NCBI GenBank assembly: GCA_017395245.1
Contig: JAFPVR010000011.1
Coordinates: forward strand, 54,659 to 118,658
Length of the DNA: 64,000 nt
DNA from: Bacteroidales bacterium
GTDB taxonomy: Bacteria > Bacteroidota > Bacteroidia > Bacteroidales > WCHB1-69
Direction: 5' to 3'
Positions 1 to 64,000 of the stretch are shown here, in pieces; positions within the stretch are counted from its first letter, which is position 1, and the number at the start of each line of letters is the position of its first letter. Made by a program: the position numbers and the translations under genes. The notes under the pieces are model-generated. The model searched no databases. It worked only from the letters and a program-made list of their open reading frames with translations, and was not told the DNA's origin.

Positions 1-106
1 CGAGCCTTTCCGCGCCGAGAAGAAAGTCGGCCGCAACGACCCGTGCCCGTGCGGCAGCGGCAAGAAATACAAGAACTGCCACGGCCGCCTCGACCCTAAC
101 GCATAA
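1..106 (+). CDS. secA: Preprotein translocase SecA, C-terminal end (5' part outside window)
   Basis: Frame 2 reads ...[29 protein letters not shown], the SEC-C zinc-binding tail. Stop TAA 104-106 overlaps the next ATG. Confidence 0.7.
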
Positions 107-1218
107 TGAAAAAAGTCATCCTTTCGGTCACGGAGGACCTCTATACCGACCAACGGATGGACAAAATGTCCCTTTTTCTGCACAAAAAGGGCTTTGATGT
201 CACACTCGTCGGCCGCCGGTATGGGGATTCTCCTGCATTGTCCGCACGCCCGTACAAAACCAAGCGGCTGCGGCTGCTTTTCCGAAAGGGATTTCTCTTC
301 TACGCCGAATACCAGTTCCGACTATTTCTCTACCTGCTCTTTCAGAAATGTGATTTGTTGGTAGCCAACGATTTGGACACGCTTCTACCCAACTATCTAA
401 TCAGCAAGTGGCGCAAGAAACCGTTGGTGTATGACAGCCACGAATACTTCTGCGGCGAGCTGTCGGTCATCAGCAAACCCATCTCCTACAAGGTGTGGCA
501 TGGCATCGAACGCCGCATCTTCCCGAAGCTGAAAACCACTATCACCGTGAGCCAGTCCATTGTGGACCAGTACGAAAAGGAGTACGGCGTGCGTCCCTAT
601 CTCGTGCGCAACATCCCGACGGCAGCCACCCCGCCCGTAACAGCCACTCGCGAAGAGCTCGGGATGCCGACCGACAAGACCGTACTGCTCCTGCAAGGCG
701 CGGGCATCAACGAAGGGCACGGGGTTGAAGACCTCGTGAAGGCCATGCAGCAACTCCCTGATTGCCACCTATTTATCGTTGGAACGGGGACTATAATACC
801 GCAGTTGAAACTGATGACGGAAACGTTAGGCTTACGCGACCGTATCACGTTCATCCCGCGCCAGACCCGCGAACGGCTGTTCAATTACACCGCCCTCGCC
901 GACATCGGGATTTGTCCGGGCAAGGATGTGGGTCCCAACGCGCGGTTCAGTCTGCCGAACAAGATTTTCGAGTACATCAAAGCCGGAACGCCCATGGTGG
1001 TGGCCGATCTTCCCGAGTGGGCGCGAGTGATGCGACAATATGAGGTCGGGACGATTGCGGCGAACTTCACACCGGAGACCATCGCCGCCGCCGTAAAGGA
1101 GCTTTCCGTGCCGGAAAAGCTGGCCACGTGCCGCGAGAACTGCCGCGCCGCCGCCCAAGACCTCACCTGGGAGAACGAGGAAAAGGTTTTGGAAGAGGTT
1201 TACCGACCGTTTCTTTAA
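106..1218 (+). CDS. Glycosyltransferase, GT-B fold (group 1 / GT4-like)
   Basis: 370-aa ORF. The C-terminal half has ...FEYIKAGTPMVVADLPEW..., typical of group-1 glycosyltransferases. The ATG overlaps the secA stop. Confidence 0.7.
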   Translation: MKKVILSVTEDLYTDQRMDKMSLFLHKKGFDVTLVGRRYGDSPALSARPYKTKRLRLLFRKGFLFYAEYQFRLFLYLLFQKCDLLVANDLDTLLPNYLISKWRKKPLVYDSHEYFCGELSVISKPISYKVWHGIERRIFPKLKTTITVSQSIVDQYEKEYGVRPYLVRNIPTAATPPVTATREELGMPTDKTVLLLQGAGINEGHGVEDLVKAMQQLPDCHLFIVGTGTIIPQLKLMTETLGLRDRITFIPRQTRERLFNYTALADIGICPGKDVGPNARFSLPNKIFEYIKAGTPMVVADLPEWARVMRQYEVGTIAANFTPETIAAAVKELSVPEKLATCRENCRAAAQDLTWENEEKVLEEVYRPFL

Positions 1219-1246
1219 TCTTGCCCATTGCTGAAGACGCACGGTT

Positions 1247-1274
1247 GTAGAGACGCACGGCCGTGCGTCTCTAC
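1247..1274. repeat. REP-like palindrome GTAGAGACGCACGG|CCGTGCGTCTCTAC (perfect)
   Basis: 28-bp perfect palindrome 3' of the glycosyltransferase gene. A half copy GAAGACGCACGG lies just upstream (1233-1244). Confidence 0.9.
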
Positions 1275-1312
1275 GAAAAAAACATAATGTACATGCGTGT
1301 CAGTATTTTATG

Positions 1313-1320
1313 TACCTTTG
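1313..1320 (+). promoter_or_regulatory. Bacteroidetes -7 box TACCTTTG (xylA)
   Basis: Matches TAnnTTTG, 37 nt before the ATG. Confidence 0.6.
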
Positions 1321-1356
1321 CGACCGCTTTTTTGGGAATAAATAAACGTAAAAAAT

Positions 1357-2685
1357 ATGGAATACTATCAAGGCAAAACCGCATTCTTTCCCAATGTGGG
1401 GAAAATCAATTTCGAAGGAAAAGAGTCCAAAAACCCGCTGGCTTTCCACTATTATGACGAGAACCGCGTGGTGATGGGCAAGACCATGAAGGAGCATCTC
1501 AAGTTCGCCATGGCCTACTGGCACACGCTTTGCGCCGGAGGTGAGGACCAGTTCGGAGGTCCGACGAAGACCTTCCCGTGGAACAACGATTCCGACCCGA
1601 TTTCCCGCGCCAAACTCAAGATGGACGCGGCCTTCGAGTTCATGACCAAGTGCTCGATCCCCTACTACTGCTTCCACGATGTGGATGTGGTGGAGCCAGG
1701 TGATACGCTGGCCGAATTCGAGAAACGTCTCGCCACCATGGTGGAGCACGCGAAAGGATTGCAACAGGCTACGGGAAAGCAACTTCTGTGGTCCACAGCC
1801 AATGTCTTCGGACACAAGCGCTACATGAACGGTGCCGCCACCAATCCCGATTTCCACGTCACGACGTTTGCCGCCACGCAAATCAAGAACGCCATCGACG
1901 CGTGCATCGCCTTGGGCGGTCAGAACTACGTCTTCTGGGGCGGTCGTGAGGGATATATGTCGCTGCTCAACACCGACATGAAGCGTGAGAAAGAGCACCT
2001 TGCCATGATGCTGACGATGGCCCGCGACTACGGCCGCAAGCAAGGCTTCAAGGGCACCTTCCTCATCGAGCCGAAACCGATGGAACCAACGAAGCATCAA
2101 TACGATGTGGATGCCGAGACCGTCATCGGATTCCTGCGCCATTACGGATTGGACAAGGACTTTGCCCTGAACATCGAGGTCAATCACGCGACCTTGGCCG
2201 GTCACACCTTCGAGCACGAGCTGCAGTGCGCCGCCGATGCGGGTATGCTGTGCAGCATCGACATCAACCGCGGCGACTACCAAAACGGTTGGGACACCGA
2301 CCAGTTCCCGATTGACATCTACGAGCTGACGATGGCCTGGTTAGTCATCCTGCAGGGCGGCGGATTCACCACTGGCGGTACCAACTTCGACGCCAAAACG
2401 CGCCGCAACTCCACCGATTTGGAAGACCTCTTCTACGCCCACATCAGCGGCATGGACGCCTTCGCCCGCGCATTGCTCACCGCCGCCGCCATCCTCCAAC
2501 ACTCCGACCTCCCGAAGATGCGGGCCGCCCGTTACGCCTCCTTCGACGAAGGCAACGGCAAAGCTTTCGAAGAGGGCAAGCTCACCTTGGAAGACATGCG
2601 CAATATCGCCCTGCAACTGCCTGAACCGAAACAAATTAGCGGCCAGCAGGAACTGTACGAGATGATCGTGAACATGTACGTGTAA
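1357..2685 (+). CDS. xylA: Xylose isomerase
   Basis: 442 aa with FHDVD, WGGREGY, FLIEPKP and [10 protein letters not shown] motifs and a length typical of class II XylA. TACCTTTG box 37 nt upstream. Confidence 0.95.
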
Positions 2686-2692
2686 AATTGTG

Positions 2693-2700
2693 TACTTTTG
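2693..2700 (+). promoter_or_regulatory. -7 box TACTTTTG (ridA)
   Basis: TAnnTTTG, 22 nt before the ATG. Confidence 0.6.
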
Positions 2701-2721
2701 CAATTTCAAAAATAATACATT

Positions 2722-3096
2722 ATGAAGAAAGTAATCCACACCAACAATGCACCGGCCGCCATCGGGCCGTACAGCCAGGCTATCGAAGCCAACGGCATGC
2801 TTTTCATTTCCGGTCAGATTCCCGTGAATCCCGCCGACGGCACTGTGCCTGAGGGCATTACCGCCCAAACCGAGCAGGTGATGAAGAACATCGCCGCCAT
2901 CCTCGACGAGGCCGGCTACACCTTCGACAACGTGGTGAAGACCACCTGTCTGCTCAGCGACATCGCCAACTTCGGTGCGATGAACGAGGTCTATGCGACC
3001 CGCTTCCCCTCCAACCCGCCCGCCCGCGCCGCCTTCGCCGTGCGCGACCTCCCCAAAGGCGTGATGGTCGAAATTGAGGTCATCGCCGCGAAATAA
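2722..3096 (+). CDS. ridA: RidA family (YjgF/L-PSP) reactive-intermediate deaminase
   Basis: 124 aa with NAPAAIGPYSQA...ISGQIP...AR.AF.V..LP....VEIE signature. Confidence 0.9.
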   Translation: MKKVIHTNNAPAAIGPYSQAIEANGMLFISGQIPVNPADGTVPEGITAQTEQVMKNIAAILDEAGYTFDNVVKTTCLLSDIANFGAMNEVYATRFPSNPPARAAFAVRDLPKGVMVEIEVIAAK

Positions 3097-3104
3097 TACA
3101 AATT

Positions 3105-3132
3105 GTAGAGACGCACGGCCGTGCGTCTCTAC
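3105..3132. repeat. REP-like palindrome (perfect copy)
   Basis: Identical 28-mer between ridA and the ABC-F gene. Confidence 0.9.
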
Positions 3133-3141
3133 GTTTTATTT

Positions 3142-5025
<1,884 letters not shown>

Positions 5026-5028
5026 GCC

Positions 5029-5103
5029 CGCAGACCTGACGGCCTGCGACAACACGCCCGTACACGTCTGTGCTACCGAGCCCGGCAGACCTAACGGCCT
5101 GCC
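5029..5103. repeat. Duplicated small hairpin (C/G)GCAGACCTRACGGCCTGC(G/C)
   Basis: Copies at 5029-5048 and 5084-5103 in the GC-rich spacer after the ABC-F gene. Confidence 0.7.
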
Positions 5104-5241
5104 AACACCCGCGACCGTAACAACGAGATACCGTTCCGACCGCGAACCAGCCCGTTAGGGCTGAAGGGCTCGGTAGGAATGCGGAGAGTGGTTCGAAGGT
5201 TGCGCACGCCGTAGGTGTGCGGGGAATCCAAGAAACGGTTT

Positions 5242-5790
5242 TTAGGGAACCGTGATAGGGATTGTAGTTCGACAGTTTATCTCTGATGTACTCAGATATA
5301 CATTATAGTTCCCAGGTGAAATATTGTTTATATCTATGGATTCATTGGGATTTATCATATAGTGATATACGAGTGCATTATCAGAATTTGTGACATGTAT
5401 GTACATCGGATACCCATCTGTACTCCCTGTTGTGGTATTGGATATCGATAAAATATTATTATTGATATCTACTGTAGCAGATGGGGAAAGTACATCGATT
5501 TCCAATGACTCTGTACATATGTTTGAGTTCCCATTTATGCTCATTATATTGTAGATAGTGTGAGTTTGAGGACTTAGTGTGATATGATTGTCGTGTATCG
5601 TATCATAGGTGGTTGCATCTGGGCCGAATCCGTAATTTTTGATGGCACGGATTACTACTTCTGAGGTGGGAGATACATCAAAGTGCCAGGTGTATGAATC
5701 ACCTTGGCATATCCATATGAATGCCTGCTGACTAAAGCAATATTGCAGGGCCCCTAAAACTAAGACTAAAAAAATGATTAATTTTCTCAT
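5242..5790 (-). CDS. Hypothetical secreted protein with N-terminal 'ICQGxxYxW' domain
   Basis: AT-rich ORF. Start chosen at MRKLIIFLVLVLGALQYCFSQQ (signal peptide). The N-domain is paralogous to that of the divergent neighbour 5932-7596. Confidence 0.6.
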   Translation of the reverse strand: MRKLIIFLVLVLGALQYCFSQQAFIWICQGDSYTWHFDVSPTSEVVIRAIKNYGFGPDATTYDTIHDNHITLSPQTHTIYNIMSINGNSNICTESLEIDVLSPSATVDINNNILSISNTTTGSTDGYPMYIHVTNSDNALVYHYMINPNESIDINNISPGNYNVYLSTSEINCRTTIPITVP

Positions 5791-5851
5791 ATCACGAAAC
5801 AATAGGTCTTTTTGATTTATCCCGAACACCAATCCCGGTCATTTCCAGCCG

Positions 5852-5859
5852 CAAAAGTA
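5852..5859 (-). promoter_or_regulatory. -7 box TACTTTTG on minus strand (5242-5790 gene)
   Basis: Plus strand CAAAAGTA in the divergent intergenic region. Confidence 0.5.
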
Positions 5860-5900
5860 AAAATATTTTTCATACGCATGAATAGTTTTGAGTTTTTTTG

Positions 5901-5908
5901 TAATTTTG
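5901..5908 (+). promoter_or_regulatory. -7 box TAATTTTG (5932-7596 gene)
   Basis: TAnnTTTG, 24 nt before the ATG. Confidence 0.55.
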
Positions 5909-5931
5909 CGCTTTCAAGTTGGCTTTGGATT

Positions 5932-7596
5932 ATGAAGAGAATTACATTGTTTTGCTGTATTGTGTGCATAGCCATCTGTGGTTATGCCAGACATGATGTC
6001 ATCTACATCTGCCAGGGTGAAGTGTATGAATGGGATATCAGTGAATATGCTACACCTGGTGATACTCTCGTGTATGCGAGTGGTCCTATCGATTGGACTT
6101 TCTTCTATCAAGAGGCACAGTATGATACCGTGGTTGGAAATATTGTGTCGCTATCACCGTCTATGGATAGGGCATACAAGCTCATATCTATCAATGGAAG
6201 TGATTCTGTGATAAGTGACTGTCCAGTCTATGTGACTTTGCATATCAAGGCACCTCCTACTATCACTATCGATTCTATCAAGCATGTCACATGTCCTGAT
6301 GGAGCATTTTATCCTTATATGGATGGAAGTTTTCATGTGAGCTTAGATGATTCTGTACAAAATTATGCATGGATAAGAGTGGAGGTGGATACACCATTTT
6401 TTTTTGTCCATTATGCTTATGACTCTGTGACACTAACTAGTTTAAGGTCAGGAACTTATAATGTAGTAGCACATGGAGTTAATGGTTGTCACTATTATGA
6501 TAGTGTAACTATTGAACAACCGGAGCCATGGGTTTGGATTGAGGATTCTCTGTATGTAGATACTGTCTGTTTTGGAAATTCAGGATGCCTTAATATTCCT
6601 GTATATGGTGGAACTCCTCCGTGGTATTTTACATGGTTTTATTTTGAAAATACATCAAATGGCTTGGATACAGTAATATTGGAGGATACTACTCGTTTAG
6701 GTTGTGGATTATATTCAGGTATATTGTATAGAGTATGGATGTATGATTCTAGAGGTTGTAAAGCGGGAGGTAATGAGATATTTTCATTAACAGGGTATCT
6801 CTACGAATGGGTGGAAGACAGTACTCATATCATCACAACCGACAGTATAGCCTGCTATGGTGGAGAATTCATGGTGCAAGCACAGAGTATAGGAGAAGGT
6901 ATATATACCTGGCATGTAGGAGACATATCAGATAGTATCAACTACTGGACAGGAGTCTATGGAGACTCCATGTTTGTAGCGGACTATCTCACTCCACCAA
7001 TGCTAGAGCCTACATGGGTGTATGCAGAATTCTCTGACCAGCATCATTGTGTTAGTCGTGACTCTATCTGGGTGGAAGTATATAATCCTGATGTATCACT
7101 ATCTATCCTGACTGTTACAATTGTCACAGATTCTAGCTGTACAGTACATGTCTCTCCACCTGGAGGGAATCTGTATCTCGATGATGCACTAATCTCGTAT
7201 AATATCCCAGAGAATTTCACATTTTCTACTGCTGGAATTTCAGTAGGAGAACATATGCTGAAATATTCAGGAATATTTGGAAGCGAGATAGGATTGGCAT
7301 GTGAGGATGAAATTTCTCAGCCAATTCAGGTGGAAATTAATCCATTTGTACCAAATTGGGAATACAATATCTCAATCTATCCGAATCCAGTGACAACCAC
7401 TCTAAACTTGGTTAGTACAGAGATTTCTGATTTTGAATTATCAATCTTGGATATGACAGGAAAGGTAATCAAGACAGAGAGGATGCTGGATCAGAATTTC
7501 GTATTTGATGTCTCGGATTTAGCATCGGGGATGTATATGCTTCGTCTTGTATCTCATGATGGAGCAAGCAAGGTAGTTAAATTCGTGAAGAGGTAA
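5932..7596 (+). CDS. T9SS type-A sorting-domain protein with SprB-like Cys repeats
   Basis: Start at MKRITLFCCIVCIAICGYA (signal peptide). Internal C.G..G...V.GG.PP..F.W repeats. C-terminal IYPNPVTTTLNL...GMYMLRLVSHDGASKVVKFVKR matches the Por/T9SS CTD pattern. Confidence 0.75.
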   Translation: MKRITLFCCIVCIAICGYARHDVIYICQGEVYEWDISEYATPGDTLVYASGPIDWTFFYQEAQYDTVVGNIVSLSPSMDRAYKLISINGSDSVISDCPVYVTLHIKAPPTITIDSIKHVTCPDGAFYPYMDGSFHVSLDDSVQNYAWIRVEVDTPFFFVHYAYDSVTLTSLRSGTYNVVAHGVNGCHYYDSVTIEQPEPWVWIEDSLYVDTVCFGNSGCLNIPVYGGTPPWYFTWFYFENTSNGLDTVILEDTTRLGCGLYSGILYRVWMYDSRGCKAGGNEIFSLTGYLYEWVEDSTHIITTDSIACYGGEFMVQAQSIGEGIYTWHVGDISDSINYWTGVYGDSMFVADYLTPPMLEPTWVYAEFSDQHHCVSRDSIWVEVYNPDVSLSILTVTIVTDSSCTVHVSPPGGNLYLDDALISYNIPENFTFSTAGISVGEHMLKYSGIFGSEIGLACEDEISQPIQVEINPFVPNWEYNISIYPNPVTTTLNLVSTEISDFELSILDMTGKVIKTERMLDQNFVFDVSDLASGMYMLRLVSHDGASKVVKFVKR

Positions 7597-7598
7597 CA

Positions 7599-7625
7599 GT
7601 AGAGACGTGCATGCATCGTCTCTGC
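7599..7625. repeat. REP-like palindrome (variant core TGCATGCA)
   Basis: GTAGAGACGTGCATGCATCGTCTCTGC, 3 nt after the stop of 5932-7596. Confidence 0.8.
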
Positions 7626-7628
7626 TTT

Positions 7629-7690
7629 AACCGTAAACCAGCGGAATCTATAATTATTTTTTAGATTCCGCTGGTTTATGGTTATTTTTT
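7629..7690 (+). terminator. Intrinsic terminator (22-bp stem) after the T9SS protein gene
   Basis: AACCGTAAACCAGCGGAATCTA / TAGATTCCGCTGGTTTATGGTT. The single mismatch is a G-U pair on the plus-strand RNA. Followed by ATTTTTT. Confidence 0.8.
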
Positions 7691-7691
7691 C

Positions 7692-7699
7692 TATCTTTG
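7692..7699 (+). promoter_or_regulatory. -7 box TATCTTTG (ATPase 7716)
   Basis: TAnnTTTG, 17 nt before the ATG. Confidence 0.55.
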
Positions 7700-7715
7700 C
7701 AAAAAAATTCAGGTC

Positions 7716-9146
7716 ATGCTAATAGGAAGAGAAAAAGAGCAACAAATTCTAAAAGAAGCACTTACAGATGAGTATTCTCAGTTTATCGCTGTGTATGGTC
7801 GTCGCCGTGTCGGGAAGACATTTCTGATACGCGAGTCGTATGACTATCATTTTACATTCCAGTTCACAGGAGCAGCTAAAACTCATACAAAAAAACAACT
7901 GGCACGCTTTCGCATGGCATTAAAAGAACATGGATTGACAGACTTACCACCCGTATTAACCAATTGGATGACTGCCTTTTCTGAACTCAAGCGTTTCATT
8001 TCGCTACAACCCGAAGGTAAAAAAGTTATATTCCTTGACGAGCTACCTTGGATGGATGCACCGCGTTCCGGTTTTCTTTCCGAACTTGAATCTTTTTGGA
8101 ACGGATGGGCTTCAGCCAGAAAAGACATCGTCTTTGTGGTCTGTGGTAGTGCCACATCTTGGATGGTGAAAAAGATAATCAAAAACAAAGGTGGACTACA
8201 TAACCGACTCACCCACCGTATTGCACTAAAACCCTTTTCACTTCGCCTATGCGAAGAAATGATGGAGTCGCGCGGAATTGAGATGACTCGAAAGCAAATC
8301 CTGAATGGATATATGATACTCGGTGGAATCCCGTATTATTGGAGTCTGCTGAATAAAGGCGCCAGCCTCTCACAAGAAATAGATCGCCTTATTTTTTCAG
8401 AAGATGGCGACATGCACGACGAATTCAGCATGCTTTACGCCTCACTTTTCAAGAAACCAGATCCTTACATCAAGATTATTAGCTTGTTAGCTGAAAAAAA
8501 AGAAGGAATGACCCGGTTGGAAATCATTGAGAAAGGGAAATTGGACGACAATGGTGCTTTGTCTGAAATATTGAAGGAACTCGAGTGGTGCGGATTCATC
8601 CGTGGCTATTCCATGTTAGGCAAACAGGTGAAGGATGAAATATTCCAACTTATTGATCACTATACCCTATTTTATTATGAGTTCATTCAGGGTAAGCGTC
8701 ATGGCAAGAACTTCTGGCAGGCCATGGAAGGCAAGCCGCAGTACAACAACTGGTGTGGACGTGCTTTCGAACGTACTTGTTTATGGCATATTGACCAAAT
8801 CAAACAAAAACTCGGAATCAGCGGCGTATTAACCAACGAGTACGCTTGGCGTTATAATCCAAAGAATAATCCTTCTGCAACAGCCAGCGAAGGAGTGCAA
8901 ATAGACCTGCTTATAGATCGAAGTGACGGCATCATAGACCTCTGCGAGATAAAATATTCAAACTACAAATTCACCATTACTGAAGCCTATCAGGAAAAAT
9001 TAAGTCGTCGGAAAAGCATTTTTGCAGAAGTTTCAAAGACAAAAAAAGCCCTTCACACGGTATTCGTGACAACCGATGGCTTAGCACATAACGCATATTC
9101 AGGCAATATCCAAAACGAAGTTTGCCTGAACGATTTATTTATGTAA
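7716..9146 (+). CDS. AAA ATPase (archaeal-ATPase/DUF234-type 'ATP-binding protein')
   Basis: Walker A YGRRRVGKTFL and Walker B IFLDELPWM. Paralogue of 43705-45162. Confidence 0.8.
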   Translation: MLIGREKEQQILKEALTDEYSQFIAVYGRRRVGKTFLIRESYDYHFTFQFTGAAKTHTKKQLARFRMALKEHGLTDLPPVLTNWMTAFSELKRFISLQPEGKKVIFLDELPWMDAPRSGFLSELESFWNGWASARKDIVFVVCGSATSWMVKKIIKNKGGLHNRLTHRIALKPFSLRLCEEMMESRGIEMTRKQILNGYMILGGIPYYWSLLNKGASLSQEIDRLIFSEDGDMHDEFSMLYASLFKKPDPYIKIISLLAEKKEGMTRLEIIEKGKLDDNGALSEILKELEWCGFIRGYSMLGKQVKDEIFQLIDHYTLFYYEFIQGKRHGKNFWQAMEGKPQYNNWCGRAFERTCLWHIDQIKQKLGISGVLTNEYAWRYNPKNNPSATASEGVQIDLLIDRSDGIIDLCEIKYSNYKFTITEAYQEKLSRRKSIFAEVSKTKKALHTVFVTTDGLAHNAYSGNIQNEVCLNDLFM

Positions 9147-9157
9147 ATACCACTTTT

Positions 9158-9868
9158 ATGCATTACTTCTACTCCCTTGACATATCCCAACCCTTCGTCA
9201 CCTTAAGCAACGAAGAATCAGAACATTGCGTACGGGTGATGCGGCACCGCGAAGGCGATGCCGTGCGCGTCACGGACGGGCGCGGGCACTTGGCGGAGGC
9301 AGTCGTGGCGGAAGCGCACCCCAAAAAGTGCCTGTTGGAGATTCGTCAACAAATCACCGACAATATCCTTACACACAACGGTTTGCATTTGGCCATCGCA
9401 CCCACCAAAAACGCCGACCGCATGGAGTGGCTGTTGGAGAAGGCCATCGAGATCGGCATCTACTCGCTGACGTTCCTGCAGTGCGACCATTCTGAGCGCA
9501 CGCACCTCAACCTCGACCGTCTGCAACGGTTGGCCATCGCAGCATTGAAACAGTCGCAAACCACGTGGCTGCCGCCGCTCAAGACGATGAAATTCACGGA
9601 TTTTATCCAACAAAACATTGACACACAAGCAGATAAATTCATCGCGTGGTGTGACGAGAACAACCAGCGACAATTGGTGGACATGCCACGGCAATTTCCT
9701 GAAATGATTTTATTGATTGGTCCCGAAGGCGACTTTAGTGAAGAGGAAATTTCCCTGGCACGCGAGTCCGGCTATATAGAAGTAAAGCTCGGCGACCGAC
9801 GGCTTCGTACGGAAACAGCGGGGCTTTATGGATGCCTTGCGGCATCTGTGAATGTTTTGCGGAAATAA
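9158..9868 (+). CDS. rsmE: 16S rRNA (uracil1498-N3)-methyltransferase
   Basis: MHYFY start, HCVRVMRHREGD, LLIGPEGDFSEEE...LG.RRLRTETA motifs of RsmE. Confidence 0.85.
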   Translation: MHYFYSLDISQPFVTLSNEESEHCVRVMRHREGDAVRVTDGRGHLAEAVVAEAHPKKCLLEIRQQITDNILTHNGLHLAIAPTKNADRMEWLLEKAIEIGIYSLTFLQCDHSERTHLNLDRLQRLAIAALKQSQTTWLPPLKTMKFTDFIQQNIDTQADKFIAWCDENNQRQLVDMPRQFPEMILLIGPEGDFSEEEISLARESGYIEVKLGDRRLRTETAGLYGCLAASVNVLRK

Positions 9869-9944
9869 TGCGGAAAAGCGGAAAAATGCGGAAACCTGTT
9901 ATAAATTTCCGCACTTTTCCGCTTTTCTGCGAATGTTTCCGCAA
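9857..9944. terminator. Long imperfect hairpin between convergent rsmE and dnaJ (bidirectional terminator candidate)
   Basis: The left arm TTGCGGAAATAATGCGGAAAAGCGGAAAAATGCGGAAA pairs with the right arm TTTCCGCACTTTTCCGCTTTTCTGCGAATGTTTCCGCAA. The arms are built from GCGGAAA repeats. Confidence 0.7.
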
Positions 9945-9946
9945 TA

Positions 9947-11119
9947 TTACTGGAAGAATTGTCTGACGCGGTTGAACACGCTCTTGTCTTTCTTGCCGGG
10001 CTTCGGCACAAAATTCTCGTGCGTGCTCAGTTGCTCCAACATCGCTTTTTCCTCCTTGGTCAGGGACTTCGGAGTCCAGACATTGACATTGACGATGAGG
10101 TCGCCGACAATGCGCGAGTTGACTTGCGGTAATCCCTTTCCTTGCAAACGCAGGATTTGTCCGCTCTGCGTACCGGGCGCAATCTTGATTTTGACCTTGC
10201 CGGTAAGCGTGGGCACCTCCACGGAAGCACCGAGCGCAGCCTGCGGAATGCTGACGTAGTAGTTGAGGTAGAGGTTGTTGCCGTCACGCTCGAAGAGGTC
10301 GTGGTCGGCCACCTCGAAGACAACGAGCAGGTCACCGTTGACACCGCCGCGTTGCGCGGCATGGCCCTTCTGCGGCACCGTCATCTGCATGCCGCTATCG
10401 ACGCCGGCGGGGATGTTGATGGTGATGACCTCCTCGCCCGACACCGTGCCGTTGCCGTGGCAGTGCGGACAGGGATCTTTGACAATCTCGCCGCTGCCGC
10501 CGCACTTCGGACAGACGCTGGCCTGCTGGATAATGCCGAACACACTGCGCTGTTGGCGAACGACCTGGCCGCTGCCGTGGCAGTCGGGACAGGTGGTGAC
10601 CCCGTGGTCGTCCTTTGCACCGGTACCATGACAGTGCGGGCACGGCACTTGCTTGTTAATCTTGACTTTCTTTTCCATCGGAGCGGCCACCTCTTCAAGG
10701 TTCAGCTTCACCTTGATGCGGATGTCGCCGCCGCGGCGCACACGCCGTTGCTGACCGCCGCCACCGAAGCCGCCACCGAAGCCGCCACCGAAGTTAAATC
10801 CGCCGAAGCCGCCACCAAAGCCGCCACCGAACACATCGGCAAAGTGGCTGAAGATGTCGCTGAAGTTCATGCCGGAGAAGTCGCTGGCTTCGGCACCCAT
10901 ACCGGCGTGACCGAACTGGTCGTAACGCGCCTTCTTGTCGGGATTGCTCAGCACATCGTACGCCTCCGCAGCCTCCTTGAACTTCTCCTCCGCCTCCTTG
11001 TCGCCCGGGTTGCGGTCGGGGTGGTATTGCATGGCCTTCTTACGGTAGGCCTTCTTTATCTCGTCTGCCGAGGCCTCTTTCGAGACACCCAACACCTCAT
11101 AATAGTCTCTTTTTTCCAT
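9947..11119 (-). CDS. dnaJ: Molecular chaperone DnaJ
   Basis: J domain with HPD (YHPDRNPGD), G/F-rich linker, four CxxCxGxG zinc motifs. Confidence 0.97.
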
Positions 11120-11134
11120 ACTGGTGTCCCTTTC

Positions 11135-11764
11135 TTACTGGCCGACCACCACTTTCGCGTAGCGGATGACCTTGTCTTTGAGTTTATAGCCCTTCTCCGT
11201 GACGTCGATGACCTTGCCCTTGTCCTCCTCTTTCTGTGCGGGGAAATGGGTGACGGCCTCGTGGAAGTCGGTATTGAACTCCTCGCCCTTGGCTTGGATT
11301 TCCTCCACATCGAAGCGTTTCATCATTTGAAGCAACTTATTGTAAATCAGGTTAAAACCTTCCTTGATAGAGTCAATATTGTCGGCTTTTTCGTTAGCGG
11401 TGATAGCACGTTCGAAATCGTCGATAATAGGCAGAATGCTCACAATCACCTTCTCGGAGGCGGTGGAAATCAGGTCAAGTTTCTCCTTGCTGACCCGTTT
11501 CTTGTAGTTGTCAAATTCGGAAAAGAGGCGCAGGAAACGGTCGTTGAGTTCTGCCTTCTCGGTATTCAGCTTCTCAATTTCTGCCTGCAACTCCTGGATT
11601 TTTTCTTTGTCTTTGTCTTTCTTTTTGCCAAAGAAACCTTTCTTATTTTTGTCAGTATTCTCCTCTTTTTCCGACAAATTGTCAGTATTTTCCTGTTCTT
11701 CCACATTCAGTTCAGGCTCTTGTACCTGTTCTTCCTGAATCTTATTTTCTTGATTCTCTTCCAT
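11135..11764 (-). CDS. grpE: Nucleotide exchange factor GrpE
   Basis: Acidic coiled N-terminus, then RL.AEFDNYKKR and a C-terminal beta domain. Sits directly upstream of dnaJ. Confidence 0.95.
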   Translation of the reverse strand: MEENQENKIQEEQVQEPELNVEEQENTDNLSEKEENTDKNKKGFFGKKKDKDKEKIQELQAEIEKLNTEKAELNDRFLRLFSEFDNYKKRVSKEKLDLISTASEKVIVSILPIIDDFERAITANEKADNIDSIKEGFNLIYNKLLQMMKRFDVEEIQAKGEEFNTDFHEAVTHFPAQKEEDKGKVIDVTEKGYKLKDKVIRYAKVVVGQ

Positions 11765-11906
11765 ATTACGTTTATTTTCAATTACTTACATACACAATTA
11801 ACCAGCGGTGTCGAATGATTGTTTCGAACCGCCGCTGTCATATAGCAAATAATTTGCCAAAAATGTCACAGGAGCTTCGGCATTCCTGCCAAAGTCGTTA
11901 TTGTCG

Positions 11907-11937
11907 TTTTGCGGCAAGAATGCCGCATCTCCTAAAA
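11907..11937 (+). repeat. Hairpin element TTTTGCGGCAAGAATGCCGCATCTCCTAAAA (family 2)
   Basis: TGCGGCA-AGAA-TGCCGCA stem-loop just upstream of the module-1 promoter box. Confidence 0.8.
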
Positions 11938-11942
11938 AAATG

Positions 11943-11950
11943 TATTTTTG
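11943..11950 (+). promoter_or_regulatory. -7 box TATTTTTG (module 1)
   Basis: TAnnTTTG, 21 nt before GTG 11971. Identical context in module 2. Confidence 0.65.
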
Positions 11951-11970
11951 CCGAATAAAACAACAACAAG

Positions 11971-14244
11971 GTGAGAGCCATCAAATTCATACTCTGTGGG
12001 TTATTATTGTGGTCGCTGGCCGTCGGGCTGCGAGCGCAGTGCCCGGATTTTATGGATTTGAACAGTGAAAATGTGCGCTGCTATTATGGAATGACCTACA
12101 ATCCTATGTTAGACACAGGGGTGGTGGCTGGACGACATACTCTCATTACGCAGCAGGGCACCGACTTTCGGACGAATCACGAACTGCCGCTTCTTCCAGC
12201 GGGTGAAACTGCTGTCATAAGGTTAGGAAACGACCTGTCAGGGGCGGAAGCCGAATCTATCGTATATACCTTCACCGTTGACCCCGACAACTCCATCCTA
12301 CTGATAAAATATGCCGTGGTGCTGGAAAATCCCAATCATGAGAGTCCGGCACAACCCCGTTTCATCATCCGGATGCTTGACGAGAATAACGAACTGCTTG
12401 ATCCTTGTATGGAATATGACGTCACCTCGTCCGACAATCTTCCTGGTTTCCAGTCGTTTGGAAGTATCCAATGGAGACCTTGGACCAACAACGGCTTTGA
12501 CCTCTCCACGTATGCAGGAGAGACCGTCAAGTTGCAGCTCATCACCTATGATTGCAGTTGGGGCGCCCACTTCGGATACGCCTACTTCACGGCCTCCTGC
12601 ATCAGCAACCGGCTCTCCTTGGATAGCTGCGACGGAAACCAAGTCACCTTGTCCGCGCCTGCGGGCTTCGAAAGCTACAACTGGAGCAACGGTGCCACCA
12701 CGGAAACCACCACCTTTACCGTGCAGGGCAATTCGACCGTCAACTGCGCCATAAGCACCGTCACCGGATGCCTGTTCACGCTTTCCGCCATCATCACCTC
12801 GCAGAATATCCCGGGAGAGGACCTCGTCTTGTACGATACAATCTGCGAAGGGGAACCGTATCAGAACAACGGCTTCGATCTGCCACCCGTTGACCATCCT
12901 GGAATCAACGTTTTCCACAACACATACGTCAACCTATCCAACTGTTCCGACGACATTACCGCGACGCTCTACCTCTATGCGAAACAGCGTTATTTCCATA
13001 TCTATGACATGGCTTGCGAAGGGAACAACTATGACGACAACGGGTTCCATTTCACAAATCTGACAGTGGGCGAAATCGTTGATACTAACTATGTTACTAT
13101 TGCTAACGATTGTGATTCCATTACGGTGTTGCACCTCACTGTCAATTCCTCTTTTACATTGGATAATGTTATCAACGGTCCGACAGAGGTTTGCAGTAAC
13201 ACCTCGGGAAATTACTATTTGGCTAATCCGTTAGGGCTCACCTCCTACTTTTGGAATGTTCCTGACGGGGTGGAAATCGTTTATGGGCAAGGTACCAGCG
13301 TCGTCCAGCTTTTTTTCTCGCAGACGGCGCCCAACCCCTCGCATATTTCGCTGACGGGTGCTAACGGGTGCGGAAATGCCTCCACCCCGCTTGATGTGAC
13401 GGTACATCCTTCCTATATGAATATTGTTCACGATACGGTGTGTTCGGGAGAGACCTATTCGCAGTATGGCTTTGACCTCGGAGTGTTGAACGAAGCGGGA
13501 AATTTTGTACACACACGGACGGAAAGCTCTGCATACGGCTGCGAAAATGTTGATATTCTGCTTCTTTTCGTGTCGGAAACCCCGCCGGTGTCGGTCCTTG
13601 CCGATCCGCAAGAGCTTTGTTTGGGCGAAACGACCGAGCTGCACGCCGCAGGTTCGCAATCGTCCGTCACCCTGTTATCACAGTTGCCGAAAGTTTGGGT
13701 GGGCGACATCCTCTGCACCGACAACAGTTTTGTGCATCCGCAAGACTGGCCCTGCGGCAAAACAGCCATGGGAATCGTCTTTTATGTGGATAGTACCGGT
13801 GAACATGGATGGGCGGTCAATCTGCAAGACGAGCCTGGCACCTATTCTTGGGCTGGTAATTCTTCTCCGCTGGACGACCCCTCGCTGACCTACTACAACT
13901 ACGGGAGATTCGCGTTGGAGAATATGGACGGGCTCACGAACACGTTCGTCATCCGGCAGTATGGGAACAGCGAAGATTACCCAGCCGCATACGCCGTGGA
14001 TTTTGACCAAGGCTGGTATCTGCCTGCCGCCGGACAAGCCTATCACCTTTATGCCGAACTACCTCGGGTGAACATCTCTTTGCAATTGGCTGGAGGAACC
14101 CCTTTCCCAATGAATTCCTCTTGGGTTTATTGGACTTCTACTATTGGTAGCATCATCAAAGTGTGGGTGCTGGACAATCAGCATGGACTTTATTCCTCGG
14201 TAATGAATCATCCGTATTTGGTGCGAAGCGTTCGTAGTTTTTAA
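11971..14244 (+). CDS. Large secreted Cys-repeat protein with C-terminal DUF1566-like domain (module copy 1, protein A)
   Basis: GTG start. Signal peptide MRAIKFILCGLLLWSLAVGLRAQC. Repeated YDTICEGxxYxxxGF...C(D/E)(S/N)(I/V) modules. C-terminal VGDILCTD...GWAV...VDFDQGWYLPAAGQ...YWTS...VRSVRSF. Paralogue of 15949-18261. Confidence 0.8.
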   Translation: MRAIKFILCGLLLWSLAVGLRAQCPDFMDLNSENVRCYYGMTYNPMLDTGVVAGRHTLITQQGTDFRTNHELPLLPAGETAVIRLGNDLSGAEAESIVYTFTVDPDNSILLIKYAVVLENPNHESPAQPRFIIRMLDENNELLDPCMEYDVTSSDNLPGFQSFGSIQWRPWTNNGFDLSTYAGETVKLQLITYDCSWGAHFGYAYFTASCISNRLSLDSCDGNQVTLSAPAGFESYNWSNGATTETTTFTVQGNSTVNCAISTVTGCLFTLSAIITSQNIPGEDLVLYDTICEGEPYQNNGFDLPPVDHPGINVFHNTYVNLSNCSDDITATLYLYAKQRYFHIYDMACEGNNYDDNGFHFTNLTVGEIVDTNYVTIANDCDSITVLHLTVNSSFTLDNVINGPTEVCSNTSGNYYLANPLGLTSYFWNVPDGVEIVYGQGTSVVQLFFSQTAPNPSHISLTGANGCGNASTPLDVTVHPSYMNIVHDTVCSGETYSQYGFDLGVLNEAGNFVHTRTESSAYGCENVDILLLFVSETPPVSVLADPQELCLGETTELHAAGSQSSVTLLSQLPKVWVGDILCTDNSFVHPQDWPCGKTAMGIVFYVDSTGEHGWAVNLQDEPGTYSWAGNSSPLDDPSLTYYNYGRFALENMDGLTNTFVIRQYGNSEDYPAAYAVDFDQGWYLPAAGQAYHLYAELPRVNISLQLAGGTPFPMNSSWVYWTSTIGSIIKVWVLDNQHGLYSSVMNHPYLVRSVRSF

Positions 14245-14253
14245 AACCTGGAA

Positions 14254-15840
14254 ATGATGAAGAAAGTGCTCTTGTTTGTGTTTGCGCAGCTCCTCTTCGG
14301 ATGGACCACCGCCCAAATCTATCATGTGGGCGATTTGTACACTGCCGAGGACGGTTCTAAGGGTATTGTCTTCTATGTGTTTCCTGACGGCAGCGGATGG
14401 GCCGTGGCACTCCAAAACTTACCGGACAAACCTTGGATCCCCCCTCCTTACGCAGACATCCCAAACCTTCCGAATCTCAATGGCGAATACCCACAGACCC
14501 TTTTGGCGGATACGGCGGGATATTCCAACACTCAAATCATTCGTGAGTTCGTGGGTGCAGGTGCCCAATGTGCTGCCAATGCCGTGGATTTTGAGAACGG
14601 ATGGTATCTGCCAGCCATCGGACAATTGTGCATTCTTTATGCCCAACTGCCTTTGATAGAGCAGTCTCTGCTTTCCGCAGGGGGAAGTTCTTTGGTGGGA
14701 ATCGACTATTTTAGCAGCTCCGAATCCGATTATGCAGTCTGGGCGGTCAACTTCTCAAACGATCTTCCCCCTACCAATGATGGCTACTCTTCCATCGATT
14801 CGCAATCGGGAAAAATCCAAACCGTAACAAAAACACTTCCTTTCCTCGCCAGAGCTATACGTACTATTCCGGCTCCGGTGAACCATTACGACACCACCCT
14901 GACTTATCTCTGGAATACGGGGGACACGGAACCCCATTTTCAAGTGACACCCGAACAGACCACCGATTATTCGGTGACGGTTACCAACGCTTACGGTTGT
15001 TCAAACACGGCATCCACCTCCGTGACGGTGATTGACGGCTCTCCTCAGACCGTCTATGACACTATCTGTCAAGGCACTGCATACAACAACTACGGCTTTA
15101 CCTTGACCGAGAACCAGACCATCGGCATTGCCGACACTTCCTGCACGCGCACGGTCGCCATCAATAGCTGTGAAAGCGAGCTCACACTGCAGCTCACCTT
15201 ACGTTCCGCTGACTTCGTCTCCTACACGCAACATGCCTGCGAAAATTTCGTCTGGAACGGGATTTCTTATTCCGAAGAAGGTTCTTATACACAATCGCTT
15301 AGCAACCGATTTGGCTGCGACAGCATTGTGGAAATGCAACTTTTCTTGGGGGACACCTCTGTGAGTATCCTCCTGTCCGGAGATTTCTGCGACCAGTTTT
15401 CTGCGGAGCTCTTCGCAAGCGAGGGCATGGACGACTACCTTTGGAGTACCGGCGAGCAGACCCCGCAGATTGTGGTCTCGGCACCCGGAACGTACCGCGT
15501 GACCGCTTCTGTGGATGGTTGCGATGCCACGTCCCAAATCACGATAGCCCCTTGCGAGCTGAATATTTACCTCCCCAACGCCATCACCCCTTCCCTCAGC
15601 GATGGCCTGAACGATGCTTTCTGCCTTCCCGATGCCTATAAACCTCTTCTCAACGAATTTGAAATCAGCATTTTCAACCGTTGGGGCGAGATGGTATATT
15701 ACTCCACCGACAAAGAATTCCGTTGGAAGGGCGAGGTGAAGGGTAAGATCTTCTACAACAACGTTTACAATTACCTAATCCGCTACACCAATCTGAACGG
15801 CAAACCGGAGGTTCTAATCGGCACGATTACGGTGTTGTAG
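14254..15840 (+). CDS. T9SS type-B sorting-domain protein with N-terminal DUF1566-like domain (module copy 1, protein B)
   Basis: Signal peptide, then HVGDLY...GWAV...VDFENGWYLPAIGQL...ARAIR and Cys modules. C-terminal YLPNAITPSLSDGLNDAF...FNRWGEMVY...ITVL matches the gliding-motility C-terminal (CHU_C/TIGR04131-type) domain. Starts 9 nt after protein A. Confidence 0.85.
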   Translation: MMKKVLLFVFAQLLFGWTTAQIYHVGDLYTAEDGSKGIVFYVFPDGSGWAVALQNLPDKPWIPPPYADIPNLPNLNGEYPQTLLADTAGYSNTQIIREFVGAGAQCAANAVDFENGWYLPAIGQLCILYAQLPLIEQSLLSAGGSSLVGIDYFSSSESDYAVWAVNFSNDLPPTNDGYSSIDSQSGKIQTVTKTLPFLARAIRTIPAPVNHYDTTLTYLWNTGDTEPHFQVTPEQTTDYSVTVTNAYGCSNTASTSVTVIDGSPQTVYDTICQGTAYNNYGFTLTENQTIGIADTSCTRTVAINSCESELTLQLTLRSADFVSYTQHACENFVWNGISYSEEGSYTQSLSNRFGCDSIVEMQLFLGDTSVSILLSGDFCDQFSAELFASEGMDDYLWSTGEQTPQIVVSAPGTYRVTASVDGCDATSQITIAPCELNIYLPNAITPSLSDGLNDAFCLPDAYKPLLNEFEISIFNRWGEMVYYSTDKEFRWKGEVKGKIFYNNVYNYLIRYTNLNGKPEVLIGTITVL

Positions 15841-15864
15841 AGACGCACGGCCGTACGTCTCTAC
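15837..15864. repeat. REP-like palindrome (1 mismatch)
   Basis: GTAGAGACGCACGGCCGTACGTCTCTAC. Its TAG (15838-15840) is the stop of 14254-15840. Confidence 0.9.
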
Positions 15865-15884
15865 GGCTGAAATCGTTAATATCG

Positions 15885-15914
15885 TTTTGCGGCAGGAATG
15901 TCGCATCTCCTAAA
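15885..15914 (+). repeat. Hairpin element, family 2 (degenerate: GCGGCAGGAATGTCGCA)
   Basis: Same position relative to the module-2 promoter box. Confidence 0.75.
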
Positions 15915-15920
15915 AAAATG

Positions 15921-15928
15921 TATTTTTG
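15921..15928 (+). promoter_or_regulatory. -7 box TATTTTTG (module 2)
   Basis: Same AAAAAAATGTATTTTTGCCGAATAAAA context as module 1. Confidence 0.65.
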
Positions 15929-15948
15929 CCGAATAAAACTCCAACAAG

Positions 15949-18261
15949 GTGAGGACCATCAAATTCATACTCTGCGGGTTATTGTTGTGGTCGCTGGCCG
16001 GTGGGCTGCGGGCGCAGTGTCCGGATTTTATGGATTTGACGAGCAGTGCGGTGACGGGCTATTACTCAACAAATGGATATCACGTTACTTCCAGTCTTGT
16101 AATGAGTGTCGGCATTATGCCGGGAAGACACACGCTTATCACACAACAAGGGACCGACCCACGAACGGGGGATCAATTGCCGTTACTTCCGGACGGGGAA
16201 AACGCTGTGGTGAAATTGGGCAACGAGCAGGTGGGCGGAGAAACCGAGTCCCTGGTTTATACCTTCACTGTTGATCCTGACAATTCCGTTTTGCTGTTGA
16301 AATATGCAGTTGTGCTGGAGGATCCCGGCCATGTGGAAATGCTCCAACCCCATTTTCTCATACAGATGCTGGATGCCAACGACGAGCTAATAAGTGACTG
16401 TATGGAATACAATGTCATTTCGTCGCCCTCAATCCCCGGTTTCCAGACATACGATCCGGGAAACGGAATTTTTGTGATGTGGAGGCCTTGGACCCTCAAC
16501 GGTTTTGATTTGTCGGCATACGCGGGGCAGACGGTGAAACTTCGGATCAGCACATACGACTGCGGGGCCGGCGGCCATTTCGGATATGCCTATTTTACCG
16601 CCTCCTGCATCAGCAATCAGCTTTCATTTACGGGCTGTGACGGGGATCAAGTCACCATCAGCGCAACGGAAGGGTTCGAAAGCTATTCTTGGAACAACGG
16701 CAGCACCACACCCACCGCTACCTATTCCATACAGGGGAACACCGGTGCCACTTGCGTTATCAGCACCGTCACCGGATGCCAAATCACGCAGATCGTCACC
16801 TTTGCCCAGGACACCCTCATGCAAGATCAAACTTTTTATGACACCATTTGCGAAGGTATGGATTACCATAACCATGGCTTCAACGTGCCTACCATATCAA
16901 CACCCGGGGATTATACTTTCCTGAATACCTTTTACGATGTGGTAAACTGCGAAGAAGGTGCCACCAATACGTTGTATCTGTATGTCCACCCCCTTTGCAC
17001 GTATATCGATGAAGTGGCGTGTGAAGGTGACACCTTCGATGCCTACGGCTTTCATTACGATCAACTGTCCCCAGGAGAGATTACGGACAGCTTCTCTGTA
17101 ACGCTTCCTTACGGCTGTGAATATACAACAATACTGCATCTCACAGTCAACCCTGCCACTCAAATACCCCAAGTAATCAATGGTCCGAATGTGGTGTGCA
17201 GTGGTACATTGGAAACTTATTCCTTGGAAAACGGTCCTCCCCCATCTTCTGTTTCTTACCACTGGATAGCTCCCAATGGAGTGACAGTCTATAGCGGACA
17301 GGCAACTCCAAGCGCACAAATCTTTTTCATGCCGGATGCCCCTTCTACCGTACAGCTCACGCTCTCTGTTGATAATGGCTGTAACACCACCAATATCCCG
17401 TTTGATGTCGCGGTGGGGACTTCGTACTCCAACATATACAGTGACACGGCTTGTATAGGAAACCCTTACACACAGTATGGGTTTCAGCTTGGAGTACAAG
17501 ACAGTACAGGATTCTTTGTCTATATTCTGAATGACACGACCCAACAGGGGTGCGACAGTATCAGTATTTTGCAGCTGCGTGTCGCAGAGACACCGTCGGT
17601 GGTTGCATTAGCCGACCCGACAGTGCTTTGTATCGGCAGCGAAACCGAACTTCACGCCGTCGGTCCGCAGGCTTCCGTCACCTTGACTTCGGAGTTGCCG
17701 ACGGTCGCGGTGGGCGACATCCTGTGTACGGACGGCACCACTGTTCATCCTGAAGACTGGCCCTGCAATAAAGTGGCCATGGGGGTGGTTTTCTATGTGG
17801 ACACTTCCGGAGATCATGGATGGGCAATCGACTTGCATGATTTGAACACTTCGAGCACCTATTGGTGGGGAGGGATACATGAAGATGTCCAAACTCTGAC
17901 CAACTACGCTTCCCCTGTTTCTGCGTTGAACGATACCAGTGGTTGGCAAAACACGGCTGATATCAGGGCACAAAGCGCCGCATCAATGTATTCATACGAT
18001 GCGGCCATGGCTGTGGATTTCGACAACGGGTGGTATCTGCCCGCCGCAGGTCAGATGTTCCATCTTTATGTTATGCTTTCAGTTGTAAACCATTCCCTGC
18101 AACTTGTCGGAGGAGATCTTTTCTCTTCTGTTGTGTCATGGAAATACTGGACTTCCTCTGAAAGAAACATTGATGATGCATGGTACCTTGCCAAGGAGCA
18201 TGCCATTATTGCTGGGGATAAATATGGTCTTTTCATGGTACGAATGTGCCGTTCATTTTAG
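15949..18261 (+). CDS. Large secreted Cys-repeat protein with C-terminal DUF1566-like domain (module copy 2, protein A)
   Basis: GTG start. MRTIKFILCGLLLWSLAGGLRAQCPDFMDL. Colinear with 11971-14244 along its whole length. Ends ...MVRMCRSF. Confidence 0.8.
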   Translation: MRTIKFILCGLLLWSLAGGLRAQCPDFMDLTSSAVTGYYSTNGYHVTSSLVMSVGIMPGRHTLITQQGTDPRTGDQLPLLPDGENAVVKLGNEQVGGETESLVYTFTVDPDNSVLLLKYAVVLEDPGHVEMLQPHFLIQMLDANDELISDCMEYNVISSPSIPGFQTYDPGNGIFVMWRPWTLNGFDLSAYAGQTVKLRISTYDCGAGGHFGYAYFTASCISNQLSFTGCDGDQVTISATEGFESYSWNNGSTTPTATYSIQGNTGATCVISTVTGCQITQIVTFAQDTLMQDQTFYDTICEGMDYHNHGFNVPTISTPGDYTFLNTFYDVVNCEEGATNTLYLYVHPLCTYIDEVACEGDTFDAYGFHYDQLSPGEITDSFSVTLPYGCEYTTILHLTVNPATQIPQVINGPNVVCSGTLETYSLENGPPPSSVSYHWIAPNGVTVYSGQATPSAQIFFMPDAPSTVQLTLSVDNGCNTTNIPFDVAVGTSYSNIYSDTACIGNPYTQYGFQLGVQDSTGFFVYILNDTTQQGCDSISILQLRVAETPSVVALADPTVLCIGSETELHAVGPQASVTLTSELPTVAVGDILCTDGTTVHPEDWPCNKVAMGVVFYVDTSGDHGWAIDLHDLNTSSTYWWGGIHEDVQTLTNYASPVSALNDTSGWQNTADIRAQSAASMYSYDAAMAVDFDNGWYLPAAGQMFHLYVMLSVVNHSLQLVGGDLFSSVVSWKYWTSSERNIDDAWYLAKEHAIIAGDKYGLFMVRMCRSF

Positions 18262-18272
18262 CTTTTCCTGCC

Positions 18273-19727
18273 ATGATGAAAAAGATGTTTCTGTTTCTGT
18301 TGTTGCAAAGCATTCTTTTAATGGGGAATGCCCAGCTTTATCATGTCGGAGACCTCTATATTGCAGAAGACGGCTCTCAAGGCATCGTATTCTTTGTTCA
18401 GGAAGATGGCAGTGGCTGGGCGGTTGCATTGAATGACTTGTCCACGTCGATTCCTTGGTCACCCAATAGTTTCAATGTCCCAGGTTTGAGCGACGAAGAA
18501 GATCTGTTTGCGCCCATATCCTCCACAAATGATTTCTCTGGTTATACGAACACACAACAGATACGCAACACATTTGGCGTATCGTCCAGTTATGCAGCCG
18601 GCGCTGTGGATTTCAACCACGGGTGGTATTTACCGTCCATTCATCAACTTTACATTTTATATGCACAAATGCCTTTCATTGAACAAGCATTGCTCAATGC
18701 CGGCGGTTCAACATTGGTTTTTTCAGCCTCAGGATATTCTCAAGGGTATTGGAGTAGTTCCGAAGCCAGTACCTCCCAAGCTTGGGCACTCAATTTTGGT
18801 CTCCAATTAGGATCTGGAGTACCCATGCAAATGTCGAAAACAACTTATCAAAATCAAAAAGTTCGTGCCGTGCATGATTTCCCCTCTCCGAATAACGTTT
18901 ACGATACCACACTCACTTACAGCTGGAACACCGGCTCCACCGAACCGCATTTCTTCGACGTTCCGCTGCAGACCACAAACTACACCGTCACGGTCACAAA
19001 CGCCTACGGCTGCACGAACACCGATTCTGCCAGCGTGATGGTCATCGACAACAACCCGCAGACGATATACGATACGGTCTGTCAAGGTTCGACGTATAAC
19101 AACTACGGTTTTACGTTGAGTGCGCAGGAGACGGCGGAAGTGGGGGAGATTGTCCGCACACAAACGCTTGCCGCTGCTGGCTGCGAGAGCGAAATCACCC
19201 TCTTCCTCACGGTGGTGCCTCACGATATAGTCTATTTGGAGCAAACCGCCACTGATTCTTTGGTTTGGAATGGCGTAACCTACACGGAGGAAGGCACTTA
19301 CACCCAATACTTCAACAACCAATACGGATGTGACAGCACGGTTATCCTAACCCTTACACTCGATGGCGGTATTGACCCCGACCCTGATCCTGATCCCGGC
19401 CCCGGTCCTGAACCCGACACCATACCCTTCGGTGAAAATGACACCCTGATGATTTACCTTCCCAATGCCATCACACCCACGCGCAACGACGGCCTCAACG
19501 ACTATTTCTGTCTCCCCGAAGTGTACAGACCTCTGATCAGCACTTTTGAGATTAAGATTTACAACCGGTGGGGCACTTTAGTTTACCACGCCACCGACAA
19601 AAATTTCCAATGGGACGGCAGAATCAATGGCAAAATCTATTTCAACACGGTGTATAGCTATCGTATTGACTTTGAGGATATAATCGGAAGACCGTATATT
19701 CTCAGAGGCATAATTACCGTATTGTAG
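18273..19727 (+). CDS. T9SS type-B sorting-domain protein with N-terminal DUF1566-like domain (module copy 2, protein B)
   Basis: Start at MMKKMFLFLLL. Colinear with 14254-15840. Has an extra DPDPDPDPGPGPEPD linker. C-terminal YLPNAITPTRNDGLNDYF...YNRWGTLVY...ITVL. Confidence 0.85.
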   Translation: MMKKMFLFLLLQSILLMGNAQLYHVGDLYIAEDGSQGIVFFVQEDGSGWAVALNDLSTSIPWSPNSFNVPGLSDEEDLFAPISSTNDFSGYTNTQQIRNTFGVSSSYAAGAVDFNHGWYLPSIHQLYILYAQMPFIEQALLNAGGSTLVFSASGYSQGYWSSSEASTSQAWALNFGLQLGSGVPMQMSKTTYQNQKVRAVHDFPSPNNVYDTTLTYSWNTGSTEPHFFDVPLQTTNYTVTVTNAYGCTNTDSASVMVIDNNPQTIYDTVCQGSTYNNYGFTLSAQETAEVGEIVRTQTLAAAGCESEITLFLTVVPHDIVYLEQTATDSLVWNGVTYTEEGTYTQYFNNQYGCDSTVILTLTLDGGIDPDPDPDPGPGPEPDTIPFGENDTLMIYLPNAITPTRNDGLNDYFCLPEVYRPLISTFEIKIYNRWGTLVYHATDKNFQWDGRINGKIYFNTVYSYRIDFEDIIGRPYILRGIITVL

Positions 19728-19751
19728 AGACGCACGGCCGTGCATCTCTAC
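19724..19751. repeat. REP-like palindrome (1 mismatch)
   Basis: GTAGAGACGCACGGCCGTGCATCTCTAC. Its TAG (19725-19727) is the stop of 18273-19727. Confidence 0.9.
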
Positions 19752-19771
19752 GATTGAAATCGTTATTGTCG

Positions 19772-19802
19772 TTTTGCGGCAAGAATGCCGCAGCTCCTAA
19801 AA
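19772..19802 (+). repeat. Hairpin element, family 2
   Basis: TTTTGCGGCAAGAATGCCGCAGCTCCTAAAA after the second module's REP. Downstream sequence then diverges into the aminotransferase promoter. Confidence 0.8.
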
Positions 19803-19831
19803 TATCCTTCCGTATGTATTCGAATTTTCAG

Positions 19832-19839
19832 TATTTTTG
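19832..19839 (+). promoter_or_regulatory. -7 box TATTTTTG (aminotransferase)
   Basis: TAnnTTTG, 36 nt before ATG 19875. Confidence 0.6.
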
Positions 19840-19874
19840 CCGCCTTATTTTTAAGATCTATCAATTCAAAAAAT

Positions 19875-21107
19875 ATGGAAAGAATTTCAAAGAGAGTTTT
19901 GGGAATGCCGGCTTCCGAGACGCTGGCAATGACAGCATTAGCACGTGAGTTAAAGGACAAAGGTCAGGATGTGATCAGCCTGAGTATCGGCGAGCCCGAT
20001 TTCAACACGCCGGAAACGGTGAAGGAGTATGCCAAACAGGCCATCGACGACAACTTCACGCACTATCCGCCCGTGCCCGGCTATGCGGACCTCCTGAAAG
20101 CCATCAGCAACAAGTTCAAGAGAGACAACGGTCTGGACTACACACCGCAACAGATTGTGGTTTCCACCGGCGGCAAACAGTCCATCTATCAGGCTGTTAT
20201 GGCTTTGGTGAACCCCGGCGACGAAGTCATCATCCCCACTCCCTACTGGGTTTCCTACCGTGCCATCGCGCAGATGGCGGAGGCCGACATCAAGTACGTT
20301 CCCTGCAAGATTGAGAACGATTTCAAGATTACCCCTGCCCAATTGGAGGCTGTCATCACCCCGAAGACCAAACTGATGATGTTCAGCAGCCCTTCGAATC
20401 CTACGGGCATGATCTACTCCAAGGAGGAGCTTCGCGCCATCGCTGAGGTGGTGGCCAAGCATCCGCAGATGATGATTATGTCGGACGAGATTTACGAGCA
20501 CATCAACTTCGTGGGCGGTCATGAGAGCATCGCCCAGTTCGATTTCATCAAGGATCAGGTGGTCACGGTGAACGGTGTGGCGAAAGGTTTTGCCATGACC
20601 GGCTGGCGTATCGGTTTCATCGGCGCCCCCGTGGATGTGGCCAAGGCTTGTAACAAGCTGCAAGGTCAGATCACGTCCGCCACGGGCTCCATCTCGCAAC
20701 GCGCAGCGTTGCGGGCCATGGAGATGGATCCGAAAACTTCCGAGGACATTATCAACATGCGCGACACCTTCCTCAAACGCCGCGACCTGGTTTATGGTCT
20801 GCTGAAGGAGATTCCCGGCTTCGAAGTGACTCTGCCGCAGGGTGCCTTCTACTTCTTCCCGAAGGTGAGCAGCCTCTTTGGCAAGCACATCCCCGCCGAC
20901 TCCAAATTCGCCGCCCAGTACAACAAGACGGTCATCGAGAACTCCACCGACCTGGCCTTCTACTTCCTGTTGGACGGCAGCGTCTCCACCGTCCAAGGCA
21001 CCGCCTTCGGCGACGACGACTGCATCCGCCTCTCCTACGCCACCTCCGAAGACCGCCTCATCGAAGCCTGCAAGCGCATCAAAGCCGCCGTGGAGGCGTT
21101 GAGTTAA
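19875..21107 (+). CDS. Pyridoxal-phosphate-dependent aminotransferase (aspartate aminotransferase-like)
   Basis: Start at MERISKRVLGMPASETL. Class I aminotransferase pattern SLSIGEPDFNTP, SNPTG, NGVAKGFAMTGWRIG (PLP lysine). Confidence 0.9.
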   Translation: MERISKRVLGMPASETLAMTALARELKDKGQDVISLSIGEPDFNTPETVKEYAKQAIDDNFTHYPPVPGYADLLKAISNKFKRDNGLDYTPQQIVVSTGGKQSIYQAVMALVNPGDEVIIPTPYWVSYRAIAQMAEADIKYVPCKIENDFKITPAQLEAVITPKTKLMMFSSPSNPTGMIYSKEELRAIAEVVAKHPQMMIMSDEIYEHINFVGGHESIAQFDFIKDQVVTVNGVAKGFAMTGWRIGFIGAPVDVAKACNKLQGQITSATGSISQRAALRAMEMDPKTSEDIINMRDTFLKRRDLVYGLLKEIPGFEVTLPQGAFYFFPKVSSLFGKHIPADSKFAAQYNKTVIENSTDLAFYFLLDGSVSTVQGTAFGDDDCIRLSYATSEDRLIEACKRIKAAVEALS

Positions 21108-21132
21108 GACTTGAGACTTGAGACTTAAGACT
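21105..21132 (+). repeat. Heptamer tandem repeat (TRAGACT)x4
   Basis: TAAGACT TGAGACT TGAGACT TAAGACT followed by TTTTT. The first unit contains the aminotransferase stop codon. Confidence 0.9.
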
Positions 21133-21140
21133 TTTTCCAT

Positions 21141-21271
21141 AAGGGCCGAAGGCCTGAAGTATGCTAACCCAGGGTGAGCGATAGCGAGCCCTGGGATATA
21201 CAAGAAGATAATACCAAAAGGGCTGCAAGCCCGAAACGTGTCAACCCAGGGTGAACGCAGTGAGCCCTGGG
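21141..21271 (+). repeat. Two tandem double-hairpin elements with about 77-bp period
   Basis: AAGGGCCGAAGGCC...AACCCAGGGTGAGCGATAGCGAGCCCTGGG and AAGGGCTGCAAGCCC...AACCCAGGGTGAACGCAGTGAGCCCTGGG. Confidence 0.85.
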
Positions 21272-21286
21272 TTAATCCAAAAAAAT

Positions 21287-24200
21287 ATGAAAAAACTCAC
21301 AACATTCATCATCTTCATCGCGATAGCCGCAGCCGGCTACGCGCAGAACATCCGCTACACCCTGCTCAGCTCCAACCAGAGCGAGGCGGTGGTGCGCGTC
21401 GAGTTCGGCACCTATCACACCGAAACCGTGACCGTCGATGGCACGGAGATGCAGACGCTGCATTCGGCGGACGCCTATCCTGTCCTCAAAAAAGGCAGCC
21501 CCGAACTGCTGCAGTCGGCCTTCTCGCTTATCGTGCCCGAAGGCAGCCAGCCCACGGCGGAGGTCATCGACGCGCAGTTCACGGAAGTGGCCAACTTCAA
21601 GCTCGCCCCGTCCAAGGGCAAGATTTACCGCAATGTCAACCCAGCGAGCATCCCTTACACCAAAAACACCGACTACCAGTCGAGTGGTTTCCTATTAGGC
21701 AGTGCGGCGGCCATGGGGGATATGTATCAACTGCGTGATTACCATGGCATTAACGTGAAAGTGTTCCCGTTCGACTACGACCCGTCGGCGCAGACGCTGA
21801 AGGTCTATTCCGCCATCACCGTAAAGGTTCGCTTCCACGGCAATCGGTCGATAGCCACGGCGGAAAAGAACAACCGCACGTTCGATGCCGTTTACAGAGA
21901 GCAGTTCCTGAACTACAACGGTTTGCGCAGCACTCCGGTTACCGAGGAGGGCGGCATCCTCATTATCGCCCCCGAGAACTTCATCCCGGCCATGCAACCT
22001 TATGCCGACTGGAAAATCCGCAACGGTTTCCCCACGGAAATCGTTCCTTTGGCTACTGCCGGCAGCAATGCGACTGCGATAAAGAGCTTCATCTCAACGT
22101 ATTACAACGAGCATAACTTAGCTTTCGTCATCATTGTGGGCGACAATGCGCAGTTCCCCACCCCGACGGTCAGCGGCAACAAGTCCGACAACTACTTCAC
22201 CGAGATTGCCGGCAACGACTCCTATCCGGACATCATCTTAGGTAAGATTTCCGCCGAGAATGTCTCCCAAGTGGAGACACAGGTGCAGCGATTCATTGAA
22301 TACGAGCAGAATCCGCCCGCCACGGAGCATTTTCCGGTGTTCATAGGCATTGCCTCCAACCAAGGCCCCGGCGACAACAATGAGTACGACTATCAGCATA
22401 TCCGCAATATTGACAACAAGTTGCAAGGTTATACCTACACCTCTGGTTATGAGTTCTTTGAGGGTAGCCAAGGCGGTTTGGACGCTTCCGGCAATCCGAC
22501 GGCAAACATGGTCGCCACGGCGGTCAACAGTGGGGTGGGCATCATCAGTTATTGCGGCCACGGTGATGTGCAGATGTGGGTCACCTCAAACTTTACCAAC
22601 AGCAATGTCAATTCGTTAACCAATGTCGGCAAACTGCCGTTCATCCTCTCCGTGGCCTGCGTCAACGGCGAGTATCACACGGGCACCTGTTTCGCGGAAG
22701 CCTGGCTACGCGCAACTCAAAACGGACAGCCCACAGGTGCCGTCAGCATGATCGGCTCCACTATCAACCAGCCGTGGAACTCTCCGATGTGCGCCCAGGA
22801 CAGAATGATTGACCTCCTGGTCGGAACTACTCCCGGTGAACAATATTTCACGTATGGTGGCATCGTCTTCAACGGCATGATCCACATGCTGGATGTCTAT
22901 AACGATGTGGAAGTCTTCCGCACCTGGCTCATTTTCGGCGACCCGACCCTGCTGATGCGCACGGCTGTGCCTGCACAACTTGAAGTATCCCACAATGAGG
23001 TTGTTCCCGCCGGCGTCCCGTCCGTCACCATCTCCTCAACCGTGGAAAATGCCCGAATCACTGTTACCTACGGAACGGACGTTATCGCCATCGGAAACAT
23101 TCAGAATGGGGAGTACACGTTGACCTTCAACCAAACGTTCCTGCCCATGGACACCCTTCACGTGCTGGCCACCGCCCCCAACTATTTGCCTTACGAAGGA
23201 TTCATCACCTTTATTCCCAACGAAGGTCCCTACGTGATTTTAGGCGAGTTGTCCATGACCGACGATAATGTTCCTTTCGTCAATAATCGCCATAACAACC
23301 TGCCTGAATATGGTAAAAGGTTGAAAGTGTCACCCCAAATCATCAATATCGGCAATGAAGCCGCTTCCAATGTCCGCATCAAAATCTCCACAGAAGATCC
23401 GTATATCTCATTGAATACCAACGAAATCACGGTGCCTGCATTGGCCGCTCACGATACTTTGGATTCTGACAATGCCTGGTTTATGCTCACGGTCCAGAAC
23501 GTCGTGCCTGCCAACCACAACGCCGTCATCAAAATGGAAATCATCCGCAACAATGACACGCTGGTGCAGAACAAGACGGTGAAACTTTACGCCCCAACAT
23601 TGACCATCACTTCCATGTCCATTGACGATGCAGTGATGGGCAATGGCAACCATCGGGTGGACTACGGCGAGACGTTCAATTGTATTGTCACAATCGCCAA
23701 CACCGGCAACATGCCGATTGTGGGCGGTGCTTTCTATGTGGATAATATCGGCGATGAAATCTCTTTCCAAGAAGGTTACATGCCTTTCCCGGCGATAGAT
23801 GTCAATGGAACCGCCACCGTGACCTTCGAGGCCACCGCCAACAGCTCCATCCAAGAGCCGACCATCGCTTACCTCAGATCAACCCTTTGGGTGAACTACT
23901 ACTTTGCTGAAAAGTATTTCCCCGTCAAAATCGGCGAAATCACCGAGGATTGGGAGACGGGCGACTTCTACAACAGGAATTGGATAAACACTTCGTCCAT
24001 TCCGTGGACGATTGTCACAGCAAATCCCTACGAAGGCTCCTATTGCGCAAAATCCGGTGCCATCGGCAACAGCGCCCAAACCCGTCTGACCATCACCGAC
24101 ACGGCCACCGTCAACGATAGCATCTCCTTCTACTACAAGGTGTCAAGCGAGGAAAATTACGACAAACTGACTTTCAAAATTGACGGGCAGACGAAAGACG

Positions 24201-24628
24201 AATGGAGTGGCAACATCGGCTGGACCCGTGCGGTTTATCCCGTGGAAGCCGGCGTGCACACTTACCAGTGGACCTACTCGAAAGACAACTACTATTCGCA
24301 AGGCCATGACTGTGCTTACCTCGATGCCATCGAGTTTCCCTGCGGCAAGGTGAACCATCCCGTGAGTGTCAACGAATTTACCTTGAATGCCAACTCCTTG
24401 CAAGTTTGGCCGAACCCCGCCACGGACTATGTCCATGTGGTGACGGGCGACGAAGGAGAAGCATACACCTACCGTTTCTACGACCTCAACGGACGGCTCC
24501 TGCAAGGCGGCCGCTTGATGGGCAACGACACGGAAATCAATATAAGCAACTATACATCAGGCACGTACATCCTGCAAGTGGAGGATGAAAGCCATCGCAT
24601 GCAAACAGCGAAAATTGTGAAGAAATAA
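21287..24628 (+). CDS. Peptidase C25 (gingipain-like) with T9SS type-A sorting domain
   Basis: Signal peptide MKKLTTFIIFIAIAAAGYAQ. Propeptide-like N-domain. Catalytic-region motifs YCGHGD and SVACVNGEY. C-terminal LQVWPNPATDYVHV...GTYILQVEDESHRMQTAKIVKK. Confidence 0.85.
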   Translation: MKKLTTFIIFIAIAAAGYAQNIRYTLLSSNQSEAVVRVEFGTYHTETVTVDGTEMQTLHSADAYPVLKKGSPELLQSAFSLIVPEGSQPTAEVIDAQFTEVANFKLAPSKGKIYRNVNPASIPYTKNTDYQSSGFLLGSAAAMGDMYQLRDYHGINVKVFPFDYDPSAQTLKVYSAITVKVRFHGNRSIATAEKNNRTFDAVYREQFLNYNGLRSTPVTEEGGILIIAPENFIPAMQPYADWKIRNGFPTEIVPLATAGSNATAIKSFISTYYNEHNLAFVIIVGDNAQFPTPTVSGNKSDNYFTEIAGNDSYPDIILGKISAENVSQVETQVQRFIEYEQNPPATEHFPVFIGIASNQGPGDNNEYDYQHIRNIDNKLQGYTYTSGYEFFEGSQGGLDASGNPTANMVATAVNSGVGIISYCGHGDVQMWVTSNFTNSNVNSLTNVGKLPFILSVACVNGEYHTGTCFAEAWLRATQNGQPTGAVSMIGSTINQPWNSPMCAQDRMIDLLVGTTPGEQYFTYGGIVFNGMIHMLDVYNDVEVFRTWLIFGDPTLLMRTAVPAQLEVSHNEVVPAGVPSVTISSTVENARITVTYGTDVIAIGNIQNGEYTLTFNQTFLPMDTLHVLATAPNYLPYEGFITFIPNEGPYVILGELSMTDDNVPFVNNRHNNLPEYGKRLKVSPQIINIGNEAASNVRIKISTEDPYISLNTNEITVPALAAHDTLDSDNAWFMLTVQNVVPANHNAVIKMEIIRNNDTLVQNKTVKLYAPTLTITSMSIDDAVMGNGNHRVDYGETFNCIVTIANTGNMPIVGGAFYVDNIGDEISFQEGYMPFPAIDVNGTATVTFEATANSSIQEPTIAYLRSTLWVNYYFAEKYFPVKIGEITEDWETGDFYNRNWINTSSIPWTIVTANPYEGSYCAKSGAIGNSAQTRLTITDTATVNDSISFYYKVSSEENYDKLTFKIDGQTKDEWSGNIGWTRAVYPVEAGVHTYQWTYSKDNYYSQGHDCAYLDAIEFPCGKVNHPVSVNEFTLNANSLQVWPNPATDYVHVVTGDEGEAYTYRFYDLNGRLLQGGRLMGNDTEINISNYTSGTYILQVEDESHRMQTAKIVKK

Positions 24629-24649
24629 CAGCGGGGCATGCCCCGCTGT
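24628..24649. terminator. Perfect palindrome ACAGCGGGGCATGCCCCGCTGT after the C25 peptidase gene
   Basis: 22-bp GC-rich hairpin starting at the stop codon. No strong T-run. Confidence 0.6.
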
Positions 24650-24668
24650 CTATCCAAATAGAATCGGT

Positions 24669-25442
24669 ATGCAAGAGAAGAAACCTCTAATACTCATTGT
24701 CAACGACGACGGCTACTTGGCGAAGGGCTTGGCGGCGATGGTGGAGATTGCCAAGCCGTTAGGCGAGGTGGCGGTGGTGGTGCCCGACCGGACACGCTCC
24801 GGCATGGGACACGCCATCACGATGGGAGAGCCGTTGCGCATTGAAAACTACAAGAACGAAGACGGGGTGGCCTACTACCGGACCAACGGCACGCCTGTGG
24901 ATTGCGTGAAGTTGGGCGAAAAGGTGGTGCTTCGCGACCGCGAAATCGACCTGGTGCTGTCGGGCATCAACCACGGCTCCAACTCCTCGGTCAGCCTGAT
25001 TTATTCCGGCACCATGGCCGCCGCCATCGAGGCCTCCTTCGACAGCATCCCTGCGGTAGGACTATCCCTGCTGGACTACAGTGCCGATGCCGACTTCACC
25101 GCCGCCGTCCACTTCGGACGCCCGATTGTGGAGAAGGTGCTGAAAGAGGGTCTTCCGCCGCATATCTGCTTGAATGTCAACTTCCCGAATGTTTCCATTG
25201 AGGAGATCAAAGGCGTCCGGATCACACGGCAATGTCACGCCACCTGGCACGAAGACCTGCAAGAACGCACCGATCCCTACGGAAGGAAATACTATTGGCT
25301 CACCGGCTGGTTGGAGCGGTTGGAACAGGAGGAGGACACCTGCGAGTGGGCGTTGCAGCATAACTATGTCTCTGTGCAGCCCGTGCAGTATGATCTTACT
25401 GCATATCAATATATTGAAACCCTTAAATTCTTGGAATTATGA
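24669..25442 (+). CDS. surE: 5'/3'-nucleotidase SurE
   Basis: LIVNDDGY...GINHGSN...YSGTMAAA signature. Confidence 0.95.
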   Translation: MQEKKPLILIVNDDGYLAKGLAAMVEIAKPLGEVAVVVPDRTRSGMGHAITMGEPLRIENYKNEDGVAYYRTNGTPVDCVKLGEKVVLRDREIDLVLSGINHGSNSSVSLIYSGTMAAAIEASFDSIPAVGLSLLDYSADADFTAAVHFGRPIVEKVLKEGLPPHICLNVNFPNVSIEEIKGVRITRQCHATWHEDLQERTDPYGRKYYWLTGWLERLEQEEDTCEWALQHNYVSVQPVQYDLTAYQYIETLKFLEL

Positions 25443-25750
25443 TGGACAAACTGAGAAGAGATTCCTACGGCGTGGGCATTGGTCTGGGCCTTCTGTTGCC
25501 CGCCGTGCTGTTCGGCATCCTTTACGGCATCTTCGCCATCGTGCTGCATTACAACCCGCAAATGCTGGTCAACAAGCCCAACCTGATCGAAGTAATCGTA
25601 CCCGACTTCATCCTCTTGGCGATGATCCCCAACCTGTTTCTGCTGCGTTACTACCTGCTGAAGCTGAAATTCGACAAGACGGGCCGCGGCATCATCGGTG
25701 CCACGCTGGTTTGGGCCATCGCGTTTTTGGCAGCGCAGTTTTTAATGTAA
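25439..25750 (+). CDS. Small integral membrane protein, unknown function
   Basis: 103 aa with three hydrophobic segments. ATGATG overlap with the surE stop suggests coupling. Confidence 0.55.
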   Translation: MMDKLRRDSYGVGIGLGLLLPAVLFGILYGIFAIVLHYNPQMLVNKPNLIEVIVPDFILLAMIPNLFLLRYYLLKLKFDKTGRGIIGATLVWAIAFLAAQFLM

Positions 25751-26386
25751 TTGCTGGTGCTGGCGGCGCGGAGGTTCAGGCGAAAAGTTTACCTTCGCCA
25801 CGCCGGTGGTGTCCACATATTCGCCCGTGTCAAGGAACCTTGCCAATGACAGCGCAATCTGCGAGAACGGACTCTCAACAGCCTCCAACTGGCGTCCCAT
25901 ATAAACGTATTCCTCCAATATCACGTCCGGATTGGCTTGAAAAGTGTTCTTGCGATACCTCTTTGAGACCATGATGCTCAAATTGAAATCGTTAGGGTCG
26001 TGTTCCAAATACTTTCCGGCGTTTGCATGGTGGTTGCTGACCCGTATGGAAACCTTCATCTGGTTTTTACCTATTTCGAAAACAGCGTAACCGCTGGCAC
26101 TCTTCGGATTCATGCCCAATGCTGTCTTCAAATCGAAAATAAACCCTTTCGGTTCTTTGACCTGTTTGTAACTTTCGGCAAGACTATTTAATTTTTCTTT
26201 TGTGAGTTCTAATATTTTTTGTATTTTTGCCGCGTCATTTTCCTGTGAAGCTCTAGTGACTAAAGGTCTGCTTATCAGTTCAGGAGAATGACTTTTTTGT
26301 TTCATCCTATTTTGTGTTTTTGGTTTATCAGATCGAGATTCATCTTTAGATGCATTATCTACAAGTTTAGTTTCGTCTTTCTTCAT
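25742..26386 (-). CDS. Hypothetical protein (Lys/Ser-rich N-terminus, no motif recognised)
   Basis: 214-aa ORF. The 5' two-thirds are AT-rich. CAAAATTA (TAATTTTG on the minus strand) box 27 nt upstream. The 3' end overlaps the convergent gene by 9 nt. Confidence 0.5.
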   Translation of the reverse strand: MKKDETKLVDNASKDESRSDKPKTQNRMKQKSHSPELISRPLVTRASQENDAAKIQKILELTKEKLNSLAESYKQVKEPKGFIFDLKTALGMNPKSASGYAVFEIGKNQMKVSIRVSNHHANAGKYLEHDPNDFNLSIMVSKRYRKNTFQANPDVILEEYVYMGRQLEAVESPFSQIALSLARFLDTGEYVDTTGVAKVNFSPEPPRRQHQQLH

Positions 26387-26412
26387 TTCTTAATTTTAAA
26401 TATTCTTGCCTG

Positions 26413-26420
26413 CAAAATTA
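26413..26420 (-). promoter_or_regulatory. -7 box TAATTTTG on minus strand (25742-26386 gene)
   Basis: Plus strand CAAAATTA, 27 nt upstream of the start. Confidence 0.5.
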
Positions 26421-26542
26421 CAAAATTAAAAGCAAACAAATCAAGCGTGCAAAACATTTAACTAACTAAAAATCAAAATGATAAAAATGACATTTTTCGA
26501 TATGAAAGATGTCGTTTTCGTGATAAAAATTGCAAATTGTAA

Positions 26543-26713
26543 AAAAAGTGCCAAACTGTACATGCCCCTGCCTCAGGTAAACCGACTGGGATTTTGGAAG
26601 ATCTTGTCGATGTGGGTGCATTTTCCGCTTACCTCGCCCCCGGCACCTACATCGCGCATGTGGAGACCAAGGCGGGAATCAACGATGTGAAGTTTGTAGT
26701 GGGGAGGAATTAA
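26543..26713 (+). pseudogene. Orphan relic of a T9SS C-terminal sorting domain
   Basis: The frame reads ...SGKPTGILEDLVDVGAFSAYLAPGTYIAHVETKAGINDVKFVVGRN* with no start codon or upstream body. It is a GC-rich patch abutting AT-rich DNA. Confidence 0.5.
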
Positions 26714-26784
26714 GAATGATGAATTCAGAATGGCGATGAGGCTGTAATACCCAGCAATTGTAAATCTTTGGAACAAAGCAATTT

Positions 26785-27441
26785 TCAAACATTTTGCCTG
26801 CTCTGATAGGCTTTCCATTTGTCTGGAATTGTCAAATCAAAATCAGCCGATTCAAGATGCACAACATCCGGCAAGATGCACTGGCGGAATCGTGATTCAT
26901 AACGTTCGAGATTGATTACTCGCGATGTGCTGATGCTACTCAAACTGTTGGAACGGTGAAAAGGCGGGAAATAGACGAACACTTTCGTTCCCGCCGCCAT
27001 GGCTAACTCGATAGCGGGAACCATGTCGCTGTCGGCAGACACGACAATGGCCATATCGCAATTGTGATTATTGGCATCGTTGACGATTTGTGTCGCAATC
27101 CTAACATCGGACTCTTTCTCTTCGTATGTCTGAATGACGTAGCCACAATTGTAGCACTTGATGTTCTTGCGGAGATATTTGCCCAAGAATAACTGGAACT
27201 TCGGATTCTCTTTGTTGGCTTGAAAAAAGGCGTTTTGCCGCAATGCTTTATCGAGATTGTCGGGTTTGGCAGAGAAGTATTTCACACACACTAACTCTTG
27301 GTTCGGTTTCATGAACATTTCAAAAAACTTCACCACATCCAACCAGTAATAACGCCTCCACCTCAGGTTCTTTTTCAAACCATAATAGAGGTTAAACCCA
27401 TCAACATAGACGATAACTTTCTGTTTGTCCATTGTTTTCAT
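26785..27441 (-). CDS. NYN domain (LabA/PIN-like) putative ribonuclease
   Basis: VIVYVDGFNLYYG...EKESDVRIA...IVVSADSDMVPAI acidic-residue pattern of NYN/limkain-b1-type nucleases. One CYNCG half zinc-ribbon. Confidence 0.75.
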   Translation of the reverse strand: MKTMDKQKVIVYVDGFNLYYGLKKNLRWRRYYWLDVVKFFEMFMKPNQELVCVKYFSAKPDNLDKALRQNAFFQANKENPKFQLFLGKYLRKNIKCYNCGYVIQTYEEKESDVRIATQIVNDANNHNCDMAIVVSADSDMVPAIELAMAAGTKVFVYFPPFHRSNSLSSISTSRVINLERYESRFRQCILPDVVHLESADFDLTIPDKWKAYQSRQNV

Positions 27442-27516
27442 TGTTTTTCAAAAAATAAGCCCACTTATTGGGAGTGGGCGAGCCTTAGTATATTCCACCT
27501 AAGGGGGATTCGGCGG

Positions 27517-27524
27517 CAAAGATA
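27517..27524 (-). promoter_or_regulatory. -7 box TATCTTTG on minus strand (NYN gene)
   Basis: Plus strand CAAAGATA, 76 nt upstream of the start. Confidence 0.5.
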
Positions 27525-27665
27525 CAAAATATTTTATCACCTCGTTACTTTTAGAAAAAAATATTTTAGAAAATAACGGCGATGCGAGATCTACCTCTAT
27601 CCTTACCCCACGGACGGGCAGACCTCCGTGTGCGGCTATATGCAAGGATTCTTTACACGCCCCAT

Positions 27666-28397
27666 CTATCTCCTTGGCGACGGGAAAGGACTTTCCTTGA
27701 CGCGGCCGTAGGTCTTGGCGGCTTCGTTCAACACCTCTTCGGTGGTGAACTGCTGGTAGAGTGTGCAGCGCGTGACGATGCTCTGCGGCGAGCAGTTTTC
27801 GCCTCTCACCAGCACCAACGCCCAGCCCTTGTTGTCGTCAGCAAATTCCTCTCCTACCAAGGCCAACCCCTCGCCAGTCTCAATCAGTTCTTCCCTCGTC
27901 ACGCTCCGCACGTCGAACTCCACTTTCGGGTAGGTCCCGTTGATTTGTTCAGCCGTGAAGAGCCTCAGCTCCATGCCGTAGCTTTTGGTGTAAGGCCTAA
28001 TGTCCGTAATCAAGGCCGCCTTGCCGCCCACTTCACCCAGATGCTGTTTTACCTCTGGCAACGTGCCGTCGCTCACCGGGATGCCGGGCATTAGGAAAGA
28101 CGGGCTATGCATTGCGTCATACTTGTTCACAAAAACGGCAGGCAAGTGATTGGCCAGCGACACGAAACCGTTGTAGGCCGATTTGGCTTCCGTAAACATC
28201 GGATAGCAATACTCCAGCTCCCGCCACAAGGCGATTGCATGCCGCATCCGCTGCCGCTGTATGAACTGCTTTATCGTAAAGCCATTCGATTTGCTCCTAG
28301 TCGACGAGCGTATAATGGTCTTGCCCTGTTTCTGATAGATGGTGATTCCGTCTGAGCGGAGACTCCCGGTGAAAGTGATTCCTTTTTCTTTTTTCAT
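27666..28397 (-). CDS. Hypothetical protein
   Basis: 243-aa ORF with normal amino-acid complexity. The opposite-strand ORF 27582-28094 is Arg/His-rich shadow. No motif recognised. Confidence 0.6.
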   Translation of the reverse strand: MKKEKGITFTGSLRSDGITIYQKQGKTIIRSSTRSKSNGFTIKQFIQRQRMRHAIALWRELEYCYPMFTEAKSAYNGFVSLANHLPAVFVNKYDAMHSPSFLMPGIPVSDGTLPEVKQHLGEVGGKAALITDIRPYTKSYGMELRLFTAEQINGTYPKVEFDVRSVTREELIETGEGLALVGEEFADDNKGWALVLVRGENCSPQSIVTRCTLYQQFTTEEVLNEAAKTYGRVKESPFPSPRR

Positions 28398-28510
28398 AAC
28401 ACGTTCTGTTTAATGTTGATATAATATTCTTCCTTCGCTACTCCTACGTCATCGCGTCGTATCAGGCAGGTAGATGCGCCTGCACAGACTCGTCGATGAG
28501 CCATCAGATA

Positions 28511-28565
28511 TTCAATTGATACTCAATTGTTTTTCGATTGATATTCGATTGATATTCGATTTTTT
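28511..28565. repeat. Five direct 11-bp repeats (TTCRATTGATA-like)
   Basis: TTCAATTGATA CTCAATTGTTT TTCGATTGATA TTCGATTGATA TTCGATTTTTT. One helical turn per unit. Confidence 0.85.
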
Positions 28566-28693
28566 TTGAATAACAATCGAAAAATAATTGGGTATCGCTC
28601 GAATATAAATCGAGCATCCATGCTCTCATTATGGGCGCAACGTGCTGACAAAGAGGACGCTACATGCTTTCAATGACATTCGATTTACCTCAG

Positions 28694-28701
28694 CAAAAGT
28701 A
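28694..28701 (-). promoter_or_regulatory. -7 box TACTTTTG on minus strand (long leader of 27666-28397 gene)
   Basis: Plus strand CAAAAGTA, about 300 nt upstream of the start. It is the only box I see in this spacer. Confidence 0.4.
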
Positions 28702-28759
28702 CAAAATTTCGCGTCGCCACAATGATGAATAATAAGGAAACCTCTATTAAATACCTGTT

Positions 28760-29887
28760 TTATATCCTCTGCAACCAGTGGTTCATGAACCGGTCATAAA
28801 CAATGTAGCCGTTGGGCGTCTGATAAAGCAACTCTTTGTCGTTCAAAACCTCCAAGGCGGTTTTCACACTGCTGGCGCCCGGCAAACCATGCTTCTTGAT
28901 GAATTCCTTGCCCATGGGCTGTTCCACCAACCCTTCCTTGGCCACAGCTCGGAGCAATGAGAATTGGTTTTCGGTAAGGAATGACACAAGGCTCTCATAC
29001 TGAGGCGATTTGCTCTCCACAACATTCCATATCGTTTCTCGAAGTTGCGCGGAAGATGACACGGACTTGAACTTCTCATAGAGTCTGTTCAAAACTGATT
29101 GGATATACCACGTATAGCCTTCGTATATGTCGTAAAGTTCATGAAACACTTCACGATCCAGCACACCCCTCCTTGCCTCGAAAAACCGGTTGGCAAATTG
29201 ATAGTAAGTCTCTTCGTCAAGAGGCTTAAGATTCATCATGTCAGTGCTTTGATAGAATGGCCGTTTGGGGGAAGCGAACATCTCGGACATAAGGTGCTTC
29301 CTGCTCCCCGAGAAGATGAAATGGATGTTGTGCGAGAACTGAATGTAGGATCGGAGCATCGCTTCGGTACCGGATTCGGGATATTCATTGATTTGCTGGA
29401 ACTCGTCAATAGCAATGAAAACTTCGTGCTGAATCTTGTTGAGATAGGTGAAAATGCTCCTAATGGTCATTTCCGATTGCGTCGGATCCACATTTAATGT
29501 CACATTCGGCATCCCGGTAAGGACGTCCACTCCAAGAACCGGCCTCAAAGAGCCGAGCATCTCCAACATCTTTTTGCCCAACATTTTGCTTTTGGAGAGC
29601 GTTTCGTTGAGCACCGCTGTACCCAACATTCTCACAAATTCGCTCTGACTTTTCGTGGGAAATATGTCGATATAGATGCAAATCGCATCCTTGTTTTCGG
29701 ATTTGATTTGGTGAAAAGTGTTCCAAATCAGCCCGGTTTTTCCTAATCTTCTGGGAGAAATAAGCGTAATATTGCGCCCATTATAGAGCATTGAAGTCAT
29801 ACTTTCGGTCTCTTCAATGCGGTCGCAGAAGTATTCCGGACTCTCGTAACCTTGGCATATAAAGGGATTTACAATCTTTTTCTTCAT
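28760..29887 (-). CDS. AAA ATPase (archaeal-ATPase/DUF234-type, short form)
   Basis: Walker A SPRRLGKTGL and Walker B FIAIDEFQ. Winged-helix-like C-terminus. Confidence 0.8.
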   Translation of the reverse strand: MKKKIVNPFICQGYESPEYFCDRIEETESMTSMLYNGRNITLISPRRLGKTGLIWNTFHQIKSENKDAICIYIDIFPTKSQSEFVRMLGTAVLNETLSKSKMLGKKMLEMLGSLRPVLGVDVLTGMPNVTLNVDPTQSEMTIRSIFTYLNKIQHEVFIAIDEFQQINEYPESGTEAMLRSYIQFSHNIHFIFSGSRKHLMSEMFASPKRPFYQSTDMMNLKPLDEETYYQFANRFFEARRGVLDREVFHELYDIYEGYTWYIQSVLNRLYEKFKSVSSSAQLRETIWNVVESKSPQYESLVSFLTENQFSLLRAVAKEGLVEQPMGKEFIKKHGLPGASSVKTALEVLNDKELLYQTPNGYIVYDRFMNHWLQRI

Positions 29888-29950
29888 ACCATTCAGACCA
29901 AACAGGTTCTACATTCATTACATAATTTCCGTAACGGAAAAACTGAAATG

Positions 29951-29958
29951 CAAAAATA
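29951..29958 (-). promoter_or_regulatory. -7 box TATTTTTG on minus strand (ATPase 28760-29887)
   Basis: Plus strand CAAAAATA, just downstream (minus sense) of the ferredoxin terminator. Confidence 0.55.
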
Positions 29959-29982
29959 CAAAAAATATCATATTGGGAAAAC

Positions 29983-30016
29983 AAAAAGAGGCGCGGAATC
30001 CCGTGCCTCTCTTTTT
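29983..30016. terminator. Bidirectional intrinsic terminator downstream of the ferredoxin gene
   Basis: AAAAAGAGGCGCGGAATCCCGTGCCTCTCTTTTT, a hairpin flanked by A5 and T5. Confidence 0.8.
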
Positions 30017-30039
30017 GTTGTTAGACAATAACGTCCAGA

Positions 30040-30210
30040 CTACTCCAGGCTGATGGCCTCGCACGGACAAACGTCTGCGCAAGCTCCGCACTCGATGCAG
30101 AGATCAGGGTTGATGGAGTAAGCTGCGCCCTCGGAGATAGCCTCTTGGGGGCATTCGCCGATGCAGGTTCCGCAAGCGGCGCAAAGATCTTCACTAATTT
30201 TGTATGCCAT
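30040..30210 (-). CDS. 2x[4Fe-4S] ferredoxin
   Basis: Start at MAYKISEDLCAACGTCIGECP...CIECGACADVCP. Two CxxCxxCxxxCP motifs. 56 aa. Confidence 0.85.
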   Translation of the reverse strand: MAYKISEDLCAACGTCIGECPQEAISEGAAYSINPDLCIECGACADVCPCEAISLE

Positions 30211-30237
30211 AATACTTTTGGGTTGTTGATTGAGCGG

Positions 30238-30245
30238 CAAAAATA
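30238..30245 (-). promoter_or_regulatory. -7 box TATTTTTG on minus strand (ferredoxin)
   Basis: Plus strand CAAAAATA, 28 nt upstream of the ATG. Confidence 0.6.
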
Positions 30246-30362
30246 CACTTTTTATGGATTGTTGCACACTCGGTGAAAAATTTTATTAAAGGGTTTCGGT
30301 TCATTATTTTGAGGCGATAGATTCCCTTCACGGCGGATTGTTTAACCAGTCCGAAAATTGTG

Positions 30363-30370
30363 TATTTTTG
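30363..30370 (+). promoter_or_regulatory. -7 box TATTTTTG (MFS sugar porter)
   Basis: TAnnTTTG, 30 nt before ATG 30400. Confidence 0.6.
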
Positions 30371-30399
30371 CCGTCTGAATTTTGTTTAACCCCTTGATT

Positions 30400-31950
30400 A
30401 TGAAGAGCAACAGACTGTATATTTTCGCGCTGACGTTAGTGGCCACCATGGGCGGCCTTCTGTTCGGTTACGACACGGCGGTGATTTCCGGCACGGTGGA
30501 GTCGCTGCGGGTCTTTTTCATTGAGCCCCAGGGACTTCCCGCCGCACAAGCCCATGCCTTGGAGGGATTTGTGGTGAGCAGCGCCCTCATCGGGTGTATC
30601 ATCGGCGCCTGTTTCGCGGGCTGGCTCTCGCAGAAACTCGGCCGCAAGCCGTCGCTGATGATTGCCGCCGTACTGTTCCTGCTCTCCGCCATCCGCTCCG
30701 CCTGGCCGGAGATTTTTTGGGGGATGCCCGGCGACGGCGACTACCATTTCATCAACCACTTCGTCTTCTACCGCATCAGCGGCGGCGTGGGTGTCGGTAT
30801 CGCCTCCATGCTCTCCCCAATGTACATCGCTGAGATTGCCCCCGCCAATAGGCGCGGCACGTTGGTCTCCCTCAACCAGTTCGCCATCATCCTCGGCATG
30901 CTCATCATCTACTTCGTGAACTACAACATCGCCCGGCGCGGCGACGCGGAATGGCTCCATACCATCGGTTGGCGGCAGATGTTCGCCTCCGAGATGATTC
31001 CCGCCGGACTTTTCCTCATCGCGCTCTTCTTCGTGCCGGAAACGCCCCGATACCTCGTCATGCGCGGGCGCGAGGAGAAAGCCCTGAAAGTGCTGCGCAA
31101 GACCGCCGGCGACAACGCCGAACGGGAAATTTCCGCCATCCGTGAGAGTCTGAACGAAAAGGCGCAGTCCATGCGGCCGTTCTACACCTTCGTGCTCACG
31201 TGGGTTATTCTGTTTGTAGCTGGCTTCGTTATCTTAAAGTTGTGCAAAGTCACCAGCGCATTCGAGATTTCGCTGCTCATCAGCTTCTTGGTGGCGCTCA
31301 TTTTCCCCTTGCGCACCTACGGCCGCGCCATCATCCTGGTGGGCGTGCTGTTGGCCTCGCTGCAGCAGTTCATCGGCATCAACGTGGTGCTTTACTACGC
31401 GCCGGAAATCTTCAAGACCATGGGCGCGGCCACGGATACGGCTCTGATGCAGCAGATTATCGTCGGGGCAGTGAACCTCTCTTTCACCATCCTCGCCATC
31501 CTGACGGTCGACAAGTTCGGTCGCCGTCCGCTGATGATCATCGGCGCCTTGGTGATGGCCCTCTCCATGTTCATCCTCGGCACCACGTTCTACATGCACA
31601 ATGTGGGCATCGGTTCGCTAATCTGCATGTTGGTCTATACGGCAGGTTTTGCCATGTCGTGGGGACCGGTCTGCTGGGTGCTGCTTTCGGAAATCTTCCC
31701 CAACTCCATCCGTTCCATGGTAATGAGCGTCGCCGTGGCCTCGCAGTGGGTTTCCAACTTTCTGGTTTCCTGGACGTTCCCAATGCTCGACAAAAACGAA
31801 ACCCTCACCGCGATGTTCAATCACGGCTTCTCCTATTGGATTTACGGACTGATGGGTGTTCTCGCAGCCCTCTTCATCTGGAAGATGGTGCCGGAAACGA
31901 CAGGGAAGTCGTTGGAGGAGATGGAGGAATACTGGAAAGAAAAACGGTAG
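30400..31950 (+). CDS. MFS sugar porter (xylose/H+ symporter-like)
   Basis: GGLLFGYDTAVISG, GRK/GRRP loops, PESPRYL-like PETPRYLV and PETTGKSLEE motifs of the sugar-porter family. ATG 30400 chosen (MKSNRLYIF). Confidence 0.9.
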   Translation: MKSNRLYIFALTLVATMGGLLFGYDTAVISGTVESLRVFFIEPQGLPAAQAHALEGFVVSSALIGCIIGACFAGWLSQKLGRKPSLMIAAVLFLLSAIRSAWPEIFWGMPGDGDYHFINHFVFYRISGGVGVGIASMLSPMYIAEIAPANRRGTLVSLNQFAIILGMLIIYFVNYNIARRGDAEWLHTIGWRQMFASEMIPAGLFLIALFFVPETPRYLVMRGREEKALKVLRKTAGDNAEREISAIRESLNEKAQSMRPFYTFVLTWVILFVAGFVILKLCKVTSAFEISLLISFLVALIFPLRTYGRAIILVGVLLASLQQFIGINVVLYYAPEIFKTMGAATDTALMQQIIVGAVNLSFTILAILTVDKFGRRPLMIIGALVMALSMFILGTTFYMHNVGIGSLICMLVYTAGFAMSWGPVCWVLLSEIFPNSIRSMVMSVAVASQWVSNFLVSWTFPMLDKNETLTAMFNHGFSYWIYGLMGVLAALFIWKMVPETTGKSLEEMEEYWKEKR

Positions 31951-31961
31951 AATAAGGGCCG

Positions 31962-31989
31962 GTAGAGACGCGCCACAGCACGTCTCTAC
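31962..31989. repeat. REP-like palindrome (variant core)
   Basis: GTAGAGACGCGCCACAGCACGTCTCTAC between convergent genes (the MFS gene and the small ORF/valS). Confidence 0.8.
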
Positions 31990-32153
31990 TTGATTTTCCC
32001 CTTCTTTTTCATCCAGAAATACATTCCCCAATAGGCTAATGTCACGCCGAGGGTGATGCCCAGCACCATCGGGAACCGGTCTTTCAGACTGGAGAAGGTG
32101 ATGGGTATCAGCAAGGCTGCCAACAGGACAAAGTAGCGTAATACCGCTTTCAT
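31986..32153 (-). CDS. Possible small membrane protein (55 aa)
   Basis: My own translation: MKAVLRYFVLLAALLIPITFSSLKDRFPMVLGITLGVTLAYWGMYFWMKKKGKIK*. Two hydrophobic helices. Starts 2 nt after the valS stop. Its stop lies in a REP arm. Below the ORF-track length cutoff. Confidence 0.35.
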   Translation of the reverse strand: MKAVLRYFVLLAALLIPITFSSLKDRFPMVLGITLGVTLAYWGMYFWMKKKGKIK

Positions 32154-32154
32154 A

Positions 32155-34794
<2,640 letters not shown>

Positions 34795-34859
34795 AATCTT
34801 TATAATCGTTTGTAAATTAACAAAATAAGTGTATTGTTCCGCTTTGGGGGAACAAGCGG

Positions 34860-34867
34860 CAAAGATA
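34860..34867 (-). promoter_or_regulatory. -7 box TATCTTTG on minus strand (valS)
   Basis: Plus strand CAAAGATA, 66 nt upstream of the valS start and directly after the heptamer hairpin. Confidence 0.55.
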
Positions 34868-34894
34868 GTATTTTTTGGGTTACAGGCTTCAAAA

Positions 34895-34931
34895 AGACGT
34901 AAGACTTTAGACTTAAGACTTTAACGAGACT
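34895..34931 (+). repeat. Inverted short arm of the same heptamer (AGACKTW x4-5)
   Basis: AGACGTA AGACTTT AGACTTA AGACTTT AACGAGACT is the reverse complement of the family at 34941-35087, separated by a 9-nt loop. An A5 run (T5 on the minus strand) flanks it. Confidence 0.85.
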
Positions 34932-34940
34932 ACAATCCAT

Positions 34941-35087
34941 AGTCCCAAGTCTCAAGTCTTAAGTCTCAAGTCTCAAGTCTCAAGTCCCAAGTCCCAAGTC
35001 CCAAGTCTCAAGTCTTAAGTCTTAAGTCTTAAGTCTCAAGTCTCAAGTCTTAAGTCTCAAGTCTTAAGTCTCAAGTCCCAAGTCTAT
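34941..35087 (-). repeat. Heptamer tandem repeat, 21 units (plus strand AGTCYYA; minus strand TRRGACT)
   Basis: AGTCCCA/AGTCTCA/AGTCTTA units counted by eye. The last unit overlaps the stop of 35084-36418. Confidence 0.95.
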
Positions 35088-36418
35088 TTAAAGAAATGCC
35101 TTTCCGCACTATGGCAGCCGGCCTCCATAAAAGAGATATATTCCAAGAAGACCTCATCGGGCGTTTGCGGGAAAGAGGAGTGCCCGAATGCATCTGCCAG
35201 TTTTGCAAGCTGTTGCAAGTTGTTATATTCCAACAAATTGCCATCCTCTGCGACATACTGATGCGGAACTTTGGCCGTGTCCGTGTAGGTGCCGGAAACC
35301 TCTTCGGGGAGGTTGGCGGGGAGGATTACGTCGTAGCGGTCTGCATTATCGGGAAGGTAAGCGGTTTGCAGCACCGAAAACTCCGCCTTATCCACCTGGT
35401 TGGCAATGTCTTGCGGGATTTCTGTTCCGAGGGCGTTCCAAAGCAACACGTTGCGGAAGGCGGTGCCGTCGAGGGATGAGGACAGATTCACGGGCGCAGC
35501 GCATACGGGCATGCCCAAAACAGTCTCCATCTTCTGCCGCATCGCATCGTCCAATGCGTGCCCACCCGGCGCGATATGCGGGAATATTCCCATGTCGAAC
35601 AATCCCTGGCTGTTCAGCTCGCCTTTGATGGTCAGAAACCCGGAAGCGGGCTTTGACTGCACATCGAGCAACATGCAGAGGTTCTCCAACTCGTGGTAGG
35701 CCTTTTCTGTCAGCCACCGCTCCCACACAATAAAAGCAGGAGCTTGAATCGCGATTATATCATCAACAAACTTTTGTATGTCAGCGTTTTGTAGATTATT
35801 CTTTTGCAGAAGAGCCTCATAGTCATCCGCTAATAAGGCCTGCTTGTAAGCCCCGTAATTCTTGCCCAAGACCTCCACATAGATGCCCTTCTCCAAATGA
35901 TGTTGGATCAGGTAAAAGTTGACGCTGCGGAAGAAGGCGTAATAGTCCGTAATGTTCAGGGTATCAGGGGTGTTGAACCAGTAGCGCGAGGTGTCGGGAC
36001 AATGTTTCAGGATTTCGAAAACGGCCTTTAACGTTTCCGGAATCTGTAGAGACGTGCCATGGCGCGTCTCCGCATTCGGGAATATGCAATAGAATTTGTC
36101 CGACTGGAACATCTCCGCAAACGGCAGGATATCGTTCTTGTCGGCGAAAAAATCGGTGCCGCGCCGATAGTAGTCAAACGACCCCAATGCATTGGTGTTC
36201 AACACGGTACGCGCAAAACGTTGTAACAAATAGAGGGTTTCGTTGGAATAGCTGCCGGAGGTCATCACCAATGTACCATTGGTTTCCGACTTTTGTAATT
36301 TTTGGCCAATATATTGGAATGCCTCCTCAAACGGCACCTCCACTAATTGTCCGTTTTTTCGAATATATGGTTTGGTAATTCGTTGATTCATCGTGACATC
36401 GTTAAAAAAGTTGTCCAA
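35084..36418 (-). CDS. Molybdopterin-oxidoreductase-family-like protein (no N-terminal Fe-S Cys motif seen)
   Basis: The N-terminus ITKPYIRKNGQLVEVPFEEAFQYIGQKL...SNETLYLLQRFARTVLNTNALGS resembles domain I of the formate dehydrogenase/NuoG family. Carries an in-frame REP palindrome. Confidence 0.55.
   Translation of the reverse strand: MDNFFNDVTMNQRITKPYIRKNGQLVEVPFEEAFQYIGQKLQKSETNGTLVMTSGSYSNETLYLLQRFARTVLNTNALGSFDYYRRGTDFFADKNDILPFAEMFQSDKFYCIFPNAETRHGTSLQIPETLKAVFEILKHCPDTSRYWFNTPDTLNITDYYAFFRSVNFYLIQHHLEKGIYVEVLGKNYGAYKQALLADDYEALLQKNNLQNADIQKFVDDIIAIQAPAFIVWERWLTEKAYHELENLCMLLDVQSKPASGFLTIKGELNSQGLFDMGIFPHIAPGGHALDDAMRQKMETVLGMPVCAAPVNLSSSLDGTAFRNVLLWNALGTEIPQDIANQVDKAEFSVLQTAYLPDNADRYDVILPANLPEEVSGTYTDTAKVPHQYVAEDGNLLEYNNLQQLAKLADAFGHSSFPQTPDEVFLEYISFMEAGCHSAERHFFK
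36046..36073. repeat. REP-like palindrome inside a CDS
   Basis: GTAGAGACGTGCCATGGCGCGTCTCCGC. On the minus strand it is read in frame as AETRHGTSL within 35084-36418. Confidence 0.85.
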
Positions 36419-36434
36419 GTTGTCCGAGTTGTCG

Positions 36435-37178
36435 TTATTCCTGTGTCAACCGGTGGAAGAGTTGTTCCATGCCGAGGGCGTCGAGGTCGGCGGCGGTTTT
36501 GAGGCCGACTTTCTCGGCGAGGAGATGGAGGTCTTTGGTCAGGGTGTCGGCCACCAACTTGCCCTTGTTGATGATGACCACGTGGTCGCACATGGCCTGC
36601 ACCTCCTGCATGATGTGGGTGGAGAGCAGCACGGTGCGGTTCTTGCCGTAGGTGCGGATAAGTTCGCGGATTTCAATGAGTTGGTTCGGATCAAGACCAG
36701 TGGTGGGCTCGTCGAGAATCAGCACTTCGGGATTGTGAATCAAAGCCTGCGCAATACCCACGCGCTGTTTGTAGCCTCGCGACAACGCCCCGATTTTTTT
36801 GTGCTGTTCGGGAGTAAGGCCCGTACGTTCCACGACCTCATCCACGCATTTCTTCTTATCCTTCAGCTTGAAAACGCCAGCCACAAACTCCAGAAACTCA
36901 CGTACATACATATCGTAATAGAGCGGGTTGGCCTCCGAGAGGTACCCGACAATCCGATGCAGTTTCAGGGAATCCTTCCAGATGTCGAGACCGCAGACGG
37001 TGACATCGCCTTCCGTGGGCGGGATCAGTCCGGTGATGATCTTCATCATGGTGGTCTTGCCGGCGCCGTTCGGTCCTAAAAACCCGACGATTTCGCCTTT
37101 TTTCGCTTCAAAACTGACCTTATCGAGGGCATGCTGCTGCCCGAAAACCTTGGTGACGTTGTTGACAATTATCGACAT
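36435..37178 (-). CDS. ABC transporter ATP-binding protein (GldA-like)
   Basis: GPNGAGKTT, LSRGYKQRV and ILDEPTTGLD motifs. 247 aa. Confidence 0.9.
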   Translation of the reverse strand: MSIIVNNVTKVFGQQHALDKVSFEAKKGEIVGFLGPNGAGKTTMMKIITGLIPPTEGDVTVCGLDIWKDSLKLHRIVGYLSEANPLYYDMYVREFLEFVAGVFKLKDKKKCVDEVVERTGLTPEQHKKIGALSRGYKQRVGIAQALIHNPEVLILDEPTTGLDPNQLIEIRELIRTYGKNRTVLLSTHIMQEVQAMCDHVVIINKGKLVADTLTKDLHLLAEKVGLKTAADLDALGMEQLFHRLTQE

Positions 37179-37204
37179 GTTCTTCGTTCTTCAAAATAAG
37201 GGCG

Positions 37205-37212
37205 CAAAGGTA
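37205..37212 (-). promoter_or_regulatory. -7 box TACCTTTG on minus strand (ABC ATPase)
   Basis: Plus strand CAAAGGTA, 27 nt upstream of the start. Confidence 0.55.
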
Positions 37213-37265
37213 CAAATTTTTAGGTTAGGAACGAACTGCATTCCTGCGGTTCAATCCATTGCATT

Positions 37266-37293
37266 GTAGAGACGTGCCATGGCACGTCTCTAC
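37266..37293. repeat. REP-like palindrome (perfect, core TGCCATGGCA)
   Basis: GTAGAGACGTGCCATGGCACGTCTCTAC. CTA 37290-37292 is the TAG stop of the minus-strand gene 37290-38420. Confidence 0.9.
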
Positions 37294-38420
37294 CGTGCCT
37301 TCAACCACTTCTTCGCCTTCCCGCCCTTGGCCTTCGTCAGGCGGACGGTCGAGAGCGCGTGGTTGTCGATCACGTTCTGGTGAATCTCGAAGAAGTATTT
37401 TCCGGCGGGCGCGGAGGCGAGTTCGGAACGGAACTCGTTGGCGTACAGCTTGTCTAACGCCTGATCCTTCACCACGTACCCTTTATTGGTTTTTTGCACC
37501 CAGACCGACGTCCTGTTGGAGGAGATGTGGTAGCTGAGCTCCTCTTTCACGGGCATGGAAAAACCGTAGCGGTAAGGCTGCGACATCCGCAGGTCCACAT
37601 CCTGCAGCAAAGCCGTATTGAACGCATGATCCGTCTGATTCCCATTGATATACATCTCCACGATGCCATTGGTGTCCAACGAGACCACAAATGTGATGTC
37701 CGACTCGATGGGCTGCGGATTCTGGCAGGCGGTGGTGTTGAGCAGTTGGAACAAGTAATCGTCCATCACGACGTACTCTTCCGGGAAAACCGACCGGTAA
37801 ACCAACGAGTTGTTCCGTTCGGCATCCAGAAAATCGGTGATGGAATCCACTTTCTGGACAAAATCGCCGGGGAACTGGTATTTTTTCCATTTGTAGCCGT
37901 AGCTTTCAGCCTGCTCGACCCAGTTGTGGTACATCTCGCGGGCTTTCCCGTATTCACCCTCCATATTGAGAAGTTCAATCTGGCAGAGCGATTTGCAAAG
38001 GTCGGCGGTCTGCCGCACCATCTGGAGACGAGATTTCAGCGAGTCGGTATGCGGGATGTCAAGAGACTCATAATCAGCATATTCTAACGCATCGGCGTAG
38101 TATTTCTGGGCACTCTCGAAATCCTGCATCTCCTCCAGCTGCTGCGCCTGTTTCCAAAGATGGTTGAACCGCTGGTAACACTCTATTTTCAGGATTTTCT
38201 GCCGGATTTTGTCCTTCACCACACGGTCGTTCCGCCCCGAAGGCACGGCATGCAGCGCGTCAAAATAATACTGCTTGGCGACATCGTAAATGCCGCTGTT
38301 GGCCAGAATCTCCGCTTGGGAGTACAATTCTTGGTAAGCCGTGACCGATTTTTGCGCGGAAAGAGACAAGCACAAGCCCATCATAAACAACGTAACACAT
38401 TCTCTTATTGCCTTTTGCAT
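37290..38420 (-). CDS. Hypothetical secreted protein (helical-repeat N-terminal half)
   Basis: Signal-like LFMMGLCLSLSAQ. TPR-like YY.DAL repeats. Stop codon lies in a REP arm. Confidence 0.6.
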   Translation of the reverse strand: MQKAIRECVTLFMMGLCLSLSAQKSVTAYQELYSQAEILANSGIYDVAKQYYFDALHAVPSGRNDRVVKDKIRQKILKIECYQRFNHLWKQAQQLEEMQDFESAQKYYADALEYADYESLDIPHTDSLKSRLQMVRQTADLCKSLCQIELLNMEGEYGKAREMYHNWVEQAESYGYKWKKYQFPGDFVQKVDSITDFLDAERNNSLVYRSVFPEEYVVMDDYLFQLLNTTACQNPQPIESDITFVVSLDTNGIVEMYINGNQTDHAFNTALLQDVDLRMSQPYRYGFSMPVKEELSYHISSNRTSVWVQKTNKGYVVKDQALDKLYANEFRSELASAPAGKYFFEIHQNVIDNHALSTVRLTKAKGGKAKKWLKAR

Positions 38421-38458
38421 GCCTCTCTTAACAAATAACAGTTAAATTTTTGGAGGTG

Positions 38459-38466
38459 CAAAGATA
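38459..38466 (-). promoter_or_regulatory. -7 box TATCTTTG on minus strand (37290-38420 gene)
   Basis: Plus strand CAAAGATA, 39 nt upstream of the start. Confidence 0.55.
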
Positions 38467-38479
38467 CACAAAAAAATGA

Positions 38480-38487
38480 TATTTTTG
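38480..38487 (+). promoter_or_regulatory. -7 box TATTTTTG (hydrogenase regulator/hydG operon)
   Basis: TAnnTTTG, 72 nt before ATG 38559. Back-to-back with the divergent box. Confidence 0.5.
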
Positions 38488-38558
38488 CACGCTCATTCGG
38501 GTACACAATACCCGCGTGACATCTTTTAGTGTAATAACCTGATCCTAAAGAAGTTCTG

Positions 38559-38804
38559 ATGGAAAAGCGAATCGGCACCATTACGGTATTATTGTCAGAC
38601 AGAGCGTCGGCGGCCTCCGTGAACGAGGTCATCTCTGCGCATTCGGGCATTGTGCTCGCGCGCCAAGGCCTTCCCTTCCACGACCGCCCCGTGGCCGTCA
38701 TCTCCCTCATCGTCGAAGGCGATGTGGACGAGATCAACTCGTTGTCGGGACAGTTAGGAAAGATCCCAGATGTGACCACGAAAGCGGTGGTGACGAAAAC
38801 ATAA
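38559..38804 (+). CDS. TM1266-family putative iron-only hydrogenase system regulator (ACT/NikR-C-like)
   Basis: 81 aa (RIGTITVLLSDR...SLIVEGDVDEINSLSGQLGKIPDV), immediately upstream of hydG as is typical for this family. Confidence 0.65.
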   Translation: MEKRIGTITVLLSDRASAASVNEVISAHSGIVLARQGLPFHDRPVAVISLIVEGDVDEINSLSGQLGKIPDVTTKAVVTKT

Positions 38805-38843
38805 TACCCCCCCTGCCCCCCTAAGGGGGGGGATTACTCCCCG

Positions 38844-38918
38844 TAAACCTCTAAACTCCTAAACTCTAAACATTCTATAACCAATAACCAATAACCGATA
38901 ACCAATAACCCTTACCCA
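38844..38918 (+). repeat. 7/8-mer tandem tract (TAAACYC x4, then ATAACCA x6)
   Basis: Ends 1 nt before the hydG ATG. A/C-only strand bias. Confidence 0.85.
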
Positions 38919-38919
38919 T

Positions 38920-40374
38920 ATGAAATTCAACCCCGAAAAATGCCGCATTCCTGATGAGATCGGGAAGCCCTTTATCGACCCGGAAGAGATCTGGGATTTT
39001 ATCAACAAGACCGAAAGCACGCCCGAGCGGGTGCGCGCGATTATTGCCAAGTCGCTGGCCAAGAACCGCTTGACGATGGAGGAGACGGCCGTCCTCATCA
39101 ACACCACCGACCCTGTGCTGGTGGAGGAGATCAAGGAAGGCGCCCGCACGCTGAAGCGCAACGTCTACGGCAACCGCATCGTGCTGTTCGCCCCGCTGTA
39201 TGTGGGCAACTACTGCGTCAACAACTGCAAGTACTGCGGTTTCCGCTCCTCCAACCACGAGCAGGTGCGCACCACCCTCACCGACGAGGAGTTCGTGCAC
39301 AACATCGAAGCTTTGGAAGAGGACGGCCAGAAGCGTCTGATCCTCGTCTATGGCGAGTCACCGAAATACTCTCCCGAGTTCATCGCACACACCACCAAAT
39401 TGGCTTACTCGGTGCATAAAGGCAATGGCTCCATCCGCCGCGTGAACATCAACGCCGCCCCGCTGGATGTGGAGGGTTTCCGCATCGTGAAGGAGGCCGG
39501 CATCGGCACTTACCAGATTTTCCAGGAGACCTACCATCCTGAGGCTTACAGCTGGTACCACCCCGCCAACACCATCAAGGGCAACTACGAGTGGCGCCTC
39601 ACCTCTATGGACCGTGCCCAGCAGGCCGGCATCGACGACAACGGCCTCGGCATCCTCTTCGGTCTCTACGACTGGCGTTTCGAGGTGTTGGCCATGATCC
39701 GTCACACCAACCACCTGGAGGCCTGCTTCAACGTGGGACCGCACACCATCTCCTTCCCGCGCATCAAGGACGCCTCCGGTCTCGATATTGACAAGAAGTA
39801 CTTCGTCGATGATGACACTTTCGAGAAAATCATCGCCATCTTCCGCCTCGCCGTGCCCTACACCGGCATGATTCTCACCGCCCGTGAGACTTCCGAGTTC
39901 CGCGCCAAAGCCATCCAATATGGCATCTCGCAGATCGACGGCGGCACCAACCTGCAGATCGGCGACTACAAGTACCACCACGAGGAGACCGAGAAGAACA
40001 GCGACAAGCAGGAGGACCAGAACCTGCACCGCGAGCAGTTCAAGATCGGCGACGACCGCTCGTTGGGCGAAATCATCGAGGAGCTGTTGGACAACAACTT
40101 CATCCCGAGCTTCTGCACGGCCTGCTATCGTTTGGGCCGCACCGGCGAGCACTTCATGGAGTTCAGCGTGCCGGGCTTCATCAAGCGTTACTGCACGCCC
40201 AACGCCATCCTCACGCTGTCGGAGTATCTGGTGGATTACGCCACGCCCGAGGTAGCCGCGAAAGGCTGGAAGGTCATCGAGAACAACATGGTGAACGTCG
40301 ATGAGAAATTCCGCGACGAGCTGGTGAAGCGCATCGAGCGCATCAAGGCCGGCGAGCGCGACCTCTACTTCTAA
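38920..40374 (+). CDS. hydG: [FeFe]-hydrogenase maturase HydG (radical SAM, ThiH-like)
   Basis: CVNNCKYCGF radical-SAM cluster motif. C-terminal CTACYR...FM cluster region. 484 aa. Confidence 0.9.
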   Translation: MKFNPEKCRIPDEIGKPFIDPEEIWDFINKTESTPERVRAIIAKSLAKNRLTMEETAVLINTTDPVLVEEIKEGARTLKRNVYGNRIVLFAPLYVGNYCVNNCKYCGFRSSNHEQVRTTLTDEEFVHNIEALEEDGQKRLILVYGESPKYSPEFIAHTTKLAYSVHKGNGSIRRVNINAAPLDVEGFRIVKEAGIGTYQIFQETYHPEAYSWYHPANTIKGNYEWRLTSMDRAQQAGIDDNGLGILFGLYDWRFEVLAMIRHTNHLEACFNVGPHTISFPRIKDASGLDIDKKYFVDDDTFEKIIAIFRLAVPYTGMILTARETSEFRAKAIQYGISQIDGGTNLQIGDYKYHHEETEKNSDKQEDQNLHREQFKIGDDRSLGEIIEELLDNNFIPSFCTACYRLGRTGEHFMEFSVPGFIKRYCTPNAILTLSEYLVDYATPEVAAKGWKVIENNMVNVDEKFRDELVKRIERIKAGERDLYF

Positions 40375-40406
40375 CGAAACATTCTATTTTTTCCATACAT
40401 TGAAAA

Positions 40407-40438
40407 GCGGCCGTCTCTATTGAGATGGTCGCTTTTTT
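40407..40438 (+). terminator. Intrinsic terminator of hydG
   Basis: GCGGCCGTCTC-TATT-GAGATGGTCGC (two G-U pairs on the plus strand only) followed by TTTTTT. Confidence 0.85.
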
Positions 40439-40459
40439 AGGTGCAGCGGCATTGCGTGC

Positions 40460-40609
40460 GCCCCACACTGCGCTTTGCTTGTGTGGGGTTAATTGCGCTT
40501 CGCGCGTCTTGTCTCTTCGAGGCTGCTCCTTGTTCGTAAGCCCCCCACACTGCTCTCCGCTTGTGTGGGGTTAATTGCGCTTCGCGCGTGTTGTCTCTTC
40601 GAGACTGCT
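40460..40609 (+). repeat. Two tandem approximately 70-bp structured elements with 80-bp period
   Basis: Each copy reads CCCCACAC-N11-GTGTGGGG TTAATT GCGCTTCGCGC G..TT GTCTCTTCGAG(G/A)C TGCT. Confidence 0.85.
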
Positions 40610-40629
40610 TAAGGAAAGAGTATATTTTA

Positions 40630-40637
40630 TATTTTTG
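40630..40637 (+). promoter_or_regulatory. -7 box TATTTTTG (small lipoprotein / DUF4369 operon)
   Basis: TAnnTTTG ending 5 nt before ATG 40642. Confidence 0.5.
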
Positions 40638-40641
40638 CCGT

Positions 40642-40872
40642 ATGAAAAAGAAACTGATATTTATCCTTATTGTTTGCGCAACTGTTTGCATATCAACCTC
40701 TTGCGCGAGAAAGGTCAACGGCGCCACGCCGCACCGCCGCGACCGCAACTGCGGCTGCGAGAACCTCTCCCCCACCCCGAACAATGTACAATGTACAATG
40801 AATAATGTACAATTCACCGATTACAGATCACAGTTCACTAATCACCAATCACTGATCACCAATCACCAATGA
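40642..40872 (+). CDS. Possible small lipoprotein; C-terminal third encoded by heptamer repeats
   Basis: MKKKLIFILIVCATVCISTSC lipobox-like signal. The stop overlaps the next ATG (ATGA). The TATTTTTG box ends only 5 nt before the ATG, so expression is uncertain. Confidence 0.35.
   Translation: MKKKLIFILIVCATVCISTSCARKVNGATPHRRDRNCGCENLSPTPNNVQCTMNNVQFTDYRSQFTNHQSLITNHQ
40781..40871 (+). repeat. Heptamer tract, 13 units (ACAATGT... then ACYRATC/ACCAATC)
   Basis: 7-nt phase maintained over 91 nt. Ends on the ATG of 40869-41597. Confidence 0.9.
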
Positions 40873-41597
40873 AGAAACTACTGTTACTGATAACTGCCGC
40901 CCTCCTTCTCGCGGCGTGCGGCGACCGGAACACCTCCGTGGTCATTTCGGGCGACATCCACAACGGCGGCAACGCCAAAATGACCTTGGCGCTCATCACG
41001 GCGGATGGATTGGAGAAAATCGACTCCACGAACCTGCATGACGGCCACTTCGAGTTCAAAATCTCCTCCGAAAATGAACTCATCAAGGAGCGCGAAAACG
41101 CCCCGATGATGTTCCAGCTGTTCCTGTCGGACGACAACAGCATAGCCACGATGGCCAAGAAGGGCGAAAAGCTGAAAATCACCGCCGACGCGCAGGATCT
41201 GACAAAGACCTACCGCATCTCCGGCGGCGAAGAGGCCTTGCTGATACAGCAGTTGGACAGCACCCTGACCGGATTCATCGCTGTCGCCGACTCACTGTAC
41301 GGCATCTATGAGAAAAACATCGAAAACGATTCCGTCCGGGCGGACATCGATGCGCAATACATGAAGCATGTGAAGAGCCATCGCCGGTATTTGGAAGGGT
41401 TCATCGCCGCGCACCCGAACAATATGGCCTCGTATATCGCTTTCTACCAGAGTTATAACCGCCGCAGCTTTTTTGACGTGTATCAAGATTTGGACGTGCT
41501 GAAACAGATTAACGCGAATATGTCCAAGGTCTATCCCGAAAGCGAGTATGTGAAAACGATGACCCACATAGCGGAAATGATGGAATCCCGGCGGTAG
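40869..41597 (+). CDS. Lipoprotein with DUF4369-like N-terminal domain
   Basis: MKKLLLLITAALLLAACG lipobox. ISGDI..G..AKMTLA...D..F.F resembles the DUF4369 domain of TlpA-type lipoproteins, but there is no thioredoxin part. Confidence 0.65.
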   Translation: MKKLLLLITAALLLAACGDRNTSVVISGDIHNGGNAKMTLALITADGLEKIDSTNLHDGHFEFKISSENELIKERENAPMMFQLFLSDDNSIATMAKKGEKLKITADAQDLTKTYRISGGEEALLIQQLDSTLTGFIAVADSLYGIYEKNIENDSVRADIDAQYMKHVKSHRRYLEGFIAAHPNNMASYIAFYQSYNRRSFFDVYQDLDVLKQINANMSKVYPESEYVKTMTHIAEMMESRR

Positions 41598-41620
41598 AGA
41601 CAGGGCATGTCCCGCCTCCA
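41594..41620. repeat. Degenerate REP-like element
   Basis: GTAGAGACAGGGCATGTCCCGCCTCCA. Its TAG 41595-41597 is the stop of 40869-41597. Confidence 0.55.
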
Positions 41621-41656
41621 CGGAAAATACCCCTTTGTGCGTATCCATATTTTGTG

Positions 41657-41664
41657 TACCTTTG
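41657..41664 (+). promoter_or_regulatory. -7 box TACCTTTG (guaA)
   Basis: TAnnTTTG, about 100 nt before the ATG. The leader contains two hairpins. Confidence 0.5.
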
Positions 41665-41670
41665 CCGCGG

Positions 41671-41700
41671 TTTAGGAGCTGCGGCATTCCTGCCGCAAAA
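41671..41700 (-). repeat. Hairpin element, family 2 (inverted orientation)
   Basis: TTTAGGAGCTGCGGCATTCCTGCCGCAAAA is the reverse complement of the 19772 copy. A second hairpin GTCGCCAGGAATGGCGAC follows, in the guaA leader. Confidence 0.75.
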
Positions 41701-41767
41701 AGGTCGCCAGGAATGGCGACACTCCTATAACAAAGCTTGTTTTTTGAAAATATAGAAAACCCCTACA

Positions 41768-43288
41768 ATGGAGAAAATCATTATTTTAGACTTCGGTTCC
41801 CAGTACACGCAGCTCATCGCGCGTCGCATCCGCGAGCTGAACACCTATTGCGAAATCCTGCCTTACAACAAGTTCCCGTTTGGAGACCCTGACATCAAGG
41901 GGGTTATCCTTTCGGGAAGCCCGTTCTCAGTGAACGATGCCAACGCCTTCAAACCCGATTTGTCGGAAATCAGAGGCCACTATCCTCTGCTCGGCATCTG
42001 CTACGGCGCGCAGTATCTGGCCCAGCTCGGCGGTGGTGTCGTCGGGGCAAGCTCCACCCGCGAATACGGCCGCGCCCATCTCGCCTACGTGGAGGCCGAC
42101 GATGTGCTGCTGAAAGGCGTTCCGCAAGAGAGCCAAGTGTGGATGTCGCATGGCGATACTATCCTGCAACTTCCTGACAACTACCATATTATCGCCAGCA
42201 GTAAGGAGGTGAAAGTGGCCGCTTACCACATTCTGGAGGAACCCACCTGGGCGGTGCAATTCCACCCTGAAGTCTATCACTCCACCGACGGCACGACCAT
42301 CCTGCGCAACTTTGTGCAGACCATTTGCGGTTGCAAGCAGGACTGGACCCCCGAATCGTTCATCGAAAGCACCGTGCGCGAACTGCGCGAGGAGGTCGGC
42401 AGCGACAACGTGGTGCTCGGACTTTCCGGCGGTGTCGATTCTACCGTGGCGGCCGTATTGCTCAACAAAGCCATCGGCAAGCAGCTCAACTGCATCTTCG
42501 TGGATAACGGCTTGTTGCGCAAAGACGAGTTCACCTCCGTGCTGGAGCAGTACAAAACCTTGGGACTCAACATCAAAGGTGTAAACGCTTCCCAACGTTT
42601 CTACGATGCACTTCGTGGTGTGACCGACCCCGAAAAGAAGCGCAAGATCATCGGCGCGGGCTTCATCGAAGTGTTCGAGGAAGAAGCTCGTAAGTTAGAT
42701 AATATCAAGTGGTTGGCGCAAGGAACCATCTATCCCGACCGCATCGAATCGCTCTCCATCACCGGCATGGTCATCAAGTCGCACCACAACGTGGGCGGTC
42801 TGCCGGAAAAGATGAACATGAAGATCATCGAGCCGCTGAAGCTGCTCTTCAAGGATGAGGTGCGCCGCATCGGCACGGCCTTGGGCATTCCCGAGCGGCT
42901 CATCAAGCGTCATCCGTTCCCGGGTCCCGGTTTGGGTGTGCGCATCTTGGGCGACATCACCCCCGAGAAGGTCCGGATCCTGCAAGAGGCCGATGCCATC
43001 TTCATCAACGGATTGTGGGACAACGACTTGTACGACAAAGTTTGGCAGGCGGGCACCATCCTGCTACCGATTCAATCGGTGGGCGTGATGGGCGACGAGC
43101 GCACCTACGAGAACGCCGTGGCCCTGCGTGCCGTGCTCTCCACCGACGGCATGACCGCTGACTGGGCGCACTTGCCTTACGAATTCCTCGCCAAGGTCTC
43201 CAACGACATCATCAACAAGGTTCGCGGTGTCAACCGCGTGGTCTATGACATCAGCTCGAAACCACCCGCAACGATCGAGTGGGAATAA
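41768..43288 (+). CDS. guaA: GMP synthase (glutamine-hydrolysing)
   Basis: GATase LGICYG and ATP-PPase SGGVDS motifs. C-terminal ...KPPATIEWE. Confidence 0.97.
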
Positions 43289-43316
43289 AAACGAGGAAAG
43301 TTGATACTTTGCCACA

Positions 43317-43352
43317 GAGACCCCTTCGGAGAAATTCGTCGGGGTCTTTTTT
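43317..43352 (+). terminator. Intrinsic terminator of guaA
   Basis: AGACCCC...GGGGTCT followed by TTTTTT. Confidence 0.8.
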
Positions 43353-43396
43353 GTGGTGATGAATAATTTTGAATATCACAGCGAAGATATATAAAA

Positions 43397-43624
43397 ATGT
43401 GTACTTTTGGTGAGAAAACGAACCATTGTTGGAGTAAATGGAGAAAAAGCTCAATCCAAAAGCTGCTCGACCTGCAGGGCCGGAAGCTGGCCACCCTCTT
43501 GGATTCGCCCGCCGGCACGTCCCTGCCGGTGATCGACCTCTCGCCCTATCCCTCCGGCACATACCTTGTGAAGATCAACTTCGAGCGGGGGGTGAGCGTG
43601 GTGAGGAAGGTGGTTAGGAGTTAG
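43397..43624 (+). pseudogene. Orphan relic of a T9SS C-terminal sorting domain
   Basis: ...IQKLLDLQGRKLATLLDSPAGTSLPVIDLSPYPSGTYLVKINFERGVSVVRKVVRS* is a CTD-like approximately 60-aa tail with no upstream protein body. Confidence 0.5.
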
Positions 43625-43704
43625 TAGTTGTAGTTGGTTCGCAGGGCGATTATTCGCGGAGGCAAACTTGTCTCGTAATTGGAAGCTTTACTTGTTTTTG
43701 GACA

Positions 43705-45162
43705 TTAGAAAGCGAACAGGTCGTCCAATGTGATCACTTTCTGGAATCTTCCGCTGTAAATGCCGTTTTTCAAACCGTAGGTGGTCACCAACGTCATCTG
43801 GGGATTTTTCCGACTTTTTGTCTGTTCTGTGATGGCGATGATTTTGTTCCGGAGTTTTTCGTCATAATCTTTGTCTATGGAAAACTCCCCTTGCACATAT
43901 TTCATCTCACATACATTGACAACCCTGTCGGCTCTGTCAATGAGCATGTCTATTTGCGCCCCGGGAGTGTCATTCTCAGAAATGCATCTCCACGGATATA
44001 TCTCTGTGTGAACCCCTTGGATGCCCAAAGCCCGCTTGATTTGCTCCTGATGGGAGAAACAGACATCCTCGAACGCTTGTCCGCGCCAGGAATTGAGCTT
44101 CGGCAAGTGCTGGTTGTCCTGCCAGAATGTTTTGTTATTGGTGGGGTGCTTTACGGCAAATTTCAGATAAAACAGGCAGAAAGGGTCGGTTAGTTTGTAA
44201 TATTTATTCCTTTTGGACTCTCCAAAATTGAAGAACGAGGTGATGATGTCGCACTCTTCCAAAGAAAGAAGGATGTCTGAAATGTTTCCGCCGTCACTGA
44301 TACTAAGCTCTTTGCAGATTTGGGGACGCAAAACACCGTAACGGTATTTGCTGATGCATTCAACAATCCGCTTGAATTTGTCGTTATCTGCAAACATGGA
44401 CTGAAACAGCCGATCATACTCTTTTTGCAACTTGTTGCCGCGCTCAAAGAAAACGGTATCCACATTCTGAGCCAACGATTTTCCTTTTTCGAACAAAGAC
44501 AGATAGTAGGGAATACCTCCAACAATCATATAGGACTGAACGATGTCATACCGGTCCATCAGAATGCCTCTTTTCTGAAAATAGGCTTCTGTCTCGGAAA
44601 GCGTAAAAGGATGAATATGAATATCACGCGATGTCCTGTCATAAAGTCCCCCGTTGTTGTTTATCAATTTATCCAACATCCACGTAGTGGAACTGCCTGC
44701 TACGATAAACAACAGTTTGTGACGACCAGAGGCATATCGATTCCAAAAATGTTCCAAGGCACTCATAAAACCTGCGCGGGGGGTGTCTAACCAAGGCAAC
44801 TCGTCAATAAACAGGACCAATCTTTCTTCGGCAGGATGTTGCAGAATAAGCTGCCATAACCTGTCAAAAGCATCGAACCAGTCTTTGATTGGGGAATCAT
44901 CTTGAAAACCATACAGTTTCAACGTCTTTCCGAACTCATCCAACTGAATTCTGTATAACAATTCCGGATGCCTGTCTTTCAGTTCCTGAGGAGATATGGC
45001 CGTGTGGAAAAAAGTGAAATCATCGTCAAAATACTCTCGTATCAGAAAAGTTTTACCGACACGACGCCTGCCATACACGGCGACGAACTGGGGAAGTTCC
45101 TCGTCCATAAGTGTCTCTAACTGATGTATTTCCGTTTCTCTTGCAACGATAGACGTTTTCAT
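43705..45162 (-). CDS. AAA ATPase (archaeal-ATPase/DUF234-type 'ATP-binding protein')
   Basis: YGRRRVGKTFLIREYF and FIDELPWLD motifs. Colinear with 7716-9146. Confidence 0.8.
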   Translation of the reverse strand: MKTSIVARETEIHQLETLMDEELPQFVAVYGRRRVGKTFLIREYFDDDFTFFHTAISPQELKDRHPELLYRIQLDEFGKTLKLYGFQDDSPIKDWFDAFDRLWQLILQHPAEERLVLFIDELPWLDTPRAGFMSALEHFWNRYASGRHKLLFIVAGSSTTWMLDKLINNNGGLYDRTSRDIHIHPFTLSETEAYFQKRGILMDRYDIVQSYMIVGGIPYYLSLFEKGKSLAQNVDTVFFERGNKLQKEYDRLFQSMFADNDKFKRIVECISKYRYGVLRPQICKELSISDGGNISDILLSLEECDIITSFFNFGESKRNKYYKLTDPFCLFYLKFAVKHPTNNKTFWQDNQHLPKLNSWRGQAFEDVCFSHQEQIKRALGIQGVHTEIYPWRCISENDTPGAQIDMLIDRADRVVNVCEMKYVQGEFSIDKDYDEKLRNKIIAITEQTKSRKNPQMTLVTTYGLKNGIYSGRFQKVITLDDLFAF

Positions 45163-45182
45163 AATACGAAATTATTCGGCGG

Positions 45183-45190
45183 CAAAGATA
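45183..45190 (-). promoter_or_regulatory. -7 box TATCTTTG on minus strand (ATPase 43705-45162)
   Basis: Plus strand CAAAGATA, 21 nt upstream of the start. Confidence 0.55.
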
Positions 45191-45297
45191 TAAAAAATAC
45201 ATTTCGTCGCCAAATAATTTTTTGTTTTCAAAGTATACGGTGTGGTGAGGAAGGGCGTTAATGGATTGAAAAAGCGTCACTGTGACGGAAAAAGTTG

Positions 45298-45305
45298 TAT
45301 CTTTG
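45298..45305 (+). promoter_or_regulatory. -7 box TATCTTTG (cinA-xerD)
   Basis: TAnnTTTG, 30 nt before the ATG. Confidence 0.6.
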
Positions 45306-45334
45306 CAGAAAATAATAATCAGAAAAAATAACCA

Positions 45335-46588
45335 ATGATCCTCATCAACATCGGAGACGAACTCCTCTTAGGACAAGTCATCAACACCAACGCCGCCTTC
45401 ATCGGGCAGCAGATGGCCCTGGCGGGCATCGAAATGACAGAATGCGTCACCATCGGCGACGACGAGAGCGCCATTCGCAGCACCATCGAGAACGGATTTG
45501 CGAAAACCAACCTGATTGTGGTCACCGGCGGACTCGGACCCACCCGCGACGACATCACCAAAAAGGTCATCTGCGACTACTTCCACCGCGAACTGGTGGT
45601 GGACGAGCCGACCTTGGAGTGGGTGCGCGAGATTTTCGCCGCCCGCGGGATGGAATTCACGGAGACCAACAGCCACCAGGCCGACGTGCCCACAGGCTGC
45701 ACCGTCCTGAAGAACACCTTGGGTACTGCCCCCGGACTCTGGATAGAGCAGGACGGCAAGATTTTGGTCGCCCTTCCCGGCGTGCCGTTCGAGATGGAAA
45801 AGCTTATCTGTGAAGAGGTTCTGCCGAGATTGCAGGAGATTTTCCACCACGAGCACGCGGTGCTCTACAAGGTACTGCAATGTACGGGCATCAGCGAGAG
45901 CAACCTCTCTGACCAGCTCACCGACTTCGAGGCACAACTGCCGGAAAACATCAAGTTGGCCTACTTGCCGAAACCGGGCATCATCCGTCTGCGGCTGACC
46001 GCTTCGGGTGCCAACAACGAAGAACTGCAAACTTCTCTGAACCAGCAGTTTGAGAAACTGAAAGCCGAGGTAGGCTCGTTGGCCTTCGCCGACGAGGACA
46101 TCCCGATGGAAGCGGTCATCGGCAAGCTTCTGCGCGGAAGCGGTCGGCGCGTGGCCACCGCCGAAAGCTGTACCGGCGGCTTCATCGCGCACTTGATTAC
46201 CTCTGTACCAGGAAGTTCCGAATACTTCCAAGGCAGTGTAGTCTCCTACAGCAACCAGGTGAAGCGCGACATCCTCAACGTGCGGGAGGACAACCTCAAG
46301 AAACGCGGCGCAGTGAGCGAGCCGGTGGTCAGCGACATGGCCCTCAACGTGATGGACCTCTTGGATGTCGATTACGCCGTGGCCACCTCCGGCATCGCGG
46401 GTCCCGACGGCGGCACGGCCGAGAAGCCCGTGGGTACCGTCTGGATGGCTGTGGCCACCCCTACCCGACTGACGACCAAGGAGTTCCATTTCGGCAAGCA
46501 CACTGGTCGTAAGCAGATTATCGAGCGGGCCGCCCATGCTGCCCTCAACATGCTGCGTATCGAAATCGAAAAAGACCTCCGCCGATGA
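45335..46588 (+). CDS. cinA: CinA family protein (competence/damage-inducible; NMN amidohydrolase domain)
   Basis: MoCF-binding N-domain (GDELL.G...NTN, TGGLGPT.DD) plus C-terminal PncC-like ESCTGG. Confidence 0.9.
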   Translation: MILINIGDELLLGQVINTNAAFIGQQMALAGIEMTECVTIGDDESAIRSTIENGFAKTNLIVVTGGLGPTRDDITKKVICDYFHRELVVDEPTLEWVREIFAARGMEFTETNSHQADVPTGCTVLKNTLGTAPGLWIEQDGKILVALPGVPFEMEKLICEEVLPRLQEIFHHEHAVLYKVLQCTGISESNLSDQLTDFEAQLPENIKLAYLPKPGIIRLRLTASGANNEELQTSLNQQFEKLKAEVGSLAFADEDIPMEAVIGKLLRGSGRRVATAESCTGGFIAHLITSVPGSSEYFQGSVVSYSNQVKRDILNVREDNLKKRGAVSEPVVSDMALNVMDLLDVDYAVATSGIAGPDGGTAEKPVGTVWMAVATPTRLTTKEFHFGKHTGRKQIIERAAHAALNMLRIEIEKDLRR

Positions 46589-47466
46589 ACGCGCAAATCG
46601 CCCGCTTCCGGCAATACTTAGTCTATGAAAAAGGCCTCTCGCCCAAGAGTGTGGAGGCCTATTTGCACGATGTGCAGTTATTGGCGGACTTTTTGGGCGA
46701 GGACAAGATAGCCGACGCCACTTTCGAGGAGTTGCAGAAGTTCCTGAAACACCTTTACGAATCGGACTTCAACGCGCGGTCGCAGGCACGTATTGTTTCT
46801 GGAATGCGGGCCTTCTATCGCTACCTCATCTACGCCCGGCAGCGCGAAGACGACCCCACGGAGCTGTTGGATGCGCCCAAAATCGGAATGCATCTCCCTG
46901 ACGTGCTGACCGTTGAGGAAATAGAAAAAATTTTCAGTGTCATTGATTTGAGCACGCCGGAAGGTCACCGAAACCGCGCCATGGTAGAGGTAATGTACGG
47001 CTGTGGGCTGCGTGTCAGCGAGTTAGTGACCTTGCGGCTCTCCAACCTCTTCTTCGACGACGGCTTCATCAAAGTGGTCGGCAAGGGCAACAAAGAGCGG
47101 CTGATTCCCATTGGTGAGACCGCCATGAAGATGGTGAACCTATACGTTGAAGGCAAACGTAAAGAGCTGAAAATCAAGAAAGGCGAGGAGGATTACGTCT
47201 TTCTGAACCGCAGAGGGGCGCACCTCACCCGCGAGATGGTCTTCATGCTCGTGAAAAAGTGGGTGGCGGCGGCAGGCATCGAAAAGACGGTGAGTCCGCA
47301 CACGTTCCGCCACTCGTTCGCCACGCATCTCATCGAAGGCGGTGCCGATCTGCGGGCCGTGCAGGAGATGTTAGGCCACGAAAGTATCACCACCACAGAG
47401 ATTTACACGCACTTGGACCAAGACTACTTACGGACGAATATTGCCCTGTTCCATCCGAGGTATTAG
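46585..47466 (+). CDS. xerD: Tyrosine recombinase XerD
   Basis: R..HxxR..Y catalytic pattern (HTFRHSFATHL...GHESITTTEIYTHL). Overlaps the cinA stop. Confidence 0.9.
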   Translation: MNAQIARFRQYLVYEKGLSPKSVEAYLHDVQLLADFLGEDKIADATFEELQKFLKHLYESDFNARSQARIVSGMRAFYRYLIYARQREDDPTELLDAPKIGMHLPDVLTVEEIEKIFSVIDLSTPEGHRNRAMVEVMYGCGLRVSELVTLRLSNLFFDDGFIKVVGKGNKERLIPIGETAMKMVNLYVEGKRKELKIKKGEEDYVFLNRRGAHLTREMVFMLVKKWVAAAGIEKTVSPHTFRHSFATHLIEGGADLRAVQEMLGHESITTTEIYTHLDQDYLRTNIALFHPRY

Positions 47467-47487
47467 TCGTCAAAACCGTATTTTTAC

Positions 47488-47495
47488 TATCTTTG
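47488..47495 (+). promoter_or_regulatory. -7 box TATCTTTG (PAS gene)
   Basis: TAnnTTTG, 24 nt before ATG 47519. Confidence 0.55.
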
Positions 47496-47518
47496 CCACC
47501 GAATTAAAAACAAAGACT

Positions 47519-47857
47519 ATGCTGGAATATTTTCACAATGTGCCGTTTTCGGTGACCGTTTGCGACAAAGACGGTAAGATACTGGAAATGAACGAAACCG
47601 CTGAGCGCGTGCTCAGCCATGGCAAACATATTATAGGGCAAAACCTGCTGGACTGCCATCCCGAGCCAGCCCGCACGAAACTTGTCGAGATGCTCAAAAA
47701 CCACAACCTCAACGCCTACACCATCGAGAAAAATGGCGTGAAGAAGCTGATATACCAGTCCCCGTGGTTCGAAAACGGCGAGTTTGCCGGGTATATCGAA
47801 TTATCCATGGAAATCCCGATGGAGATGCCGCATTATGTCCGGCAACCGAAACCGTAG
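47519..47857 (+). CDS. PAS domain protein (stand-alone)
   Basis: 112 aa with FSVTVCDKDGKILEMNE...GQNLLDCHPE. TATCTTTG box 24 nt upstream. The stop TAG lies in a degenerate REP. Confidence 0.65.
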   Translation: MLEYFHNVPFSVTVCDKDGKILEMNETAERVLSHGKHIIGQNLLDCHPEPARTKLVEMLKNHNLNAYTIEKNGVKKLIYQSPWFENGEFAGYIELSMEIPMEMPHYVRQPKP

Positions 47858-47880
47858 GGACATGCCTGGCGCGTCTCTAC
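47854..47880. repeat. Degenerate REP-like element
   Basis: GTAGGGACATGCCTGGCGCGTCTCTAC. Its TAG 47855-47857 is the stop of the PAS gene. Confidence 0.65.
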
Positions 47881-47885
47881 AACAC

Positions 47886-47919
47886 CCCAATCACTATTCA
47901 CCAATCACCAATCACAATG
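47886..47919 (+). repeat. Heptamer tract (CCCAATC ACTATTC ACCAATC ACCAATC ACAATG)
   Basis: Same ACCAATC unit as at 40844-40871. Runs into the rlmB ATG. Confidence 0.85.
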
Positions 47920-48666
47920 AAATCCGACACCGAAATCACCTACGGCATGCGCCCCGTAATGGAGGCCATAGAGAGCGGTAAGACCATCGACAAAGTCCTG
48001 TTCCAGAAGGGCTTGCAGGGTGAATTGTTCAAGCAGCTTTTCTACGAGGTGCGGCAACGGAAGATTCCGTTCCAATACGTGCCGCAGGAGAAACTCAACC
48101 GGCTCACGCGCCAGAACCACCAAGGCGTGATTGCCTTCCTGTCGGCCATCGAATACTGCGACATATACAACATTGTGCCGTCGATTTTCGAGGAGGGTAG
48201 GGTGCCTTTCTTGCTGCTTTTGGACAAAATCACGGACGTGCGCAATGTAGGCGCGATTGCCCGCTCAGCTGAGTGCGCAGGGGTGGATGCCATTATCCTA
48301 CCGCTTAACGGTGGGGCACAGCTCAACGAGGATGCGGTGAAAAGTTCCGCCGGAGCCTTGCACAAAGTACCCGTCTGTCGGCACTCCAACCTTGTGGAAG
48401 TGATTCAGTATCTGAAAGATAGCGGCATTGAGGTGATTGGTGTGACAGAAAAGGCCAACCATGCGCACTACAACAAGGATTTCACCGGCCCCGTCTGCCT
48501 GATTATGGGCAACGAGTACGAGGGCATCGCGTGGGACTATCTGCGGCACTGCAACGACACGGTTACCATTCCGATGGTCGGCACCATCCGCTCGCTGAAT
48601 GTCTCTGTGGCCACAGGTATTGCCCTTTTCGAGGTTGTAAAACAACGTAATCCTGTAACAGAATGA
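47917..48666 (+). CDS. rlmB: SpoU/TrmH-family rRNA 2'-O-methyltransferase (RlmB-like)
   Basis: NVGAIARSA, LIMGNEYEGI and IPM.G...SLNVSVATGI motifs. Start at MKSDTEITYG directly after a heptamer tract. Confidence 0.85.
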   Translation: MKSDTEITYGMRPVMEAIESGKTIDKVLFQKGLQGELFKQLFYEVRQRKIPFQYVPQEKLNRLTRQNHQGVIAFLSAIEYCDIYNIVPSIFEEGRVPFLLLLDKITDVRNVGAIARSAECAGVDAIILPLNGGAQLNEDAVKSSAGALHKVPVCRHSNLVEVIQYLKDSGIEVIGVTEKANHAHYNKDFTGPVCLIMGNEYEGIAWDYLRHCNDTVTIPMVGTIRSLNVSVATGIALFEVVKQRNPVTE

Positions 48667-49169
48667 AAATTGGCGTACTTTCCGATACCCACGGCTACTT
48701 GCACCCCGATGCCTTTGCGTTTTTCAAGGGTTGTGACGAGATTTGGCACGCCGGCGACATTATGGACGATTTCATCTTGGACGAACTTCGGGCCATCGCT
48801 CCAACGGTAAGGGCGGTCTACGGTAACTGCGATGACTGGGATATTCGTCGCGAAGTGGGTGAATATGAGGTTTTTACCTGCGAGAAGCACAAGGTTGCGC
48901 TGATGCATATTGTAGGTTCTCCTGGACGCTATCAGCCGAAAGCGTTGGAAATCATCCGTGAGGAGCATCCGACCATTTTCGTGGCCGGACATTCGCACAT
49001 CCTGAAAATCATGTTCGACAAATACCATAACCTCCTGTTTATCAATCCCGGAGCGGCAGGCAAATACGGCATCCACACGCGGCTGACCATGCTGCGCTTC
49101 GAAATTGAAGGCAAGGAGATCAAGAACATGGAAATTTTTGATATTCCCAAACAAGTACCTGTGAAATGA
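48663..49169 (+). CDS. Metallophosphoesterase (YfcE/MJ0936 family)
   Basis: MKIGVLSDTHG...HAGD...GNCD...GHSH motifs. Confidence 0.85.
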   Translation: MKIGVLSDTHGYLHPDAFAFFKGCDEIWHAGDIMDDFILDELRAIAPTVRAVYGNCDDWDIRREVGEYEVFTCEKHKVALMHIVGSPGRYQPKALEIIREEHPTIFVAGHSHILKIMFDKYHNLLFINPGAAGKYGIHTRLTMLRFEIEGKEIKNMEIFDIPKQVPVK

Positions 49170-49945
49170 ACGACAACGAACCGATAATCACTGTTTTAGG
49201 TCCGACGGCCACGGGCAAGACCGGCGTGGCGGTGCGCATCGCGGCCGAATTGGGCGGCGAAATTGTGAGTGCGGACTCCCGACAGGTGTTCCGCCGCATG
49301 GACATCGGTTCGGGAAAGGATTTGTCGGAATATCAATACCATGGGGAGCCTATTCCCTACCACCTCATCGGCGTGGAGGAACCCGGCAAAGAATACAATG
49401 TCTATCGCTACCAGCAGGAGGCTTTCAAGGCCATCCGGGACATCCAGGAGCGCGGCAAACGGGTGGTACTTTGCGGTGGCAGCGGTCTCTACCTTGATGC
49501 CGTGCTACAAGGTTATCGTTTCAAATTCCAGGAGGAGAGCCAGATACTGTCAGATCCCGTACCGTCGGCCATCATCGGCTTGCGTGGCGACCGCGAGCGC
49601 ATCCGTGAGCGCATCACGCGAAGGTTGCAGGCGCGGTTGCAGGAGGGGATGATCGAGGAGGTGCAGGCGCTGTTAGACGAGGGCATCCCGGCCGAGCGAC
49701 TTATCCGCTTCGGTTTAGAGTACAAATACGTGACACTCTATCTCACGGGCGAGCTGCACTACGGCGATATGGTATCGCTGCTCAATACCGCCATCCACCA
49801 GTTCTCCAAACGCCAAATGACCTGGTTCCGCCGCATGGAGCGGTTAGGGTTCTACATCCGTTGGGTGGATGCGGATTTGCCGGAAGAGGAGAAATTCCAG
49901 AAGATTTATCAATATTTACAGGAGGACGGGATTGAAATTGATTAA
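49166..49945 (+). CDS. miaA: tRNA dimethylallyltransferase
   Basis: GPTATGKT P-loop, SADSRQVFR.MDIG. Short (259 aa) form. Confidence 0.8.
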   Translation: MNDNEPIITVLGPTATGKTGVAVRIAAELGGEIVSADSRQVFRRMDIGSGKDLSEYQYHGEPIPYHLIGVEEPGKEYNVYRYQQEAFKAIRDIQERGKRVVLCGGSGLYLDAVLQGYRFKFQEESQILSDPVPSAIIGLRGDRERIRERITRRLQARLQEGMIEEVQALLDEGIPAERLIRFGLEYKYVTLYLTGELHYGDMVSLLNTAIHQFSKRQMTWFRRMERLGFYIRWVDADLPEEEKFQKIYQYLQEDGIEID

Positions 49946-50874
49946 TTCAACGCCTTCTCTCTCAATGAATTGAAACCATAACCCAACGTCTCGGACGCAT
50001 CCAGAATCGTCACGAACGCCTTGTCGTCGATTTCGTGAACGAAATGGATGAGCACCGGCAACTGTTTGCGGGAGATGGAAGTGAAGATAATCTTCTTCTC
50101 GTCGTGGTTGTACATTCCCTCGCCGTTGAGGTAGGTGCCGCCGCGATCCAGCTCGTCGAAAATGCGCTGCCGAATTTCCTCGTATTTTTCGGAAATAATC
50201 AACACCGCCTTGTTGCCGTGGAAGCCCGCGATGACCTTGTCCATCACCACGCCGGTCACGTAAATTACTAACCAAGAATACAACGGCACAGTCCAGTCTT
50301 TGAAGGCGATCAAAGCGATGAGCACAATGGTGGAGTCAACAAAGATAAGGATAGTACCTAACGGGATGTGTTTCAAATACTTGCCGATAATCATGGCTAT
50401 AATGTCGGTACCGCCGGACGTGGCACGGGTCTTGAAAATCAAGCCTAATCCGATGCCGATAATCACCCCGCCGAACAGGGCGACGATAAACGTGGCCGAC
50501 GGGTCGGGGGTCATGGGGTCGCCCGGCATTCCAATCAGCGGCGCATAGCCGTAAACCTTCTCCCACAGCGAGATGAACGCCGGCAATGTAATCACGCCCA
50601 CTAATGTTTTCGCCCCGAACTTGGGTCCGAGCCAAAGCGTGCCGATGAGCAGCAACGGCAAGTCGAGACAGATGCCCGACAAACCGATGGGGAAATTGAA
50701 CACGTGGTGCAGGATGATGGCAATACCGTAAACGCCGCCTGGTGCGAGTTTCAGCGGCGAGATAAACACCACAAAGCCGATGGACATGATAAACGTACCC
50801 AGGATGATGAGGCCGTAGGTGCGGATAAGTTCTTTCGTTTTTTCTTTCGTTAAGGTCATATTGATAGGTTTCAA
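49942..50874 (-). CDS. YitT family membrane protein (DUF2179 C-terminal domain)
   Basis: Five or six TM segments, then ...KAVLIISEKYEEI...GGTYLNGEGMY. Confidence 0.85.
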   Translation of the reverse strand: MKPINMTLTKEKTKELIRTYGLIILGTFIMSIGFVVFISPLKLAPGGVYGIAIILHHVFNFPIGLSGICLDLPLLLIGTLWLGPKFGAKTLVGVITLPAFISLWEKVYGYAPLIGMPGDPMTPDPSATFIVALFGGVIIGIGLGLIFKTRATSGGTDIIAMIIGKYLKHIPLGTILIFVDSTIVLIALIAFKDWTVPLYSWLVIYVTGVVMDKVIAGFHGNKAVLIISEKYEEIRQRIFDELDRGGTYLNGEGMYNHDEKKIIFTSISRKQLPVLIHFVHEIDDKAFVTILDASETLGYGFNSLREKALN

Positions 50875-51000
50875 GTTTCAGGATTCAGGTTTCAAGTAGT
50901 CAAAGTCAAAGTCAAAGTCAAGGTCAATGGTCAATGTCAATGGTCATAGTCAAAGTCATAGTCATAGTCAATGGTCAAGGTCAAAGGTCAACAAGGGTCA
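50868..51000. repeat. Hexa/heptamer tract (GTTTCAR x4, then GTCAAA/GTCATA/GTCAATG about 18 units)
   Basis: Fills the spacer between the dnaG stop (51002) and the yitT-family start (50874). Confidence 0.9.
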
Positions 51001-51001
51001 A

Positions 51002-53023
51002 TCATCGGCTGACGACGCGGTTCAACCGTTGGGAGATAATCCGTTTCAGTTGGTTTATTTTGTTGAGTTGTTGCAGGGCGAGACCTAAATCTTCTTCTGC
51101 CAACTCTTTGTTTTCCAGTACTTTACTGATTATGGCCGCATCATTTTCCAAAATGCGGAGTTTAAAGGTGAGCAGAATGTTCTGCACCTGGTTCTGCAAG
51201 ATGCGGATGTTGTTGCGCGTGGTGTGCGTATGGATGTCGTACTTCTTCTGCCAATGCTCGCTGAAGCGCGGCTCCACAGGGATGTGTCGAATCACAAACT
51301 CGCTGACCTGCGGGTCATCCGAAAGAGTGAAATTGCGGATAATCTGGTCCTGGTTGCCGATGTAAGAGGCCCAACCGGCATACATGTTGAAGATTTTCTC
51401 CAACAGCGGGTAGTGGAAGCGGAGGTCTTCCTTCATCATCTCGTTGCAAACATACTGGTCAACCCGCAGTCCTTCCCGCTGCGCACCGTCATCCTCATAC
51501 ACGAGGTAGTTGCCGTAATTCAGCACTAACAGCACCAACTCTTTTTCCGCCTCGTAAAGCAGGTCTGTCTGCGGGGCGATGTCCTGATGCTTCTGCGTAT
51601 CGATAAGGTCAGGGACATCCGATTGTTGCGGGCCGTCCGGCATCGGAGCACCCGTTTGCCCCTGCCCTTGCTGCTGCGTCTGCTGCTGCACAGTCCGGCT
51701 CTGCTCCTTGGTCTTCTCCCACACGAAGCGGCGCAGGTTGAGGTTGAGGTCGTTTTCCGACAAATCGAACAGTTTGGCGCACTCCTTGATATAGAACGCC
51801 CGCTCGATATTGTCCTTCACACAGCTGATGGATTTCAGAATCTCGTTCACCATGGAGGCCCGCTTGATGGGGTCGTTGCCGGCGTCTTTCGACAGGATGT
51901 CGGCCTTGAAGAGCAGGAAGTCTTTGGATTCGTTCGCCAAATAGTCCTGTAACTCGCTGTCCCGGTGTTTTTTAGCGAAAGAATCGGGGTCTTCTCCATC
52001 GGGGAGGAGGCAGACGCGGATTTTGAGGCCCTGTTCAAGCAGCATGTCAATGCCACGCATGGAGGCCTTGATGCCGGCCATATCGCCGTCGTAGAGCACC
52101 GTGATGTTCTGGGTGCGCTTGGTGATCATGCGGATCTGGCCTTGCGTGAGCGACGTGCCAGAGGAGGCCACCACATTTTCCACGCCCGACTCATGCATGG
52201 AAATCACGTCGGTGTAGCCCTCCACGAGATAGACGTTCTGCTGCTTGTGGATGGCGTTCTTGGCGAAATAGATGCCGTAGAGCGTGTCGCTCTTGTGATA
52301 AATGGTGTTCTCGCGGGAGTTAACGTACTTTCGCGGATCCTTGCCGTCCTTCTTGAGTACGCGGCCGCCGAAGCCGATTACCTTGCCGGCATCGTTGTGA
52401 ATCGGGAAAATCACGCGACCCCGGTAGATGTCATACAGTTTGCCGCTCTGCGCCTTGCCGGTGAGACCCAGTTCGAGAAGGTACTCTTCCTTATAACCCT
52501 TCTCCAACGCCGCTTTTGTGAAACTGTCCCAGTTGTCGGGGCTGTAGCCGAGCCGGAACTTGTCGATGGTGGCATCCGCAAAACCGCGTTCCTTGAGGTA
52601 GGTCATGCCCATGAGACGGCCCTCGTCGGTATTGCGGAGCTGGTCCATAAAAAACTTCTCCGCAAACTCGTTGACAATCAGCAAGCTTTCACGCAAACTG
52701 CGCTGCTGTCGTTCCTCATCGCTCTCGGTGCGCTCATATTCGAGGGGAATGCCGTACTTCTTGGCAAGGTACTCAATAGCCTCGGGGTAGGACATCTTCT
52801 CATGCTCCATCAGGAACTTGACGGGGTTGCCGGCGGCGTCGCAAACGAAGCACTTGTAGATACCGAGGCGCGGGCTGACGTGCAGCGAAGGGTTCTTGTC
52901 GTCGTGGAAGGGACAAATGCCCACAAAATCCTGGCCCTGCTTGCGCAAGGAGACAAAGTCGCCGACCACATCTTCAATGCGCACGGCGGCCATCACGCTG
53001 TCTATGGACTTCTGCTTAATCAC
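51002..53023 (-). CDS. dnaG: DNA primase
   Basis: Zinc finger CPFHDDKNPSLHVS...YKCFVCDAAG and TOPRIM LVEGYTDVIS / DGDMAG. GTG 53023 (V/MIKQKSIDSVMAAVRIEDVVGDF) preferred; ATG 52993 is the alternative. The upstream part of the track ORF is non-coding. Confidence 0.9.
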   Translation of the reverse strand: MIKQKSIDSVMAAVRIEDVVGDFVSLRKQGQDFVGICPFHDDKNPSLHVSPRLGIYKCFVCDAAGNPVKFLMEHEKMSYPEAIEYLAKKYGIPLEYERTESDEERQQRSLRESLLIVNEFAEKFFMDQLRNTDEGRLMGMTYLKERGFADATIDKFRLGYSPDNWDSFTKAALEKGYKEEYLLELGLTGKAQSGKLYDIYRGRVIFPIHNDAGKVIGFGGRVLKKDGKDPRKYVNSRENTIYHKSDTLYGIYFAKNAIHKQQNVYLVEGYTDVISMHESGVENVVASSGTSLTQGQIRMITKRTQNITVLYDGDMAGIKASMRGIDMLLEQGLKIRVCLLPDGEDPDSFAKKHRDSELQDYLANESKDFLLFKADILSKDAGNDPIKRASMVNEILKSISCVKDNIERAFYIKECAKLFDLSENDLNLNLRRFVWEKTKEQSRTVQQQTQQQGQGQTGAPMPDGPQQSDVPDLIDTQKHQDIAPQTDLLYEAEKELVLLVLNYGNYLVYEDDGAQREGLRVDQYVCNEMMKEDLRFHYPLLEKIFNMYAGWASYIGNQDQIIRNFTLSDDPQVSEFVIRHIPVEPRFSEHWQKKYDIHTHTTRNNIRILQNQVQNILLTFKLRILENDAAIISKVLENKELAEEDLGLALQQLNKINQLKRIISQRLNRVVSR

Positions 53024-53028
53024 GGCGG

Positions 53029-53036
53029 CAAAAGTA
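53029..53036 (-). promoter_or_regulatory. -7 box TACTTTTG on minus strand (dnaG)
   Basis: Plus strand CAAAAGTA, immediately upstream of the GTG 53023 candidate start. Confidence 0.5.
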
Positions 53037-53061
53037 CGAATTTTTAAGGAACGGCAGAGCC

Positions 53062-53253
53062 GTGAAAGAGGGAAAGGATTTCGACGAAAAGACCTTCGGA
53101 GAGGAGCTTTCCAAGTTCGAGCACAAGTGGACGGAGAGCCACACGAAGTACCCAATAGAACCGCAGCCTGTAGAACGGAAAATAATCGGGCTGCATCCCA
53201 ACCATCCCACCTATAAAGCTGCATGGGCGATTTTCGAGCGGTGGATGAAGTAA
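53062..53253 (+). CDS. Possible small protein (63 aa), unknown function
   Basis: GTG-start ORF divergent from dnaG with a protein-like, non-repetitive sequence (…FEHKWTESHTKYPIEPQP…). No motif recognised. Confidence 0.3.
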   Translation: MKEGKDFDEKTFGEELSKFEHKWTESHTKYPIEPQPVERKIIGLHPNHPTYKAAWAIFERWMK

Positions 53254-53324
53254 CGTGACGTGCTCAGAATTGTTTTACGCCTATGAACATATTAGGAACA
53301 GCCAATCAACATATTTGGAATGGC

Positions 53325-54398
53325 TCATGAACATATAGTGCATTTCTGATGTGTCGAACACACTTCATTAAATTGAAGCACACGGCTGACCCCTTCTTTA
53401 AGGAAAATCTGAGGCTTCCAGCCCAATTGCGCAATGGCAGTCGTATCCAAGGCGGTGCGACGATAGGCACAATACCCTTTCTGCCCGCCTTCCGACACCA
53501 CAACCTGAATTTTCCGATCTTCTCTCAACGCTGCCAACTGCCGCGCCAAATCCTTGATACTGACCGGTTCTGTCTCATTGGCCAAATTATAGGCCTTGGC
53601 CGTTTCCCCATGAAAGAGAACGGCAAACATGCCCACGACAGCATCCGTCACATACAGGAATGCGCGGACAGCCTCGCCACTGCTTTTCAACACAATATCC
53701 CGGCCGGCCACCACATCGCCCACCAAGTCGGCCATCACCCGCCCGTCGTTCTCCAATCTCATCGTCGGGCCATACGAATGAGCAATACGGACAATGTTAT
53801 AAGGAATGCCATATTGCAGAAAGTAGCTCCTCAGCAAGGTCTCCGCAGCCCGTTTGCTCTCGGGATAGCACGATCGGTCATCCTGCGGGTCGAATGTGCC
53901 GTATGCCTGCTCATCCAACAGATCCGCCTCCTCGTTCTTGCCATAGACCTCGCGTGTGGAGGCAAAGATGACTTTCGCGACTCCCGAAACACGTGCCCAA
54001 TCCAGCACATTCATCGTTCCCACCAGATTGCACCTCATGATGCCCACAGGGTCAGAATTGATGAAATACGGGCTGGCATTACCGGCCAGATGGAACACGT
54101 AGTCCACCTTCCCCTCGTATGCGATGGGCTCGCAGACATCCTGAATCAACAGATGGAAATACGGCTCGCCTATATACGAGCCGAAGAACTGCACTGCCTT
54201 CTGGCGATTTCGGCAAAGCGCCACCACCGAGACATGGATGCCTTCCCGCTCATGCAGATGGATCAACAGCCAAGTGACATACGAGGCCAACATGCCTGTC
54301 GCCCCGGTGACGAGGACGGTCTTCCCGTCAAGCTCACCCCACGGCAACTCCGCCTCGCACATTTCCCGCAGATCCTCTATGACAACCTCTCTTTTCAT
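53325..54398 (-). CDS. NAD(P)-dependent SDR epimerase/dehydratase-fold enzyme (candidate ribulose-5-P reductase partner of the cytidylyltransferase)
   Basis: VLVTGATGMLASY Rossmann motif and YPESK (YxxxK). ATG 54398 (MKREVV) preferred over track GTG 54404. Confidence 0.75.
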   Translation of the reverse strand: MKREVVIEDLREMCEAELPWGELDGKTVLVTGATGMLASYVTWLLIHLHEREGIHVSVVALCRNRQKAVQFFGSYIGEPYFHLLIQDVCEPIAYEGKVDYVFHLAGNASPYFINSDPVGIMRCNLVGTMNVLDWARVSGVAKVIFASTREVYGKNEEADLLDEQAYGTFDPQDDRSCYPESKRAAETLLRSYFLQYGIPYNIVRIAHSYGPTMRLENDGRVMADLVGDVVAGRDIVLKSSGEAVRAFLYVTDAVVGMFAVLFHGETAKAYNLANETEPVSIKDLARQLAALREDRKIQVVVSEGGQKGYCAYRRTALDTTAIAQLGWKPQIFLKEGVSRVLQFNEVCSTHQKCTICS

Positions 54399-54399
54399 A

Positions 54400-54553
54400 A
54401 TCACAATTCACTCTTCACAAATCACTCTTCACAAATCACTCTTCACAAATCACTCTTCACAAATCACTCTTCACAAATCACAATTCACAAATCACTCTTC
54501 ACAAATCACAATTCACAATTCACAAATCACAATTCACAAATCACAATTCACCT
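54400..54553. repeat. Heptamer tract, 22 units (ATCACTC/TTCACAA/ATCACAA)
   Basis: Occupies essentially the entire spacer between the cytidylyltransferase stop (54555) and the SDR gene start (54398). Confidence 0.95.
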
Positions 54554-54554
54554 C

Positions 54555-55271
54555 TCAAAACCCAAACACCGCACTTTCTTCTCTCGCCTCTATAATGGCT
54601 TTGAACATAAAGTAGTCAGCAGGCGTCGTGATCTTGATATTCTCAGCCGTTCCTCTGATGGTGTGCAGTTCGTAACCATAATGTTTCATCATGGAGCAGG
54701 TATCCACGAAATCATGCCTTCCCTCCGCCAACGCTTTTTGATGGGCCGCCAGCACATCTTTCAGCACAAAACATTGTGGGGCTCTGACCATCAGGACGGA
54801 ATCGCGGTCGGGCACCTCCAGCGAGCCGTCCGTTTCCTTGATGACGATGGTCTCCATCGCAGGCACACAAACGATGCTGTTCCCTTCCTTCTTGGCGACT
54901 TCTATGGATTCAACAATCGTTTTCTCCATCGCCAAGGGGCGCACACCGTCGTGTATCAGCACCAAAGAATCCTCCGGGAAATGTTTTTTGGCGCATACCA
55001 GCCCATTATAGATGGAATCCTGCCCTTTTGCGCCACCGGGTACGATATCCGCCACTTTCGTCAACGCATATTTCTCCACCTGGCCACGCAGATAAGGAAT
55101 CCAGTCTTCCAGACAGACCACCACGATGGCGTCAACTGTCTGGATATGTTGAAACACCTCGATGGTATAGACCACGATAGGTTTCCCCCGGAACTCCAGA
55201 AACTGCTTGGGGCGACTATGGTAATAGAGTCTGTTCCCTTGTCCTCCTGCAAATATTACGGCTATATTCAT
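54555..55271 (-). CDS. IspD/TarI-family cytidylyltransferase (CDP-ribitol/CDP-alcohol synthase-like)
   Basis: IFAGGQGNRL...PKQFL, VLIHDGVRP. 238 aa. Confidence 0.8.
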   Translation of the reverse strand: MNIAVIFAGGQGNRLYYHSRPKQFLEFRGKPIVVYTIEVFQHIQTVDAIVVVCLEDWIPYLRGQVEKYALTKVADIVPGGAKGQDSIYNGLVCAKKHFPEDSLVLIHDGVRPLAMEKTIVESIEVAKKEGNSIVCVPAMETIVIKETDGSLEVPDRDSVLMVRAPQCFVLKDVLAAHQKALAEGRHDFVDTCSMMKHYGYELHTIRGTAENIKITTPADYFMFKAIIEAREESAVFGF

Positions 55272-56521
55272 ATTTTTTTAGGTTTTTGTATCGGATAATC
55301 ATTGGGCCATTCCACTGTCTTGCCATTCAGGAAATCCGCCATCTTCTGTGCGATGTCCTTGGCAGCATGGCCCGTCTCGTTCAGTCCCATTCTCACGGCA
55401 AAGGCATCCCACTTCTTCAGATATTCCTCCATGTCGAAAGCCTTCACGTTCTGCTCCATCTCATCATTGTTCTTGGCGTAGGGGAAGGGGAGTTCTTCCA
55501 TTTCGTAATAGACGCCACGTTCCTCATACTTATACGCCTCGAAGTCGGTGGCGTATGTAAAGCAGGGTATCCGCCTGAGTGCAGCATCGAAGATACAACT
55601 CGAATAGTCGCTTATCATTACGTCTGTCGCCATCAGTAGCCGTTGCATATCCTGATAGTCCGTCACGTCCATCGCCTCCGGATGCCCTTCCTGGTAGCCC
55701 TTGGCATATAGCCCCTCCTTGGGGTGGAATCTGATGAGCATCGTCCACTCACCACCAAACTTCTCAGTCAGTGCCTTTCCCAAACGCTTCATGTCCAAAT
55801 CATAAACTGTCATGTCAATATGGTGTTCCTCAGAAAAGCGAAGCCGCCAGGTGGGTGCATAAAGCAACACTTTATGATCCTGGGGAATGCCAAGGTCGTT
55901 ACGAGCCTTCACGCCGTCCTCAGGGTTGTTCTGCACCAGCATGTCGTTCTTGGGATAGCCACATTTCCAGATAGGGCCATGGAATTTGAAAGCCCTGCGA
56001 TAGATAGCAGACAGATGGTCGGAATTTGAGACAAACACATCTGCCATGTCCGAGTGATTCTTGAACATTCTGATATTTTTCCTGTCGGCAGCATAATCTC
56101 CGATGATATCCCCGGCAACTTTCTTGACACCCAGCCCGCCATGCCAGGTTTCCACATACAGCTGGCCTTTGCGCTTTACGAAATAGTCGGGTACTATAAC
56201 ATTACTATTCCATATCTTGGCCGTGACATACTCATACACACATCGCCAACTTTGCCATTTTACAGGCCTTGTCCATTCTGGCAGTTCATATTCAAATTTG
56301 GGATTCTTCACCCAAACGATATCCAAATCAGGAATGAGCTTATGAAGCTCCTCCATGATATACTTCTGGTTGTCGTCATAGCGGCTGCCTTTAAACACTG
56401 AAACCAGAACTTTATTCTTCTTTATCGGGAATGTGCGCAACAGGTAGAACAAGGCAACAATTATAGCCCCTCCTATTGGCCTGAGCACAGGCCTTGTTAT
56501 TTTCCATATCTTCTGTTTCAT
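55268..56521 (-). CDS. CDP-alcohol (glycerol/ribitol) phosphotransferase, TagB/TagF/TarL family
   Basis: ETWHGG.G.KK, LYAPTWR and SDYSS..FD motifs of CDP-glycerol glycerophosphotransferases. Confidence 0.85.
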   Translation of the reverse strand: MKQKIWKITRPVLRPIGGAIIVALFYLLRTFPIKKNKVLVSVFKGSRYDDNQKYIMEELHKLIPDLDIVWVKNPKFEYELPEWTRPVKWQSWRCVYEYVTAKIWNSNVIVPDYFVKRKGQLYVETWHGGLGVKKVAGDIIGDYAADRKNIRMFKNHSDMADVFVSNSDHLSAIYRRAFKFHGPIWKCGYPKNDMLVQNNPEDGVKARNDLGIPQDHKVLLYAPTWRLRFSEEHHIDMTVYDLDMKRLGKALTEKFGGEWTMLIRFHPKEGLYAKGYQEGHPEAMDVTDYQDMQRLLMATDVMISDYSSCIFDAALRRIPCFTYATDFEAYKYEERGVYYEMEELPFPYAKNNDEMEQNVKAFDMEEYLKKWDAFAVRMGLNETGHAAKDIAQKMADFLNGKTVEWPNDYPIQKPKKI

Positions 56522-56532
56522 CTTAATTTACC

Positions 56533-57486
56533 TTAATCAATTGGATTAATTTCTATAAAATTATTCTTATCAGTAGGACGTATTTTCATCCACCGTAAAA
56601 CATCACCTACAGCAGTTCTTATCTTTGTATAAATGGACCTGTTATCTACCTTTATTCCCCTCCATTTCGATAAATTTTGGTATTTATAAAAAGAACTACT
56701 ATAAGGATTATGGTACTTGATATACTTCGTCCAGGGTTTTCCTCCTGTGTAATGGATAATCACAGGATTCTTACGAGCCTCCAACACTTGCTGCTCATAC
56801 TTCCAATAATCGTACAGCGGCTCTTTCCAGAGATGCCCATGCTGAAAATTAAATTTAATGGGAAGCATGATTTTCTGCTCATGGAACACATCATTCAGCA
56901 CATCTTGATCATGGTAAACAAGTTGCGCGTGGTGTTTTTGTATGCAGTCCAGAAATCGCTCCAAAGCATGATGTTCTCGCCAGTATTTCAAATTAATAAG
57001 CAACATGCCAGAATTAAAATACCCCCACGATGGCGAGTATTTCAATCGGTTATATCTGTCAATAACTCCCTCTCGCATATCAGGAACGGCAGCCAGGGCA
57101 TAGCCCGAAACATCCGTATTCCATAATTCCGTCAAAGAGTGTCTGACGATGATGTCTCCGTCAAAATATAACACCTTGTCCACTTTTTCTGGAAGTAATG
57201 CTGACAGAAACAGTCGATAATACGCAGCTCTTGGGATCCTTATGTCTATATTGGGGAACTGATTATCTATAATATTGAGTGGAATTGGATAGAATGTGAT
57301 GGCTTTGCCCTTATAGGAAGCAAGCAACTCCTTCAGGTCATTGCATTGACTGGTTGAGACGTCCGTATCTGTTACAAGATGAAAATGTATATCCACCTCC
57401 GGGTTGTTCTCGCAGACGGAGATCATCATGACGCCAGTGGGCATCACATTTCTTTTATCGGTACAAGCAACTATATCCATAGCCAA
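56533..57486 (-). CDS. Glycosyltransferase family 8
   Basis: YYRLFL...KVLYFDGDIIV (DxD) and HYTG..KPW motifs. Confidence 0.8.
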   Translation of the reverse strand: MAMDIVACTDKRNVMPTGVMMISVCENNPEVDIHFHLVTDTDVSTSQCNDLKELLASYKGKAITFYPIPLNIIDNQFPNIDIRIPRAAYYRLFLSALLPEKVDKVLYFDGDIIVRHSLTELWNTDVSGYALAAVPDMREGVIDRYNRLKYSPSWGYFNSGMLLINLKYWREHHALERFLDCIQKHHAQLVYHDQDVLNDVFHEQKIMLPIKFNFQHGHLWKEPLYDYWKYEQQVLEARKNPVIIHYTGGKPWTKYIKYHNPYSSSFYKYQNLSKWRGIKVDNRSIYTKIRTAVGDVLRWMKIRPTDKNNFIEINPID

Positions 57487-58397
57487 AAAGCGTATATGTA
57501 TAACATGACTTGATATAGCATAGAATGGCCTTTACAAAGGTCGTTAATTGCTTTCAATTTTGACGGATATATCTCGTCGAGCTTAAAAAAGTAATATTTA
57601 AACAACCTGCGGTCCTGTTTTAACATCCTCCATAGATAAGGCTTTAGCTTGCGTTCTCTGTCAAATTTATTTTGCATCAAAAATCTGTCCGCACGAAAAA
57701 CCACTTTTGCCCTTATCTCTAACTCTCCTGGTTTAGAACAAAAATCAGAAGCTAAAGAGTTGGGACGGAGAGTGCAAACATAGAGGACTGTATTGACTAC
57801 TTTAATGCTTTTAGCATGATAACCTGATTGCAGAGAAAATAATATATCATTAGCATACATTACTTCGTCAAATCTGATATTGAATTTGTTTATCAAATCT
57901 CTTTTAATCAATTTGCTCCATGGAATATCCAACTTAACTCTAATAGGCCAGTCGTCTCCATCTAAAAAATATTGATCAATTACCCTATTTAGATTAATAT
58001 CTCTAACATCTTCTATATTAACATTATCAGAGAGAACTGACTTCATTTTGAAGAATATGATATCTGCTTCAGAATCGTTATAAGAAAGAATCATATCGTA
58101 CATACCTTCAACAAAAAAGTCATCTGCATCAGCAAACAGCAGCCATTTTCCTTTGGCATGATCTAGTCCGATATTCCGAGCATAACCTGCCCCTCCATTT
58201 TTTTGAGCACGAATAAACTCTAAGTATGGCCGAGATAGTTCTGGATACTTTTCCAAATAGGTATCTGCATCAGGGCTGTTATCATCCACCACAATGACCT
58301 GAATATCCTTAGATACAGGTATCGACTTCAGACATCGCATCAGCAAGTCTGGAATATCGAAATGAGGTATTATGATACTAAATAACGGCTTATCCAT
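57471..58397 (-). CDS. Glycosyltransferase family 2 (paralogue A)
   Basis: FSIIIPHFDIPDLLMRCLKSIP...VIVVDDNSPD...GAGYARNIGL...FADADDFF. Confidence 0.85.
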   Translation of the reverse strand: MDKPLFSIIIPHFDIPDLLMRCLKSIPVSKDIQVIVVDDNSPDADTYLEKYPELSRPYLEFIRAQKNGGAGYARNIGLDHAKGKWLLFADADDFFVEGMYDMILSYNDSEADIIFFKMKSVLSDNVNIEDVRDINLNRVIDQYFLDGDDWPIRVKLDIPWSKLIKRDLINKFNIRFDEVMYANDILFSLQSGYHAKSIKVVNTVLYVCTLRPNSLASDFCSKPGELEIRAKVVFRADRFLMQNKFDRERKLKPYLWRMLKQDRRLFKYYFFKLDEIYPSKLKAINDLCKGHSMLYQVMLYIYAFWLWI

Positions 58398-59320
58398 ATT
58401 AGAAACGAATACAAGTACAATTTGATTTTAAATCTGCGAGAGCAACCTTTACTGATGTCTTTCAGCGCAGCTATCTTAGATGGATAGATCCCGTCTAATC
58501 TTGTGAAGTAGTATTTATATAAATTCCTGTCTTGACTTAACATCCTTTTTAAATATATTGCAGTTTGTCCGATTTGGCACATATTGTGTTGAAATAGAAA
58601 AGAATCATATCTGAATGCCGCTCCTGCTCTAATTTTTAATTCATCAGTTTTTGTACAAAACCCCGAATGTAGTGAACCTTCACGAGATGTCACGACATAT
58701 AGGACAGTATCAATGGCTTCGATCTTATTTGCAAAACAACCTACATGTACGGAAAAAAGAATGTCATTAGAATACTTGATTTCTTCAAAACGAATACGAT
58801 GATTCTCTATCAGGCTTTTCTTAATCATTTTACCCCATGGAACATGATGTCTGGTTCTTACAGGCAGTTCATCACCCGTTTTGAGATAAATATCCATAAT
58901 TCTGTCAAGATAGCCACTTCTGGTTGATTTACGGTTTATATCATCAGAATAAACTGCCTGCTTTCGGAAATAGATAACATCGGCGTCAGATTCTACATGC
59001 GTATTAATAATATCATACATATTGCCCACAAAGAAGTCATCTGCATCTGCAAACAACAGCCATTTCCCTTTTGCATGATCTAATCCGATATTTCGGGCAT
59101 ATCCAGCCCCTCCATTCTTAGAAGCACGAATAAACTCTAAGTATGGACGAGACAGCTCTGGATATCTTTCCAAATATGTATCTGCATCAGGGCTATTATC
59201 ATCCACTACAATCACCTGAATATCTTCAGATACTGGGATTGACCTCAGGCACCGCATCAGCAGATTTGGTATGTCTTTATGAGGTATGATGATACTAAAC
59301 GTTGGACTCACCAATGTCAT
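58370..59320 (-). CDS. Glycosyltransferase family 2 (paralogue B)
   Basis: Same motifs as A. Start at MTLVSPTFSIIIPH preferred by analogy with the paralogues; the track start 59353 would overlap paralogue C. Confidence 0.8.
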   Translation of the reverse strand: MTLVSPTFSIIIPHKDIPNLLMRCLRSIPVSEDIQVIVVDDNSPDADTYLERYPELSRPYLEFIRASKNGGAGYARNIGLDHAKGKWLLFADADDFFVGNMYDIINTHVESDADVIYFRKQAVYSDDINRKSTRSGYLDRIMDIYLKTGDELPVRTRHHVPWGKMIKKSLIENHRIRFEEIKYSNDILFSVHVGCFANKIEAIDTVLYVVTSREGSLHSGFCTKTDELKIRAGAAFRYDSFLFQHNMCQIGQTAIYLKRMLSQDRNLYKYYFTRLDGIYPSKIAALKDISKGCSRRFKIKLYLYSFLIWISRYLVS

Positions 59321-59334
59321 ATTAGCCGTAATAC

Positions 59335-60267
59335 TCACAGGACTCTTATCCATACTAGAAACGAATATAAACAGAATTTGACTTTAAATCTCCAGGATTT
59401 GTTCCTGCTAATATCTCGTAATGCCGACAATTTCGACGGATAAATCTCATCAAGTTTAAAAAAATAGTATTTGAACAGTTTCCGGTCTTTATTGAGCATG
59501 AGTAACAAATATTGTTTCATGGACCTTTCCTTACACATTTGATGCTGATGCAAAAACAGATCAGAACGATAATGCACTTCTGCCCTTATTCTTAACTCAT
59601 TTGGTTTTGAACAATAATTAGCCGCTAACGAATCGGGGCGAGAAGTTAAGACATAAAGGACTTTATTAACTACCTTAATTGTTTCTGCATGGTATCCTAC
59701 AAGCAAAGAGAAAAACACATCATTTGAGTATCTTATTTCTTCAAAGCGGATGTTAAATTTATTAATCAAATCTCTTTTGATCATCTTGCCCCATGTAGGA
59801 CAATACATAAATCTTAAAGGCCATTCGTCACCATTCGCATAATAATTATTAATCATACTATCAATATAAATATCCCTATCTGTTTTTTGGATAATATTTT
59901 CTGAAAGTACAGATTCTATCTTGAAATATATGACATCTGCTTCCGATTCTGCATTTGAAGAAATGATATCATACATATCTTCCACATAAAAATCATCGGC
60001 ATCAGCAAACAGTAGCCATTTGCCTTTAGCATGCTCCAGTCCTACATTCCTGGCATAGCCAGCCCCTCCTCCTGTTTTCGTCCTGATAAACTCCAAATAA
60101 GGACGCGACAATTCAGGATACCTCTCCAAGTAGGTGTCAGCATCGGCACTATTGTCATCGACTACTATCACCTGAATATCCTCAGATACAGGGATGGACT
60201 TCAGGCACCGCATCAGCAGATCCGGTATGCCTTTATGAGGAATAATGATGCTAAATATAGGATTCAT
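59335..60267 (-). CDS. Glycosyltransferase family 2 (paralogue C)
   Basis: MNPIFSIIIPHKGIPDLLMRCLKSIP...VVDDNSAD...FADADDFY. Confidence 0.85.
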   Translation of the reverse strand: MNPIFSIIIPHKGIPDLLMRCLKSIPVSEDIQVIVVDDNSADADTYLERYPELSRPYLEFIRTKTGGGAGYARNVGLEHAKGKWLLFADADDFYVEDMYDIISSNAESEADVIYFKIESVLSENIIQKTDRDIYIDSMINNYYANGDEWPLRFMYCPTWGKMIKRDLINKFNIRFEEIRYSNDVFFSLLVGYHAETIKVVNKVLYVLTSRPDSLAANYCSKPNELRIRAEVHYRSDLFLHQHQMCKERSMKQYLLLMLNKDRKLFKYYFFKLDEIYPSKLSALRDISRNKSWRFKVKFCLYSFLVWIRVL

Positions 60268-60395
60268 ATCTTTATGATGTACCTCCTTGTAACTGAGCCT
60301 TGATAAACTCCTGAATATCGGTTGAAGTCACGTTATATATAGGAGATAATGTTTCAAATTGACTATCCTTAGAGAAGAATTCACCAAACCTTTCA

Positions 60396-60734
60396 TCACG
60401 CTGTCAATTTTCTGTTAAGTTCGCGAGTAGCCATTGACCTGACATAGGCACCTGGCTTTTTCATCTTGAAATAATACCATGCGAAGAACTTATTAAGCAC
60501 ATAGTACATTTCGCCCTGTACTACTACATTCTTTATCCATGCCTCCTTGACAAACTTATATGGATAAATCTCAAAAAGTATGTTGATATCGTCTAAGTCA
60601 AGATGCAGCATAACCAATTCCACCAAGATGTCATCACGTACATCCTTGATGGCACTGGCCTTATACGACCAGAAAGCATTTGCCTTCTTCAGTCGTCTTA
60701 TCAGTTCTTTTTTCTGCTTATCTTTCTTATCCAT
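60396..60734 (-). CDS. Hypothetical small protein
   Basis: Start at MDKKDKQKKELIRRLKKANAFWSY, 24 nt downstream of a TATTTTTG box on the minus strand. AT-rich. Confidence 0.45.
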   Translation of the reverse strand: MDKKDKQKKELIRRLKKANAFWSYKASAIKDVRDDILVELVMLHLDLDDINILFEIYPYKFVKEAWIKNVVVQGEMYYVLNKFFAWYYFKMKKPGAYVRSMATRELNRKLTA

Positions 60735-60757
60735 ATCACACATGCACATTCCGTTTG

Positions 60758-60765
60758 CAAAAATA
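60758..60765 (-). promoter_or_regulatory. -7 box TATTTTTG on minus strand (internal promoter in glycopolymer locus)
   Basis: Plus strand CAAAAATA, 24 nt upstream of ATG 60734. Confidence 0.45.
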
Positions 60766-60822
60766 AGAAATAATCTGCAATTTTGCAAATAACTCTGGAA
60801 AAAAATAGCAAGAAATGAAATG

Positions 60823-61500
60823 CTAGACATCATGTTCATTTATAAAAGACAGTAATAAACTGACATTATATTGTACGTCATCTGCCATATTTATTTCGTA
60901 ATGAGTAGGGAAATAAGACGCAATAACTTCTAAATTGTGAATTTTATGCTTCAATGCCATTTCAAGTTTCTCTGTACCTACAGAATGTGAGAATCTTGAA
61001 TTATGAAAATATGGTCTTTCTTTTATTCGTCTCATACTTTCACTAATATCGACCCTACAAATAACAGGGTTGATGTTGATCCGTCTTAAATAATATCTCG
61101 CAATCTTATCAATGAGTTTATTGTTTGGACAATCTTCCATATAGAATAAGGAAGACATAAATTGGATTACTCCTCCATCAAGGAACATCATATCATATTC
61201 CTTTTCTTTAATGGTCATTAGAATTTGATGTGAATAAAAAAGCAATTCTTGAAAAAAATGCCGATTCTTTTGCCTGCATTTCAGGTACAGCTTCAGGTAA
61301 TACCAAATCAGTTTATACTCTGAAGGTTGGAATAACATTTCAAAATAGGCTGATTTGCTACTTGGTTTAAATCCACGCCGATGATAGACATCCTTAAACC
61401 CTGCTATTTTATAGCCATCTGCTTTAAGCTGGTCAACAAGTGATGCTGTCACTGTTGTTTTTCCTGCCCCTGGGATACCATATAGTTCATAATATATCAT
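60823..61500 (-). CDS. P-loop NTPase/kinase-like protein
   Basis: Walker A YGIPGAGKTT at the extreme N-terminus and Walker-B-like MMFLDGG. 225 aa. AT-rich. Confidence 0.6.
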   Translation of the reverse strand: MIYYELYGIPGAGKTTVTASLVDQLKADGYKIAGFKDVYHRRGFKPSSKSAYFEMLFQPSEYKLIWYYLKLYLKCRQKNRHFFQELLFYSHQILMTIKEKEYDMMFLDGGVIQFMSSLFYMEDCPNNKLIDKIARYYLRRININPVICRVDISESMRRIKERPYFHNSRFSHSVGTEKLEMALKHKIHNLEVIASYFPTHYEINMADDVQYNVSLLLSFINEHDV

Positions 61501-61530
61501 ATTCCTTCTTTAGTTTAATATTACTCTTAC

Positions 61531-62469
61531 TCACAGAACCCTTATCCATAATAAAAACGAGTATAAATAGAATTTGATTTTAAACTTCAGGGATTTACCT
61601 TTACTAATATCCCGCAATGCCGACCATTTTGACGGATAAATTTTATCAAGTTTAAAGAAATAAGATTTATACAAATTATGGTTTTTGTATAACATCCTCA
61701 ATAGAAAACGCTTCAACTTCCGCTCTCTACAGAACCCATTTCGAATCATAAATATATCACATCGGAAAGCCACCTCTGCCCTTTGTTCTAACTCTCCTGG
61801 CTTAGAACAATAGTCAGCCGTCATAGAATCGGGACGAAGTGTAACCACATAGAGGACTTTATCGATAGCCTCTATTTTGTCAGCGTAATATCCTATCAGC
61901 AGCGAGAAATATGTATCTTCAGAATACAACACTTCATCAAAACGAATATCGTGCTTGACAATTAGACTCCTTTTAATCATTTTGCAAACTGTTCCATTCA
62001 TCTTAGCCCTTATAGGCCATTCATCACCATCAGCCAAATATCTGTCAATATTTTTGTTTACGTAAGAACTTCTATCTGCTCTTATGCTGGTGTTCTCTGA
62101 AAGAACTGCCTTATTTTTGAAGAATATGACATCCGCCTCAGAATCGACGTATGAGAAGATGATATCAGGCATATTCTTAACATAAAAATCATCTGAGTCG
62201 GCAAACAAGATCCACTTTCCATTGGCATGATCCAATGCGACATTTCTGGCATATCCAGGTCCTCCGCCCTTTGTCGTTCTGATGAACTCCAGATAGGGGC
62301 GCGACAGCTCTGGGTACTTATCCAAATAGGTGTCAGCGTCTGCACTGTTGTCGTCAACTACAATCACCTGAATATCCTGAGACACAGGGATTGACTTCAA
62401 GCACCGCATCAGCAGATCCGGTATCTCTTTATGAGGTATGATAATACTAAACAAAGGAGACATAAACAT
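61531..62469 (-). CDS. Glycosyltransferase family 2 (paralogue D)
   Basis: MFMSPLFSIIIPHKEIPDLLMRCLKSIP...VVDDNSAD...FADSDDFY. Confidence 0.85.
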   Translation of the reverse strand: MFMSPLFSIIIPHKEIPDLLMRCLKSIPVSQDIQVIVVDDNSADADTYLDKYPELSRPYLEFIRTTKGGGPGYARNVALDHANGKWILFADSDDFYVKNMPDIIFSYVDSEADVIFFKNKAVLSENTSIRADRSSYVNKNIDRYLADGDEWPIRAKMNGTVCKMIKRSLIVKHDIRFDEVLYSEDTYFSLLIGYYADKIEAIDKVLYVVTLRPDSMTADYCSKPGELEQRAEVAFRCDIFMIRNGFCRERKLKRFLLRMLYKNHNLYKSYFFKLDKIYPSKWSALRDISKGKSLKFKIKFYLYSFLLWIRVL

Positions 62470-62481
62470 TCATTATTTGGG

Positions 62482-63583
62482 TTAACCGATTAAATATTTA
62501 CTGCCGGGAATCAGCGAGATGAGTTTAGTAGTAACGGCGCAACACATAAACGTTAACAATGCAATAACTGGTATGGCCAACCATACAGGCAGTAATGGAT
62601 GAGCGATATCGCCACCAATAATCCATTCTGCTATAAACCTTAGAAAGAACATGTGCATTAAATACATACCAAAGGTCAGTTTGGCAAGACCGCTAATCCA
62701 ACGGGGAGCCTTCTGGATGCAGGTGAACAACAGGAAGGCGCCAAAGGTGGCAAGGAGAACATCGGGCGTGCAGAAATCAGACGACCATCTCAGCATCGTC
62801 TTGTCTATTTGTATGCCAGGTACAGTTTTATGCCAAATGCACCATGCGGTAAACAGGGTGCCAAGTACGAAGCAAAACGTCCCAATGAACAGTCTCTTCT
62901 GCTGACTCCACTTCAGATGCACACGAATATAGTGGGCCAGAACAAGATACCCCAAGTACCCAGAGCAATAGTACAGGGCAGAGAACTGATTCCAGTAACA
63001 TTCACCCCAGAGTTCAGGCGACACATAGCGATGCAGCCAGGGGGTGAGTGTCGAAAAGACAAAGATGCCAAGGAATATCAATTCGTCTTTAGCACGGGCT
63101 TTTTCAAGCCAAGGTGATACCAAAGGGATAATGAGGTAAATACCGATGAGTGGATACATGAACCACAGGTGACTGCCCCCTGACGGAAAGTTAAAAGGCA
63201 CCATCTGAAGCTGTGATATGGCCTTGCTCCATGTGAAAGCTCCCCACGTGGCCGACAACACGGCATAAAGTAGCAGGAAGAAAATGAAGGGCGGTAGGAT
63301 GCGCAAAAAGCGCCGACGATAGAATTGGCTCATCGTCACACCAGGCTTCAATGGTACTAACAGAAATGCTGAAACCATCATAAACAGCGGTACGGATACA
63401 TGACAGCAACCATCATAGACTGATACCCAAAAACGATTGTTTTCGTTGGCGATTAGAATTACCCCCCATATTAAAGAATTTTCCGCAGGCATGGAATACC
63501 ATCACCATCAGACAGGCCACCACGCGAATGTAATCTGCAAGTGCAATTCGATTTTCGACAGAGTTTTGCTTTTTATTTTCCAT
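62482..63583 (-). pseudogene. Acyltransferase family 3 (O-acyltransferase), frameshifted at a G6 tract
   Basis: The N-terminal 40 codons (MENKKQNSVENRIALADYIRVVACLMVMVFHACGKFFNMG) are in one frame. The multi-TM body (track ORF 62482-63492) is in the +1 frame. The frames meet at GGGGGG (plus-strand C6, 63462-63467). A G5 tract would give one continuous ORF. Confidence 0.6.
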
Positions 63584-64000
63584 ATAATTCTTTAAAATGT
63601 GACGAAGCGTTTATTTCCAATTTGAGAATGCCCGGCCGGGGTTTATCCATATACGGGTCTTCATAGAAAGAGTCTTCGATTATAAATGGGTGTGAATATT
63701 TTTCACATATTCTATATTTATTATTCTCACCAAACCAAATAATCATACAATACTTACCTCGATTGAGCATAAACGGCGGCAGAGAGAACTCCACGATATA
63801 CTCACCTATCTTAGAGTCGTGTTGAGGACTGACTACCTTTCCGTTATTAAATATAATGATATCGTCAACTGTACGCAACTCAAATGTTACGTCCAAATGA
63901 ATATTGGGAACGTAATTCATAAATCGCAGGCGGAAATGGATGCCAGATGCGACACTCACTACGTTGCCCTTTACCGGCAGCACCTCGAACGACTTGATGC
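63573..64000 (-). CDS. C-terminal (carbohydrate-binding-like) domain of a Wzt/TagH-type polysaccharide ABC-transporter ATPase (5' part outside window)
   Basis: The ORF runs to the window edge. The beta-rich tail ...VSVASGIHFRLRF...EYIVEFSLPPFMLNRGKYCMIIWF resembles Wzt C-terminal domains. The context is a glycopolymer locus. Confidence 0.5.
   Translation of the reverse strand, partial: IKSFEVLPVKGNVVSVASGIHFRLRFMNYVPNIHLDVTFELRTVDDIIIFNNGKVVSPQHDSKIGEYIVEFSLPPFMLNRGKYCMIIWFGENNKYRICEKYSHPFIIEDSFYEDPYMDKPRPGILKLEINASSHFKELYGK

Follow-up and report, generated by a model that had tools for sequence, protein, structure and literature searches.

A candidate split type IX secretion adhesin encoded by tandem two-gene units with paired DUF1566-type domains in a rumen Bacteroidales genome

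Type-B cargo proteins of the T9SS (type IX secretion system), such as those of the SprB-SprF system of Flavobacterium johnsoniae and the PG1035-PorP system of Porphyromonas gingivalis, stay uncleaved, with PorP-like proteins as their anchors, and a shuttle can be shared by orphan type-B cargo (PMC9143113, PMC12618676). The proteins B1 and B2 of the rumen Bacteroidales genome analysed here resemble such cargo in having a Sec signal peptide, Ig-like repeats and a C-terminal CHU_C/TIGR04131 domain (CTD), and surface anchoring through the uncleaved CTD would be expected for them as well (PMC9143113). Unlike in the SprB-SprF and PG1035-PorP systems, the cargo is split into a tip without a CTD (A) and an anchor bearing one (B), in some loci in up to four pieces, with a dedicated domain pair at each break, and no PorP/SprF-like gene is adjacent; the ORF scan of the window, the whole 64,000-nt stretch of DNA analysed, found none.

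The pattern GW(Y/R)LP...L...YW(S/T)S...vRxVR is the hallmark of DUF1566, the C-terminal domain of Legionella Lcl. The C-terminal domain of A (DUFc) and the N-terminal domain of B (DUFn) belong by profile to the same family as the Lcl domain (DUF1566/PF07603; PDB 8Q4E, 8QK8) and carry the signature GW(Y)LP...YW(S/T)S...VRxVR. The Lcl domain has a lectin-like fold and mediates oligomerisation into a trimer. Lcl itself is a T2SS-secreted homotrimer with a collagen stalk that binds host glycosaminoglycans, whereas here the two diverged subtypes, c and n, are 35% identical and occupy the C-terminus of one protein and the N-terminus of its neighbour, and a heterodimer is proposed.

Cohesins and dockerins of cellulosomes offer a functional parallel without homology, in which cognate, diversified docking pairs join separately secreted modular proteins on the surface of rumen or gut bacteria associated with polysaccharides. 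However, the folds are unrelated, export is by Gram-positive Sec rather than the Bacteroidota T9SS, and binding has been demonstrated experimentally there, whereas here it is proposed. In Tat hitch-hiking (PaoABC, hydrogenase subunits), a signal-less subunit is exported by prior binding to a signal-bearing partner and the folded complex is translocated (PMC4273604), but the membrane and machinery differ, each piece here needs its own Sec signal, and co-translocation through the T9SS is hypothetical. The gene order of the chain loci described below resembles that of a Bacteroidales type V pilus (FimA/Mfa1), with A in the place of the tip, DUFn...DUFc proteins in that of the extender and a DUFn...CTD protein in that of the anchor. 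Such pili polymerise when a protease triggers strand exchange between lipoprotein precursors, whereas the proteins here lack a lipobox and would be joined by a pair of lectin-fold domains and exported through the T9SS. The grappling-hook protein GhpA of Aureispira (PDB 9FLY and others) is a Bacteroidota surface filament with long strings of Ig-like beads, but the likeness is limited to generic Ig-like repeats (TM ~0.13), and GhpA, one giant polypeptide, lacks both the N-domain and the DUF1566 pair.

Two paralogous units and their flanking elements

The units A1/B1 (11971-15840) and A2/B2 (15949-19727) are paralogous and colinear end to end, with all four ORFs present as the original prediction had described them; A1 and A2 are 52.5% identical, B1 and B2 47% (Table 1). 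The units did not arise by a recent duplication followed by divergence: A1 falls in one clade of the family and A2 in another, and the array is older than the split from the syntenic relative L007. Each unit has its own promoter-like leader at the front and a REP hairpin at the end, and the promoter box lies in front of A only, with none before B. A1 and B1 are in one reading frame, separated by TAA and 9 nt, and the spacing from the A stop to the B start mostly falls between -4 and +15 nt.

Table 1. Features of the two units and their flanks (window coordinates)
Feature	Position	Strand	Description
Large inverted repeat	11870-11933	.	grpE/A1 divergent intergenic region; encloses leader copy 1; -27.5 kcal/mol, z -4.4
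Leader element X copy 1	11904-11937	+	perfect palindrome TGCGGCA-AGAA-TGCCGCA, operator-like
TAttTTTG box, unit 1	11943-11950	+	20 nt ahead of A1 start codon; matches Bacteroidetes -7 consensus
A1	11971-14244	+	757 aa, GTG start; signal peptide, N-domain, Ig-like/Cys modules, DUFc, no CTD
A1 N-domain	12037-12618	+	residues 23-216; beta-jelly-roll, uncatalogued; CBM/MAM/lectin-like
A1 stalk	12619-13683	+	residues 217-571; three Cys modules and PKD_6
A1 PKD_6 domain	13168-13386	+	Pfam 49.6 bits
A1 DUFc	13684-14241	+	residues 572-757; DUF1566/Lcl_C-type, c subtype; ends VRSVRSF-stop; proposed docking domain
B1	14254-15840	+	528 aa; signal peptide, DUFn, PKD-like/Cys modules and extra Ig-like module, type-B CTD
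B1 DUFn	14314-14877	+	residues 21-208; n subtype; within one residue of predicted mature N-terminus (Q21)
B1 T9SS type-B CTD	15559-15837	+	residues 436-528; CHU_C 48.4 bits
REP palindrome, unit 1	15837-15864	.	overlaps B1 stop codon; -19.6 kcal/mol
Leader element X copy 2	15882-15915	+	palindrome imperfect
TAttTTTG -7 box, unit 2	15921-15928	+	
A2	15949-18261	+	770 aa, GTG start; architecture as A1
A2 N-domain	16015-16632	+	
A2 stalk	16633-17694	+	
A2 DUFc	17695-18258	+	
B2	18273-19727 (start 18246/18273)	+	484 aa counted from ATG; signal peptide, DUFn, modules, type-B CTD
B2 DUFn	18333-18890	+	
B2 modules	18891-19445	+	contain D/P-rich linker
B2 type-B CTD	19446-19724	+	CHU_C 51.8 bits, TIGR04131 39.6 bits
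REP palindrome, unit 2	19724-19751	.	overlaps B2 stop codon
Leader element X copy 3	19769-19802	+	5' half only; lies upstream of the promoter box (19832) of the aminotransferase; specific to the lineage

The common leader ahead of both units was recovered as two full copies (11892-12061 and 15870-16039), 91% identical with the signal-peptide codons included, and its element X occurs three times in the window and no more. The -7 promoter consensus of Bacteroidetes is TAnnTTTG. The leader palindrome, a perfect 7-4-7 arrangement in copy 1, lies upstream of such a box. It had first been read as a hairpin, and judged from its sequence it is more likely an operator within the promoter than a structure in a leader RNA. 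The third copy, previously regarded as a recombination junction, is indeed present after unit 2 as a 5' half, but it is absent from the matching place in L007, which has the A-B-A-B array too, and therefore does not mark the site of duplication. The TAG stops of B1 and B2 do overlap the REP palindrome, but this generic hairpin occurs throughout the genome, nine times within the window, and is thus not a mark of the A-B module; at the B1 stop it probably acts as a terminator or stabiliser.

Domain content of A and B

Signal peptides with A/Q cleavage sites were found in all four window proteins, covering residues 1-22 in A1 (predicted cleavage ..RA/QC) and 1-20 in B1 (..TA/QI). The type-B CTD expected on B was recognised in both paralogues, the CHU_C scores being well over the cut-off of 27 bits and TIGR04131 being above its cut-off of 35 bits in B2 and slightly below it in B1 (32.9 bits). 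A1 and A2, for which the lack of a sorting signal had been foreseen, gave no CTD match at E<=1 in Pfam or NCBIfam.

The N-domain of A is matched by no Pfam or NCBIfam model and belongs to a family of 4537 representatives. Its AF2 model in A1 (pLDDT 93.6, pTM 0.90) has a fold like that of carbohydrate-binding modules, with Foldseek matches to CBM61/27/11/4, MAM and Eph LBD, and the modelled structure suggests that the domain is likely a ligand-binding distal tip, the ligand probably being a glycan. The Cys modules of A1 follow the pattern YDxxCxGxxY..GF...CDS..L.L.V, and the stalk is modelled as all-beta beads; the model of the whole protein (pLDDT 87.7) matches Ig-string proteins in Foldseek, GhpA being the best.

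DUFc and DUFn are homologous, as had been claimed for the domain common to both proteins (hhalign probability 100%, E 2e-49). The assignment to DUF1566 stands at the family level, where Lcl_C/DUF1566 is matched by 12 of the 23 domain members and a search with the domain profile recovers the solved structure of the Lcl C-terminal domain, 8q4e (E 6.6e-7), but all four window proteins score under the Pfam cut-off (best 24.3 bits, B2, against 34.9); fused and chain relatives reach 39.8 and 50.3 bits. All 45 C-terminal DUFs are c-type, and 46 of the 51 N-terminal ones are n-type.

DUF1566 recurs as a target domain of diversity-generating retroelements (DGRs) in gut Bacteroidales, and DUFc varies strongly over its final ~40 residues, so one might suspect that the lectin-fold C-terminal domain of A is such a target. 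Nowhere in the window is there a template repeat or a near-identical copy of DUFc/DUFn DNA, the ORFs scanned yielded no reverse transcriptase, and the variation is mosaic or allelic across whole domains rather than adenine-specific. We consider this the least credible of the explanations.

Fusions, chains and co-inheritance across the gene boundary

The A-B linkage recurs in ~30 other loci with differing genomic contexts, in agreement with the original prediction. Moreover, in 18 loci of relatives A and B form a single ORF of ~1370 aa with the order Ndom-stalk-DUFc-(~10 aa)-DUFn-stalk-CTD, and the split genes break exactly at the DUFc/DUFn join, where a stop codon and a new signal peptide are inserted. 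Four chain loci (L003, L020, L023 and L025) begin with A, continue with one or two DUFn...DUFc proteins and close with a DUFn...CTD protein; wherever the end of the last gene lies on the contig, that gene alone bears a CTD. Every piece of the split and chain loci has its own signal peptide. An exception to the linkage is L019, in which A has no same-strand DUFn gene after it. Distant relatives have the usual single-chain form, N-domain-PKD-CTD.

The shared reading frame and short gap of A1 and B1 could also be taken as decay, a nonsense mutation having broken an ancestral fused gene and left A as a non-functional remnant and B re-initiated. This reading is largely refuted, and we hold it to be very improbable: every split locus has a complete, conserved signal peptide on B, A/Q site included; ~30 loci from several families have the split form, and the clade of fused genes is nested within split lineages; and A has hundreds of full-length homologues and evolves under purifying selection (dN/dS 0.08 for the N-domain).

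Between strains, A and B are ~50-60% identical and the flanking genes 90-97%, an extreme allelic mosaicism which suits the earlier reading of the locus as a diversifying surface adhesin. The A-B loci are recombination mosaics; the divergent block between the window and L007 stops at the DUFn boundary, and that between the window and L009 begins at the DUFc boundary. Over a small sample of related sequences (15 A-B pairs, 13 after trimming), r(DUFc,DUFn) was 0.94 (0.83 without outliers; Mantel 0/5000; partial r 0.80), as against 0.76 (0.37 without outliers) and 0.68 (0.28) for the flanking domains within the same proteins. Across the gene boundary, DUFc and DUFn are inherited together much more closely than either is with the domain next to it in its own protein. 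Ease of crossover at certain sites could account for part of this, and joint selection for one ligand specificity, instead of mutual fit, could also underlie it.

The latter possibility leads to a reading in which A and B are independent neighbours, their DUF1566-type lectins binding the same external glycan, A being periplasmic or vesicular and co-inheritance following from shared specificity and adjacency. The Lcl_C domain of Lcl does bind glycosaminoglycans, DUF1566 domains serve as ligand-binding variable domains in DGR targets, and co-inheritance is the default for adjacent DNA. However, the c-to-n syntax is strict, the fusions lie at exactly the DUFc/DUFn junction with a ~10-residue linker, chains bear the CTD on the last gene only, and lectin domains buried in the middle of a fused fibre make poor sense as a binding tip. 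The correlation across the gene boundary is also much higher than with equally adjacent domains of the same gene, despite equally conserved DNA, and hence possible crossover substrates, inside the divergent block. We regard independence of A and B as unlikely.

A split-fibre model and the route of A

The reading we favour, with somewhat better than even confidence, is that of a split T9SS adhesin, in which A would supply the tip and B the anchor, a cognate pair of DUFc and DUFn domains would hold the two together without a covalent bond, and A would be bound to the surface via B only. Each A-B unit would yield one cell-surface fibre from two separately exported polypeptides. The type-B CTD would carry B, the anchor half, through the T9SS, and B would probably be kept uncleaved on a PorP-like outer-membrane protein, as other type-B cargo is. 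The distal half would be the Ig-like/Cys stalk of A with its CBM/MAM-like jelly-roll tip, a probable glycan binder. Judging from the fusions, the c-to-n chain syntax and the co-inheritance, which lend strong though indirect support to the pairing through the shared domain that the original prediction proposed, DUFc of A probably docks onto DUFn at the mature N-terminus of B, which would rebuild the DUFc-DUFn tandem that fused relatives hold covalently. The tandem units carry differing alleles of tip, junction and anchor, and in the mosaic locus the tip (N-domain and stalk), the junction (DUFc and DUFn) and the anchor (B stalk and CTD) behave like cassettes that can be exchanged separately.

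A would reach, or remain on, the surface solely via B, and the most economical route would be periplasmic assembly followed by co-translocation with B. Alternatively, A could dock to B outside the cell only, leaving by an unrecognised route or signal or through lysis or vesicle release, and then be captured by DUFn of B anchored at the surface. The separate signal peptide on each piece would permit separate handling, Legionella Lcl, a DUF1566 protein, attaches to the surface again after its secretion (PMC11162425), and our literature search found no precedent for T9SS co-translocation, that is, for CTD-less proteins riding on T9SS cargo. Docking outside only is nevertheless unlikely in our view: A lacks a CTD and any other sorting domain that is recognised, chain loci would require up to three proteins on the unrecognised route, and fused relatives pass the T9SS as one polypeptide, so that co-transport needs no new machinery.

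We found no published description, for the T9SS, of surface fibres built from clipped halves. If the split adhesin model is true, splitting a fibre and clipping its pieces together would thus be a hitherto undescribed way, as far as our search extends, of building T9SS surface fibres.

Domain composition of the A and B proteins

The four open reading frames were recovered as originally described, forming two colinear units that align end to end, with 52.5% identity between A1 and A2 and 47% between B1 and B2. The locus is flanked by grpE-dnaJ on one side and by an aminotransferase and a C25 peptidase gene on the other, all ordinary chromosomal genes, and three PF01637 (ATPase_2) paralogues are dispersed in the window, which has a G+C content of 49.6%. 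The genomes closest to it are from uncultured rumen Bacteroidales, i.e., RUG538 and a syntenic ENA contig. A1 and B1 lie in one reading frame, separated by TAA and 9 nt (window 14242-14256); A2 and B2 lie in differing frames and overlap or abut. Across loci, A stop and B start are mostly separated by -4 to +15 nt. A TAttTTTG box, matching the -7 promoter consensus of Bacteroidetes (TAnnTTTG), is located 20 nt upstream of the GTG start in both units. Because a box of this type was absent before B1 and B2 and the gaps between A and B are short, each unit looks like one transcription unit with a single A-B transcript. Scans for sigma-70 promoters and intrinsic terminators gave signals no higher than those of shuffles.

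Positions of the features discussed, in window coordinates unless a fetched relative locus (L) is named
Feature	Position	Strand	Description
A1	11971-14244	+	757 aa, GTG start
B1	14254-15840	+	528 aa
A2	15949-18261	+	770 aa, GTG start
B2	18273-19727	+	484 aa; ORF opening at 18246
N-domain of A1	12037-12618
N-domain of A2	16015-16632
Leader through signal-peptide codons, copy 1	11892-12061		91% DNA identity to copy 2
Leader through signal-peptide codons, copy 2	15870-16039
Element X, third copy	19769-19802
REP palindromes	1247, 3105, 7599, 15837, 19724, 31962, 36046, 37266, 47853		Nine copies, at gene ends
Inverted repeat	11870-11933		21-bp arms, -27.5 kcal/mol
Extra Ig-like module of B1	15350-15560		~65 aa, residues ~366-435
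Asp/Pro-rich linker of B2	19370-19445
Segment shared with L007	14850-16000		L007 10600-11750; B1 stalk, CTD, REP, leader, A2 signal peptide
Type-A CTD cargo gene	5812-7596	+	594-aa protein with Por_Secre_tail
Type-A CTD cargo gene	21251-24628	+	C25 gingipain-like peptidase
ATPase_2 paralogue	7716-9146	+
ATPase_2 paralogue	28760-29887	-
ATPase_2 paralogue	43705-45162	-
Tandem A-B-A-B array	L027 7980-18775
Tandem A-B-A-B array	L039 3409-12328
Interrupted and inverted A	L028 3821-9530		Rumen MAG; N-part on +, stalk-DUFc part and chain genes on -
A and convergent CTD protein	L019 6265-16547		CTD protein of 2646+ aa
Split pair and third protein	L031 13153-17208		Third protein of 1351 aa

The A proteins consist of a signal peptide, an N-domain of ~195 aa, three Cys modules with a PKD_6 domain (PF19408; 49.6 bits in A1 and 31.1 bits in A2, gathering cut-off 25) and the C-terminal DUF1566-like domain (DUFc) of ~186 aa, ending in VRSVRSF. 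The signal-peptide junction RA/QCPDF is invariant in the family. The prediction that A lacks a sorting signal of its own was borne out, as Pfam and NCBIfam searches at E <= 1 detected neither a type-A (Por_Secre_tail/TIGR04183) nor a type-B T9SS sorting domain (CTD) in A1 or A2. The structure model of A1 resembled beads on a string (pLDDT 87.7, pTM 0.58), and a Foldseek search with whole A1 returned only generic Ig-string surface-protein matches in the PDB, such as the Aureispira grappling-hook protein GhpA.

Modelled singly, the N-domain adopted a beta-jelly-roll (pLDDT 93.6, pTM 0.90), for which the nearest structures were CBM61, 27, 11, 4 and 28, MAM domains, Eph ligand-binding domains and legume lectins, with TM scores of 0.35-0.55. 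This similarity in fold, though distant, is genuine, and by sequence the N-domain falls outside the curated CBM and MAM families. It is covered by no model in Pfam or NCBIfam: NCBIfam gave no match at all, and in Pfam two of 13 members had faint InhA-like_MAM matches (E 0.003). A PDB sequence search returned chance matches only. As judged from the predicted fold, the N-domain is a new family within the common CBM/MAM jelly-roll fold class, not a member of those families. Clustering at 50% leaves 4,537 representatives of the family; the domain usually follows directly after the signal peptide and bears the invariant motif QCPDF together with three histidines that are likewise invariant (H56, H123 and H200 of A1).

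Both B proteins carry the predicted type-B CTD. CHU_C (PF13585) matched at the extreme C-terminus with 48.4 bits in B1 and 51.8 bits in B2 (cut-off 27), and TIGR04131 (NCBIfam, cut-off 35) matched B2 with 39.6 bits and B1 slightly under the cut-off with 32.9 bits. B1 and B2 are members of the type-B T9SS cargo class. Their predicted Sec signal peptides, read from sequence as MMKKVLLFVFAQLLFGWTTA and MMKKMFLFLLLQSILLMGNA, each followed by Q, are conserved family-wide; the cleavage site is A/Q, and the N-terminal DUF1566-like domain (DUFn, ~190 aa) begins one residue into the mature protein, followed by PKD-like and Cys modules and the CTD. B1 has an extra Ig-like module before the CTD in place of the short Asp/Pro-rich linker of B2 and most homologues. 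A PorP/SprF-like shuttle or anchor gene nearby, a frequent but non-obligatory trait of type-B cargo, was not found among the window ORFs scanned; orphan type-B cargo with a shared distant shuttle is documented (PMC12618676), and type-B cargo stays uncleaved, held by PorP-like outer-membrane proteins (PMC9143113). The two type-A cargo genes flanking the locus imply that the genome has a T9SS.

DUFc and DUFn are homologous (hhalign probability 100%, E 2e-49, 35% identity). Their predicted assignment to DUF1566 (Lcl_C, PF07603) stands at the family level, although the window proteins themselves stay under the Pfam gathering cut-off of 34.9 bits (no match in A1 and B1, 15.3 bits in A2, 24.3 bits in B2). 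Lcl_C matched 12 of the 23 domain members (best E 3e-9), and two relatives, one fused (39.8 bits) and one from a chain (50.3 bits), exceeded the cut-off. Many homologues have a precomputed PF07603 match, and the domain profile detected 4eps (E 1.7e-9) as well as the crystal structure of the Lcl C-terminal domain, 8Q4E (deposited as 'HbP1'; E 6.6e-7). By these profile comparisons, the domain common to A and B is a divergent DUF1566 member. The Lcl C-terminal domain is a C-type-lectin-like homotrimer binding glycosaminoglycans; DUFc is modelled within A1 with pLDDT >90 and mixed alpha/beta secondary structure. A reading of the domain as a DGR target was rejected, since in the window the DUF DNA is repeated nowhere beyond the four domains, no template repeat was found, and no reverse transcriptase was seen among the ORFs scanned.

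Split, fused and chained relatives

Full-length homologues number in the hundreds for both A and B. We classed every ORF of 86 fetched loci and the window by HMMs for the N-domain, DUF, stalk modules and CTD, with separate HMMs telling the c and n subtypes of the DUF apart. The predicted linkage of A and B in other genomes was found in about 30 loci with split pairs and varying flanking genes. In 18 loci, mostly from Paludibacteraceae, A and B are fused into a single ORF of 1367-1393 aa with the order N-domain, stalk, DUF, DUF, stalk and CTD, a count that leaves out two ORFs cut by contig ends. A large-database search with the fused junction segment gave only four matches and no usable fused proteins. 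Chains form another arrangement, in which A is followed by one or two proteins with a DUF at both ends and then by a protein with a DUF and a CTD (L003/4, L020, L023 and L025). Each chain member has its own signal peptide, and the CTD was present on the last gene only, in loci where the end of that gene lies on the contig. Single DUF-less proteins consisting of N-domain, PKD repeats and CTD occur in Flavobacteriales and others.

The DUF at the C-terminus was of the c-type in 45 of 45 cases, and the DUF at the N-terminus was of the n-type in 46 of 51, the remaining five being fragments or noise. The middle proteins of chains have the order n...c, and in 17 of the 18 fused proteins DUFn directly follows DUFc, the 18th scoring marginally. 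The fused junction aligns as VRxV(K/R), ~10 residues and PK(Y/V)K(I/V)GD(L/V). In split pairs, the stop follows VRSVRSF and translation restarts with a complete signal peptide ending in AQ before xYHVGDLY, so that a stop codon and a signal peptide take the place of the ~10-aa linker and the break coincides with the domain boundary. The HMM classification showed that the break always lies between a c-type and an n-type domain and that many relatives encode A and B as a single protein. With orthologous single-ORF fusions in the same order, A and B qualify by sequence as a Rosetta-stone split-gene pair.

In a rough neighbour-joining tree of the N-domain, which is not robust because of recombination at the loci, DUF-less proteins are basal and the fused proteins form one clade within split lineages. 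This nesting suggests that the fused form arose by secondary fusion.

A few loci differ in arrangement. Tandem A-B-A-B arrays are also present in Paludibacteraceae (L027 and L039), and the A copies of L027 are sister sequences, so the unit has been duplicated in tandem more than once, independently. In L028, A seems interrupted and inverted; no convincing inverted repeats flank this inversion, which may reflect either rearrangement or misassembly. In L019, A is followed by a convergent CTD protein on the opposite strand instead of a DUFn gene on the same strand, a possible exception to the A-then-B order; the N-terminus of the CTD protein lies off the contig. The cultivable Paludibacter jiangxiensis (L031) has a split pair followed by a protein that has a weak DUFc-like domain at its end.

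Mosaic evolution of the locus and its junctions

L007, a syntenic relative with the same A-B-A-B array, shares 90-97% protein identity with the window in the flanking genes (dS 0.4-0.9), whereas the locus itself is mosaic. Protein identity falls to 59% in A1, 58% in DUFn of B1 and about 50-57% in A2 and B2. The segment 14850-16000, spanning the rest of B1, the intergenic region and the A2 signal peptide, is 98-100% identical at the nucleotide level. With dS of 0.02-0.06 in its coding parts, it is younger than the genomic background, and its excess over the background identity of 84-95% to L007 points to recent exchange between lineages. Compared with another relative, L009, A1 retains background-level identity to about 13700, the start of DUFc, beyond which DUFc and DUFn are both divergent (46-66%). 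Thus, breakpoints bracket the DUFc-DUFn pair in both comparisons.

Further examples come from other pairs of loci: L001 and L014 have 69-82% identity in the flanks, 48% in DUFc and 52% in DUFn, and L015 and unit 2 of the window have 98-99% in N-domain and stalk and 72-73% in DUFc and DUFn. Among 15 non-redundant A-B pairs, a small sample of related sequences, DUFc and DUFn correlated with r 0.94 (0.83 with outliers removed; Mantel 0/5000), compared with 0.76 (0.37) for A stalk and DUFc and 0.68 (0.28) for DUFn and B stalk. The partial r between DUFc and DUFn given the other domains was 0.80, and that between A stalk and DUFc given DUFn was -0.06. Within the junction, the DNA blocks at 13996, 14311-14400 and 14581 are conserved equally to the border blocks, so co-inheritance does not simply follow from a missing crossover substrate. 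These sequence comparisons show that DUFc and DUFn move together in recombination. Different junctions in one locus share about 46-68% (c) and 47-81% (n) identity, a divergence compatible with orthogonal specificities, without proving them.

The origin of the array was reconsidered as well. A1 and A2 of the window fall into different clades, which makes the array two old, independently shuffled alleles and not a recent duplication, in place of the simple tandem duplication initially supposed. The third leader copy was taken for the duplication junction; the copy is present, but the L007 array has neither REP nor element X, the 5' leader element, after B2 and a different element upstream of A1. 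The third X copy is thus lineage-specific and not the original junction. The B 3'-end stretches 15791-15915 and 19678-19802 are 81% identical, and the third copy may be a conversion tract starting at the B 3' end.

Element X is locus-specific and contains a perfect 7-4-7 palindrome, TGCGGCA-AGAA-TGCCGCA, and is followed by TAttTTTG. It had been read as a hairpin leader; given its place before the -7 box, the palindrome is more plausible as a protein-binding site in the promoter than as an RNA hairpin. A further inverted repeat surrounds leader copy 1, in the divergent promoter region between grpE and A1, and is missing from leader copies 2 and 3. The REP palindrome, GTAGAGACG-N10-CGTCTCTAC, overlaps the TAG stop codons of B1 and B2 and forms a stable hairpin (~-19 to -20 kcal/mol); no Rfam match was found in the window, REP included. 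It was considered the closing element of the module, yet further copies lie at gene ends unconnected with it. REP is therefore a generic REP/terminator-type element, and its genome-wide occurrence rules out a module-specific terminator.

A proposed docking model for T9SS subunits

The predicted pairing of A and B via their common domain is strengthened considerably by the comparative evidence of fusions and co-inherited junctions. In the model that we propose, DUFc would bind DUFn, so that A, as the tip with a CBM/MAM-like head, would be mounted on the anchor B. We regard this docking, drawn from sequence comparison, as moderately probable. The A:B complex might assemble in the periplasm and then be co-translocated through the T9SS, which transports folded proteins. 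As the fused DUFc-DUFn globule has to pass the translocon anyway, a pre-assembled A:B complex adds no steric demand, and co-translocation would be the economical route; we hold this step to be less probable than the docking itself, the main alternative being the capture of A by B outside the cell. In the chain loci, docking would produce fibres of tip, extender and anchor.

More broadly, we tentatively suggest, at slightly less than even confidence, an undescribed T9SS fibre assembly in which CTD-less subunits hitch-hike on, and stay held by, one CTD anchor through a cognate heterodimeric DUF1566-type docking pair, with ordered tip-extender-anchor chains of three to four proteins in some loci and the docking pair as an exchangeable cassette. 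Such a cassette would let tips, junctions and anchors be shuffled independently between strains. The arrangement would work like cohesin-dockerin assembly and Tat hitch-hiking, and its logic resembles the tip, shaft and anchor of type V pili, with homology to none of them. In the one library of literature searched, which gives no proof of novelty, we found no description of DUF1566 combined with type IX secretion or of CTD-less proteins riding on T9SS cargo.

To our knowledge, every T9SS cargo is held to need its own C-terminal domain. If the model is true, CTD-less partners, a widespread family relying on a neighbouring CTD protein, would widen this rule to multi-subunit cargo, and DUF1566 would acquire a definite role in docking. 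Natural variants in fused, split and chained form provide a testable set, and orthogonal docking pairs might be of use in surface display. With about 4,500 representatives, the N-domain defines a large uncatalogued family that would form the tips of Bacteroidota surface proteins. This hypervariable surface locus of abundant rumen and gut Bacteroidales bears on their adhesion to plant fibre, other microbes and phage.

Follow-up and report, generated by a model that had tools for sequence, protein, structure and literature searches.

The window analysed here, a stretch of 64,000 nucleotides from a Bacteroidales genome, carries on its minus strand the gene for valyl-tRNA synthetase, valS, and upstream of it a gene whose product has a weak N-terminal match (residues 13-86) to the Pfam molybdopterin-oxidoreductase family PF00384 and whose homologues carry names such as molybdopterin-dependent oxidoreductase or formate dehydrogenase-like. 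The 3' end of this upstream open reading frame (ORF) reads ...TTC TTT AAA TAG on the minus strand, and between it and valS lie an array of heptamers, a 9-nt loop, a short inverted arm, a run of five T residues and the -7 box of the valS promoter (Table 1). This order of features had been described in a first-pass annotation of the sequence; it was upheld when both strands were read, and it is conserved in orthologues. No tRNA or tmRNA gene was found in the window, and the neighbourhood includes a C25 peptidase with a Por secretion tail.

Table 1. Features of the spacer upstream of valS, its flanking genes and a second short array of the same unit, in positions of the window.
Feature	Position	Strand	Remarks
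Upstream gene, 444 aa from TTG start	35084-36418	minus	from the ORF list; called as 417 aa in other assemblies
Heptamer array, 21 units	34941-35087	minus	ATAGACT + 20 x TRRGACT; variable 5' arm of the predicted hairpin
9-nt loop ATGGATTGT	34940-34932	minus	same letters in the window, L057, L058, L059, L061 and L004
Inverted arm AGTCTCG-TTAA-AGTCTTA-AGTCTAA-AGTCTTA-CGTC	34931-34896	minus	conserved 3' arm; inverted-repeat search
T5 then G	T5 34895-34891, with G to 34890	minus	directly 3' of the stem; U-tract of putative terminator
valS -7 box TATCTTTG	34867-34860	minus	fits TAnnTTTG; distance to the valS ATG same in orthologues
Small candidate hairpin in the valS 5' leader (CTTGTTCC ... GGAACAAG)	34834-34859	minus	conserved by sequence comparison
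valS, valyl-tRNA synthetase, 879 aa	32155-34794	minus	Pfam tRNA-synt_1, Anticodon_1, Val_tRNA-synt_C; ATG at 34794
Second short array TAAGACT TGAGACT TGAGACT TAAGACT, then T5	21105-21133	plus	begins with the stop TAA of the aminotransferase gene

The first-pass annotation had counted 21 perfect-phase units and had placed them after the stop codon. The 21 units are indeed in phase, but only 20 are canonical: the first, ATAGACT (35087-35081, minus strand), contains the stop codon TAG of the upstream gene (35086-35084), so that the stop lies inside the array rather than before it. The canonical units, at 35080-34941, comprise nine copies of TGAGACT, six of TAAGACT and five of TGGGACT, and the order of the units in the window is, in unit code, *GgagaggaaagGGGgggagG. 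Tandem Repeats Finder (TRF) describes the array as period 7 with 20.7 copies and 90% matches, and a two-unit pattern has 24 matches in the window, where shuffled sequence leads one to expect 0.13. The array thus has the properties of a heptanucleotide long simple sequence repeat (SSR), that is, tandem units of 5-11 nt and a length beyond chance. The odd length of the unit, to which the first-pass annotation had drawn attention, is real, yet heptamers are the classic over-represented long SSR of bacteria.

The heptamer can be written as A + CTTRRG, with a hexamer core, CTTAAG, that is palindromic, a property that the first-pass annotation had missed, and because of this core the array can pair internally and also with the inverted arm. 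Within the arm, which spans 4-5 units, one unit sits 4 nt out of phase; in the inverted-repeat search at least ten registers of the array matched the arm with 85-93% complementarity. We considered whether the two arms might be a single array with a mutated spacer base, and rejected this, the cores of the two arms being 4 nt out of phase. The run of five T residues ends 23 nt before the valS -7 box, which follows the Bacteroidetes -7 promoter consensus (PMC7366714). A TTTG motif within the T5G run stands 22 nt upstream of the -7 box and could double as the -33 element of the valS promoter; we give this little weight because the -33 element is not conserved in relatives without the hairpin. Further downstream, the candidate hairpin in the valS leader shows a compensatory change in one relative, L006, by sequence comparison.

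The sense RNA of this region (35100-34880) is predicted to adopt a nested fold of -89.1 kcal/mol (z -10.4), and its terminal hairpin alone, made of the last six units, the loop, the arm and U5, reaches -44.6 kcal/mol (z -7.0). In the predicted fold the interior units pair with one another as 6-bp helices with single A.A mismatches between them, the last unit and the loop make a small hairpin with AGUCUC, and the outermost units of the array are matched with the inverted arm, in pairing that extends to the U-run. The CUUGAG and CUUGGG cores of the sense RNA likewise pair with themselves, through G.U pairs. It had been proposed in the first-pass annotation that the arm pairs with any register of the array and so forms a sliding hairpin. 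The complementarity to many registers stands, but the fold that we predict is a defined nested structure, with a self-paired interior and the outer units on the arm. Indeed, fold prediction left the 3' arm paired up to the U-run in alleles of 5, 6, 7, 8, 17, 18, 21 and 23 units, with an equilibrium pairing of 0.82-0.84 across the 8- to 23-unit alleles, and in every allele the end of the stem coincides with the start of the U-run (...ACGUC, then UUUUU). With the 3' arm paired to the same degree in alleles of 8, 17, 18, 21 and 23 units, a choice of register is not needed to explain the structure, and array copy number does not visibly alter the predicted terminator geometry.

Folding is also strand-biased. 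In the six lineages with a TRRGACT-type unit, sense and antisense RNAs were predicted to fold at -83/-58, -52/-36, -53/-36, -47/-29, -49/-33 and -39/-22 kcal/mol, an advantage of 15-25 kcal/mol for the sense RNA in all six. The variation among units is almost entirely an exchange between A and G opposite U, such that the sense RNA keeps G.U pairs where the antisense RNA acquires C.A mismatches. The consensus structure of nine orthologues contains 32 pairs, with changes that are mostly one-sided (AU<->GU) and few broken pairs.

The two halves of the hairpin differ in how they have been conserved. The window, L057, L058 and L061 share loop, inverted arm and T5 letter for letter, and over the entire stretch between the start of the loop and the valS ATG the lineages compared are 96-97% identical; for comparison, identity is 87-88% in the upstream gene and 92-93% in the first 900 nt of valS. 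Judged by these alignments, the 3' half (loop, inverted arm and U5) is the apparently constrained part of the element and the array its free-running part. Instead of selection, homogenisation or a recent recombination tract could account for the conserved 3' arm.

The array itself varies widely. Counted in short-read assemblies, the orthologous site holds 23 units in L059; 21 in the window, L001 and L002; 18 in L057; 17 each in L061 and L063, two independent assemblies with the same order of units; 8 each in L058 and L010; 7 each in L005 and L025; 6 in L004; and 5 in L026. In L021 there are none, and array, loop, arm and T5 are all absent. The first-pass annotation had seen in the array a substrate for copy-number change and had named unit counts in related strains as a check; the counts are not invariant between strains, and they differ even between near-identical ones. 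The assemblies L058 and L059, which share 99.8% identity over 1.66 kb and encode one and the same 435-aa protein, nevertheless carry 8 and 23 units, a difference of exactly 15, the L058 array corresponding to the first five plus the last three units of that of L059. The 8-unit allele of L058 rests on one short-read assembly, in which a collapse of the array is unlikely because the two junction contexts share only 29 nt. Among lineages the terminal units are conserved and the order of the interior units varies, as expected for a variable-number tandem repeat (VNTR) that would be driven by slippage.

With 0-1 mismatch in 18 kb, L001-L003 belong to the clone found in the window, and the identical order of 21 units in three assemblies of this clone means only that the array assembles reproducibly and is unchanged among samples of one clone; we therefore downgraded the identity of L001 and L002 as evidence of stability. 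The L003 contig, an example of a short-read assembly broken by these repeats, begins 33 nt before the valS ATG, some 100 nt past the inverted arm. Unit orders are identical, too, within two pairs of near-identical assemblies. No indel alleles were found in the contigs of four runs, although contigs built at k=31 cannot show minor variants.

Four bases after the stop codon of the upstream gene, L021 runs into GTAACCCAAAAAATACTATCTTTGCC, the valS promoter region, and the valS promoter is intact. L021 is as closely related to the window as L057 is, and since it lacks array, arm and T5 the element is dispensable. The empty site bears no target duplication, and length varies in 7-nt steps; a mobile palindrome of the MITE or REP type was rejected on these grounds.

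At the orthologous site of other relatives the unit is a different one. In a sister group (L006, L024, L034, L023 and L062) the units read TTTAAGG and the inverted arm reads AAACCTT; the two bases by which the unit differs are thus mirrored in its partner arm. In these TTTAAGG-type hairpins an A-run follows instead of a U-run, and there is no sense/antisense asymmetry. Altogether the site is occupied by TRRGACT, TTTAAGG, an 11-mer array or TAACCCA. Each unit type goes with its own combination of last sense codon and stop codon (AAA TAG ACT, AAA TGA GGACT or AGG TAA GGTT), and therefore the arrays reach, and have rewritten, the end of the ORF.

The array before valS has company in the window and beyond it. 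Recurrence of the TRRGACT unit at 21105, also reported by the first-pass annotation, was confirmed as four units, which open at the end of an aminotransferase gene (19785-21107). As an independent small terminator this second array was discarded, its fold being no better than shuffles (z -0.6). The window holds many further period-7 arrays of unrelated units, all in spacers, several of which touch a start or stop codon. In 530 kb of sequence (the window and related contigs), a sample biased to one gene neighbourhood, TRF assigned period 7, much the most frequent period, to 49 of the 111 arrays with at least three copies, and periods 14, 21 and 28 add to this excess; 83 of 90 arrays in the 530 kb were intergenic, with many of them in contact with a start or stop codon. 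The array before valS thus conforms to its lineage in being non-coding and of period 7, as far as a sample from one neighbourhood can represent the lineage. At non-orthologous loci, heptamer arrays of other units likewise form inverted pairs (TGTGACG/ACGTCAC and AGACGTA/GTCTTAC).

The unit also occurs in metagenomes. In four gut metagenomes, array k-mers occurred in contigs at depths of thousands, against about 50 for unique flanks, and joined to many different flanks; the array unit must therefore be multi-locus in the gut community. Exact-protein matches and two collection scans put the window itself among uncultured Bacteroidales of the rumen and ruminant gut, represented by RUG, RGIG and reindeer metagenome-assembled genomes (MAGs). 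Logan contigs fragment across the array. Array k-mers are also present in metatranscriptome contigs, mostly from relatives, and these contigs break inside the repeat.

Taken together, we favour, with a probability of roughly 0.6, the reading that the heptanucleotide VNTR is the expandable 5' arm of a terminator-like hairpin and belongs to a clade-wide intergenic population of period-7 repeats. Once transcribed, the array would pair with itself and with the short conserved inverted arm to give one long, imperfect, G.U-rich hairpin that would span from the stop codon of the upstream gene to U5, ahead of the valS -7 box. Hairpin and U5 together would most likely end the upstream gene, either as an intrinsic terminator or as a structure at its 3' end, and thereby insulate the valS promoter. 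The 5' arm would expand and contract in 7-nt steps, probably by replication slippage, and in the species of the window it may have grown from about 5-8 units, roughly the size of the inverted arm, to 21.

How well does the structure fit what is expected of an intrinsic terminator? As in such terminators, a stable stem-loop predicted for the sense RNA is followed directly by a U-run, in the interval that separates a stop codon from the promoter after it. Unlike the usual short, G+C-rich stem with a loop of 3-8 nt, the stem here is tens of base pairs long, rich in G.U and A.U pairs and built of tandem repeats; the units are 3/7 G+C, the stem is about 43% G+C with internal mismatches, the loop measures 9 nt and the U-tract is short, with five residues. 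A standard promoter and terminator consensus scan of the minus strand gave no terminator call at the hairpin, a failed membership feature but no proof of absence. Termination at the hairpin and U5 thus remains something that the predicted fold suggests.

The most serious competitor, which we nevertheless consider rather unlikely, is that the whole structure, arm included, is neutral debris of a lineage-specific slippage bias towards 7 nt, tolerated solely on account of its place between the stop codon and the promoter, with hairpin and T5 playing no part in transcription. Such an origin would sit well with the intact valS promoter of the genome without the element, with copy numbers that span 0 to 23, with the turnover of unit type at the orthologous site, with the many unrelated heptamers that fill other spacers and with the silence of the simple terminator scan. 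The A-run and the missing strand asymmetry of the TTTAAGG hairpins, and the unexceptional fold of the array at 21105, likewise speak against a necessary function. It does not readily account for a loop, arm and T5 that are 100% identical despite 12% divergence of the neighbouring gene, nor for array variation that is almost wholly restricted to exchanges between A and G and so preserves pairing in the sense RNA, to which it gives an advantage of 15-25 kcal/mol in six of six lineages, nor for a stem that terminates exactly at the U-run in every allele. These three observations argue for the terminator-like hairpin with a constrained 3' half.

An extension of the preferred reading, which we hold to be doubtful, is that in this clade of rumen Bacteroidales slippage of heptamers with a palindromic core (CTTAAG, ACGT or TTAA) routinely creates, remodels and loses 3'-end hairpins and terminators, so that SSRs would build terminators, and that the length of the 5' arm would influence co-transcriptional folding and thereby tune read-through into downstream genes, valS among them.

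Very improbable, in our view, is an element that acts at the level of DNA or through a bound protein. Phased heptamers might bind a reader of single- or double-stranded heptamers (for instance a cold-shock-type, S1-type or nucleoid protein), or cruciform or slipped DNA might affect replication or supercoiling at the valS promoter. The TRRGACT unit does occur at many metagenome loci as well as at 21105, and heptamer-binding OB-fold proteins have been proposed for TAACTGA repeats (PMC4679880). However, the units in other spacers of this genome are quite unlike TRRGACT, contrary to what a single sequence-specific binder would lead one to expect, exchanges between A and G harm complementarity at the DNA level while sparing it in RNA, and no candidate protein was identified. 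The least probable reading is a contingency locus, or rheostat, in which unit number would shift the balance between array self-pairing and arm pairing to give heritable, reversible expression states that tune valS read-through or upstream mRNA stability: strains 99.8% identical do differ in having 8 or 23 units, the inverted arm is able to pair in many registers and self-pairing of the array is a competitor in the predicted fold, but the array is flanked by the stop codon on one side and the terminator arm on the other, with the -7 box and putative -33 element downstream of it, and thus neither in the ORF nor between promoter elements, as phase variation would have it, so that no frame is shifted and promoter geometry is unchanged, the predicted pairing of the 3' arm is constant, valS, a housekeeping gene, has a conserved promoter to itself, and unit orders are identical in the three clone assemblies and the two near-identical pairs, with no indel alleles in the contigs of four runs.

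Repeats of this general kind have precedents. Among long SSRs (units of 5-11 nt), heptanucleotides form the largest class (Mrazek et al. 2007, cited after PMC4679880 and PMC4692102). As these papers relay it, the long SSRs share with the array in the window 7-nt tandems beyond chance, sporadic and lineage-specific abundance, non-coding location and a proposed origin by slippage; in the same account they are a statistical class defined without structure, whereas the array in the window has a hairpin, U5 and a conserved arm. Closest to our case are the intergenic heptamer repeats GGGAATC of Xanthomonas and GGGGAYT of Nostoc (Rehm et al. 2015, PMC4692102). Like the array studied here they have 7-nt units (theirs in 2-26 copies); they are intergenic, preferentially between co-directional ORFs, and often overlap a stop codon; 70-75 convergent (inverted) pairs per genome are able to form stem-loops; their lengths vary strongly among close relatives; and they are mostly transcribed (PMC4692102). 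Their units are G-tracts for which G-quadruplexes were proposed (PMC4692102), whereas the unit in the window is a palindromic hexamer plus one base and would form ordinary hairpins. A G-quadruplex was rejected here, as it needs at least four consecutive tracts of three or more G and the array has at most three consecutive TGGGACT units (units 13-15). Phylum (Bacteroidota) and habitat (rumen) also differ from those of the Xanthomonas and Nostoc repeats.

TAACTGA direct repeats are known from Beggiatoaceae, Cyanobacteria and a few Bacteroidetes (MacGregor 2015, PMC4679880). They, too, are intergenic, abut start or stop codons and have units that carry stop codons, and in some Bacteroidetes their arrays reach 43 copies (PMC4679880). 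Unlike the array in the window they have another unit, mostly in 2-6 copies just upstream of start codons, and only one inverted set was found among 170; binding sites for translational regulators, not hairpins, were proposed for them (PMC4679880). The heptamer repeat with an inverted partner is thus of a kind already described in other bacterial phyla.

Other families of intergenic repeats fit less well. REP and BIME elements are dispersed intergenic palindromes at the 3' ends of genes that are transcribed and thought to stabilise or terminate mRNAs. REPs, however, are imperfect palindromes of fixed length, whereas the element in the window is made of 7-nt units in variable copy number. The STRRs of cyanobacteria are heptamers of heterocystous species; our host is a member of the Bacteroidales, and its unit, TRRGACT, is different. 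Searches against Rfam gave no gathering-level match anywhere in the window, and only sub-threshold miRNA-precursor hairpins at this region. In the literature that we searched there was no description of heptamer arrays in Bacteroidales or in rumen MAGs.

In summary, the array beside valS is statistically unambiguous and provides a bounded example in which comparison separates a constrained half of a repeat element from a free-running one. Within the literature searched, both the phylum and the habitat, uncultured Bacteroidales of the rumen, are new for such repeats, and the combination of a palindromic-core unit, a clean split into constrained and free parts and strain-level length polymorphism beside an essential gene is of interest. 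Heptamer arrays break short-read assemblies, could serve as strain markers and are worth weighing when operon boundaries are predicted in such MAGs. If the hairpin does act as a terminator, mutational bias can supply regulatory structure; and if slippage were routinely to build such terminators, it would provide these bacteria with a strain-specific tuning of operon boundaries.

Over the window's TRRGACT array, hundreds of distinct loose contig ends were found in the four ruminant gut metagenome runs (X1-X4), and when these runs were mapped to 34941-35095, contig depth on the array was 1,000-14,000 versus 12-54 on unique flanks. Together, the depth and the loose ends indicate a very high abundance of TRRGACT arrays in these metagenomes.

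Further period-7 arrays, or 14-mers equivalent to two heptamers, fill intergenic spacers of the window (see table), with unrelated units (ATAACCA, ACAATGT, TCACNRA, GTTAGTA, CCAATCA, GTTTCAR, AGTCAA/GGTCAAT and TCACAAATCACTCT). Several directly abut start codons (38920, 40869 and ~47917), and the whole stop-to-start spacer is taken up by such an array between IspD and the epimerase and between dnaG and YitT. Direct and inverted heptamer arrays also occupy non-orthologous spacers of related species, built from related units (TGTGACG/ACGTCAC, AGACGTA/GTCTTAC and seven copies of GACGTAT) that, like TRRGACT, have a palindromic core (ACGT).

Repeats and hairpins detected in the window and in contigs of related lineages
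Feature	Position	Contig or strand	Sequence
Period-7 arrays or 14-mers	38877-38910, 40781-40870, 43613-43635, 47887-47915, 50868-50991, 54401-54551	window	
Direct and inverted heptamer arrays	423-510	L052	
	3245-3330, 11820-11910	L015	
	1726-1793	L017	
Two-copy palindromic element	21168-21195, 21245-21271	window	CCCAGGGTGA(G/A)CG..AG(C/T)GAGCCCTGGG
Related 28-nt repeats	5926-5980	L013	
	2903-2973	L028	
~82-bp tandem duplication, hairpin-forming GGGG/CCCC ends	40458-40609	window	
G/C homopolymer hairpin	38807-38832	window	C7-TG-C6-TAA-G8
Small hairpin in valS 5' leader	34834-34859	minus	CTTGTTCC...GGAACAAG

The palindromic element, which lies between the aminotransferase and C25 peptidase genes and has relatives on two other contigs, represents a second family of REP-like repeats. 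Two contigs from the same clone as the window (L001 and L002) carry one copy fewer of the ~82-bp duplication while being 100% identical to the window over the other 18 kb, reflecting either a true copy-number difference or assembly collapse. The homopolymer hairpin directly follows a small TM1266-like ORF and precedes the ATAACCA array. Elsewhere, GC content falls to 0.36-0.39 at ~56000-62000 and 6000-8000, compared with about 0.52 in the rest of the window, and these blocks possibly represent horizontally acquired genes.

The hairpin in the valS leader, which is overlapped by an alternative CCGCTT...AAGCGG pairing and shows a compensatory change (TTATTCC/GGAATAA) in the related contig L006, may be a conserved leader structure. 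The content of the spacer separating valS from its upstream gene turns over fast: other relatives (L022, L031, L050 and L011; also L035) carry there either an array of 11-mers (AGAGCGACAGA) or TAACCCA heptamers that sit immediately 5' of the promoter and are preceded by a G+C-rich hairpin of conventional type, GAGACGGGGCGAGCCCCGTCTC. In the upstream gene (35084-35092 in the window, and orthologues), the final sense codon and the stop codon co-vary with the repeat unit, the variants being AAA TAG ACT, AAA TGA GGACT and AGG TAA GGTT, and the end of this ORF has apparently been rewritten by the heptamer array (K to R).
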